From Strigamia acuminata (lineage: Eukaryota), in contig OX442314.1 of the NCBI GenBank assembly GCA_949358305.1, positions 18,042,001 to 18,106,000 on the forward strand: a stretch of DNA of 64,000 nt, written 5' to 3'. The stretch's first letter is position 1. Every line of letters starts with the position of its first letter. Made by a program: the position numbers and the translations under genes. Positions 1 to 64,000 of the stretch are shown piece by piece. Below the pieces are notes generated by a model, which was not told the DNA's origin, did no database searches, and saw only the letters and a list, made by a program, of their open reading frames with translations.

Positions 1-176
1 TTGTTTTGTAAATAAACTACAATTAGCCTTAAATTTAATCAAGTGCACCCATTTGTTTCCCAAAGTCATAAAAAGTTTTAAAAATCTCAAAGTTACGAAA
101 TAAATTACATTACCATAAATTAAATTTATTATTATGGTATATATTTTTTTTAATATTTATAAAAGCTAAAACTCAC

Positions 177-960
177 CCAGAAAACATTCTAGAAGATATG
201 CTTCGTCGTCTTGTATCCCTCGGTTGATCACTTTTGATCATAGTAGATGTAAGCATTCATGTCAAACCTGAGGCTTGCGACCCCGAGTGTTGCAAGGCGA
301 GATATGGCACAGACAGAACAGCTCAAGCGACTAGTAACAACTCTGGCCGTCACCTGCAGAGGCACCTGCATGTGAATGCGGCGCTCGATTTCGATCGTTT
401 CACCACACCTGCCCGCGATTTACATTATCTCTGCACACAGCCAGAGACTGAGCGCGTTTTGTCAACACTTAAAAGTGGGATAAATTTCTCTCGATAATTG
501 CGAGACACTCGGAAATCAAATCGCTATTTCCAGAGTTTCGTGTGCAGGAATTGTGCCAAGTTTCGTTGACGTTCCTCTCACTATTCGGAGTGTCGAGGGG
601 TCTTGGAATTCCTTGCCTCCGAGGCACATGGCATGGAAGGAAGTGGAGCAGGTCCACTCGTAGTTCAAGGGTTGGTGGACTTTCTTTCCAAGGCCAATAA
701 AATAGGGAAAAGTACGTCGATCCGTCCGCGTGCATATGTTAGGCCCATTTTCACTATTTTTTAAAAGAAACCTGCGTTCCGTTCATCACTTTCTTGGACA
801 AGTTTCAAGCTACGAAACTTTAAATTCCGACTGCACGAAGTACTGATTAAACAAGTTTATTTTTGTATCTCAAAAAAATAAAAATGAAAATAAAAATGAA
901 ATAAAACTTTCATGAAAAAAATCTGCGAAATTGCGTGAAAGAGCCAAACTCATCAAAACC
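177..960 (-). other. Putative exon (largely 5'UTR, possible coding start MLTSTMIKSDQPRDTRRRSISSRMFSG) of a large minus-strand gene continuing beyond the window start
   Basis: Minus-strand acceptor TTTCATTTCAG at about 960 and donor GTGAGT at 176-171; no recognisable homology. Confidence 0.3.
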
Positions 961-1578
961 TGAAATGAAAATGAGAAATAAATTTATCACGAAGAGGAAC
1001 ACACCCAAACCGACAACAACCATGAATAAATAAAAATAAAAATAAAAATAAAGGCTAAAACAAAAGATAAGCTGTAAAACTGAATGTTTGACACATGGTG
1101 GACGATGAGACAGGTCAACGAGTCAAGCAGGAAATTAAAATGTGCCTCACTAGTGTCCGAAGAGACAAGAGTGGCACGCACAAGAGAAAATTGCCCAATT
1201 CCCTTGCTTATGTGAGGGAGAGTCACGAAAAAGGATCAAGACAAAGTCATCAGCAAAGTCGTCATGTACTTAAATACTGAACACTCAAGCGACCACATCA
1301 TCGCTCTCAACTTAATGTCTACTTCATACCACGACAACAAATAGAAAACTAAAACTCTTCCGCATCGGAAAACATCTTTTTTCAGTCTGTTGGTTCCCCC
1401 AACCGCGAAAAACCGTGTGAATTGCATGCAATATGTACAATAGAGTACAATGCAGGTGAAAACTGTTGCAAATAATATAAGATCTAATAAAAGCTGAGGG
1501 CTTTTCCTTGTTTCGACGATTCACTGATCTCAAGTATTAAAAAAAAAAGATGAAAAATCGTTGTACTTTTCAATAAGT

Positions 1579-1799
1579 AGGTGCGTTCCAACACATTTGG
1601 TGTCTCCTGTGTAATGTCAAATTTAATGACGTCACTTACTTTTCAGCCGTGTGTCTGCACCCAGTGTCAGCTAACGATTCGCATTTTATACGTAACGACA
1701 CTCGTTTCAGAGTTATAGCGGTGTTTTGGAGCGCCAACCAAATTTTTATAGCCAACCTACCAGAAATGTGATCCTTGGCGAATATTTCGGAACGCACCT
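1579..1799. mobile_element. Degenerate MITE-like element
   Basis: Terminal inverted repeat AGGTGCGTTCC / GGAACGCACCT; no clean TSD. Confidence 0.35.
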
Positions 1800-3637
1800 G
1801 TAACAGCTTTTCTTTTTCAACGATTATCAGACGTCAAGATATTTCTTCATTCGCCCCCTACAGGCCTAGATCTCTCAAGACATGTCGCGTGGTGGTGAGT
1901 TAATCTTTAACTTTAGAAAATCCAGTTCAGTATATAATGTAATCTGGGCGCCATGCAGTTTCTACTGCAAAAGAAGAGTAAACAGATCAAAAGATCATGA
2001 TATCCTAGTGTAGAAAGCTCTGATTGGCTGAAAGTGTTTTCCCACACGGAAAAAATAGAAATATATACTTTTTCAGACCTAAATTTTGCGCTCAGTTGAA
2101 AAAGCGTGCAATTTCAAACTTGGGTATGGTCTCGAAAAAAAAAAATTACATTTCTTTTTTTTTCTCATTAATTTTCCATCAAATTATTACTGCAAAAAAA
2201 TAACAACAATAATTTAACCATTAAAAATATTATTTTTTGCATTCTTTTTTATTTCTGCTCGTTTTTTATTTAATTTCTTTAGGGAGTTTACTTTTTTCTG
2301 GCGGAGTTTCCGAGCTAATTCAAGCACCTTTAAATCCGAGCTGAAAGGAAAGAAAAGGCATTGATTCTGGTCTAATGGAAGAGGTGGATGGATTCATCAC
2401 CTGGAATAATGGACGAGTGACCTCGAAACAAGAACCGTGGCACACAAGATTTGTAAATGCATATCCGTAATGGAATAAGGGAGATTACACCATCTCAACC
2501 ACGTAATTTCGATCTGTCTATGCCAAATGTCATTTGGAGGTCATGAGATATGAAACAAGACCAAAATGGAAAAAAGAAAGCCATGTTGCACTACAAAAGT
2601 GTTATAAAAAAAAAGAAAAAAGGTAACAGTTGCAAACTTGATAAGAAATGCATGAGTTTCTTCCATACCCAACAATTCACTCAAACTTGCATGAAGCTAC
2701 GAGAGTGAAATTCCCGTCCCCGTACAAACTTTATACTTCATTTTATCATCTCTAGGGTTAAGCAATAAAACACATCAAAAACTTAATACAAAATAAAATA
2801 TTAAAAGAAGTTTGGTATGTGTTTCTCTTTCAAATTTTTTTAAGATGATAGAAAAAAGTCATGATTTAATGTCGCCACTCGATTGTGAGAAAAAAATCGA
2901 TACTATCGCTAATTGAATTAGGAGCGAAGAATTGTACTTTGTTACAGCAAAATATAAATAAATAAATATAAAGTGCATTCAAATTGGTTAAGCAAATACT
3001 TAAAGTCTGCTTGAATGAATAAAAATAAATGTTCCTAAATAAAATATTATAACTAATGCGCATGCTTGTGCACAGCTGAGATCTGAATGATTGTTCAACT
3101 GAGCATGCGCAAATCGTTGTCGTAGTTGCTTAAGATAAATTAAGGAAAATAAGTGGGCTCAACAGATTGCTTAAAGTTAAGTTAAATATAAATGGCGAAT
3201 TAAGTAAAAAAAGGCCACAGCCTGAAGTGAAAACGAGGTTATCAACTTAAAACTTTTAAACAAATTTTTCTTAACCAACTTGTACATCGATAGTTCAACT
3301 TCTTCTTTTTACTTATCTTCACTGAAACAAAAACAAATAAATGGAACTCCAATTTACCATACCACAAAAACCATTGTATGCAGTTCCTTGCCCGGAGTCA
3401 CTGTACCTAATGCTCATTTTCCAAATGGATTTGATGTCATTTTCAGAATAAATATTTGCAGTAAAAATTGAAACGAACGTAGTTTTCAGTTTAAAACAGA
3501 GCTAAGGCTTTCTTTGAAACATAAATGAAAAATTTAGTACAATGATGAACCAAAGATAACATGGACACTTATCCACATGATCAGTGCATTTTGCCACCGA
3601 TGGCGCCACATAATATATAGCTGCACTGTATTCTGGG

Positions 3638-3769
3638 TGTGAGCGATAGCTCCCCCTGGGGGTCATTTCGAGACTTGTTCTATCTTTTGTATGATTGGTT
3701 CTAGGTTTTATGAATAAATCAGTCTAGTTTAGACAATCATCTTGATCGGTTGTCTTTATCATTCTCACA
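3638..3769 (+). repeat. 5' LTR of Gag-protease element
   Basis: TGTGAG...CTCACA, contains AATAAA, identical to 6446-6577. Confidence 0.95.
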
Positions 3770-4016
3770 TGGCGCAGTCGACATAAAAAGACTTTGGGGA
3801 AGGTGAAATAGTTGAAACAGTTGGAAATTGATGACGGCGATTTGGATGAAGAGCGCGTGGGCTTAACATTTTCGAAAATCGAGTTGCGGAGAAATTTGGG
3901 GACGGAGACGAAGGAGACGACGCGCGTTACACGTGGAAAACGTCCAGATAACGTTCGATTTGGAGACGGAGACGTATATAAGCAGTTGAAAAGTTGTTGG
4001 TGATCATTGTCGGTGG

Positions 4017-6512
4017 TTGACGAGATCGGTGATTGTTGTTGAAAATTTTGCGAAACACGTGGCGGACGTAATGGCGGAAAATTTGGCGGTAATTTTGCAA
4101 GGATGTCGTTCGTCGCTTTTGTCCGTCGTCGAGGACGTCCTGAACGTATTCACGGTGACGATTTTGAAAGGAGAAATCGACAGGCGCGGATTGGAATCGA
4201 CGAGCAATTTGAAGCAAGACTTGATGACGGTACTTTTGCAAAATAACATGGAAATCGTTGCGTTTGAGGCGGCGGAGGCGGAGAGAATCGCGGCGGAGAA
4301 GTTGGTGGAAGACGATGCGGAGATCGTAGAGAAAACGTCAGCGGAGGAATTGGCGAAAGAAAGGTTGGAGGCGGAGAAACTGGAAGCGGAGGAGGCGGCA
4401 CGTCCGGCCGGCGGAAGTGGGGCATCGTCCGCCGAATTGATGGTTTTTCAAATGGCCGAGATGATGAAGATGTTGATGCGGGACAAGTCGGAGACGGCGG
4501 CGCGTAATGCGGAAACGGAGGCGCGTAATGCGGAGAAGGAGACGCGGAATTCGGAGTTGTTGGCACAAAATACTTTGGTGATGAACCGCCTCATCGCGTC
4601 CCAGTGTTCGCAGACGGGTCCCGCAACCACGGTGGTGCAGATGCACTCAACCGTCGACACCGTAAAAGCCATATCCTCTTTTTCGGGCGACGATAAGGAG
4701 AACGTGCATTCGTGGGTGAAGGAGGTAAAACGCGTGGCGAAGCTTTCGGCCTGGACGGACGATCTGACGCTATTGAACGCAGCAACGAGGCTAGAAGGTC
4801 ACGCCAGCGACTGGCAGAAGACTGAAGGAAAGAAAATATCGAGTTTGGAGGGCTGGATGTGGGCTCTAGAAGATAGATTTAAGTGCCGCATGAACTTGAA
4901 CGAATTCTTTGAAATGCAAAAGAAAAGAAAACTGGAAGCATCGGAGACGATCGTTCATTACATTTATTCAAAGAACACTTTACTAGAGCGTTGTGCGAGC
5001 CATATAAGTGAATCGGATCGAGTGTCGATGATTTTGGGCGGAATTGGCGAGGAGTTGGTGTCGTTTCCGTTGGCATCTGGCAACATCGGTTCGGTTGAGG
5101 AGCTTTTACATCGCGCGAGGGGTTTGGACGGGGCGAGAAAAGTGAAGACAACGGACAAAAATAGTAGTAACGTCGAAGTTAAACGAGCAGCGGAGGACGT
5201 GGTGAGGGAATCGACGAAGGAAGCATTTTCGGCGGCGTCGACGAACAAGAACTCACAACGTCACGTGCAATATAGATACGGGATGGATAAATCTACTCTC
5301 ACGTGTTTTAAGTGCGGTAAGATCGGACACGTGTCTTTCGACTGTTTGTTGGCAAGTGCGGGAGCAGTTACGACGGAGAAAACGCCGGAGAAGGTTATAG
5401 CTTGTGTTGTCAAGACGAGGAAACCGGAGATGAATTTGACGGTCGTTGCGTGTAGTGTGGAGGAGTTTGACACGGACGTTGAGGCGCTGATTGATCCGGG
5501 CGCAAACTTGACAATTATCGACGGCAGATTTTTGAAAGACAATACGGAATTAAGAGCGAATAGATCGGGGGCCAGTTTTCATTCCGTCAATGGCCCGTTG
5601 GAGATCGATGGATTTCTCGACATTTCGTTTCGTATTGGCGATATTCAATCGAGAATGAGGAATGTAGCAGTGTCGTCAGGTTTACCTTTTCCTATCATCG
5701 TAGGCACAGACTGGCGTAGGCAAGAAGGTCTGAGGCTGATTTTGGAACCGAATGGCGACATGAATGTTTCAAGAGATCGCAGCAAGGTTCGGACTGTTGG
5801 TTGCACAATATTCGAGAAAGAGGCGAACCGAGAAAACGTGTGTTTGTCACTGGTCGTGGAATATGACAAGATTTTGGACGTAGCAGACGACGACAAGGAC
5901 GGAGAAGTTGACGAATTTGAAAAAAACGATCAAGTTGAAAACGAAAATGGCATTTTTGACAACAACGACGAAGAATTTGTTGAAAACGACGACGATCTTG
6001 GCGTGGAATGCGGGAAGGAGAACTTAGAACTTGACGTTACGAAAATCGAGCTAGTTGCGATCGTAGAAAATGTGAATTTGGGAGAGGACAGATCAAAATT
6101 CGACGAAACGGTTCCGGGGTTCAATGAAGTTGACGCGAAATATGGTGAGGAACACGACGAGAAAGGCGAGGAACACGATAAGAATGAGGCGAATGAAAAT
6201 GAAGACGAATCGAGTCACAAGGGCAAGATTGTACGAGAAAATTTGGAGCCGGGCTGGCTGGAGGACCTGGAGCTTAAGAGATATTTTGCCGAAGAACAGG
6301 AAGAGACTTTGACGGGAGAGACGGACTCGACAAAGATGAGCGAGGAGTTATCGGAGGCTTGTTGTGCATTAGAAAATCGCATTGTATCGAAATTGTTGAA
6401 TTTTTTGTTTTGTTGTCGAGGGCGACAACCCAAAAAGGGGGGTCGTGTGAGCGATAGCTCCCCCTGGGGGTCATTTCGAGACTTGTTCTATCTTTTGTAT
6501 GATTGGTTCTAG
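4017..6512 (+). CDS. Gag (SAP-like N-terminal motif, capsid-like region, CCHC knuckle) + retropepsin-like protease + acidic tail; first ATG at 4071
   Basis: FTVTILKGEIDRRGL..LKQDL; FSGDDKENVHSWVKEV; CFKCGKIGHVSFDC; ALIDPGAN..IIVGTDW; no RT/RNaseH/IN motifs; stop lies inside the 3' LTR. Confidence 0.9.
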   Translation: MTRSVIVVENFAKHVADVMAENLAVILQGCRSSLLSVVEDVLNVFTVTILKGEIDRRGLESTSNLKQDLMTVLLQNNMEIVAFEAAEAERIAAEKLVEDDAEIVEKTSAEELAKERLEAEKLEAEEAARPAGGSGASSAELMVFQMAEMMKMLMRDKSETAARNAETEARNAEKETRNSELLAQNTLVMNRLIASQCSQTGPATTVVQMHSTVDTVKAISSFSGDDKENVHSWVKEVKRVAKLSAWTDDLTLLNAATRLEGHASDWQKTEGKKISSLEGWMWALEDRFKCRMNLNEFFEMQKKRKLEASETIVHYIYSKNTLLERCASHISESDRVSMILGGIGEELVSFPLASGNIGSVEELLHRARGLDGARKVKTTDKNSSNVEVKRAAEDVVRESTKEAFSAASTNKNSQRHVQYRYGMDKSTLTCFKCGKIGHVSFDCLLASAGAVTTEKTPEKVIACVVKTRKPEMNLTVVACSVEEFDTDVEALIDPGANLTIIDGRFLKDNTELRANRSGASFHSVNGPLEIDGFLDISFRIGDIQSRMRNVAVSSGLPFPIIVGTDWRRQEGLRLILEPNGDMNVSRDRSKVRTVGCTIFEKEANRENVCLSLVVEYDKILDVADDDKDGEVDEFEKNDQVENENGIFDNNDEEFVENDDDLGVECGKENLELDVTKIELVAIVENVNLGEDRSKFDETVPGFNEVDAKYGEEHDEKGEEHDKNEANENEDESSHKGKIVRENLEPGWLEDLELKRYFAEEQEETLTGETDSTKMSEELSEACCALENRIVSKLLNFLFCCRGRQPKKGGRVSDSSPWGSFRDLFYLLYDWF

Positions 6513-6577
6513 GTTTTATGAATAAATCAGTCTAGTTTAGACAATCATCTTGATCGGTTGTCTTTATCATTCTCACA
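6446..6577 (+). repeat. 3' LTR of Gag-protease element
   Basis: Identical to 3638-3769. Confidence 0.95.
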
Positions 6578-9500
6578 CTGGGATGACAACAGGTAACAGA
6601 CAAGCTTAGTTGGCACGGAATGCATGACACGTGATTGCTGTCATCCAATCAGCGCACAGTACGAATCAAAGGAAATAACACATGAATACGTGTCCATGAT
6701 ATCCTTGGTTGATGGTACAATTTCATGGATAGAACAGGGTGTTTAGTATGAATTCAACCGCAGCCAGTGTACAGGAAATAACTTTTGGTCCAGCCGCTTA
6801 AGATTAGCCGAGGTCGGCCCAACACACAACCATTTCCTGCGTCTACGTTTTCAGTGGTCGAATTTCTGAGCAATGTAATTAGAAAAATAAATTTTCAAAC
6901 AGAAATATATTTTTGTATAAATATAGCGTCAGTCAATAGATTTGTAGAAAATTAATGAGGATGGCTGAATGCTCTTTCGATTCATGCGTCATGCGGTTTC
7001 ATCAAACATTAATCAAGACTATTGTAATTAGCTGCTGCTCAATCATCACAGCGTGGAGCCACTGATTGGCTGACTTCTGAATTTTAATACTGTGCAGTGG
7101 GGAACGTAAGATTGCAGCTTTCATTACCGTTATTACGACCACCACAGCGTAACGCGTAGACCTAAACTCACCGATTTAACTTTTAAGATTATTGCGAAAA
7201 TCATCATTAGCAAAGGAAAACTTCTTGTCGTCATTTATTCTATCCCCTTTGTAAGCAACGGAGTAAAACTTAATCAGCATAAAGTAGCAATCTACCAAAT
7301 TCACAGTAATTTTGGTTGCCAAGCATTTAAATGCGTTTTATTCATAACCAACATAAGCAACGCTGATGTAACAACTGCAAAGTGACTGTTAAAAAGTTAA
7401 CAACAACCAAAAAATCCAACATAAAATGTTAATAAAACTGATTTCTTTTTTCCAAGTGTAATCCCTTTCAAGAAATTCTCAAAATACATTTTTTCTCTTC
7501 TTTTTTTGAACCACACGCCAAATTTTATTATAATTTCATTCGCAACTCACACATTCCAAGAAAATCCTAAACCAAAACATATATACACCTAAATCCTGCT
7601 GTGAAAATCCTGCAAAAATCTCCATACGAAACGACATGTGCTATTCCACTCAAAGCGGAATAATATTTCAATCACACTTACAAAACTGTATTTTTCTCTA
7701 AACAAATCCTGTTTCATCCACGTTTCAATTCACAACAAGCGAAACCAACACTTTGATCGATGAGTTAAACTCGGGAAGTAAATTCAGAGAGATCAATACC
7801 GTTTTCAAACTGCAAATACGACCTCACAATGGAATGGTGCTAATTAACTTCCGTCATCGAGTATCAAGTCATTATCCAAAAGCTCATCTTACACCCTCAT
7901 AAAACCAGAGAGGTGGGGCTGCCATAATTGAGAAGGAGTTCCAACACCCCATTTTCTGCTCGAGCACCACTGCTTTTTCTTTGGCTCATAAATTCTAAAG
8001 GGATAAGGATCTTTACATGCCATATATCCAAACTCATGAATACTAAATGAGGTAACAAAGAGTTAACGAATGATTAAAAAAGATGAGATAAATCATTTCT
8101 CGTAAATCGAACAAACTTTCTTCTTTTTATCTTATTTAATTAGTACAAAAGTTAAATGAAGGGGAAAAAATGATGCAATTATATGCAGACAACACGCAAT
8201 AATCAAGATTTTTTTTTTTAAAAAAAGTTCTCTCTGAATTAATTAGCCCACCATCTCTTCCGGCACGAGTTGGGAGTTGGAAGGAAGCCTGTAGTCAATG
8301 GACTGAAGGCCCATTGCCAAGCCGCTAAGCTTAAACGATTAAAGCGCTTTCCTTCGGCCCATAGGTAATAAGTTCAGATGGGAACAGACGACTGGTTTAT
8401 ATTTTTAGACCAAAAAATAAATATGTATAAATATAAAAGCCATCCTTTAGCGGAAAATAAAGCCGTTAATCCTGTGCAAACTTCTGAAGACGACTGAATT
8501 GCGATGAACACATCTTTAAGTTTGAAATACTTTTGTTTAGAAAACTTTGTACCCAAAGTTTGTTTAGGTTTCATTGGAATTTGGCACAAGTTTCACTCTT
8601 TTCAAGACTAAGTCTTTTTTTCTCTCTGTTTTTACAGACACATGTTGTCATCCGAAACTCACAATGTAATGAAACAATGAAACAATTTCAAACTATCCGT
8701 CATTCCATGAGTTAAACCAGAAATTTCTCACAGAAGTTTTCAATTTCAATCGCCAACAATTTAAGAAGTTTAAATTACATTCTCTGGATATTTGCTTGCA
8801 AAATGATTAAACGAATGCCTAAAATTTCTCGAATTATTTCTAAACTTTAAGATAAAGATAAAGCTAGTGTCCAAATGGATACAATTCGACTTTATTCAAT
8901 TAGAGAAACCTCACGACGCCGTTTTAGCAAACGACTCAACCGACCCATTCATGATGATTAACGAGCTTAACTTTATTTCCTGTACATTATATTTATAAAG
9001 TAAAAATAGATTTAAAAAAAAGAAGAAAACCACCACACCCACACATTAGCAAGGGTCAGTTTGCGTCGCCTTAGCAACTTATTAAATTATTTTTAGCTTG
9101 CACAGTTGAGTGAGATTTAACTTGCAGAACAGAAACAAACTAATTTACGGAAGAAAGAAACGAGAGCAGAAAATTCTCACCGCAAATCTCATTACACATG
9201 TAACTTTAAACATGAAGTTTGTAATTCATTCACCAGATGATAAACTGAAGCTGAGCAGAATTTGTTTTCACTACATTAATTTCACATATGCCTTTCAAAA
9301 GCAACAAACCGATGCGCCATAAAAATATCCTCGAGACAGGTAGGGGATTAAAGTGGGGGTGTTGAATTACCATTCTTGAAACCAGGGGGTACGACATTCA
9401 ACCGAATCTCCGGCACGGACTTTCGAATCCCGTTCCAAATCCCTGAATCTCCGAATCCCGAATCTTTACATTTTGTAAAAATTTTGAATTTTTTGTCGAA

Positions 9501-12500
9501 AATTGGACAAAAGTTCAAATATTTTCAACTTTTTGATGAAAATAATCATCTAAATCTTTCCGAATCCCAATCAAATCCTAAGAAAGATTCAAATCTCTGA
9601 CACGCAGTGATTGAAACACACATTTTATTCAAAAAGTTTTGTGGTTCATTAAAATTAATTCAGCCCGTTTTCAAATTCCAAAGATATGAGCTTGCGACTC
9701 GAGTTGATAGAGTCAATACAAGAGCAACTGTGTCAGATAACAGCGATAAGCGGACATTCATCTTGTGCGACTGGACCTGTCTTGTGCTCACTGCTCAGTG
9801 TATAGATACGCCTTATATTATAGTCCTTAATCATGCTGTCGCTTTCCTTGATAGTTTCGCCTCACTTTCTTCTAATCCTGACGAATTACATGTCCAAAAA
9901 GCAGCCAGTTTATTGCTCCATTCCATTCCTTCTCTTTTACTTTTAGACTCAATTAATTGAATTAAATTGTCACTCGGGGTGATGAGGCGGCACACTTTTA
10001 TTTTTCCCTTGATGAAACGTTCGCTTGTACCTAATTCCGTTGATCGTGGCATCGCGCCGTTGTAAAACACGAGTTGCCATCTGAGTGTTGAAATTGACTG
10101 CGCAAGTGTTTGCAGTTCACAACAATTTTTCCTTTTAGTTGTGAACAAGTTTCAACTTTAGGGCGTTTTCCAAGTTGAATAAAAAATTAATCCCTAAAGT
10201 GATGCGATATCAATAACGTGATACAATAAATTAGCTTCAACATTTTACTTTCAACAAATAAACTTTTCATGTTTGCGTCGTTAAACACACAAAAGAGAAG
10301 CATTTTATATTGCAGCCGATAGCAGTGAAAGTCAAGTCCTAGTTTATTTATCCCGACGCAATTGGTTTATTTTATTAAACTAACGTGTCTGGAATTGATG
10401 AACTCTATGATTTATATTAACGAACTTCCCTGTTCAAATGTTTAAACAAGTGTGCCTCGAGCTTTTCCGAGCTACTAATAACAATTTAATTGGTAAACAT
10501 GGTTATTTTCATGCATATTTTAAAGACTTTTATTTAACTTGACATGACCGATTGTATGTTTCAACGTCCGACGACTTAAACTACAGAAGCTGTAAAAGTA
10601 TTTACTTGACATATTAATTTACAGTCCACTTGATCTTCAATCTATCGTCTTTTTTTCTGACAATGGCGGCAGCAATAACAGAAGCAAGCACTTGAACATA
10701 CCTTAAACAAATATTCAAGCAAGAGCAAACAACCCTTGCAACTTTTTATTGTCACTACACAAGTGACAAGGCGATTTAATCTGAAGATGGGATTGGACAG
10801 ACTAGTGGGTGTTGCCTGTCACTAGCACTTTCCTATAACCCAATAAAACAACTGCAAAATTTTAACAAAATTCTGACTGCCAAAACCCAGTAAATTCAAA
10901 CAAAAAACAACAATTGTAAAATGTGGGGGGAAAAGCATTTTTGTCCAAAATATTTGCATAAATCAAATAAACCATCTATGACGAAAACTTTGAATGCACT
11001 TCTTGAGTGAAGTATTGCGAGTTAAAGTGAATGTTTAAGAAAAAATAGCTACGGTACCTCAGAAAAATCCCTTGGCCACCATTAGTTGCTTGGCAACTGC
11101 ATACAGATATCTGTAAAAAGGAAGAAAATGCAATAAAGACCCTTCAACCTCGAATATAAAAAAAACACCAAAGTTGACCTGGAAAACAGTAGAAACATGC
11201 GCAGATTGCAATCGTTTTGCTTAACAAAGTTTTGAAGAAGAAAGAAAAACAAACCCTCATCCCAGATAAGAAGAAAAACAATCAAATTATCCCGAAAGTT
11301 CATCCTTTTTGATTGCAACAAACTCTTTCATACGATGCAACGAATGTTAATAATCAATGACATAAGTATAGAATAACAACATATGGAAGAAGCAGTCTTC
11401 TAAACTTTCTACTCCCACAAGAATTGTTTTGCATTCTTGCGGTTCAATATAACTAAAAATATATAGAAAAAAAACGAGTTCTTCTCGACAGCACGTTGAA
11501 TAATGCTCATCTATTTACAATATACCCTTTTTTATGTGGCTTAAAATAAAAAAAAATAAAAAAAGAAGAAATTCTTAAGAAATTCGATAAAGGTCTTTTT
11601 CGTGATCAGCATTTTTGAGTTTCCTAGGTAAAATATCGGATTACACATCCAAAAAAGAAAAAAAAATCAAATTTCCAGGTAAAATACAATATAAAACAAA
11701 CAAATTTCCTACCACAATAAATATATATTGATTTTTTTTATTACTAGCATTCAACTCCAAAGATAAGAAAAACAGAAATGTTTGTTGCAAATGCTGAATA
11801 AATATTGACTTTTTATACGACTCCGCCTTTTTTTTTCTTCTTCTCATTTTAACTCAATTACGAATGAATTACTGTATTTGTATTCAGTAAACAAATCGAC
11901 CAATTTAATTACCTGCAAACTACAATTAATGCGAGATGAAAACAAACTACACAAACATCTATCTAATGCTGAAAATTATTTTCATTTTTCAATCAATCAT
12001 TTAAAAAGTTGCCATGACAATTTTATTTTCCAATTTCTTGCATTTCTCGATATAAAATATTGAATTTCTTAGTAACGGTATTCAATTTTTCTCGTGAATT
12101 CACACTTTTTTCTTGTCAAATATGCAGGAGGAGGAAAGAAGAGGATAAAAGATGAAGAAAAAAAATCTTTCATCATGTTTCTCTGTCTGAGAGAAGACGC
12201 GAGTAATCCCAGAGAATACAATTTTCTAGCTCGATCATATTTGTCAAGACACGTGAGACATTTCTCCAACCGGGAGATTACGCAACACGATTTTAATCCG
12301 TACTGTCTCCAAAAACATTTTCTTTTAAATAAACAAAACTTTAAATCCAATAAATTTATTTATACAAAAGACAACTTGATCTTTTCAAGTTACTTTAATT
12401 TATTCTTTTTTACAACGTGTATATTTTATAACTTGTTTTGAGAGCAACAATATATTTAAATCCAAAAATCGTATTTTTGGAAATTTAATAACTAGAAAAT

Positions 12501-14553
12501 CTGTTTTACGCCAAAATCTATAAAATTCTCTGCATGTGTTTTCTTTATTACAGTAGTAGTTCACAGGCATTCGACCACGCATGTGTTGCACCATCGTGTT
12601 ATTGATCAATGGTATTGAACCCACTGCAATCGACCAACGCACAAACTACGTAAACCAAATTGGAATTACGATTTAAGCTCACAATTTCGCTCTATTTTTA
12701 TTTTCCCTCCTATAAAAGAGTTTTTTAGTAGAAAAAAAAAATACTTGGCTTTTAAAAATTGTGGAAAACGAACCGAAGCGTATAAATTTCATTTTCACTA
12801 CAAAGGGCAAAACATAATCTTCTTTCTTTTGAAACTAATTATATCTCTATTACTTCCGGCAGTTTTTCTGCAATGACGTCAAGGAAGTTTCTGTAAAATG
12901 CCCGAAAAAATATTAATAAGAATAAAGTGCTTTTAGTCATGAATTCTTCTCAAAGTAAGTTTCCAGCATTTCAAAGGAGACCAAATCCCGTTGTAAATAA
13001 AATGAGGTCGTTAGCACATAACTAATGGCTCGCCTACTGTATAATAAGGAAATCAAATCAATTTTCATTGCCTGTGACTAACAAGAAAAGCAACTCCAAT
13101 GTTTCCAATTTATCATTCCTCGCGGATACAACGTCAAATATTTACGAAAACACAACTTTTTTTTATTTATTTATCACTGACAAAGCAAAAAATCCTGCTT
13201 CAGCCGTCAATTCATCTGGAATCAAACAATGGCCGCGGCTCAAGTTAACATTTCGTAAGAAAATGACAGTTTTATTAAGAAATTCTACTCCCCACGTACA
13301 CAACTGGAAGCTCGTTCTGACGTTCATTGCAATATGATACGATTACTTTGATCCTGACTGAACTGTCAAAAACACTAAGCTAATTTCCTACCTCGTAACC
13401 GTAACAACAAATTTATTTATAACTACAAATATATTTTCTGCCATTTCACATATAAAATGAATTTTCTGAGCCAACTGTCACCCCCAACAGTCACCTGAAC
13501 AGTTTTGTGACCATAAAATTGCACTTGACCACATAGTAATTGTAAATTTTGCCAAGATATGAAGCAAAATATTAATTCTATAAAGAACAAGTTAAGTCGC
13601 TTATTGCGTATCCAATTAATTTACTTAATTTATTGTTCTTTCCCACAGAAAATTGCTACACCTTCTGTATCACATACAGTAGATCTTGGACGAACAAGAG
13701 TAGATAAAAGTTCAGCTTCTTCACCAACAAAATTGTTGGTTTAACTTCCGGTCTGGTCACTATGGATTGAACTGAGGATCAGGTCTGTAAATAGCCCGGA
13801 AGGAGAGCACGCCACTTTGATTTTATTCTTTAAAGCACTATTTTTATACTTGATTTTTCAGAAAATAAGGCAAGATAAGGATAAAGTAAAAATAAAACAT
13901 ATTATTATTCAGCAAACAGAGTGCAGCAAGCAGCAAACGGCCCTGTTCCCGGAGAATCAAAGACTCAATCCGCAGCATCCCTGATGGGCAGATGCATTGC
14001 AAACTTGCTATCAAAAACTTCCTACGGAACACGAACTGATGTACAAAACTGAATGTCAAATTGGCGAATTTAATTTGAAATCCAATTCCTAACACGGCAA
14101 CATACACAGCATAAACTTAGCATATTATCGCCTAATTGAAATCAAAGGTTCCGGATACAATCAAATAGCAAAAGAAATTTAAATTTCCCCCTCACTTACA
14201 AGGGGAGAGCACCAATAAGCTATCACAGATTGTTATAATATTAAACAAGAAGGATTGTTATATCATGCTGAATGAGACCCTAAAATAATTTTATTCCATA
14301 GACAGCCAACAATGCAAACAATGAGCTCAAAGTTGGCACTATTTTGTCTGTGTATACATCAAATCTGAGCAATCAGGCCTAGTGTATGAATACTGTAAAC
14401 AACAGTTGCTAGGTAAAAAATAGTCCCAAGATCCAAGTTCAATTTTATCATTTGAGATTCAATGATGTCATTTCCTCTTTTGATATCACATGACATATGA
14501 CATCAGAACTTTGTTCAACAACATGACTGTCTTCATGAAGACAATAATAGTTT

Positions 14554-14625
14554 GTAGTGGTGGTCCAGTGGTTCAGGCAATGGACTAGGAATCTTTCCAC
14601 ACAGGTTCAAATCCTGGTGTGTGTG
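14554..14625 (+). ncRNA. tRNA-derived Pol III unit (pseudo-tRNA / SINE-head-like) in left palindrome arm
   Basis: A box TGGTCCAGTGG (14561-14571), B box GGTTCAAATCC (14604-14614) with paired T-arm CAGG/CCTG, 72 nt, followed by a T run; acceptor stem does not pair. Confidence 0.6.
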
Positions 14626-14790
14626 AAAATTTTTTACTTTTATTTTTTAATTTTTTTTAGCAGTAATTTTAATGTTTGTAATTTTATGTTTGTTAAAAAA
14701 TTAAAATTAATTAATTAAAGTTTTCTAAAAACAAACATAAAATTACAAACATTAAAATTACTGCTAAAAAAAAATAAAGTAAAAAATTTT

Positions 14791-14862
14791 CACACACACC
14801 AGGATTTGAACCTGTGTGGAAAGATTCCTAGTCCATTGCCTGAACCACTGGACCACCACTAC
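14791..14862 (-). ncRNA. Mirror copy of the tRNA-derived unit in right palindrome arm
   Basis: Exact reverse complement of 14554-14625. Confidence 0.6.
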
Positions 14863-17800
14863 AAACTATTATTGTCTTCATGAAGACAGTCATGTTGTTG
14901 AACAAAGTTCTGATGTCATATGTCATGTGATATCAAAAGAGGAAATGACATCATTGAATCTCAAATGATAAAATTGAACTTGGATCTTGGGACTATTTTT
15001 TACCTAGCAACTGTTGTTTACAGTATTCATACACTAGGCCTGATTGCTCAGATTTGATGTATACACAGACAAAATAGTGCCAACTTTGAGCTCATTGTTT
15101 GCATTGTTGGCTGTCTATGGAATAAAATTATTTTAGGGTCTCATTCAGCATGATATAACAATCCTTCTTGTTTAATATTATAACAATCTGTGATAGCTTA
15201 TTGGTGCTCTCCCCTTGTTAGATCATTTAAAATAATAAAGGTCGCTTCACGTCTCTTAAAACCAAGAAACTAAAAAAAAATAAAAATAAATCCATATAAT
15301 CCATTTACCTTTCCCCATAAATCAGTTCCGTTTTAATTCCCACCTTGCAGTCATTAGCAAAAATGAACCGCCGTAACATTTAGTCATAATTAAAGAAGTC
15401 CTTCAGAGCGAGTGTCCGCAACGTGAAGACCAAGCAACCAACCAACCAACCACCGCAGCAGCTGCGCTTCTCATAATAGTCGAAGGGGAGTGAGTGGAAA
15501 TCTCGACAAACATTCGGATTGAAAGGTAGGTCATTTTCGATGTTCACGGTCAAATGCACTTTCTGCAATCAACTGGTTTCTAATGCCCACCATCAATTTC
15601 TTTTCACATACCAACTTCCGGTGTTAGCAAACCCTCAAAACTTGTCTTTTAACTCCCTTTTGCAAGCAACGCCAAGCATTTGTTCGATCATCCTATAATT
15701 TTCCTTCCACTCGGATGAGTTCGTGAGCACTTCAGACAGGAAGCCGAGATTCTTTAAAACACAAAATGGACTCTTTCTCGACCGACCAACGTCTATCATC
15801 TCGCGCAGCTGGAACTGTTCCCAAAACTCAATCATACAAGACGTTGAAACGGCCTACGGCGCGCATCAGCGTACATGACGCCTACATTTACGCCTAAATA
15901 AATTTATATTCCTCATGTTTCCCGAATGTTGGAAAGCCAAAACCAATATAGATAACATTTTTAAAGTTTCTCACTTTTAAAAACCATCCAACTTGAGCAA
16001 AAACATACGGTAAACAAACATTTAACTTGCAGCTCGTCAATATTGGCTCGATAAACTAACGAACTAGGACCCACACGTGTTTACTTACACAACATGTTTT
16101 TCTATCCCCCATTAGAGTTTAGCCAACGAGGAGAATGTTTGCTTGCATATAACTTGTAGCAACAAATGAGATAAAAGCTGCCATGTTTGTCCTCCAAAGT
16201 TAGCAGTTTCTAATCCTTTCTTACCTCGTTAAATTTGCATACTATCAATGTGTCATCGCCTATAACTTATTCCAAATCAACAAGGATTTCTGTAATTGCA
16301 ACTCACTTAATCCCTCAGTTTACCAATCGACTAGTAATTACTTCTATCTTAATCGGGTTTGGCCCTATCTATTTTTATGCAAACTGAATAACGGCTGACG
16401 GAATGATGCATTTAGCATTATCTACAAATTAACGAGCTTGTAGATAAATTCAAAGAAATCCATGAACATTACAGTAATCTGCGACCAAAATCCCAGATTC
16501 TACGAGATCACTACATTTACATGCCAAAGATATCCGGAGATTCCGAGTTTGAACTCTTGAAAAAATGTTCCTGTTGACGCGGTCAGGAACATTTTTTCAA
16601 GAGTTCAAAGATTCCATGTTTGTTTTCCAGCACGCTTGTTGATTTCCTACTAAAAACAGCAATCTAATCGAACATTTCGCAGTAAAATATTGCACTACCG
16701 TAAAATATCGCGGTTGAAAAGCAAAAAAAAATTCTACTTCGCACTTTTCTTGAGATATCTGATATCTGCAATTCTTCACCTCCTAAATTCCCAATCCATA
16801 CATTCATGCGTTCAAGGTTCTTCTTTTTCTCCAATTTGATTTAAAACATCGATACAAAACCTAACTCGAGCGAATGCATCACGTGTTTGTGACAGGAAGC
16901 AAATTCCCTTAAATTTAAAAAGATGATCTTCAATTTTAAACTAAAATACAATTTTAAAAAATACCGGTAACCGAACTTTTTATTACTTTAATATTACCAA
17001 TAAACCATCATGATGTTAGTATCAGTGATTGCTTGTGACAAGGAAATCTATAAATTCGCCCACATTTTACTCTTCGAAAATTTGATTCTTTTTTTCCCTA
17101 TCAAACTCCTGACACTGATAAACTATCTCAATGTCCATACCACTATCTCCTTAGTAAAAGACAATGTCCAATCTCCTCATCTTCGAGTCAATGGGAATAA
17201 AAGAACGAACCGCCAATGGGCCATATTCGAATTGCAAGTTGGGACGATCTTACTCCCAACACTATTCAATATACATTTTTTTTTGTTCCCTATGGTTTTA
17301 CTGAACGTGGGAACAAAACTGCTGAGTACAGGTAGAAGAGTGGAAAGCCCAAAGCTGCGAAAAAAAAAGTTTTTCGTGAAAGAAAAATTGACTATTTTAA
17401 AGAAAAAATTTCTTTTTCTTTTTATTATTATTAAAAAAAAAAGAAAAAAAGATCATTTTGAAATAAATGTACGTAGACGATCATTTTAAGCAAATATTAT
17501 ACTTGTTAATTGCCAGTCGTTTTAAAAATTACTTCTTTTTGAAATTAGTTTTACAAAAGAAGTTCAAGAAGAAAAGAAATTAGCAGAACAAGAGCAATTT
17601 TCATTCATGTTTTCTGACTATTTACCGACATAATAAATTTGAAATCGTATTCGCATCAATTTGAATAGTTAGACACGGCTTCATCAGTTGGCGAATAAAT
17701 AAATTCAAATGCGCCATTGTTCAAATTCTCATTACAATAAATTACGCGCTGTATTTTAATGGAATTGCCGATGATCTTCCCCCCCCCCCCTACCCCTTTC

Positions 17801-18631
17801 ATTTAAATTCACACTATTATTTCTCATTACATTCCCAGCAATATTATTTCCCTTTTGTGAGATATTAAAAATCTATTATGGTATTTTAATTTACAGTAAT
17901 ACAGCACACAAAAAGATGATTTCAGAGATGATATGAAAACATTTATTTGTCACCTGAGCGCTGCAAATAGCAATTTATTTCCTCGTCTAAATCATATGTG
18001 ACAAAAGCATTCAATGTCCTCAGGTGTGGCAAATTAAATTTCAAATAAAATAAAAAAAAAGGAAAATAAAATGTAAAATATGCTTATCTGATAGAAAATG
18101 AAATTCTACAATGCGAAACATATTTTTTTTTCCTTTAAATAATTATTCTGACATTTAAGGCATTTGCACGATATTAAACTCTCATTATCATTATTATTCA
18201 TTCAATGATTTACGATAATGTATTCATTAAAGTTGAAAACATCCAAAATATATCAACTAAAAATTATTTATCGCTAGAAAAAACTTTGGAAAGTTTAAAT
18301 CAGTGTCCAAAACACCTGCATTAACGTAAATAAATAACCACTCACCCAAATGTACGAAACTTCACTTTATCCTCTACTTCTATTTTTATTTTTGTTTTTA
18401 CAGCCAATCAGCATTGTGCAGAAAATTTAACTACGTATTACGTATTACCATATAAATGACGTCATTACATTTTAATGCAAGTGCAGTGCATGTTTTTAGG
18501 CATTTTAATTCTGGATTTTGCCACCCAATAACCGTTATACCTAGTTCCAATGAAAGCCACGGTCAATCTAAGCAGCACTAACATTAGACATTGACAAAAC
18601 CATCTGAATATATTGACAACATTGCAAAGGC

Positions 18632-18738
18632 GCATTCGTCAAGTCATTTAAACTTGTTTATATTTATTAAACCAGTCTGAATGTAAAATTTAACGTAAAA
18701 TTCTACATGTAAACAAGTTTAAATGACTTGCCGAATGC
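18632..18738. repeat. Short hairpin/MITE-like inverted repeat
   Basis: GCATTCGTCAAGTCATTTAAACTTGTTTA versus TAAACAAGTTTAAATGACTTGCCGAATGC (one mismatch). Confidence 0.55.
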
Positions 18739-18750
18739 AGTTACAGTATA

Positions 18751-18913
18751 CAGTCGAAACTCTTTATAACGAATCGCAAGGGACCCGAAAAATCGATTCA
18801 TTATAACGAGAATTCGTTATATCAAAATTTTTTAACCCGGTGTTCTATGGCCAGCCAACCAAACCGGCCATTTTTAGGTATTCGTTATATCGATAATTCG
18901 TTAGTTTCGACTG
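18751..18913. mobile_element. Tc1/mariner-pogo-type MITE
   Basis: TA|CAGTCGAAACT...AGTTTCGACTG|TA with internal TTCGTTATA repeats. Confidence 0.75.
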
Positions 18914-21045
18914 TATATCAATATATTTAGAAAAATAACTTTTTCTCTCTTCTTTTTTTATGTAAATCATGAATTCCAACATATTCAAAAAGCAGGTCAG
19001 CTTTATTTCGTAAAAAAACACCAGATGCAACAGAATTCATAATCTGCCCTTCATGTATCGAAATAGATAAAAATTTAAGATATCAAGTTTTTTTTTACAT
19101 GATATCTCGAATTTTTATCAAACTTTCATGGTTTCCGATCAATAACTCAGATGTTTATCAGTTATCACCAAACAGAGATAAACAAACCAAAAAAAATCGT
19201 TGTGTGTACAATAATTTGTCCCATTTACACGATTACCTTTATCTTCCAATATCAAACAAACTTTTTTTTGTTACTTTCCCCACAATAAACAAAAGAAGAA
19301 AAAAAGTTATTCCTATCAAAAACTTCCTTTATGACATCAAATTGCTAGTTGAGAGAAAGCATGAAAAATTGCTGGCACAATACTACAACACTAATGACTG
19401 CAGAAAAGTAGTTAAGAATGGTTTGTTGTTACCTGCGGCAGCATGCAATCACCTATCCTGTCGTCTTGTGACTAGTACACATGATTTTCTTTCTTTTAAT
19501 TTCACTCGGTATGGGGTGGTAGGAACGGTGAACATTGGCAATTCTCTTGTAATTAGCTGGAAGAGGCAAACAAAAGAACTTTAAAAACCAATTAATGTGA
19601 TATTGCGAGCGGAGTCCTTTTGCCTGGCATCTTGCCATAGACAAGACAAGAACAAACCAGCAAGTGTTTGCTTGCCAACTCCCTACTGGATATATTCCCT
19701 TTTGGGGTTTGTCATGTGACTTTATCCGATATATGATAAAAAATATAGCTTCATTAGCCCTTTACGTGTTAACCCTAGTGAGTCATTTATTTCCTGAAAA
19801 CTCGTGCATAATGTACATTTTTTTTCGCTTTTTTTTCTTTTTCTTTCTTTCTGGTAAACGTTGTGAATTTTTCATTCGGCTGGAAATGTAGTTAAAATCA
19901 AATTAGCTAAAAGGATAAGGAAAGGAAATAAATCAATATAGAATGGTAAAATAAAATAGGAAATGTCAATTCAAATATTTATTGTGTTAAATCCTCATTG
20001 AATATATTTCCAGCACCAATTTCTTGTTTGAAATTTGAAGAAAAATGGAAAATAAATAAATAAGTGAATACATTTTTCAGAGAAATTCTTTTTTAAATTG
20101 AGTCAGGCTTGAAAATGTTACCAAACAAAGTTTAAATTCGAGACAATCTGCACGAGATTTGACAGAAAAAATTGCCTTAGACGTGCTGCAAATAAAGTTG
20201 TGCTCATAAATTCGTGAAAGAGAACGGTGAGTGAAACAACACTTAAAAGTAAAAATAACTGACGTAAATTGTGTCATTTCAAGTTGAGGATCGTGAGTTG
20301 AAAGCATGCCTCTTTCTTGAGGAGTATCTCGTCCGCAGTCACATACACAGAGCACTTAAACATTCTGATCTGTGAAATAACTCATTCATGATACAATATG
20401 CTTGTTTACCTGTACGTTTCCGTGTGTTCGTCTGGCATTTTTCCAGGAAGATCAAGCATGCCGTGCGAAGACTCTTCGCAATCTTTTCAGCTCGCCTTCA
20501 TGTTGATAAGCGAAATGTATGATGGGATTGATAAATTGCGACATCTGTTGCCCAAATGTTTTAAAAATTTAAGTTTTATTTAAAACCGCGGATTTTAAGT
20601 ATGAATTAAGTAATTATAATAATTTAAAACCGCAGAATTTTATTTTAAAGATTAATTAGCTTTTTAAAAAGAACTTTTATTTGTCATTCAACATTACTTT
20701 ATTCAAATTAGCAACTGTTTGAATAAGAAAACTAGCAAAAAGTTTTCAAAATTATTTTCAGCCATCACAGAAAATTAGACTGAAAAAAAATCAAATAAAT
20801 AATAACCACTAGCAAGCTATCAATAACCAAATACAAAAATATGCTTATTATATTATATTATCGACTGATACAGACAGATAAATGTATCCAAGTCTCAAGT
20901 TTATCTCGTGACGGAGTTTATAGTTAATTTTTACAAAATTTTGTAGGCAAAATTCATTCCGTCAATGCGAACAATCGGACGCAATAAAAACACAAACGAA
21001 TAAAAAAAAATTATATAATGCTTTTTGTAAATATAAATTCTGAAT

Positions 21046-24000
21046 TTATCTTTTCTTTGTTGTAGAAATTAGTCGCTGAGAATTCGATCGAGTCATTTTT
21101 TGATTGGAAGCAACAGATGGAAGCAGTGACTGTTTTTTCCCATGTCCAATCGATCGAGGTAAAGTGGCTGCTCTATCACTCACTCTGCTCGCTTTTTCGT
21201 GCACAACTATTACGGATTGACTCATAGGTGGATGGTCGTCTGTCACGCAAAAGCACAATTAATTAAACCATTATCACTCCTAAAAAAATCAATTCAAACA
21301 TCAATGTATTAATGTTTATTAACCCTTTGTTTTATTTCTTCGACAATTATAAGGACATCCATTCACTTCAGTAAGATGTTTTTTCCAACTTTCTTCACCA
21401 GGTGGAATATTGATGTGGCATAATGGACACCGACTTGAAACGTGTTCAGGTGGAGCGGCTGTTAATATAATTTCTGGATTAATATATATTTTTTTAATTT
21501 TTTTAATTAATTTGAACATTTACGATTGCACGATTTTAATTCGACGTGAGTTTGGTAGGAAGATTTTGGAATGGCTTCTAGACACCGGTCACATTTTTTA
21601 AAATCATCTTTGTTCGCGCATTCCATAAGCAGATGTATAGTAAAAGCAGCGATTTCAACTATCTGTAAATTGTCGTCATTATTTTGCTTTCCTCCTCTAT
21701 ATAAACAAATATTTATAATACCTGTCTGCAAAACCGGCATTTGATGAGCATCGGGCATGATTTCCAGTAATGAAAATCTAATCCTTCACTATTAAAACTA
21801 TCATTAACTTCTTCACAAAATATACAAGTTCTAAAATTAAAATAAAGTTTCATTCATATACGTACTTGATTCACTTAATAACATGTATACTTACTTATCT
21901 AATATTTCCATACTAATCAACTCATCCGGTATATCTTTACGAGGAGACTTTTCATTTGCTTTTAAATCTTTGTTGACAATTTTTACTTGTTTTTTATCCT
22001 GATTTAACCTAGTTTTTGGTGGATTTTGTTTGTCAATTTTGTCTAATTGCTCGTACAATTGTCTATATAAAATATTCCTTCTGGGCTTTTCGTCATCCAG
22101 TGGTAAATGTTTTCGAATCTCTTTGGCTGGTCGTTGTTTATACAAATAAATTATAATATGTTCTGCAATCTCCCTCACGGGTCCTAAAGGGTGTTGAAGA
22201 GCGGGAGCACAAAAATTCATTACAAGATCGACAGTAAGGTGCCCTTGGATTCCTTTTTTCATGACCAACTGCTCCACTAATTCCGCCCTGCTCTGAGCCA
22301 ATCTTGGCGTTACATTGCTTTGGATTGGACGGCAACACTGCGATGGAATATTGTGTAGTGATGCAAGTTCAGGAAATTCGGACATAGTGATAATATAGTT
22401 CATCGCTGCACCACGGATCCTCGGCGACTAGAAGGTACAATTAGCAGTAATAAAATGGCGAATTAAATTCATTTAACTTACATTGTCACCAAGGCGATTG
22501 ATCAACTCTGGAAGAACTTTATCCACTGCGATTGATAATTCATTTTTACTTATTCTGTACATTAAAATATTAAAAAATTAAAAATTAATTTTGATTATTA
22601 AAACGAGTTTCTTCTTAATTACTTGTTATTCTCTGGAAACCGCTTTAATAAACTTGTAAGAACGTTAATGGCTTGAGTAAATACCTTTTTCAAAAATATA
22701 TATATATGATTATTTGTTTGAATAATATTTCTCTCGTTAACTTACTGTTAGTACATTATCGTTAAGTGTTTTTAAAATAAGAAACAGTGCTGCTTTGAAC
22801 ATTTTTGTAGCTGAAACATCAAATTTTTCCAGACTGAAATCTCGTAAATGCTTTTGAATAGCTTTCAAAGCCAAGATCCGTTCAGAAAATGTTTTAGAAT
22901 ACGCATTTTCCACTAAATTCAATCCAAACACATCAACCGGTAAAACGGCTTCACGTCTGTCCCTATCTGATAACGTGTACTTTGAGTTCTTCAGAGCTTT
23001 GGTTGTGTCTTCGTCCGAGAGTTCTTCATCCATACCATTTCGTCTACAATGTAGTAACAAGCAGTTATTATCACTTGGTATTGAAAACAAAATTATATTT
23101 TCAATACTTTCTTAAAGCAGGTACTGTAGTATTTTCATAATCTTCAAAAGTATTTCCGGCATCTTCTTCAACAAAATAGTCATCGGCACCACTTTTTCCT
23201 GACAGAAGATCAGGCGATAAAGGTTTTTCTGCAGGCTCTGTTAACGATCATCAATCCAGGCAACCACAAGAATTTTGTTTCAAGAAATTAACTTACCATT
23301 TCGGGGTGATGGTGATGATTTTGGAGGCTAAAATTCAACAAAACAATAATTTATATTTCTTATTCAAATTTTTCAAGTTCAGACCTGATCGTCAAGCAGT
23401 TTATGCAATTCAAATTGAGCATAAACACCCATGCGATATTCTTCAATTTGGTGCTGTTTTTGTCTTGCTTTATCAAAATCACTCATGTCAGTTGCTTGCT
23501 TTTTCTCAATTTCGTACTTCCCAAGTTTTTCTCCCGCTTTGTGTAACTCAAAAGTAATGTTTTTTAGTTTTCTAGCAAAATCGTATTGTTCATCTAAAAA
23601 ACAAAATCGATTAGCAAAACAATTATTTTTTTTTTACAAAAAATTGTATATATATATATTAATAAATGTACCTGAGATAGCTGCTTGTTTTTTAGTTTCT
23701 AATTTTCTGATAATAAGCGCCACTTCAGCATCCTGATACATATCAAAAGCTAAATCATCAAGCGGCGATATTATATCAGATTTTCGTTGATTTATTGCGC
23801 TAGCTTCATTCGTTGAGTAATTAACGTCATAATCATCACCAATAACATTAACAGCTACTAGTCCCACCTGAGATAACATTTTTTTGAAAGGTTACTACAA
23901 TGATTTGACAGTTTAAACGTTCGCCACTACCTGATTGCAAAGATTGTGCCTATTGACATAATTTTTATGTAGTATAAATTTGACGAATATTCCGATTGCG

Positions 24001-24575
24001 TCCACGTGAACTGATTTCAGTTCGCGTGCTTTATAATTTGTACCTTCATTATCCGATAAAGTCACCGACCTTGTAAAAAAAAAGAACGGCTATTAAAAAT
24101 CCAATAAATATCAATGTTTACAGTACCCAAGTAATTGATAAACAGCATTTTGAGATGCCACAATTGTATTATCATCTACCATATCTCCGACTAATAAATC
24201 TATTTTTGTTGCTAAAAATTAATTAAAAAAAGAAAAAAAAAATTTAAATTATTTAAGGAATATTTTTTTTTTAAATTTAAAGATAATGGATTTACCTATA
24301 AGAAACTGATGCGATAACATTTGAATTTTACATATTTTTGTGCGACTGTCCAACTGGATGGTGAGTTCTTGTGGATAAATGCAAAATCTAGGATATGGAT
24401 AAACACGCATAAACATGTTTAGTTAAACATTTCAATTTGACGCATTACATTTCAAGATGTACTTTGGGGAATGCCATCCTTGAATTGTTGGTCCATGAGT
24501 ATTCAACTCTTTAGCTCGAAATTTTTCATCTTCGCCAGAAACAGAAGCAACTCGAAAAACTATTTTGTGCGGCAT
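21046..24575 (-). CDS. CEP104: Centrosomal protein of 104 kDa (multi-exon)
   Basis: N-terminus MPHKIVFRVASVSGEDEKFRAKELNTHGPTIQGW; QVGLVAVNVIG; ISPLDDLAFDMYQD; TOG-like middle; C-terminal Zn fingers RCPLCHINIPPGEESWKKHL; last exon (21240-21046) less certain. Confidence 0.93.
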
Positions 24576-26394
24576 CACCTACCGTTGCATTGGTTTAACA
24601 TGCTAAAAATAAATCAATTATGATCGAATTTTATCAATGAAGCCCAAAGCTCAGTGTTGATTAGATCACAAAATTAATCTATTCTGCTTAAAAAACAAAG
24701 AAATTAAGACGAACATGGAGACCAAACGCATAAACAACACGAGTGACGTAAGACTGCCGTGCAGTGAAGCATCCGTGGGGTGCTTTTCAGTCGTTAGCAA
24801 CTTGAATGTGAAAACCCATACGGCAGTAACAGTAATAACAATAAACCATTAGAATTTGTAGAATCAGATTCAAGGCCTGATAAATCGTTAATTTATTTAC
24901 GTAATTTTCCGACAATTCAACGCCAGTTACTCAATGATAAATAATTTAATGAATAATCAGAATCGCCTGTCTCACGTCAATGATTGCAATGTGTAATCAT
25001 CTCTACTCGGAAGTTGTAGGAATTCCAGTAAAGCCTCATTTCCATCAATATTTTCCTTTTCACTTGCCAATTTCCATCTCAGCCTAATAATTCATCGATT
25101 ACACAATCTGTTAATCACAGTTTTTAACTCGACAGATTTACTTTTTCTTCTATATATCATTTTTTTAAAAAGTATTCTCGAAACAATTACCCAACTGCAA
25201 TTCAACTTTCTTTAATACTTTTAAAATATTAAAATAAGCTTAGATCATTATATAACACAATGACTCACTTGGGTTTTTGGATTAAACAACGGAGAGCAAT
25301 AGCATGCAGCAAACACTTTAGCGTTTTCTATTATTTAGGCCTACCTAAAAAAAAAATCAATAGAAAAAGCGTGGTTAATTTTTCAAAGAAAGCAAAATTG
25401 AATTGTGAAATATTTTAAAATTCTGTGAATAAATATGTATTTGAAAAATAACCTGCCTTGGGTATGGAGATGTTACTAGGACCACGCGCTGGAATCTATT
25501 GATTTGGCTCTTCCCCTGCCCCTCTCAATGGTTCGGTTCCAGTTTTCTGCCTCTCAGCCCTCTGCCACCAGAAGATTCATTGGATGTGGCCCTCTCTGCC
25601 AATTACACCTTGGCTCATTGCCGTTTTTTTTCTGTTCTACTTTGTTTTGACCCATTTTTCTTTTTATTATTATTATTTCGACACACTTAATCCTTTGTGA
25701 ACCATAAAATGATGATTTATTTCAGTATAGTTAGTGCAAGATATATCGAAACTATGATAATCTCTAATCAACTATAAACGGTTCAAACTCTATACGACAA
25801 ATACAAATTAAAAGTCCATACAAATTTGATTTACTTCAATTCTAATCTACCTTTCTGATGTGATTTAAATACAAGTGTATTAAATTAAACTTTTGATCCA
25901 AAGAAAGCAACTAAAATGTTTAGCAGTTGTGTAAAGCACGTTCAAATGTCTTAAATATTAAAAAACGTACAAATTTCGAGTACATTAGAGTATAATAAAA
26001 TGCAATAGTGCATTCAACAGTTGTAAAATACTACACAATTAGCAAAAACGTGTTTAAAAATGTGGGCTATAACTATGAAGACGTAGTTTGAATATAAATT
26101 ACGTAAAACCGACATTCAATTTACCTCAAGTAATAATAAATAACAAAACAAACCAAACATCATCATCACTTCTCAAAATCCTTAAATTAACCACGTAAAT
26201 TAGACGGAAAAATATAATTAGCTGCCATGTTTTAAGTACTTTGTATCTCCGTAATTTTGAGCAACTTTAAAATTGCATTTCCAAACATGCAAATCAAAGT
26301 CCAAAAAACTTGAAAGACAAAGTAGTGTAATGGTTAAAAATGAACCGAACGCGTAAAGCAAAATTGTATAAAGAAGTGATGCAAATCCGCATCA

Positions 26395-27311
26395 TCACAC
26401 CTTTTTGTCGGAGATATTTTTACACATTCTTACAAATCTTAACGTATCGTTCGGCTCAGCATGATCGATGAGGTAACGGTCACAAGCTTCTTGTATGATA
26501 GTCAAAAATTTAAGCTCGTCTTCATCGCACGCATGATCCTCAGGTACCATATCCGCAAGAAGCTACAGATTAAAAACAGTTTAACCGCCTCAATCCTCAC
26601 GCTTCGTGTGTGAATTTATGTACCTGTAACTCTGGCTCGGTAAGAAGAAAAATACGACCAGTGTCTTGTTTTAAACCTTGAACCAACCTATCCAAAGGGC
26701 TTTGTGAGACATCACTTGATCCAACGGCTCCATCAGAAGAAGCCAATTTCCATTTATCCGACTGCACTGACCGGACAAAAAGTATCGAAATCGTTAATTT
26801 TCACGTGAGAGGCGTTATGTCAAAACAGAACATGGAAATACTTTGCAATTTTGGTTTCCACTTCTCCCCGTTTCTGAGTAAAAGGAAAATAGTGTTTGTC
26901 GGTAGCATTTTAAAGTAATCCTCTTCATCCACTTCAGTTCCATCTTCTTCCAATACTACAATCACCTCATCATCGCCAACTCCGAGACAAAGCTTTCCTG
27001 CATAGCATAAACGTTTCGTGTCTGAGATAAATTGGTGTAAATGAACAACATTTATGATTACCTCGTTCAATGAGCTCTCTCAAACTTCCAGCAACAATTG
27101 TATGCTTCGTTGATCGGTCAGAACTCCAAATTTTAAACGGGCGTAAACAAGGACCCTAAGAAAAAAAAAATGAAAATAATAATAATTGCAATAAAAAAGT
27201 TGCATTATTGTTTCTGTTTTTATAATCCATGCTATTTTTTCGTGAATAATTCAGTAATGAATAGTTACCGCAGCTGTCATCACTGATTTTTGCTCAAGAA
27301 ATAATTCCCAT
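26395..27311 (-). CDS. DFFA: CIDE-N domain protein, DNA fragmentation factor alpha (DFF45/ICAD, Drep1-like); alternative start at 27280
   Basis: RPFKIWSSDRSTKHTIVAGSLRELIERG..IVVLEEDGTEVDEEDYFKMLPTNTIFLLL; C-terminal LKQDTGRIFFLPEPELQLLADM..IQEACDRYL resembles the DFF-C domain. Confidence 0.78.
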
Positions 27312-27782
27312 TTCTTGGTTGCTGGCGTTACAAAGCGAAGAAATATAGTGAATAGAAAAAGCGCCAGAATCCACCTAGTGGCAAATTGCGAAACAACTAT
27401 AATTAAATTTATTTTCTGTAAACAAGATGGAAAATTACTAAATGTTTTTGAAAAGGTTTATTTTTTTAAATCTGCCTCAGTTCACGTAAAGAATTACGAA
27501 AATGTCATCATCATTTTCTTTGCAGTAATCTTTATTTACTTTAACGACTTACCAAAAGATGCATACTACAGTACATCACTGAATCAACATACATTTCTAG
27601 CGTACATAATGCCAACAAAAAAATATTCAACTTAAATTTATTATGGAATTAGATATGATTTTGCTAACAGTTAATCGATTACTTTTTTATATATATATAT
27701 AATATATACAACAAACAAAACCATAAAATTGACTCTTGACTTTAACGTCGAACATCGTTATTGCGATAGCAAAATAAGGAAG

Positions 27783-29652
<1,870 letters not shown>

Positions 29653-30328
29653 TCATTATACTATTCAGGAGGTTATCTCTGCTGTTTCCGGTTATTGGAT
29701 TTTTGCTATTTCTTTTGCATATTTTTGTAAAAAAAAGCTATATATTTCTGTACTTTTACATTCTCCGTTACATTTCAAGCATTGAAATTATATTTTACCG
29801 GTTAATTTCAGAACCAAAAGAGGATCATTTGACGGTGGGTGTTTCCCTCGATTATTTCCTCGCTTCCTCACTCCCGAGTTTAGCTCTCTGTACTCTGCAG
29901 GAAAGAAGCGAGAATTCATTTAAGCGCGCCTGCTATTAGCGGGAAGAGAAACTAAAATTGATGTCGTAAAACCTCGTCCTATTCGGTATTGATTCTTGCT
30001 GTTTAATTACGTCATCACAGTAATTTTTAGACGTGGTTTGTAGTTCCGGTACAGTTTAAGTTAACTGGAGCCCGATACTGCCGGCACCGTACAAAAATTA
30101 ACTTTTTAATTATTTTATTTTATTGAATTTATAAAAACTATTTTATATTTCTCTCATTTAAAGTAATTTAATAAAATAATCTTTTTAAAAAATTAAGTTT
30201 TAAAATTCAAACAAAATTGGCATCTAGATAGAGCGAGTCCGGTTTGAGAATGCGTCGTTTGAGCACGGTTCTTTATCTAGACTCACCAGTTCAACGTGGT
30301 ACAAGGGAATTTTAGCGGTGCCGCCATC

Positions 30329-31090
30329 ATGACTGTAGTCAACGTAAGTTTTAAAATTGCTACTTGTTATTGCATAAAATCGCATATTAAGGATGGTGTA
30401 TTGGAATATCTTTCTTTCGAATACTTCAAACATAATTTTAGTCATTGATCCTCGTTTAAAAACCCGTAAAATGTGATTTATAAATAGGCCTAACGCGTGC
30501 TTATTGTACTGGTTGTGAATTAAATGATGAGTATATTTTTTAATTTAGGCCCAACAAGCGGCTGCAAAAAAGCCATCCAAGCCTGGAAAACCCCAGCAAA
30601 AGGGTAAAGGAAAGAAGAAGAAGACTCAATTGAAATTCTCCATCGATTGCAGCCATCCAGTTGAAGATGGAATTATGAATGCGTCCGATTTCGTATGTTG
30701 CTAACGAATTTGATATTAACAGATAGACAACGATTGAGCTTATTTGTTATTTTGTATTTAGGAAAAATTTCTGCACGACAGAATAAAAGTAAACGGCAAA
30801 ACGAAGAATCTGGGCAAAGATATTACGATCGAGCGAAACAAGTCGAAAGTCAATCTTACATCGGACATCGCGTTTTCCAAAAGGTATTCAAATACTTAAG
30901 TGGCTAAAATGAATAGTGAATTTGATGTATTCGAATTGTTAGGTACTTGAAATATTTAACGAAGAAATATTTGAAGAAAAACAATCTTCGAGATTGGCTC
31001 CGCGTTGTTGCTACTACTAAGGATGCGTACGAATTACGCTATTTCCAAATTAACAACGAGGAGGAAGACGACGACGAAGACAATGATTAA
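30329..31090 (+). CDS. RPL22: 60S ribosomal protein L22 (4 coding exons), head-to-head with AP2M1
   Basis: Kozak [76 protein letters not shown]. Confidence 0.96.
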
Positions 31091-31216
31091 ACAGATAAAT
31101 TTGTTATTGTGAAATTAACAGGAAAAAAATAAACAAAACAAAAAAATTTAAGTGGCGCTTATTTTCATGATTAGTAAGATTTTAAGTGTTTTTACACTTA
31201 TCTAGTTATTGCATTT

Positions 31217-32586
31217 CGGCCGGGACCTGATGCGCGCATCTCGAATGTGCGTACACCGTTTAAATTAAAATAAATTTAATAATAATAATAATAATTAGTA
31301 AATAATTAATTCATCGTACAGACAGACAATGCAGTGTAAGAAATGTGACTGTAGATGAGTAGGTATATAGAATAGATTCACTTCTTATTACCATTTAGCA
31401 AACATGGCACTTCAGCTGCACATTCACCTCTACAGCCCTATTGATGCTTGCAGACCTGTAGACAATGTTGCACTGGTGTTCACTACACATCTGACAGGTG
31501 GAGTCATTTGGCTCTTGCTGCACGACTGGTCCTTGAGTTGCATCAGTGAGGAGCAGTGTTGTGCGCGGTACGCGCTCCTGGACCGCCGGTACGCGTTACT
31601 GTATCGGGACCGGGACCGCGTTACTTTTGCAGGTATGAGTACCGGGACCGCGGTACTTTTATAAAACCGTGTACCGCGGACCGCTTGTGCGGTACATTTC
31701 GCGGTCCACGAGAAAACGCGAGAAAACACGAGAATATTGTGTTTTCTCTCGTTCTCCCATACCAATTTAAAAATTGTTTTTAATTACATTAAATGTCTCT
31801 TTATTTGCAGGAACCAGAAACCCACAGCTTCTAAAAATGAAAAATATATATATTTTTATCGTTTATTTTATATTTTGTAATTTTAAAATTTTAAAGTAAT
31901 TACAAAATATAAAATAAACTATAAAAATATATATATTTTTCATTTTTAGAAGCTGTGGATTCCTGTAAATAAAATAAGAGCCACAAACATGTACTCCGTA
32001 ATTAAAAACAATTTTTAAATTGGTATTGGAGAAATGGAGAATGAGAGAAAACACCGATAATCTCATGTTTTCTCGAAAATCTCGCGTACCGCGAGATGTA
32101 CCGCAACATCGCGGTCCCGGTACTGTACCGGGACCGCGGTATCGGAACGCGGTACACGGTGTACCGCCTATCGGGACCGCGGTACTTTTTTGCAGCCGGG
32201 ACAGTAACGCGTACCGGGACCGCGGTCCATGTTGTGTGTACCGCGCACAACACTGGTGAGGAGCTGAATGGACTCCACCGACAATGCATGCACCTCTACC
32301 GGTAGCAACTCAATCTCTCGCAACCGTTGCTGCTCCCGGATAGCGTCCCGCGTTACCGCATACTCTTCCTCCTCAGCTGCGGATGCCGTAATGTTTCGCC
32401 TACTTTAGTTTGCCAACGTTTCTGTCTATAACATTGCAAACACGTTACGGGCTTAATAAATTTCTTAAATGCGTGCGTTTAAACGCGCGTGTATTAGAAT
32501 TATTCCTTTATTATTTTTTAACTTTTTAATTGTTTATTAATTTAATTCTGCGCGCGGATCGGAGAACGCGCACCAGGTCCCAACCG
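31217..32586 (-). mobile_element. Internally deleted DNA transposon (probably Mutator-like) retaining a degenerate RING-finger coding segment
   Basis: TIR CGGCCGGGACCTGATGCGCG versus rc CGGTTGGGACCTGGTGCGCG; 8-bp TSD TTGCATTT (31209-31216, 32587-32594); paralogous empty site near 51572. Confidence 0.8.
31554..32255. mobile_element. hAT-type MITE nested in the previous element
   Basis: TIR CAGTGTTGTGCGCGGTAC; 8-bp TSD GTGAGGAG (31546-31553, 32256-32263); subterminal GGGACCGCGG repeats; internal inverted AT-rich arms. Confidence 0.92.
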
Positions 32587-32690
32587 TTGCATTTATGTAA
32601 TTATTTTTTCACTATCATTTGGTATTTTAATTTTTGTTTCAAGTTGTATCTGAGATGAATTCTTACAGTGGTTTATATCATAAAATAAAT
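32587..32690 (-). pseudogene. Relic of the last exon of the CAT transporter gene at 51559-51689
   Basis: Translates FYDINHCKNSSQIQLETKIK versus [20 protein letters not shown]; homology continues at about 31117-31216. Confidence 0.8.
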
Positions 32691-32815
32691 TTGTTTAATA
32701 CACCTTAATGTCTGGCGATTCTAAGAGCAGTTTAGCTTGATTTGTGCAACTAATCAATGAGGGGAACCGTTACAAGAGAGTCAATCTGAAAAACATAAAA
32801 CCGCATTTGACATAT

Positions 32816-33086
32816 GGGGCCGTCCATATATTACGTAAAGCACCAGGGGTTGGGGGAGGAGAGTTGTTCAAATTTTGTGTTACGTTCCATGTAAAAAAAA
32901 ATTAATTTTTAATAACGAAAATATAAGCATTTTTTTTTATGATTTTGGACAATTTTGAGGGGGTGATTTAAGTTTTGTTACGCAATTAGGGGTGGGGGGG
33001 TTCGGGAATTTTTTACGACCATGTTACCGAGGGGGAGGGGGTCTAAAAATCTTAAATTTTGCGTTAGGTAATTTATGCACGGTCCC
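32816..33086. mobile_element. PIF/Harbinger-like (Tourist-type) MITE
   Basis: TIR GGGGCCGTCCATATATTACGTAA versus rc GGGACCGTGCATAAATTACCTAA; TAT on both flanks. Confidence 0.7.
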
Positions 33087-33293
33087 TATAATTGCTTTTT
33101 AGTTTACTGATGAAAATCAGGTGAAATGATCTTTTGCGGGTATGTTAAACAACCCCGAATGGCATTGAAATCAAATTTAAATTTCTCATAGTGAGAAATT
33201 TAAATTTTCATATTTTGTCGGCAATTCTGGTATAAATAGGGCCCGGTATGCCGATTCTCTCTCTTTCCTCGCGATCAAATCGAATTACAGTCA

Positions 33294-33727
33294 ATGATGG
33301 AGGAGGTTGAAGGAGATTTCTTATTAGGAAGAGAAATTCGGTAAGAGACTTTTCCAGTGTTATTTTATTTATTTTTAACTTTTTCTTTTTTAGTTGTAAT
33401 ACTTGCCTACAGATAATTTCTGGTGAGCTAATTTTTACGAAGTTTCAATTTGATGGAAATAATGCAAATCGCACAACATGCCCTCATTGCGTCGAATAAC
33501 CACCGTACCGTATTCACTTAGTGATAAGATTATATTCATTTCTATATTTTTTAGTCAACTTTGATAATTAATCGATTTTTTTTAAGACAACTGCAGGCAT
33601 TGTATCACAAATACTGATGGAAGGAACGATGGTGGCGCTGAATGAATTCGATATAGACATAAAAAAAAGAAAGCGACTTGACTCCGGATCCAACATCAAA
33701 AGGCAAAAAACCGAAGGCGTCATATAG
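33294..33727 (+). pseudogene. Small 3-exon zinc-ribbon-like gene with an in-frame TAA in exon 2 (or a 50-aa microprotein gene)
   Basis: TATAAATA at about 33231; exon 1 33294-33340 (GTAAGA donor); exon 2 from 33394 gives CNTC..CPHC then TAA 33497-33499; exon 3 open with KKRKR..KRQK. Confidence 0.45.
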
Positions 33728-33782
33728 TTTACGAGGAAGAGTTTCTTAATTGTTAATTGTTAATTTCTGAATTTTATTTTTT

Positions 33783-33855
33783 ACTTTTTAATGAATAAAG
33801 CCCATCATCAGTAATATTTTTGCAACGTCGTAATTGAAGACAATTTTTACCTATT
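33783..33855 (-). repeat. Short deleted copy of LRR gene segment 48978-49065
   Basis: AAAGCCCATCATCAGTAATATTTTTGCA..ACGTCGTAATTGAAGACAATTTTTACCTATT shared, with about 15 nt deleted. Confidence 0.85.
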
Positions 33856-34574
33856 CGGAATTTTTACCGTTGTATCGGCGTCCATCCAATTAACGCGTCT
33901 ACACAGTAAGATTGAGCATAATACACCGATAATACGTATTATCTCTCACTTATTTAGCATTCTATGCAGGTGATCACCGATTCAAATAGGATTTCAATAA
34001 GAAGATAGAAGATAGTAACTCTAATTCAGCAATTCCACGACTGTGTTAATTTATGACAAGTCCTTTTACAGACATTAAAATTTTGTCGAAATATTTACAA
34101 ATAATATAAAATAAAAATAATTGTTTTAAAACATATTAAGAATTTATGACGTTATCAAGTTATACATGTAATGCACAAGCACAGTATACAGTATATCAAG
34201 CAGATAAGTCAAACTCGAGCAAATTTTTGCAGCCCTCTGTGGCGCTATTTGGAATTACACGGTCCATGTGAATAATTATTTTTGCATGCGATTTATTTTC
34301 TCTGATACATGAATGTGGTTTTTTGTATGAGATAAAAGCAATTGTATTCTAACTGCTAGAAATGAAAATAAAAGCGTTTTATTTTTTTCTCTTTTAAGCA
34401 CTCGAAAATATAAATTTCAAATCCAAGTTCTTAGATTTAATATTAGTGTGAATTTCTTCATATACTGACAAGTTGATATTAAAACAACTAGCTATTACTA
34501 AATAATTAATCAAACTTTGCATTTCTAATAACTTGATGATCATGCTTACATTAATTGAGTGGCATGAATAAAAT

Positions 34575-34743
34575 TGTGGTATCTTGATATGTATCTGCGC
34601 CACTAGATGGCGCTACGCGCGGTGACACCTGGCGCCGGTGTTTACCTGCGTTAATGAATGAGAATAAAACTTCAGTTTACAATTAGTGCATCAACTCATA
34701 CAAACGTGTCCTTTATTGTGTCTATAGAATCGAGGATACGACA
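34575..34743 (+). repeat. 5' LTR of Gypsy element
   Basis: TGTGGT...CGACA, identical to 39173-39341. Confidence 0.95.
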
Positions 34744-34873
34744 TTGGCGACGAGGATTAAAGTAAATGTAATCCGCTCGCATCAAATGCTGAACTCGTCA
34801 TCCATTGATTTGAGTGGAGTGAGTGTGTTTGAAAAAGTGGGCGTGGCAGTGATAAAGCTGTTTTTCGGCGGAA

Positions 34874-37800
34874 ATGGCCACCAATCTGAATTTACCGACG
34901 GTTGGAAATTTCGACATTACAACTGGGAATTTGGACTATAGCTGGAAGAAATGGAGTAAGTCACTTCAATATTATTTGGAAGCGGCGAGAGTGGGCGAAG
35001 CACAGAAGTTGGCAACGCTGCTACACCTCGCCGGCACGGATGTACAGGACATCTATGATACGTTTACGCCGGCAAATAAACTGACATATGATCTAACACT
35101 CGCCGCGCTCGGTGTGTATTTCAATCCACGGAAAAATCTGAGATTTGAAAGGCACGTGTTTAGACAACAAACACAGGAGCCCGCCGAGGTAATGGACGCT
35201 TTTGTTACACGCTTGAAAACGAAGGTGAAAAGCTGCGAATTTGGCGTTTTAGAAGACGATTTAATCGTCGATCAAGTGTTAGAGAAAGGCCGCGACAAGG
35301 GCTTGCGGCGGCGCTTGCTGCGCGAAACTGACTTGACTTTAGACTCTTTATTAAAGCTAGCTCGCTCAGCAGAGGCAAGTGAGCAGCACGCAACGTCGAT
35401 GGAGCGAACGACGGCCGAAAACACCAAGGAGATCCTTGTAAACCAGCTCACGGGTGAGAAAAAGCCATTTTTTAAAAATCGTGGTAAAAGTGGGCGTGGC
35501 ACATTTCGCAAATTCAACGCGAAACCGCAAAATTCGGACGACAGACGTTTCGATAAATCCCAAGTGGTGAAGGAATGCTATCGTTGTGGCCACAAGGATC
35601 ATCTAGCAAATGATTGCACCGTTGCAAAGAACAAGGAGTGCGGGTTTTGTCACAAAATTGGACATTTTGCTAAAGTTTGCAGGTTGAAAAGCGCCGGAGG
35701 TCGTGCACGTGGCAAGGAGCGTGTCCAGTACGTCGGCGTGAACGAATACGACTACGACAGCGAGTATTCGTGCTGCGTGACGTCTCACGAACGGAATAAT
35801 GGCGTGACGGTGAAGATCGATCAACAAGACGTAAGAGTTTTAATTGATTCTGGTTCATCGGTGAATACAGTGGGTCAAAAGGCATGGACATTATTAAAAA
35901 AGAAGGGAATTAAATTAACACCAACGAAGACAAGACTGTTTGCGTATGGAGTGAATGAGCCACTAGTAGTTAGCGGTGAATTTAATACGCAGGTGCAAGC
36001 GGCTGGAAAATCAGTAAATGCGAGATTTTTAGTCGTTCCATCAGGAAAAATGCCGTTGTTGTCTCGAAAAACATCCAAAGAGCTGGGATTGTTGAAAATT
36101 GATGAAGAAATTGCAAATGAACTTACTAATGATGATTCTTTATTCGATGAGTCTTTAGGAAAATTGAGGAAGGACTTGGCCAATCGAATTACAAAATTTC
36201 GAGATGTTTTTAAAGGGATTGGAAAACTCAAGGAGTTTGAACTGGAATTGTATATGGACGCGAACGTGCGACCAGTTGCGCAATCGGTGCGCAGAATACC
36301 TTTCCACATCCGCAAACAGCTGGACATCGAAATAGATAATTTGTTGCAGGCCGACATCATCGAGCCAGTCACCGGCGCGACGGAGTGGGTTTCACCCGTC
36401 GTGCCCGTGAAAAAGCCGGATGGCTCAATCAGGCTGTGCCTTGACATGCGTGCCGTCAATGAGGCGGTGAAGAGGAACCGCCATCCGCTCCCCACGATGG
36501 AGGAGGTTTTGGATGAAATTGACGGTGCGGAGTTAATTTCAAAACTCGATTGTCGCCAGGGATATTTACAAATCCCTCTCAAAGCGGATTCGAGGCGGTT
36601 TACTGTTTTTGTCACTCACAGGGGACTTTTCCGCTACAAGAGACTGTTCTTTGGGATCGCCAGCGCACCCGAGGAGTATCAACGGATTCTCCAGAACATC
36701 TTGGCCGAGTGCGAGGGGACGAAGAATTCTCTTGACGACATCGTCGTGCACGGGAAAACAGTCGAAGAACACGATCAACGTCTGGAAAAAGTTCTCGAAA
36801 CACTTTCTCGAAATGGATTGACTTTGAACTTGAAAAAGTGCTGTTTTGGCGTGTCGAAAGTCACGTTTCTTGGACATGTGATTTCAAAAAGTGGCATTTC
36901 CGTCGCGGAATCAAAAGTCGAAGCGGTGCGGAATGCAGTTGCGCCAAAGAACGAGACGGAAATCCGAAGTTTCTTGGGCCTAATCAATTATTGTGCTCGG
37001 TATATTCCGAACTTCGCGACTGAAGCGGAGCCATTACGATTGATGGCCAGGAAGGACGTCACTTTTGAATGGGGGAAACGTCAGAACGACGCATTTGAAA
37101 AATTGAAAGAACTTTTATGTAGCTCGGACGTTTTGGCATTTTTCCGAAAAAATGTCGAAACCGAATTAATCGTCGACGCGTCGCCGGTCGGTCTTGGCGC
37201 CGTCCTCACTCAGCGTCAACCGGACAACCAGATGAAACCAATTGCGTTCGCCAGCCGAACGTTGTCAGACGTTGAACGACGATATTCTCAGACTGAGAAA
37301 GAAGGGCTCGCAGTCGTCTGGGGCTGTGAGCGCTTCAGAATGTATTTAATCGGCATGCCATTTCTTTTAATAACAGACCACAAGGCGCTGGAGACCATCT
37401 ACGGGACCAGATCGAAGCCGTCAGCAAGGATGGAAAGATGGGTGCTGAGATTGCAGCCATTCGAATTCACGATTCGTCACCGGCCGGGCAGCGCGAACAT
37501 AGCGGACGCGCTGTCTCGTTTGCTGCCCGCCGGAGAAGGGAAAAGTGTTCTGGGACGAACAGAAGCTTATGTGCGATTTGTGGTCGAGAGTGCGCTGCCG
37601 AGGGCAATGACTTTGCGAGAAGTCGAACAGGCGTCGAGAGCAGACGAAACTATTTGCGAAATCAATAAGTGTTTGCGCGACGGAAACAAATTTAATAACG
37701 CTCTTCAAAAATTTCAGCTGATAAGGAGCGAATTAGCGATGACAAACGGAGTTTTGCTTCGAGGACCACGAATTGTGATGCCGGAGTCACTGCGGAGGAG

Positions 37801-38980
37801 AGTGGTCGAATTGGGACACCAAGGTCACCAGGGCGTCGTAAGAACGAAGCAACGCCTGCGTGAAAAGGTCTGGTGGCCTGGCCTGGACCACGACGTCGAG
37901 CGTGCAGTGCAGCGATGCCACGCTTGTCAGCACAGCAGTGCGACGGAGAAGCCGGAACCAATTCGGAGCACGCCGCTGCCAAAAGGACCATGGCGGGAGC
38001 TGGCGATCGATATTTGCGGTCCATTCAAGGACGGCAATTCGATTGTCGTTCTCGTCGATTATTACTCGCGTTTTCCGGAGGTACTAATTTTGAAGTCGAC
38101 AGTGTCGGAAAGGATAATTGTTTGGCTGCGTCGAGTTTTCGAGCGCTGGGGAATTCCGGAGTCGTTGACTTCGGATAATGGGCCCCAATTCGTCTCGGAG
38201 CAGTTTCGGGTTTTTCTGGAGGAGCAGGGAGTCCACCATCGTAGGGTCACTCCATACTGGCCCCAGGCCAACGGAACTGTTGAGAGACTGAATAAGTCTT
38301 TTGTCAAAGCTTTTCGGGCCGCGGAAGTCGAAGGCGGCAACTGGAAAAAGGCACTCGGGACATTTTTACAATCGTACAGGAGTACGCCACACCGTACCAC
38401 AGGAGTGTCGCCGTACGAACTAATGACGAAGAGGAAAATGCGAACAAAGATTCCGCAAATGATGTTGGAAGAAAAAGGAAAATTACATCAAATTGTAAAA
38501 AGGAAAGATGCGGAGGAAAAGGAAAAATCGAAGCGGTATGCAGATCAGCGTCGCGGGAGCAGGGAAAGCGACATCCAGCGGGGCGACAGAGTGCTGGTTG
38601 CGAAGTCAAGAACACACAAGCTCGATCTTGCATACGAGCACGATTTAATGACGGTATTTCAAAAGAATGGGAATTGTTTGCTGTTGAAAACAAACGACGG
38701 CAGAATCGTCAAAAGGAACGTGACGAAAGTGAGGCGATACTTCCCATTAGATGATGACTTACCGTTACCCAATGATGACAACATTCCAGTAGAGGCGATT
38801 CCAGGTCAGCCGAGACCAGATGCCCATTTGCTGCCTGGGCCACCAGTGAGAGGCGGTAGACGGGGAGCAAGACGTGCGGCCGACCCTAATTTCCAGCCGA
38901 GGAAGTCTGATCGTAAAAGAAGGGCACCGGAATACCTGGGCGGTTACGACACGTCTACACGTCGTAGAAGAGTTGTGTAA
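34874..38980 (+). CDS. Gag-Pol polyprotein (two CCHC knuckles, protease, RT, RNase H, integrase); no env
   Basis: CYRCGHKDHLANDC, CGFCHKIGHFAKVC; LIDSGS; IRLCLDMRAVN..FGIASAP..SLDD; VDASPVGLGAVL; HQGH..CHAC; SDNGPQF..ANGTVER. Confidence 0.97.
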   Translation: MATNLNLPTVGNFDITTGNLDYSWKKWSKSLQYYLEAARVGEAQKLATLLHLAGTDVQDIYDTFTPANKLTYDLTLAALGVYFNPRKNLRFERHVFRQQTQEPAEVMDAFVTRLKTKVKSCEFGVLEDDLIVDQVLEKGRDKGLRRRLLRETDLTLDSLLKLARSAEASEQHATSMERTTAENTKEILVNQLTGEKKPFFKNRGKSGRGTFRKFNAKPQNSDDRRFDKSQVVKECYRCGHKDHLANDCTVAKNKECGFCHKIGHFAKVCRLKSAGGRARGKERVQYVGVNEYDYDSEYSCCVTSHERNNGVTVKIDQQDVRVLIDSGSSVNTVGQKAWTLLKKKGIKLTPTKTRLFAYGVNEPLVVSGEFNTQVQAAGKSVNARFLVVPSGKMPLLSRKTSKELGLLKIDEEIANELTNDDSLFDESLGKLRKDLANRITKFRDVFKGIGKLKEFELELYMDANVRPVAQSVRRIPFHIRKQLDIEIDNLLQADIIEPVTGATEWVSPVVPVKKPDGSIRLCLDMRAVNEAVKRNRHPLPTMEEVLDEIDGAELISKLDCRQGYLQIPLKADSRRFTVFVTHRGLFRYKRLFFGIASAPEEYQRILQNILAECEGTKNSLDDIVVHGKTVEEHDQRLEKVLETLSRNGLTLNLKKCCFGVSKVTFLGHVISKSGISVAESKVEAVRNAVAPKNETEIRSFLGLINYCARYIPNFATEAEPLRLMARKDVTFEWGKRQNDAFEKLKELLCSSDVLAFFRKNVETELIVDASPVGLGAVLTQRQPDNQMKPIAFASRTLSDVERRYSQTEKEGLAVVWGCERFRMYLIGMPFLLITDHKALETIYGTRSKPSARMERWVLRLQPFEFTIRHRPGSANIADALSRLLPAGEGKSVLGRTEAYVRFVVESALPRAMTLREVEQASRADETICEINKCLRDGNKFNNALQKFQLIRSELAMTNGVLLRGPRIVMPESLRRRVVELGHQGHQGVVRTKQRLREKVWWPGLDHDVERAVQRCHACQHSSATEKPEPIRSTPLPKGPWRELAIDICGPFKDGNSIVVLVDYYSRFPEVLILKSTVSERIIVWLRRVFERWGIPESLTSDNGPQFVSEQFRVFLEEQGVHHRRVTPYWPQANGTVERLNKSFVKAFRAAEVEGGNWKKALGTFLQSYRSTPHRTTGVSPYELMTKRKMRTKIPQMMLEEKGKLHQIVKRKDAEEKEKSKRYADQRRGSRESDIQRGDRVLVAKSRTHKLDLAYEHDLMTVFQKNGNCLLLKTNDGRIVKRNVTKVRRYFPLDDDLPLPNDDNIPVEAIPGQPRPDAHLLPGPPVRGGRRGARRAADPNFQPRKSDRKRRAPEYLGGYDTSTRRRRVV

Positions 38981-39172
38981 TGTTGTCAGAATAAGTACTA
39001 ATGTTTAACTAAAATAGTTTATTGTTAAAAATTGAAATGTTCAGGCCTGGACGAAAAACGTGTTGTAAATAATTTGAAATTGTTATTGTGAATAGTTCGA
39101 ATTGTTGAATAATTTTAATTAATTTATTTTAAATACTGTTACATGTTATTGTTTAAAAAAAAAAAAGAGTGA

Positions 39173-39341
39173 TGTGGTATCTTGATATGTATCTGCGCCA
39201 CTAGATGGCGCTACGCGCGGTGACACCTGGCGCCGGTGTTTACCTGCGTTAATGAATGAGAATAAAACTTCAGTTTACAATTAGTGCATCAACTCATACA
39301 AACGTGTCCTTTATTGTGTCTATAGAATCGAGGATACGACA
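39173..39341 (+). repeat. 3' LTR of Gypsy element
   Basis: Identical to 34575-34743. Confidence 0.95.
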
Positions 39342-40387
39342 AAAATGATACACTTTTTACTTTTTTAAGTGCATTTAATTCATCAAGTTTTAAAATGAAC
39401 TTGTTTGTAAGTGTTTGACAATTATTAATAGTTAAATGTTCTAAATTCTGACTTTGTGCAATTAACATTATCAGTTCTGATTCTGTAGTAATACTATATT
39501 CATCCGCACGTATGTGTAGTCCACTCAAGTTTCGAAAATAAAAATGTTTAGATAAATCATCACGTACTTTTTCAGTATTCAAAATAGTACAATACTCTAA
39601 GAATAAATTTTGTAACAATGGACAATAGTTATCGATAAGCCTAAGATTAACTAACGTAAAATCATACAGTGTTAGTGTGGTCAATCGTTGTGTCCGTGCC
39701 AAGACAATATTTAAATCGGGACTACTCAATGCATCTAACGTTAAACTTGATAAATAGGGAAAAATTGTGGTCATAATGATGATATCTTCGGTATTATTTC
39801 CATTGAAATATATTTGTTTGATGGAATAAGTACGCAACGTTTTCTCTGATTTGAACTGATATTTTAACAGATCAAACAGACTTTCCCACCAATCGTGTTC
39901 AAACGTTTTTAAAAGAGGCAGTTGGTTTAGAATGAACAAACATTTCTCGGGTGTGACAGTCGTATTAACGGAAAAGCAGCAGTCTGTCGACAGTCTATCT
40001 GTCGACAGGCTATCTGTCGACAAAATATTCCCCACAGCATTCTGTCGACAGTCATTCTGTCGACACAATGTCCTGCCCAAGCAATCCCTCGACAGTCTAT
40101 CTGTCGACACACGCCAGACAAGCATTCTGTCGACAACAGCTTAACGGCTTAACGACCACCTGTGGTCAGCCTGGGGCCTCACCTGAAATGGAGACTTTAA
40201 CCCTCTCAGCCCTAATTTTGATCTAAAAATGGGTTTTTATTTTTATTTAATTCGTTGTTTTATTCTTTTTTTCTAGAAGTGGCTAAATTGAGTCTGGAAT
40301 CACCGCGAATTTGGCGAAAAAACGGTTGAAAAATGAATCAAATTCCGATAAAAACGTTGAATTTTGTAATTAATTTTGTAATTTCAG

Positions 40388-40981
40388 GCTCGCCCATGGA
40401 GAAATCACGTGTACATGTTTGTCAAGACCAAAAGAATTACAAACCACGACAGATAAGTAAGTTTGTCGGTGTTTTTAAATAAATATTTCTATATAAAAAA
40501 ACGAATTTTCTTCGGTTTAGAGAAATTCAGGATTTAGTGAACAAACAAAATACACTCGTGGCGAAATTACTAGCGAAAAAGCCGAATGTGATGCAATAAA
40601 AGAGCTCTGGTTCCTTCTCCAGCAAGATAGCTACAAGTTAAGAAACGAGAAAATGCAACTGGTATGTGAAATAGAAGAACTCAAAGAGGAACTGGAGTCC
40701 CCGCGGCCGAAATCGGCATTTAGCGACTCGGACCCGTCAAAACAGTAAAATAATCTTTATTAGTTGATCGATAATTAATAATTACATCAAGTTAAAAAAA
40801 AAATTATTTTCTTTCTTTCAGATTGGACGACGTGGTTTTTAAGAACTTGAAATTGGCGAATACCCTGCGAATCGTTTTCCAAAAACTCGTCGTTGGCAGT
40901 GGAATAAATTGGGCCGCCGACGACAAATTGATGCATTTGGTACTCGAGTTGGGACGAAACGCAAACATAGAAAACAAATAA
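40388..40981 (+). pseudogene. CENPH: Captured 3' exons of centromere protein H-like gene (frameshift near 40575)
   Basis: Exons 40388-40456, 40521-40744, 40822-40981; C-terminus RIVFQKLVVGSGINWAADDKLMHLVLELG matches the CENP-H motif VFQNLILGSKVNWAEDPALKEIVLQL; upstream coiled coil. Confidence 0.8.
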
Positions 40982-41010
40982 AAAAAATACTTTTCTTTAT
41001 TTCATTCAAA

Positions 41011-41330
41011 TTATTTCAAGTAATATCGTATCGGGGTTCCCATGATGTCGTCGCCCGACTCCGGATTTTCAAACGCAACGGATAAATCAGTGAAACTTTT
41101 ATGTAGTTTTTTTTAAAAAAGTGTGTTTAATTTGAATAAAATTGAATAAAATTGATTTTTTTCTTCATTTTTAATTACGTGTGAGCGAATCGTTTCTCGT
41201 ATCCGGGCATTATCAGCAAATACACGATGAGTTTTCCATCGACGATCATCGACACTTGTAAACCCGTTTTGGCCACCAATTGGTCGATCAACTGCTTTAA
41301 AGTGAAGTAAATTCATGGCGAATATGTTAA
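41011..41330 (-). pseudogene. Unidentified degenerate gene 3' fragment, tail-to-tail with the CENP-H fragment
   Basis: Two GC-richer exon-like blocks separated by an AT-rich GTAATT intron; ..FTDLSVAFENPESGDDIMGTPIRYYLK*. Confidence 0.35.
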
Positions 41331-41500
41331 CTTTTTTTTTTTCTTTAATTCAAAAATGTTTTAAATTTGCTTTAAGTTGAGCAAAATTGATCAAAATATT
41401 GTCAAATTTTGTCTAAAACTATCAAAAGTTATTTAAATTGTGTCAAAAAATATTCAAATTATGTCAAATTTTGACAATTTCCGTCAAAAACTATTCAAAT

Positions 41501-43652
41501 TGTGACGAGACGACCTCGAAGCGCCATACCCCCGACTGGTGGGATGTTGGCCAACTACGGGACTTACATTCCTTACCACAATAAAGAATATCTAATAATC
41601 ATATGACTATCTTGTATGGAAAGCGCTAATCACCTGACTATCAAGTACACCACCGAATAATCATCTGACTATTCGCATAAGCACATATAAATGGCATATA
41701 AATGGACTCGTTCCATGGCCATGGTGCAGCTCTCTAATTCATTAACAAGATTGATTATTTGAGACAGGCATTCTACTCCAACCCTTCGGTCACCACATTA
41801 CAGACAGGAAAAAGAAGGAATCTATCGCCGATTTTCCTCCCTTCAGTGACGTCACCCCTGCCCAAGAGACGCCTCCCCGTCTAGCCATGCCAGATGTCCT
41901 GCTGTGAGAGAGAGAAGTATTTGGTCACGCCCCCAATTTAAAGGGCGAGTTAAAGACCAGTTAACCCGTCTAGCACACTGTTATGACTGGTTACATAACA
42001 GTTGTGCTTCCCTGGTGTTATTTAGTGGCCCTACCTTTGGGTATTTAAGGGCTCACACCAGTTTATTCACCCCCCTTGTTGCATACACTTTGAAATTGAC
42101 CTTACACATTATATTGCTTGAAACCTTATGGTGAATACAATTTATGTTGTGCGTCAATTCATTGACGCACAGGCAAGCGTTAGTTGTTTGGCCCTACGCG
42201 CAACGGCACAAGACAAAGACGAGTAAACTAGCACTTTGTCTAACCGTAAAGACTCGTCTGGTTAGGACCCATGGCGAGTCAGGATGGCCATGGAGGAGAG
42301 ATGGTTTTGTTGCCGGCATCTGATCGTTTCTGCCCTGGAGACGCCCAGAGAACTTCCCACCAAGGTAAACCCGTTCCTTTTTACTATGCTTTGTGATGAC
42401 ACAGTTCACTCTGGTCACTTAGCTATTCTCTCTCACCGCTCCTTATGTACCGTGGTGCCTAAGCCTCTGCTGGCCATGTGTGTTACACCTTGCTGATATT
42501 TCCGGTTGTGCGATAAGACTACTCACAATGACTCAGTTCGCTGGTTGTGAGTCCGCCTCAAACTCAGCATAAGGTGTTTAACTAGTTTCGACTGGCCTTT
42601 TGCGTGGCGGTTAGTTTTATCTCTCCCGTCTCTAACTCCTTTTCCGGCGTTCGCCGACTATTCCGTGCCACCAAGGGTGCCTAAGTTCGTCTGGCCCTTG
42701 TGTGTAATTCTTCACCCCACGGTGTAATAAGCTCACCTTGTTGAGCAACGTGGGATTGCTTTTACTCTTCAATTAATAATATTTACCTAGCTTGCCTTTC
42801 TGATCTGGACCAAGTGGTCAGAAAGGGTTGTTTGTGACGGACCCAGTATCACAAAGAACCACTCATGCAATCAACTCAACATAATTGCCATATGATGAAA
42901 TATGGTATCCATTCCGCATTACTGATCTGTGTAGTTAAATACCCGATATGTCATGTTTAGTTATGCAACTGGAAGCGTTGCTAATCCTGTCAGCGTAAAT
43001 GTGACCATTGTTGTCACCTACGATTGTTTAGATTGGCGTGTTATACTCACGCCTGTTTGTGCTTAATCCTGTCAGCGTAACTTCATTTAGTGTTATATAA
43101 ATTTACTATAGAGTGTTTAGTCACTCTACAGAGAGTCACGTTTAGATCCTGTCCATGCGCTTGAAATACTTTGATATTCTTGTTTTTGTGCTTATTAATA
43201 TTAGGCCTAGATTGACCATCAATAAATGGTAAATTGTCATGTTTTGATAAATCTGTTGTGTTTGCTCATTCCAATATATTTAGTTCGTATCATCAATCTA
43301 TTAATTGTTTTCATGCTGTTGCTATTTAATTGTCTAGTTATATTGTTACGAAGTCAGATCCCTTTATCTTATTTTATTACTTGAATTTCAATGAGGCCGA
43401 CAAGAGTGAAGAACTTCACAGTTCTCCCCTCTTGTGGCGACGCAGACATTCCTCTCAAGGTCGGAGCCTTGGAGAGTTTCTATGGATGGCCATCTGCACC
43501 TTTCTATGGCACTCCATTTGGATGGAGTAGATCCTGTCGCCATCTTTCTTTCTACAGTAGTTCATGTGAACTATGGGAGACTAATGCTAGTCCCCGGATG
43601 TAGAGTAATAATGGTCGTGGTATATATTGATAAGCTAGGTTTTCCCGTCACA
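41501..43652. mobile_element. 2152-bp solo LTR-like insertion (TG..CA) with no long ORF
   Basis: Ends TGTGACG / CGTCACA; 4-bp TSD AAAT; removal restores the local TATTCAAATTATGTCAAATTTTGACAATTT repeat. Confidence 0.8.
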
Positions 43653-43901
43653 AAATTATGTCAAATTTTGACAATTTCTGTCAAAATCCATCAATAATTT
43701 ATCAAAAATTATTCAATCTCTGTCAAATTCCATCAAAATTTATCAAAAGTTATTCAAATTCCGTCGAAATTTATCATCAATTTATCAAATTTCATCAAAA
43801 ACTTCGTCACATTTCTCTAAATTCCGAAAATATTGATCAAAAAAATTCCAAAATTTCTCAAAACACATTAATAACTCATAATTACACCACCGTAAAATCA
43901 C

Positions 43902-45780
43902 CTTCAATTCCTCTTCAATATCAACCATCGCATCTTTCAACCTGGTCGTTTCAAATTGACTAAAAGCAAGTTGCTCTGACAAAACAGCTGCGTGTGATTC
44001 TAAATCATCTTTTTCTTTTCGTGCGTTGTCAAGGAGTTCGTCCAATTCACTTTTATCGACAATCTCCCGTGCCTGGTTGAGCTCCGACACCTACAACAAT
44101 CAAAAATTAAACAAAAAACCCAAAAATTCCTCTAATCTAAACCAAAAAACCAAAAAAAAAACCTTAATTCTCTCATTCTCCAACTGAGTTTTTGTCCTGG
44201 ACACTTCAATCTTCAAATTATCGAGCTTTTCCCGACTTTCGGTCGATTTGTTTCGCCAACATCCGTTTAGCGGTGTTTGCGCTCTCGATATTTAACTGTG
44301 AATTCAGCGTTTCCTTCTCATCTCTGGAAGTCTGAAAAGTGTGAATAAATAAATGTTAGTGAAAGATTTATTTGATTTGTTTTGGTATTTTACTTTTAAT
44401 AGTTCGAGTAACTTTGCATCTCGGTCGCAGGACGAGAGTTGGGAGTTGTTGAAAAGCAATTGCCTCAAATTATCGTTTTCGACGCGACAATCCTCGAGTT
44501 TTTCTGTTCGACTGCAAAGGGATTCCAACAAAACAGTTTTTCCTTCAGCCAGATGCTCGTTTTCCGCTTGCAATTCCGTCAGCTGATCTTGCAGATCTGT
44601 TAATTCCTGAAGAGTTGCCTGAAGTTCCTCGTTTGTACTAAAATTCAATCAAAATGCATTAAATTCAATAAATCTCAGTAAAAATTCTATAAAATTCAGT
44701 CAAAACTGAAAAAATCAGTAGAAATGATGAAAAAATCAGTAGAAATGATGAAAAAATCAGTAGAAATGATGAAAAAATCACTCAAATTCCGATTAATTAT
44801 TCAATATTAATGCAATAAAATGCCATATAAAGCCATATAATGCAATAAAATAGAGCCAAAATTCAATGAAATTCAGTCAAAATTCAATGAAATTCAGTCA
44901 AAATTCAATGAAATTCAGTCAAAATTCAATGAAATTCAGTCAAAATTCAATGAAATTCAGTCAAAATTCAATGAAATTCAGTCACAATTCAATGCAATTC
45001 CATCAAAATTTAATACAATTCCATCAGAACCAATCAATTTCCATAAATTCCAAACAAATTCATTAACACCAAGTGTTGGGCGTTGTACGCGGTACCGTAC
45101 GGGCTTACCAGTGTTTATTACTTTCAAAACGAATAAAAACAATCAAAATCAAAACCAAAAATCACCTGTAATGTGTTTCCTCCATTTGCAATATGCGATC
45201 TTGCAAACAAGCGACAGACATTTCGCTAATGCTGCTGTTACTTTGTTTGTCCCAGTCGCACGATGGCAAAATGCACTCCAATGTTTCAGCCAGATCTTCA
45301 GCTGTTGAATCGCATTTTGCACTCTGATTGCGCATGCCGGCCTAAACCAAATCCAAAACAAACAAAAATAATAATCAAAACCAATTTTTCCCCTAAAAAT
45401 TGCCACTAACTAACATCAGAAAAATCTGGATGGCTGGAACTATTCCCAGCTTGAAGAAGCATTTGCTTTTCGTCGTCCGAAAATGCTTCGGGATTTATCA
45501 ACATCCCAAACTTCAAATCATTCGTCAGATACTTGGAATCGTACGCCAAACCCGATTCATCTTCTTCCTAATGATTCACGACAACAAATTAACATTTTTA
45601 AACGTTTTTTAAACGTTATTTTAACGTTTTTACCCTGTATTTCTTCAAATCGAGCTTGAGTTGCGCGATTTCCGTCGTTTTTGCTTCCAGGTTGTGGATC
45701 AGTTCGGACAATTGTTTCTCCACGTTGTTAGATTGACTTAGGCTTACTTTCTCTCCATCCCGTGCTTGTCTCCCGTCCAT
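43902..45780 (-). pseudogene. SPECC1L: Captured multi-exon fragment of cytospin-A (SPECC1/SPECC1L family), frameshifted and lacking the C-terminal CH domain
   Basis: SEMSVACLQDRILQMEETHY|STNEELQATLQELTDLQ..VLLESLC; about six exons with GT-AG introns; frameshift in exon 44163-44330. Confidence 0.85.
44708..45000. repeat. Intronic 21-bp minisatellites
   Basis: GAAAAAATCAGTAGAAATGAT x3 (about 44708-44780) and CAAAATTCAATGAAATTCAGT x6 (about 44858-44990). Confidence 0.9.
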
Positions 45781-46342
45781 TTCTATTTTTTTCTAAACGA
45801 TTTGAACAAATTAAACGCAAAATTCAATGAAATTTTCATTGTTTTTTTTTTAATATTACCGGGTACCGACCTTTTTGTTTCGAATTTCAAATTACGTTTC
45901 CATCACTGCGCATTTTTTTGAACACAAAAACCGCATTGAACATGAAATAACCGTTGTAATCTGACATATGGGAATGTTGATAGATGAGCGCCACGCACCT
46001 CCCATTTGTCCCAAATACTGAAAATTATTCCGTCTCTGAATTTTAAAATGATTTAAATGAATTTGTTTTGGGATTTTGCGATTTCTTTTACCGGAGTTTC
46101 ACGGGATTTATTTGACACGGTTGAGACGAGACGAAAAGTGGCAGTGCGAGGTTGATAAAATAATTCTGGTGGCGCTCCCGCTGGAAATTACTCGCGAATT
46201 CAATCACTTCCAACGTTACCTGCAAGAGAATGTAATTTAAAATCGATCTTTTTTGATTACCGTAGTTGTGTGTTTAGTACCAATCTGGTGACGACAGACG
46301 TTGTTGTTATTGTAACGGTAATAATTTTCTCGTCGATTTTTC

Positions 46343-46874
46343 TTATTGCGGCCGTGTCGGCCGTCTTGATTTCGTACATTTCGGCTCGTTAGTTCTGAAA
46401 TGGTTGGTATCTGTATGGGGCGTAATGAGTGCATTTTTATGTTTTTTGATATTGCTTACTGTGGTACAAAATATAAAGTTTTTGTAAACGTTTTCTTTTC
46501 TTGCTCCTGTTGGATTCATCAATATATCGTCGGGGATTTTGATTCCCGCATTTAAGACCTTTTCGATTTCGTTTGCACATTTGACTGGATCGTCGGCTGC
46601 GACTGAAATTTCCACACAGGAAATTTGGGTTGATGGCGCAATTGAAGCATAAACAAACATCCACCATTAATCGACAAATCAGAACTCTAAAACAAAAAAT
46701 TTGTACATTCATTTGAAATATTTGAATACTTTTTAAAAAATTCGATTTTTTTCACTTACCAAAACAATTCTCTCTCGCTCCAGAGTGAAATTTCCTGTCA
46801 TCGTATCGTACCTGGCACTTGAAACATTTTTTGCTCTCAATATCTCGCGTGCTAATAAAGTGTTCGAATCGTTC
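46343..46874 (-). pseudogene. Unidentified spliced, frameshifted gene fragment
   Basis: TTGTAG acceptor, exon NDSNTLLAREILRAKNV..RERIVL, GTAAGT donor, next exon SSDLSINGGCLFMLQLRHQPKFPVWK then shifted frame CANEIEKVLNAGIKIPDDIL..NFIFCTT. Confidence 0.45.
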
Positions 46875-47032
46875 CTACAAACAAGAGAACAATACTAAAC
46901 TTGTTTGTTTGCATTTCGACCACAGGATTTGAAATCACAAGTCTATGTTTGGCTCTAGTTAATGCCACGTACAGAATGTTGCTTTCGTCGCCATCTAACC
47001 AGGATTAAAAAACTAGTTGAGTTTTCAAATTT

Positions 47033-47169
47033 GTAAAAATCTACTGGTCACTCAAAAGAGGTCAAAAGGGGGGTAAGTTTTAACCCCTCACATTCCGTTT
47101 ACCATGTGACCAAAGGGTCAGTAAACTTGCCCTTTTGACCTCTTTTGAGTGAGCAGTAGGTTTTCACAA
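47033..47169. repeat. Hairpin/MITE-like inverted repeat inside the 9-kb element
   Basis: CTACTGGTCACTCAAAAGAGGTCAAAAGGG versus CCCTTTTGACCTCTTTTGAGTGAGCAGTAG. Confidence 0.7.
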
Positions 47170-48020
47170 GTCATCTAAAAAAAAATGATATATTTCAATT
47201 TTATTTTTTATTTTTTAAATACGTGCAACGACACGTATTTAGCATTAAAACATTCCACCATTACTCTTGATGCTAGATCCAATAACTTCTGAGCTAAACC
47301 TAGTCGTCTGTGTGATCTTTTCACTGCCTAACATTAGTAGTACATAACAAATATTTTTTTTAAACGATTTTATATGAAAAATCAAAATTCGTCCGTGCTT
47401 CTCGTGTTACAAGTGCGCATGTTTATCTCAGGGATGTCAATTTGACGTTTTACTTTACAATACAATTGATGTTTTTACTACTCTCTTAAGGTAAAAATAA
47501 GAGAAAAACGTCAAATTTACCTTAAATATGAAGTAAAAACGTCGATTTTACTGTAAATATAAATTAAAAATGTCGATTTTACTGTAAATTTGAAGTCAAC
47601 ACGTCGATTTTAAGGAAAATATAAAGCCAAAACGTCAGATTTGCAGTATAAAATGCCTTAAAGATCATTTTTACAGTAATTTGTTCGTTTTTTTTTAATT
47701 TTAATTAAACTAGAATTAGCTATTTCACTGCGTCGCCATCTATCGGCAGAATAAAAAGCTCAAAAACAAGCTCGAAATTCAAATTTAGTAAACTAAAAAC
47801 GTGAAAAAATATTTGATTGGAAACGCAAAATGTGTTCAGAAGTGCTGTATAAAATTGAGTTATAAAATTGAGTCATTTTACATCTTGTCAACCGATTTAT
47901 TCAAAAACATAGAAATAAACCTATACAAACATTCCAAATTAAAACAATTATATTCAATAATATGACAATTACAAAAAACGTGGGAATGTAACAGCGATAA
48001 ATACAAGTAGTTCATGTATT

Positions 48021-48283
48021 TTACAACCACGGATGCCACGCCGGATCCATGCGACACAAATTGTCCTGGCAATTTGCCGCAGCCACCAACGTGCTCACCT
48101 TGCTCTCGGCGCCGTTGAATGTGGCGAGATCTAAAAAATTCAATTTATTTTAATCAGTGAATGTCGAAAAACTAAACTATTTCCAATTTTCTCACTTTGC
48201 AGACGCGCCATAATTGCATTGCATTTACGGCTTTATTCACCTTTCATATTCAGCGTTTGCACACTTGAAACGTCTTCTTGTTT
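48021..48283 (-). pseudogene. TRRAP: Captured last two exons of TRRAP/Nipped-A (FATC domain)
   Basis: AIMARLQNLATFNGAESKVSTLVAAANCQDNLCRMDPAWHPWL* matches the TRRAP C-terminus; intron 48131-48195 retained; indels in the upstream exon. Confidence 0.92.
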
Positions 48284-50316
48284 CTGAAAATCAACAAAAA
48301 TTACATTAAAATTCAAAAAAATATATTTAAATTTTTTTCTTTTTTTTTTACTTTTCGCTTTTTACTAACAAAAATATTCAATCCATTATTTATTTCACAT
48401 TGAATTTCTCAAGTTCCGCTGAGCGAGTGTGCCTAAAATTGACTTAAGGTACGAAAAAATGTATCATTTTCGTAAAATAACTCATTTTTACATGCAAAAT
48501 TGACATGGAAATTAAGCAATATTCATTTTTAGCACGCTTGCAAAAGTTTGAAATTGATCTTTTTGTGTAAAAATGTGTTATTACGTGCAAAAAATCGTGA
48601 AAAAAAATAAGTAAGCTGTAAAAATCGAGTCAAAATATTTAAAAACAGTAAAAATAGTGTATAATAATGGTCAAAATTAATCTGAGGTTGGGGCAGGGAG
48701 AGTTAAAGCCCCCATTTCAGGTGGAGGCCTCAGGCTGACCACAGGTGGTCTTTAAGCCCTTGTCGACAGAATGCTTGTCTGGCGTGTGTCGACAGATAGA
48801 CTGTCGAGACAATGCCTGGCACAGGTGTCGAGGGATAGACTGTCGATAGATTGCCTGTCGACAGATTGCCTGTCGACAGATTGCCTGTCGACAGATTGCC
48901 TTGTCGACGGATAGACTGTCGATAGACTGCTACCCCATCGTATTAACGCGGAGCTCCAAATACTCCAGTTTCTCGCAACTTTTTAATGAACAAAGCCCAT
49001 CATCAGTAATATTTTTGCATTTTAGTAACTCTAAACGTCGTAATTGAAGACAATTTTTACCTATTGCAGCTAGAACTTCATCCGTGCATTCTTCACTTCT
49101 CGACCAATTGAACCATTCAAGTTGTGGCAATTGCTGCAGAAGTGTGATCATATATTCAGGTGGAATTTTCACATCAACTAAATAATTCAGGTCCAATCGC
49201 AGAAGGTTTCTACACAATTCTCCTATTCTATTTAATACAGAAGGATACACTGGCAGGCAAAACCAATCTAAATGTTGAAGCGATTTGGTGCCAGAATGAA
49301 TGAAAACATTTGAATCCAAGCGTGGACGAGGACCAAGTGAAATTGGTCTTGGCTTACACAGACGTTGATATACATTGGAAACGAATACCGAAGGTTGTGT
49401 CATCAGTTGTGTTTGTAAAACATCGAAATTAGAAAAAATCTTTTGCAAACACATTTGCTCGAGATTCGCTGCTGACTTCCTGCGAGGCATGTTGCTAACT
49501 ATCACAAGAGATGAATTAAATTCAAAATGAGATGGGGGTGTGTATATACGTGGATAAGGATTAGGGGTTACGGAAACAGGACGTGTGTCGCACGGATGAC
49601 GAAAACGAACTAACTGTAGCGTGAACGTGCACCGACACTATTCAGAAGTGAATTTTTAAAATTTTGATATTTTTTTTTTTTAAATTGATTGTTCTTTTCT
49701 ATTGACTTCCCACGTATGAGAATCACGTACGTCTCTTTTTTACACTTGCCGACGAAATAAACGTTAAAAACAGCCTACTTTGGTTGTTTTTATTGCAATT
49801 TATCTCCGTTTTTGTTCGCTTTCTAATCTTTTTATTTCTTTGTCAGTTTGTTCATATTGTATTTCATTTTTTTCCGTTTATTCATGTTTTATTTCAATTA
49901 TGCGCGTTTTTATTTTTTTTTAGATGTCGCACACTGGAGAAAAGATCAGGAAATTCTAGAATAATCTTGTTACAATACAACATAAATTAAAGTCCTTTTC
50001 AAACATTTTTATTCATAACGAAAACTTTAAAAAATTCCAACAGCGTCATGCGAAATCACCGTGGTCGAAAATATGGGAACTATGTTGAAGCGACTATACT
50101 GTATAAAAAGCCCAAGCCGCGTGTTTGCTTATGTATTCCAATTCCGTATTTTGTCACCAAATGGCGCTAAGAACAAATAGGCCATGAAAACGCATTAACA
50201 CACAGGGTGACAGCGGTAACTTTTTTTATACATAAAATGAGGTTCTGGACTTTACTCATTTTTCATCTGTATAATCATCCGATACATAGGCGGGCTAACT
50301 AGTTTATTTGTTTATG

Positions 50317-50541
50317 CAGGGGCGGATCTAGCTTTTCGGGGGCCCGGGGCTTGAGGTTTTTTCGGGGCCCCTTTCTCAAAATTTTTTCGCCACCTTTCTT
50401 CTTTTTTCTTTTTTTTAGCGACCCTTTTTTTTTTATTTATTTTTTTTTTTTTTTAGTACCTGGCCCAGAGTCTCGGGGGCCCCCTAGGATTTGGGGGCCC
50501 GGGGCTCAAGCCCCAATAGCCGGGTGCTAGATCCGCCACTG
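50317..50541. mobile_element. hAT-type MITE
   Basis: TIR CAGGGGCGGATCTAGC / GCTAGATCCGCCACTG; 8-bp TSD TGTTTATG; GGGGCCC repeats. Confidence 0.9.
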
Positions 50542-50559
50542 TGTTTATGTATTTAAATG

Positions 50560-51070
50560 TTGTACATTCATGGTTGAGTCCATTGTAGAACAAGGAGGTG
50601 TTTCTACAACAGTTAGAAAAATGTTTGCAGCGTCTTATACATTGCGCGTAAATACCATAGAGTAAATACGCACACGAGTAGATTGTCGAGCGGAGAGGGA
50701 AAAAAAATGGGAGTGAGTTCAATTTTACGAAAGCACGGAAAGGAAAAGAGTTTTGGAGGAAGTTTGAACGATGAATATTGGCTTCGAAAAGGAAGCGTCT
50801 TGTGGTTCAAGACTGAGGTGCAGGAAAGGAAATATTTTGTAGTAAATGGGTGTGTTGGGTCATGGAGTCACGGAGTAAGTCGGCAATAGCAATAATATCA
50901 GAGCAATAGAGAAGGTTGTCGAAGTTTAGCGGTCTGTTGACTGCAAGCGGTTGTTATGGGTCCATTTGGGAGAATGCTAAAAGCGGCGCGAACAACACAG
51001 TTGAAAACATGTGTAAGAGGCATGTGGAAGGGAACCAAATATGGGAGGCGTAGCGGATGAGTGGGTATAA
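50560..51070 (-). mobile_element. Highly degenerate LINE 3' fragment
   Basis: PLIRYASHIWFP resembles the post-RT LEYASPVWSP motif of CR1/L2/Jockey-type LINEs; many stops. Confidence 0.4.
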
Positions 51071-51558
51071 TTTAGATTTTAAGAACTAGGTGATTTCCCG
51101 GACTCTGACAGCGAGGAAAATGTGTTAATAAGTAATAAATATTCTATTTGTCATGAAATCTCAAGATAAATAGAATACTTATTAACAGTTCAAAACGCAT
51201 ATTTTGAAATTGAAATGTTTTGTTTATGCTCGTTTATTGGAACAAAAGGTTTTCCCTGTTTTTATTTTCGGCACAAACCAGAGATCCTGCGATTAAAATG
51301 CGGAAACGGCAGCGAAAAGAAGGGAAAAGAATCTACTTGCTGCGTTTCACCGCACGATTTCCACAAACTGCCAAAACTTCACCACCCGAGTTTGATGCCG
51401 AACGGTAACGTCGAGACACCTACCGCCATGTTCCTCAAATTAATTCGTTCGTGTTGGATTAATTTTCCAAAAAAGTTGCACCAAACAAGAAAAAGTAAAC
51501 AAACAAAAATTTAATTGGCGATTATTTTCATGATTAGTAAAAATGACAAGTTTTACAC

Positions 51559-53603
51559 TTAAAATCTAGTTGTTGCATTCATGGAATTATTTTTTTCACT
51601 CTCATTTGACATTTTTCTTTCTGTTTCAAGTTGTATCTGAGGTGAATTTTTACTGTGGCTTATTCCATAAAAAAAATAGATCAGCATTCCTGAAAGTAAA
51701 GGAAATTAATTTGTTTACAATACGGTTTAGCCAGATTTGTGCATTTACGTTACCTATAACCATCCAAACTGCAAACCGAATCCACGCGTAGATATCTAAA
51801 CTGGAAAGAAGGAAAATGTTGCAAAAAATGCTGAGTGCCGGAATAACTGGTACCCACGGGACCTTGAATAAATTTAATTCATATTTAATTACTTAAACGA
51901 AAACTTTATCGAGTATAATTTCTTACCCTAAAAGAAAGTTTCGCGTTACTCTGTTGGTAAATGAACAGAATTCCAAAACTTCCCAAAATTCCAACAAAAA
52001 ATATGATAATAAGCAAGATGGGCCACCAAGATGCTTTTCCAATTTGTACGGAAGCGAACTGCAGCACACAACACAATCCTGCAAACATTAAAATCAGGAA
52101 AAGAGTGGCCATCGTCGGCACGGTCCCGGCCGAGAAACGATCGAAGATTTTTATTTTGAAGAAAATTGACGGTTTGAGGCGTCCTCCACAATCTGTAATC
52201 TTTACAGAAAAGTTTTATTTGTAACTCACATTTTAATTTTATATTAATCTTACTTCAGGATTTGGTTGCGGCCTGTACCTTAATACAATGACGCTAGCAC
52301 TAACCAATGTATAAGCCATTAGTGTGCCGATTGACATGAAATCTACCAATTTATCCATACTGAAAAGCAAGGCAATCGTGGCAGTCAATATGGTGCACGT
52401 AATTAATGTGAAAATCGGTGTCTTGGTTTTTGGATGCACGTAAGCTAGAAATTCAAAAAGTAATCCATCGGAAGCCATGGCATAGACAACTCGGGGTAAT
52501 GAAAAGAGACTTCCGAACATGCTCGTAGTCATGCCTACTAAAGCACCGACAGAAACTACGTAGTAAACCCAGGTTGATCCAACACCTGAAAAGGCGTCGG
52601 GAAATGCTGATGCAGGATTGATGTGATCGTACCGGACCAGAAGAGTTAAGATGACGGACATGGCGATGTAAGCGGTTGTTGTTATAAACATCGCTGCAAA
52701 CGTGGCGATGGGAATGGACCGGGATGGAGTTTTGGCTTCTTCGCCGCTCGTTGCTATGCAGTCAAAACCAACAAATGCAAAGAAACACTTGGCTGCACCT
52801 TGAATCACTCCCCAGAATCCGAATGCAAAAAACCCATTCGGTGCTTCTGACCAATTTTTCCCGTTTGCATAATAGATGCCAGCTCCAACGACGAATACAA
52901 TTATCACTAAATTACCAGCTGTTAAGAATGTGTTCACATTGGTGGAACTTTTAACTCCCACCACTAAGAATATGCATATAAGAACACATATGCCGACTGC
53001 GACAAAGTCGGGAGTTTCTCCGAAAAATGAAACGTGGAGGTTGCCCACGTACTTCGCGGTCCCATTTGCAATGGTTCCTTTTAACAGACCGTCCAAATAA
53101 CCACTCCATCCACGGGCTACACTAGCAGCTCCAATCATCTGCTCCAACACAACATCCCATCCGACGATGAAAGCCCAAACTTCACCTAATGTTACGTACG
53201 TGTACACGTAAGCCGATCCAGCTTTTGGCACGCGTGCACCAAATTCGGCGTAACAAACAGCCGACAATAAACTGGTGATCCCTGCAATTAGGTAAGATAA
53301 AACAACACTGGGTCCGGATACAGTTTTGGCCACTTCTCCTGTTAGCACGTAGATGCCTGCGCCTATCATGTGACCAATACCTAATTTTAAAAAAAGTTTT
53401 GTTTACATTTAAACAAAATGAAGTGATCTGAATTTATACGCTACCTAACAGGCAGATGTCCAGAGTGGTCAAGCATCTGTTTAAAGGTGTGGAAAGGACA
53501 TCACTGCCAATGATTTTTCTTCTGCTTAATTTACTTATTGTATTTTTCAGACAATGGCAAGTCTCAGTGTTTTCAGGTGGGATAACCATTAAAGTTTTAT
53601 CAT
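51559..53603 (-). CDS. Cationic amino acid transporter (SLC7A1-4/slimfast-like), copy A
   Basis: [88 protein letters not shown]. Confidence 0.93.
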
Positions 53604-54262
53604 GGTTCGACGAACCTGTAAAAATTGTTGAACAATATAAGTCACGTTACAATAATAAACTTGATGTTATGTAAACAAATGGGAACTCTAGAGTTTCTAT
53701 CAAAAATATGCAATCCAAACAGATCTGTTTGGATTGTATTTTATTTTTTAGTTACCCGACTAATGACTGTCCATTGGGCAAAAAAATTAATTTATTTGGC
53801 TAATTCAAACAACAACAACTAAAAGCTTTCTTTTATTTATAGAAATTTTTTTTAAAAAAATAATAGGGTCAACTGTAAATTTTTCATTTCGAAACTTCTT
53901 GGTATGGTCTTAAAATTTCTCCAGGAAAAAATTTAAGTATTTTGCAATCATATACCTCAGTATCGGTTCACAGTGTAAGAACGGAGTAATAAAATAATGC
54001 GTAATAAATTACAAACAAAACAGTCAAGTTTAGTGTATAATTATTAGCAAACCTATATTTTGGTTTATATTCACAATCATAGCCAGGTTAAAAATGCGAA
54101 ATTAAAAAATATCAGCATTTTGCCATTCTCCCATTCTGTCATTAGGAAAAAAATGCAAAGAAATGCAAACCGCATTACATTTTTTTTATGTTAAGTCGTA
54201 ACAACTATATAATCTAAGTTAAATTCTTAACTTACCATTCCCAGCATTGACAGAAGGTTGTC

Positions 54263-55490
54263 TTTTCTGATTTGTTACAACAAACACATGCAAATGAGAC
54301 CAGTTGAGACTAGCCAACTCACGAAACCATGACAATCATTAAAATCTTGCTTCACTATTGGTTTTCCCTGATAGACTCAAAATTATTAATTAATGTGTGT
54401 GAAAAATAAATAACAATAAGTTTCCAGACGTTTAATTGTATTTATTTATATAGATAACATTATAAATAAAGAAATAATTTTTTTTTTAGATTTACACGAG
54501 TTTTACACACAAAATATATTATTTACACGTGAATTGAGTAAAATCACAAAAAGTACGTCACCATCGCAACAAAGACTAAAGATTAAGTAAATTTGCATAA
54601 TATTTTTGTATATTTTTAAATCATTTAATAGTTATTTGAAAGAATTAAATTATTCAGCTTTAAAAAACACAAAATAAAATAATAAAAAATTAAGTGTTAT
54701 ACATTCCATTATAATCGGCACTTCGAGAAACATTAAACAAAATTTTTTTATCATATACATTTCCTTTTCTTAACTTGAAGGTATTTTTTTAAAAGGAGTT
54801 TCGTAAGAAGTCCCTTATTAACACTACATAATTCATACCGGAAAAAATTAAAACAATAATTTTTAAAATAATTTCTTCCGGTGTGTAAAAACTTTTCTTT
54901 TTTCCCGCAAAACCATTTGCACTTTAACGATTTCCTTCACCTCAATTGACATTTTTTTTCCATTAGCACTTTTGCCATTACCAAATTAATGCCGGTACAA
55001 TTTTTAAATTTTGTTTCTAGTATAGGTAATGTGTTATTATCCATTTTATTCCTCCCGATGTTTATCCCGCCCTCCCTTTGGTTATTATTTTTTTTCATCG
55101 TCATCTTGTTTGGAAACTGGCTGTTGATGATGACACATTGAAGTGTCACCTTGAACTACGTAGTAGCGCATAAAATTGATACCCTAAGATTTTCTTTGTT
55201 GTGTCTGATTCCATCAAGAAAGTAAGCCAGCAGACCTCAAAATAAAAACGATTTAGAGAAAACTGAAATTAAACTTAATACCAGTTACATAGTCTACGAA
55301 CCAACAACCAATCTATGGTGGTCCAAACTCTATAACGTAACCAAGTCATGTGATACAATCCAAGCGTGTCATAAGAGCAAGATAGGAAAATACGTTCACA
55401 AGTCAGTTAGGTAAGAGGTTTTAATGGTACCAGAAAGCGAGAAAATATTGGTAGAATATTTAACAATACATCTTAAATCTTAAAATTCTT
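54263..55490 (-). pseudogene. Degenerate tandem duplicate of the CAT copy B last two exons plus 3' flank (paralog about 56301-57515)
   Basis: Colinear similarity, e.g. GGAGTTTCGTAAGAAGTCCC and TTCCCGCAAAA; GLLAYFLDGIRHNKEN versus GLLVYFLYGIRHSKEN; stops and indels. Confidence 0.85.
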
Positions 55491-55501
55491 GAAATTCATG
55501 T

Positions 55502-55592
55502 AATCTTATATCGGACATCGGAGTTTTCCAAAAGGTATTCAAAAACTTGGAAGCTAAAATGTGCACGAAATCTGATGTACCGGTTCCTAGGC
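55502..55592 (+). pseudogene. RPL22: Fragment of RPL22 exon 3 plus following intron
   Basis: AATCTTATATCGGACATCGGAGTTTTCCAAAAGGTATTCAAAAACTT matches 30852-30898 across the donor site. Confidence 0.8.
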
Positions 55593-55599
55593 GTACGGA

Positions 55600-56080
55600 C
55601 TCTCTAGATTTGCCTGAAGAAAATGTTTGATAAAATGGGCTGGTGGGCTGGATCACGCAGTGATTCGGATAGGCAGGTGTGGTCAGAATAATATGGTCAG
55701 GATAATGTTATCGAAATAGAGGAAGCAATATTTAGAAAGAGTTTCAGTTATGGGACACAGGTGGAAGCCGATTTTAATGGTATAAAGTGAAGTAGTTTTT
55801 GGTGGACGGATGCATAAGTTAATTAGAGCCACTCTATTGGAAATAATGATTATTGCAAGTTCTAGGTGGCTCAGTTTCTTGTAGAAGAAAATTTGTGAGT
55901 TGATCTTACTGGTCAGTTTTGATATATTCAATTTGAAAGTAAGGTTTGGGTCAAAGATGACTGATGACTCCATGGATATTTATCAGTTGCTCAGAATTAT
56001 TCGGGTGTTGGGAAAACGTGATTGATTGAGTTTTTTCAGTGTTTGCACATTGTGCGTCATTAAGCTATGGATTTTTTGAT
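55600..56080 (-). mobile_element. Degenerate LINE reverse-transcriptase fragment
   Basis: VIFDPNLTFKLNISKLTSKI resembles the LGVxxDxxLxFxxHI motif of CR1/L2-type RT; disrupted. Confidence 0.5.
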
Positions 56081-57078
56081 GACTACCTTTGGACTGAGTC
56101 ACCGCAACTTTTTATTTTTATTTTTAGAAATTATCCTTACCGTCACCGAGCTCGATACAAACCTATAGAAATCGTTCAGATTGATTCGGTAGTCAGTAGA
56201 TAGTAGTCACGTCAGTTAAACAGTTTAGCCGCAATAAATAATAATTTAAGTTAGTTCTTGACAGAGATTTCCCATCTTCTTATCGCGATTAAAGATTCAT
56301 TTTTCTGATTTGTAACAACTAGGTGATGCTAGCCAACTCATAGAATCATTGCAAACATTAAAATCTTTCTTTACTAACTCTAATTCTAACAGATTCAAAA
56401 CTATTTTTTAATGTGTGTGAAAAGAAATAAGAATAATTTACAAGACATTTAATAGTATTTATTTATATAGTTGTAGTTGTCATTATATAAAGAAAATAAA
56501 ATATAGTTTCTTGGGTTTGACACACATTTTACACAAAAATAAAATATATTTTCTTGGGGTTAATACACATTTTACACAAATAATAAATTATTGATGTATT
56601 TGAATTTAGTAAAATCACAAAAAATACATCACAAGCACAACAAATAATAAACGATAAACAAATTTCCAGTATCGGTATATTTGTAAATATTTTTGAATCA
56701 TTTACAGCATTTGAATATTACAATTTCAGCTTAAAAACACAAAAATAAATAATAAAATATTACATAACAGGCACTTTGCGAAACATTTAAAACACACCAA
56801 TTTATAACCGACACTTATAAATTTTCTAACCTTTACTTATGTGTGTTTTTTAATGGAGTTTCGTAAGAAGTCCCTATTAATACTAATAACTTAATTTCTT
56901 CCCGTATGAATTATGTAAAAACTATTCTCTCTTTCCCGCAAAAGCATTTGCACTTTAATGATTTCCTTCATCTCAATTGACATTTTTTTCCATTAGCACC
57001 TTCGTCATTGCCAATTTACTAATAAAATTTCTAAATTTTCTTTTAAGTACACATGTAGGTAATATCTTATTATTCAAT

Positions 57079-59251
57079 TTATTGCTCCCGATGTTTATCT
57101 TTTACTATTAGTTGTTCTTCGTCGTCGTCTTGTTTAGAAACCGGCTGTTGATGATGAATTTCCGTCTGACACATTGATCCCCAATTATCCTGCGATGTGT
57201 CGCCTGGAACTAGTAGTGTAGAATAAACTGATACTTTGTCATTTTCTTTACTATGTCTGATTCCATAAAGGAAGTACACCAGCAGACCTGAAAATAGAAA
57301 AGATTAAAGATAGCTGTAATTCAACTTAATAATAGTCTACAAATCAACCTATGGTGATCCAAACTCCAAAACGTATCCAAGTCATGTGATGCAAGTGCGT
57401 CATAAGCGCAAGATTGCAAAATACGCTCAGCGTTGGAATAAGAGGTACCAATGGCACCTGAAAACGATATTTATTAGTAGAATTCTTAACAATATACCGG
57501 TACCTAAAATCTCAAAATTATTCTTCATTTACCTTGAAACTCATTTCATCGGAATTTTGTTCATGTAAACATATAATGAAGTAACAGACGAGAGCACAAC
57601 CCAGAAATACAACGACGAGTAAAACTGCCCACCAAATTGATTGATCCAACTCGTGTTTGGCCAATTGTACGATACTACATAAGGCAGCTAAAAACACAGT
57701 CAGCATTAAAGTGGATGAACTGACGACAAAGCCCGGTTCGCAATCAAACACGGACTCCAAGAATGCAAAGGTCGGTTTAAGTCGGCCAGTCTTGTCCTGG
57801 AAATATGTTTTTAACAAAAGCAATAAATATAAAACAAAATTTACATATTTTTATCACACTAACTTCTGAATCGTCTTTTTCAGGTGCATCAGGAGTGGAC
57901 ATTTGAAATTTAGAGGACGGTTGATATCTTAAAATTATAACACTAACAGCAACTATTGTATACGCCATTAAGGTGCCTATGGACATAAATTCGACTAATT
58001 TTTCTATGTCAAAAATTAGTGCTAGAAGACCGGTAAAAACGGTGCACACAATTAGATTGACCAATGGAACTTGAGTTGTCGGGTGAATCCTGGCAAAAAT
58101 CTACGTAAAACAAACATTTTAAGTTTACAAAAAGGGATACATGGGATAAAATTAACCTTGAAAAGCAGTCCATCCGTAGCCATGGCATAAACACAACGCG
58201 GAAGAGCGAAAAGTCCACCGAATAAAGAAGTAGTCATTCCAGCTAATGCTCCTACAGTAACCACAAACTTTGCCCACGCCGCACCATTTTCAGAAAATGC
58301 ATCTGGAAGAGCAGCGCTGGGATTAATGTGGGTATACGGAACCATTAATGTCAAAGCCGACGAGACGAGAATATACGATAAAGTAACAACACTCATCGCA
58401 ATCATCGTTGCTAATGGTATAGATTTCGCAGGGTTTTTCACTTCTTCGCCAGCAGTAGCAATACTGTCAAACCCGACAAATGCGTAGAAGCACGCAGCTG
58501 CACCTGAGATAACTCCACCGAATCCATAAGGTAAGAAACCACCCGGAACATCACTCCAATTTTCACTCTTTGCCCAGTAGAAGCCGAAACATACGACAAA
58601 AGCAATCACACACAGATTGACTACCGTAAAAATGCTGTTGACATAAGACGAGCCCTTCACACCCAACGCAAGGAGAAGTCCAGTTAGAAGACACAGCGTC
58701 ATAGCTATAAAGTCGGGATAAGTACCAAAAAAGTCAATCTTAATCGCTCCAATATGCTCCAAAGTAGCATTTCTTATTACTCCTCCAAAAAGGGAATCTA
58801 AGTATCCGCTCCAAGCCCGTGCGACAGAAGCGGCACCTAGCATGTGCTCCAATAAAATATTCCATCCAATTATGAATGCCCATAATTCGCCAATTGTTAC
58901 GTAAGTATATACATATGCCGAGCCGGCTTTAGGAACCCGAGCACCAAATTCTGCGTAGCAAAGGGCAGCCAAAACTGACGCTATGCCGGCTATTAAGAAG
59001 GAGAGAACAACGCCTGGACCGGCTATATTGCGAGCCACGTCACCTGTTAGAACATAAATGCCTGCTCCTACCATATGACCAATACCTGGAAAGCAATATG
59101 ATTTATGACAGTAATAAAAATGTGCAATTTTTAATTGGTTTTTACCAAGTAATGTGATGTCGAATGTTGTTAGGCATCTCCTCAAAGGTGTTTGAATAAT
59201 ATCATAATCTAATTTTTTCGTGCGGTTTAGTTTTTTACAAAATTCCTTCAT
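57079..59251 (-). CDS. Cationic amino acid transporter, copy B (SLC7A4-like)
   Basis: [75 protein letters not shown]. Confidence 0.94.
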
Positions 59252-59975
59252 TTTAAATTTTTCTAAATGAATAAGGAAAAAAATTTAAAAAAATAAAAAT
59301 ATATTTTTTTTTTAAATATAAAAAAGTACCGATTTCCTGTTTGTCAGTCTATTCCGTATATTTCATCTGTAGAATTTTTTATATTTTTGATTGTCACATT
59401 AAGTGCAGATTTTCAGGTGGTGCACAGTGGTGAGCTTCATATTTTTGTACTCACAATTGAAGTGGTTCCGGTTATAATGATATTCGCTACACCTCGATCA
59501 GAAAATTCGGTCAGTCCGTGTTGCTCGTTAATGGGATACCAGAAAACTGTTTTCAGCATACTGCCAACATTAATTAAACCGTCACATTACACCAACCAGA
59601 TTCCCTAGTTTCAAACATCTGGTAGGAAATCCCATCTTCGATGTAGTGCAGTTGTGCCCATCCGGGTATGATATCACCGGATTTCATTGTGAGAAATAGG
59701 CGCTGCCAACTGCTGCCTTCTATTGTGGCTTCACGGAACCAATCACTATGACAACCCAAAGAGGCATAAACCCTCACAATCACAATTCCATAATGTGCTT
59801 TAGAGATATTTATATAATAATTTCTGTACAATATTTATTCATAAATGATTCATAATCGTTTATTATTACAGTCTCTAGTTGTCAAATTAAACCAGGTGGT
59901 TTCTGTTTACAATGAATTAATATTGCTGTATCAGGCTTTTCGTGCATAATTTCTGCACACACGAGTATGAGATTA

Positions 59976-62128
59976 TTATTTTACATCATTTTCATTACAG
60001 TTTGACAGCTCAGTATGTACGTGCGCATCTTCGTCATCAGTATGATTATGCGCTGCACTAGATTCGAAAGAAGTCGTAGATGAAATGCGAAGGTTAATTT
60101 CTTCCGGGCGGACTTCAATAGTATTATTCGACTGATAAACAGAACTATGTTTAATTCCATAACCGAAATAAATTATTAAGCCTGCAAATTAAAAAAATAT
60201 ATAAGCATTTGCAATTTAAAAAAAATGTAAATCCGAATAAAAAGACCTGAAATCATCCAAGTAGTAATCCAGATCCAATTTTTATGCATTACATTCATCA
60301 AAAGAGTTAAATGAAGACATAGAGCTACGATTGGAGTAAGTGGGAAAAAAGGAACGTGAAATTTCGCTTTGTTAAAAGACACTTGAGGCTGACGATTAAT
60401 CACAGCTGAAACAACGATTCCGAAAAGTATCAACACGCATCCCACAAACCGTAAATACCATAAATCAGACGTAAATAGAGTCTCCAAAGGAAGAACGGCG
60501 ATGCACAAAAGAATAATGCAAACAGTTGCTCGGTTTCCAGTTTTATGTGTGGGTTCTTGAAGCAGCATTTCGTCGTCTAAGGCAGTGACGGTGGCCACGT
60601 CTAGATTTTCTTTATATTCCTCAACTATGGCATCTACGTCCGTATCAGAACTGTCCTCACCGTCTGATGTTACCCTGCTTTCTTGAATATTGCTGTTGTT
60701 GTTCAAATATTCTGTTATTTCACTTGAACATCGTTTCTCCGTCGAATTACTTACGGTAATTTTTCCGTGAGCATAGGTTGATAATGGCATGTCTCTTCCG
60801 TAGTTACATATCTTTGATGTAAAACACCGAGCAATAATATTGAACTTATTGCTAAGTAGCCTGTTGCCATTAAATCTATTAACTTATGTGTGGGTGTCAG
60901 CAAAATCGCCAAACTAACTAGAATCGTTACTGACAGATAGGATCGCCATTTTATCTTAGACGAACTATAATCGTTTAGGAAACGAAATAAAAGTCCCTCG
61001 GAAGCCATGTTTCGAAATGTAGCGCAAACCGATTGGCAAATAATCAATGAGGTCATGCTTAAGCATAAGGGAATGCTTGCAAACATGACATATTTTGCCC
61101 AATCAACTTCAAAGGCTTCGAATAAAATCGTTGCAGATACCATTGACCTTGATTTGAAAAATAATATTTAATATATTCACTTTTAAAATGGATGAATTAC
61201 CTTTCGGTGATCACAAGATGTAAAATGATGACGATGCAAACACAGGTAATTAACGTGATGAGAATATGTAGAAGTGAAATCGTAGGTAAAGCTAGTTTAC
61301 TCTTCCACTGACAATCTCCGTGCGAATTCAACACAACAGACGTGCAAAAAAGACTCGTGAAAATTGATGCATTGCGAAATATTTTAACTCCAATAATTTG
61401 CCAATCTCTAAAAAGAATGTATTCGGCATTAGAGTGCATTGCGCCAAAGATTGAGACGAAAACGATGACAAAAATGGTAAGAAGAAAAGTTAAAACTCTA
61501 AACAGTTTTTCATTTTTCCTACGCTCTGTTGCTGAAGAAATTGTGAGCAATAATATTAAAACAGTAACACCAACAAAATCTGGAGGTTTTTGTGAAAAGG
61601 GGACTGGACCAAAGTTATGTAAAATCCATTTCTGGACGCAATCTTGACTAATATAATTAACAGTAATGCTTATCGTTTTGGCAGAGAATGCAACGGCAGA
61701 CATTTGGTACAGCAGCAGCGACCAACCAATTAAAAACGATGGTAATTCTCCATTGATTTCATAACAAGTATAAATAAGTGATGTTCGGCTTTGGGAAATG
61801 AATTTATATTCACAAAGACAAAGATCTGTATTAAAAAATATGTATATATATATTAACAAGTGTGAAAAACAATGCATCATTTCGCAAATTAAATAAACTG
61901 ACCTGTGAGTAAGACACAAATTGCTGCCGCTATTAGAGCTAAAAATAAGTTCAAGTCATAATTTTCAGCGGCAAGTTGACTAGCAACAATAAAGACGGCT
62001 AGAGGTAAGGATCCACCCAAACCGCGGATCACCAGGTTAATGAATGATTCGCTTGATTTCTCCGATCCGATTTCGGCGAGTGGATACACACGCTTCCGAA
62101 ACAACACCTTCAGCCACCACCGAGTCAT
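59976..62128 (-). CDS. Divergent cationic amino acid transporter-like protein, copy C
   Basis: CYEINGELPSFLIGWSLLL; MASEGLLFRFL; acidic loop SDGEDSSDTDVDAIVEEY; FHVPFFPLTP; GLIIYFGYGIKHS. Confidence 0.82.
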
Positions 62129-62466
62129 TTGTGGAGACGATTGCAATGCGCAAGTGCTACTCACTTCCAAGCAAACACTTAAGATGTTTATTTACGAGAA
62201 ATTCAAACTAAAAGGTCGTAAACATTGTATCTCATCCCGTTTCCCTAGCTTCTCCCATCCGCTACTATCAAAACATCATTGATTTATTTAAAAAATCAAA
62301 ATAAAAAAAACAATAATCTACAGGCTAAATAAAAAAATTTATTTTTCAAATTCCATTTTTTATTTATTACGAATTTTATCATTTCGCTTCACATTTTCCC
62401 CATAAATTTTCACTACCTCGTTTGCATCACTGTAGAGGTCCTCGGATGGCGAGTAGAGTTGTGACG

Positions 62467-62670
62467 TCACTGTACCATCGATCCATTTTTACTGTGTGGG
62501 CGACGAAAGCCCTTTCTCGATGCTCGCCATCGTCTCGTTTGGTCGGCGTCCCTTGTCATGAGGGGCCAGTCATGGATGACGGAACCCATCTCTACATCTT
62601 TAAGCCCACACCACAAGATGAGGATTGCTATAACATTCATCAAAGGAGGTAGATGATCCGCTAAAACCAT
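62467..62670 (-). CDS. Possible small secreted peptide ORF (67 aa)
   Basis: Hydrophobic N-terminus, dibasic sites, upstream CTCCAG acceptor near 62912 and downstream AATAAA near 62285; no homology recognised. Confidence 0.25.
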   Translation of the reverse strand: MVLADHLPPLMNVIAILILWCGLKDVEMGSVIHDWPLMTRDADQTRRWRASRKGFRRPHSKNGSMVQ

Positions 62671-64000
62671 TTCCTTATTCTCAACTTGTACTATTCATCT
62701 TGCATTATCCAGCGTTTCACGTTTTGCGAATAATTAATCACCCAATCCTCTGTTACAAGTGCTCTCCTTCGCATTTTTATTTCCGTCGCTAAAGCACAGC
62801 ACATTCTCTTTTGCCTTCGACACTTTCCATAAACATTTTACTTCATTCACACAATCAATAAGTATGAGAAAAAACCAATAGAAACCGGAAGATGGGTTTT
62901 TCTATTTTGTACCTGGAGGTGTAGATTGTTTTGCACAAAAACAAAACCAAAGAAAAATATTTTTTTTTTAATCCCAAGTCAATTTTTCGTAAAAGAAAAC
63001 ATAAAAGAGTCATAATGAGTTCCCATGACGACAGACAGAAATCTCAATTCCATTCTAGATCACGACATAATGGCGTGATTCATCAATACCCTAGGGCAAG
63101 TAAAATCCACGGCCGCGACCCTCTCGGAGGGTCCCTCTACCCCAACCCCTCGGTACAATCCTATCCCTTTATCAATGAGATCACTCTATTCTAACTGCTA
63201 ATACGAACACGAAAATGGTGTCTGGCAGAGAAAACAAGGCGGTGCTTTGCTCGTTTATTTTCTACGTTTTAGTAACAAACCGCTATATTTTTGCTTTAAA
63301 AACGTATTAATTTGTTCGTGTCTTTCTGAATCCTGACCCACGACTTAACCATTTAATTCCTGTGGCTTTATAGGATGTGTTCACATTTGACATTTTTGTA
63401 GCGTCACTTACACGCCAGTGCAACGTCACACATTTGGCAATTTTCCAACTCCGTGCACACATATATTCCCATTCAGCAGTTTCTCGTCAGATTGGCAGTT
63501 TATTAAACTCCAATATTTTTTCAATTTTTTTGTATTACAAATTCCCCTTTAAATTAAACCCGGAACTACTATTTACCCAGTCTGTGTCAACTGCAGACAT
63601 GGTCTGATAATATCTCCTTTTGTCTCTAAAAGATAAAGTGAAACATGTAAATGCATTTTACACAATCAAGTATATTCCTTCCAGTTAAATTGGCATTGGA
63701 AAATACAAGTTTTTTCTTATATCCGTGTCATCAGTCGATTACGTTTCTGGCACGAGGGAATGCCAACGCCAGTTGTTCGATATTTTATTAGCTCTGTTCA
63801 CTCGTTGACAGAGGGTGTTCTGTATTTCAGTTATTCGTTTATAAAACCTCTATTATTTGATTTTTTTAAAACTCGTTTTTCTAAATTGACTTCTAGCCTC
63901 TATTTTCTTTATTTCTAGTTTAAGTGTATCAACTGTATAGTCACACAATGCCAGTCCCGAATATTAATAACCCGGCAATGCGCCGCCAAGCGGTGCTTAT

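Follow-up and report, generated by a model that had tools for sequence, protein, structure and literature searches.

The 2,940-bp element at positions 3638-6577 of the window (the whole 64,000-nucleotide stretch of DNA analysed here) is probably a young member of a Pol-less, multi-copy family derived from Ty3/Gypsy retrotransposons, whose own protein builds particles and whose reverse transcriptase (RT) and integrase are borrowed. A primer-binding site (PBS), a polypurine tract (PPT), identical long terminal repeats (LTRs) and a 5-bp target-site duplication (TSD) are products of RT and integrase. The element encodes neither enzyme and yet bears a PBS, a PPT and a 5-bp TSD, which indicates that RT and integrase act in trans. 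A long acidic tail with signs of selection is the unusual part of this element. How Pol-less LTR elements reach enzyme-bearing particles, and why they keep Gag and protease, has been approached in plants through genome statistics without experiment, according to the available text of one study (PMC9744471). A compact, spreading 2.9-kb example from an animal, with an intact protein and natural variants, makes this question testable.

The Ty3/Gypsy hallmarks of TG...CA LTRs, a PBS, a PPT and a 4-6 bp TSD are all present, and every feature of the element lies on the plus strand; no strand is assigned to the surrounding host repeat. The 5' LTR (3638-3769; 132 bp, TG...CA) is letter-for-letter identical with the 3' LTR (6446-6577). 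Directly 3' of the former lies the PBS-like sequence TGGCGCAGTCG (3770-3780), the complement of a tRNA 3' end; the primer is putatively tRNA-Ser, and a literature search on this motif gave no relevant match. The 5' leader that follows (3781-4070) carries frame-breaking indels of 1-2 nt in relatives, and unusual folding was looked for in it and not found (z = 0.75). The PPT, A5G6 (6432-6442), lies 3 nt upstream of the 3' LTR, which itself holds the stop codon of the open reading frame (ORF; 6510-6512) and an AATAAA signal (6521-6526).

Copies of CTGGG flank the element on the left (3633-3637) and the right (6578-6582), and the left one is also supported by empty-site joints. The insertion is nested inside a MITE-like host repeat that spans 3545-6713 overall, with a left part at 3545-3637, a right part at 6578-6713 and 31-bp inverted ends (3545-3575 and 6683-6713) that are 84% alike. 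This repeat is present in high copy, at several hundred times flank depth (bin depths in run X1 of about 29,000 for the left part and 40,000 for the right part). In other copies of the repeat the empty site is visible as position 3632 joined to 6578 with 5 shared letters; because these joints hold a single CTGGG in four of four runs, the CTGGG duplication is a true TSD. In run X3, a contig at flank depth (record 16) reaches 3637, and since its last 14 letters do not match the LTR, the insertion site is probably empty in that run. The identical LTRs, perfect TSD, PBS and PPT reported in the initial annotation are confirmed; it had missed the host repeat, as well as the SAP-like domain and the D-P-G protease triad described below.

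A single ORF (4071-6512) encodes 813 residues and a stop, with a SAP-like domain, a coil, a capsid, a CCHC knuckle, a protease and the acidic tail in that order. The open frame runs from 3990 to 6512, or 840 codons from stop to stop, and the 813 residues are counted from the ATG at 4071. This codon is the likely start, as the Gag of relatives begins at the matching place and the frame-disrupting indels shown for more divergent copies lie upstream of it (12 of 79 indel rows are listed, with those in the leader at 3805, 4011, 4016, 4040 and 4069). At its other end, the ORF extends 67 nt into the 3' LTR and stops 9 nt upstream of AATAAA.

The domains of the Gag and protease portions are recognized with different degrees of ease. 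Pfam alone calls no SAP domain in the ORF; a profile built from the SAP domains of 16 relatives matches residues 23-44 at 14.5 bits, against 10.1 bits for the best of 500 shuffles, and a divergent SAP-like domain is accordingly placed at 4137-4250 (about residues 23-60). The capsid (4641-5135; about residues 191-355) is predicted to be two-lobed and of the Arc/Ty3 type, with pLDDT mostly above 90 and a Foldseek match to the dArc1 capsid at E = 3.1e-5. This prediction comes from an alignment-based model of residues 170-600 (76 sequences; mean pLDDT 79), which as a whole resembles the dArc1 capsid and retropepsins in the PDB, so that a capsid of Ty3/Arc fold followed by a retropepsin, a Ty3/Gypsy feature, is found at the level of predicted fold. 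A single-sequence model of the entire ORF was of low quality (mean pLDDT 37). The single CCHC zinc knuckle (5301-5345) scores above its Pfam cut-off (zf-CCHC, PF00098; E = 2.9e-5), and its region has a net charge of +6. The retropepsin-type protease (5406-5804; about residues 446-578) is seen by Pfam below its cut-off (aspartyl protease, E = 0.0017), by the fold model and by Foldseek.

The protease triad (5493-5501) is D-P-G rather than D-T/S-G. The same triad occurs in two relatives, P0006 and P0010; because P0006 carries an RT in the same frame, a D-P-G protease need not be dead and may be active. P0010, from Dinothrombium, is annotated with a Gag-protease that leads straight into fragments of integrase, RT and RNase H being absent; it could be a further deleted form or an artefact of the gene model. 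Broader searches with the element's protein returned little: a PDB sequence search matched the zinc knuckle alone (E at least 0.033), a capsid-protease query of the ESM Atlas gave only generic retroelement clusters (best 0.92), and a metagenome locus search yielded 88 pattern matches, none of them confirmed.

Pol is missing from the element. Pfam families for RT, RNase H and integrase are all absent at E ≤ 1, and a tblastn search with 10 pol regions, covering all six frames of the element and of its flanking 3 kb on either side, found no convincing pol remnant; the best match (E = 0.004, 24% identity) covers the protease region, and the remaining matches have E values of at least 0.068. The earlier description, one uninterrupted ORF of more than 800 codons that has a CCHC knuckle and a protease but lacks RT, RNase H and integrase, is confirmed. 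The order protease-RT-RNase H-integrase is present in the relatives P0012, P0055 and P0047, and its absence here makes the element a derivative rather than an autonomous member of Ty3/Gypsy.

Judged by sequence, the closest relatives are complete arachnid Ty3/Gypsy elements. A phmmer search of 1.84 billion representatives gave 1019 matches at E ≤ 0.001, the best capsid-to-protease ones being 30-39% identical. Seven of the 10 relatives looked up are named, their sources being the spider Nephila, the soft tick Ornithodoros and the mites Dinothrombium and Leptotrombidium; the source record of one relative calls it 'blastopia polyprotein-like'. A tree of capsid-protease sequences, comprising the ORF, 24 relatives and the second Gypsy element of the window, nests the ORF among arachnid-type elements, with a support of 0.999 for the enclosing group. 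Pfam, applied to 55 of the 150 matches listed, recovers SAP-capsid-CCHC-protease-RT-RNase H-integrase polyproteins. P0012, P0055 and P0047 resemble the element in having SAP, capsid, CCHC and protease in one ORF, but extend into RT, RNase H and integrase where the element has its acidic tail instead. Among the 150 of 1019 matches listed, 34 have a recognizable protease, six of which end within 40 residues past it and were dropped; the post-protease regions of the 28 retained relatives either run on into pol (21) or match nothing (7).

Evidence on copies comes from contigs of three public DNA runs (X1, X2 and X3) from two studies, which hold 75-87% of the element's words, contig depth giving only a rough indication of copy number. 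Flank contigs in X1 stand at a depth of 83-84 (about 100 with two haplotypes summed), near-identical internal unitigs reach 1722 (4626-5039) and 1737 (5114-5486), and unbranched unitigs cross the protease, the tail and the 3' end at 1787 (5500-5758; 0 differences) and 1800 (5729-6400; 2 differences). Internal depth is therefore about 18-21 times flank depth, and the tail is as deep as the capsid. The corresponding ratios are 13-17 times in X2 (4952-5013 vs 297-390) and 4-6 times in X3 (103-155 vs 23-25). These near-identical multi-copy contigs show repeated recent insertion in the Pol-less form, and the many copies with the same protease-tail junction uphold the earlier proposal that the element transposed recently in this form. 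Among the 14 X1 contig pieces in 5500-6430, none departs from the near-identical path at the protease-tail junction and no near-identical branch was seen; the unitigs are shorter than the element and omit rare variants, so that a rare pol-bearing near-identical copy could escape such a search. LTR depth in X1 (6494-6505; 3601) is twice the internal depth, a ratio that allows for few further elements carrying this LTR. At five sites (4249, 4625, 5002, 5805 and 6114; four replacements and one synonymous change) nearly all contigs differ from the window copy; these may be changes private to that copy, a variant in the population or errors of assembly.

More diverged copies also bear the tail. They include X3 record 10 (5746-6254; 88% alike, with a 3-nt deletion) and, in X1, record 7 (5909-6100; 84%, with a 54-nt deletion), record 6 (5729-5864; 90%) and record 4, which is about 80% alike over 5634-5793 and rejoins at 6180. 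The two tail indels with a known net length, 3 and 54 nt, are divisible by three; a 78-nt skip is listed as well. A separate subfamily, at an X1 depth of about 690, is 86-89% alike up to 5580 and less than 80% alike beyond, where its unitig has 469 further letters. Pol is lacking from the near-identical copies and from the diverged copies that carry the tail, and this subfamily is the best candidate for a helper.

The tail itself comprises 235 residues (residues 579-813; 5805-6509), passes the PPT and ends in the 3' LTR. Its D/E content is 29-30%, its net charge -41 and its pI 4.2. Its G/A bias (G 0.48, A 0.51) is restricted to the first two codon positions and absent at the third, and the other two frames across it contain 10 and 17 stops. 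No tail homologue was detected among the protein matches, and an uninformative single-sequence model gave no confident fold. Among 28 relatives taken from the 150 of 1019 matches listed, none exceeds 18% D/E after the protease; the tail therefore seems specific to this element's family, as far as the searched libraries reach. Derivation from an acidic integrase C-terminus was considered and is a lead only, the best match having an E value of 0.13; the last 95 residues of relatives contain 11-20% D/E and a P-x-[WY]-L-x-D motif that is loosely similar by eye.

The changes among copies bear on whether this tail is maintained. The 28 tail differences, found among the 40 of 129 rows listed for the stretch, comprise 14 synonymous changes, 14 replacements and no stops, against a neutral expectation of 23-30% synonymous (p = 0.002-0.024); this test lumps several copies together and falls short of a proper dN/dS. 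Gag rows are synonymous in six of eight cases, and rows of the protease region in five of 13, with no excess (p = 0.23-0.38). Given the synonymous excess among diverged copies, the acidic tail appears to be kept by selection. That copies 84-90% alike keep the tail, together with this excess, supports the initial annotation in viewing it as a stable design rather than a fresh deletion.

A somewhat unlikely alternative is that the family is mobile and its tail has no protein function, being filler left after an old loss of pol and held open so that the stop falls next to the poly(A) signal and the transcript escapes nonsense-mediated decay. The position of the stop, 9 nt before AATAAA in the 3' LTR, would suit such filler, as would a tolerated 54-nt deletion, replacements making up half of the listed changes, and a tail with neither a detected homologue nor a confident fold, though the single-sequence model is uninformative on the latter. 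Avoidance of stops, however, removes only 3-5% of possible changes and cannot lift the proportion of synonymous ones from about 27% up to 50%, and the acidic bias is confined to codon positions 1-2.

If the tail does act as protein, we tentatively favour a simple role, in which it would occupy the place of RT, RNase H and integrase in the particle, would probably be cut off after the protease and would serve as a disordered polyanion tempering the basic nucleocapsid, with selection on charge and an open frame more than on exact sequence. Such a polyanion would regulate nucleocapsid-RNA condensation during assembly or uncoating. The acidic spacer of yeast Ty3 has a similar role in nucleocapsid-RNA condensation. 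A Cys-hydrophobic cleavage-like motif after the protease resembles one before it and is altered in some diverged copies (V576, C578). An unlikely, more elaborate version makes the tail a purpose-built module in place of pol, a polyanion released by the protease that mimics nucleic acid, with which Gag would recruit or out-compete the helper's basic RT/integrase-bearing protein in mixed particles; if true, it would represent an undescribed strategy of protein-level retrotransposon hyperparasitism in animals. If functional, the tail would be a type of domain new to retrotransposon polyproteins; if functionless, it would leave one further semi-autonomous family, valuable mostly for showing that the wheat design recurs in arthropods.

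Under the preferred reading of a mobile, Pol-less family, the single protein would likely assemble and mature particles around the element's own RNA, bound via the CCHC region, with maturation by its own protease. RT and integrase would likely be borrowed from a complete relative. Since Gag and Pol form a single reading frame in the nearest complete relatives, the simplest route would be mixed particles, in which a helper's single-ORF Gag-Pol is co-assembled with the Gag-protease protein. Mobilisation of Gag-protease families by distant partners has a precedent in the available text of PMC9744471.

It is improbable that the Gag-protease protein is unneeded for the element's own movement, with a helper packaging the RNA and the protein kept as a host-serving or helper-restraining Gag, as in zebrafish Bik. 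Host roles are described for the young, mobile, Gag-only Bik families in the available part of PMC12067270; the D-P-G triad could be weak, and the acidic tail could conceivably poison mixed particles. Against this stand depths that vary by sample (about 20, 15 and 5 times flank) and a site in X3 that looks empty, as expected of a selfish element, as well as an intact capsid, CCHC knuckle and protease, the D-P-G triad being found in a relative with an in-frame RT. Far less probable still is that one copy of an autonomous family has recently undergone a unique internal deletion or replacement: pol does follow in 21 of the 28 relatives whose post-protease region is readable, but the tail is as deep as the capsid and the protease, no near-identical path branches off after the protease, copies diverged by 10-20% share the tail, no pol remnant is present, and a single copy made by simple deletion, which the initial annotation had named as the finding that would overturn its view, was sought in the run contigs, where a deep, unbranched tail path was seen instead.

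A helper was also sought within the window, whose one autonomous element has another PBS and no DNA likeness to the Pol-less element. This second Gypsy element (34575-39341, plus strand) is complete and very young, with identical 169-bp LTRs and an AAAAT duplication; its ORF (34856-38980) encodes RT, RNase H and integrase, and its PBS and Gag lineage differ. It gives only a weak nucleocapsid-protease match to the Pol-less ORF (E = 7e-5) and is unlikely to be the helper.

Elsewhere in the window, a 9-kb stretch at about 39971-48937, with long, inverted, internally repeated ends and an apparent duplication of 10-11 bp on both sides, separates two minus-strand LRR-like ORFs (48930-49637 and 39289-40140), the latter of which ends in the Gypsy LTR; one LRR gene may have been split by two insertions. 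An inverted repeat at 14195-15221, with 454-nt arms that are 99% complementary and 119 nt apart, is likely a foldback or MITE-type element. Tandem paralogues of a cationic amino acid transporter occupy 52239-61955 (minus strand), of which the portion at 52239-53384 shares 55-63% identity with CAT4 of insects, crustaceans and myriapods; this marks the host as arthropod-like and no more precisely. A 21-nt tandem repeat array lies at 44641-45048.

Several Pol-less systems invite comparison. TRIM and LARD elements were rejected, as they have no coding capacity and this element has an 813-residue ORF; Anakin elements (PMC7642597) and the CR elements of grasses (PMC4079200), as far as the available texts describe them, are not close. 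The TR-GAG elements of Coffea and other plants, selected for having no similarity to aspartic protease, share with the element a length below 4 kb (here 2,940 bp), LTRs, a PBS and a PPT, a single ORF, a 5-bp TSD, several copies (here at least two, by depth) and the lack of a found partner, according to the available text (PMC4350172). The element differs from them in its protease, SAP-like domain, tail and animal host (PMC4350172). The initial annotation was right to liken it to a Pol-less kind, but the TR-GAG label does not hold, since the protease, seen by Pfam (below cut-off) and by fold, is excluded by a GAG-only definition (PMC4350172). The 28 GAG/PROT families of sugar beet share the design of less than 4 kb, LTRs with a PBS and a PPT, one ORF and a 5-bp TSD, as well as several copies and the lack of a found partner, in the available portion of their description (PMC13570524).

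Animals also harbour such elements: zebrafish Bik-1 and Bik-2 and chicken ENS-1 are recently mobile, keep gag and lack pol, which adds to the earlier statement that Gag-only elements are described mainly from plants, going by the accessible text of PMC12067270. They are described as endogenous retroviruses, whereas the element is of Ty3/Gypsy type, with Gag, protease and an acidic tail (PMC12067270). A literature search found no arthropod Gag-protease family, SAP-bearing Gypsy Gag or acidic tail replacing pol, which is weak evidence, as coverage was thin for subscription journals and Repbase.

The nearest known counterpart is the 'semi-autonomous' Gag-protease type, represented by the Gypsy families RLG_Sabrina_SA and RLG_WHAM of wheat and barley (PMC9744471). 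Throughout these families RT and integrase are missing and the coding capacity is limited to GAG and protease; they are proposed to depend on a distant partner, identified there as Wilma, that shares the PBS and LTR ends and otherwise has little sequence likeness (PMC9744471). The element likewise has an intact GAG-protease ORF and no RT or integrase, and resembles both families in its many copies (PMC9744471). It differs from the plant Sabrina_SA in size (2.94 kb vs 8.1-8.3 kb), and the available text on Sabrina_SA and WHAM mentions no acidic tail fused to the protease (PMC9744471). The element is thus a variant of the semi-autonomous Gag-protease design, found in an animal, currently spreading and unusual in its tail.
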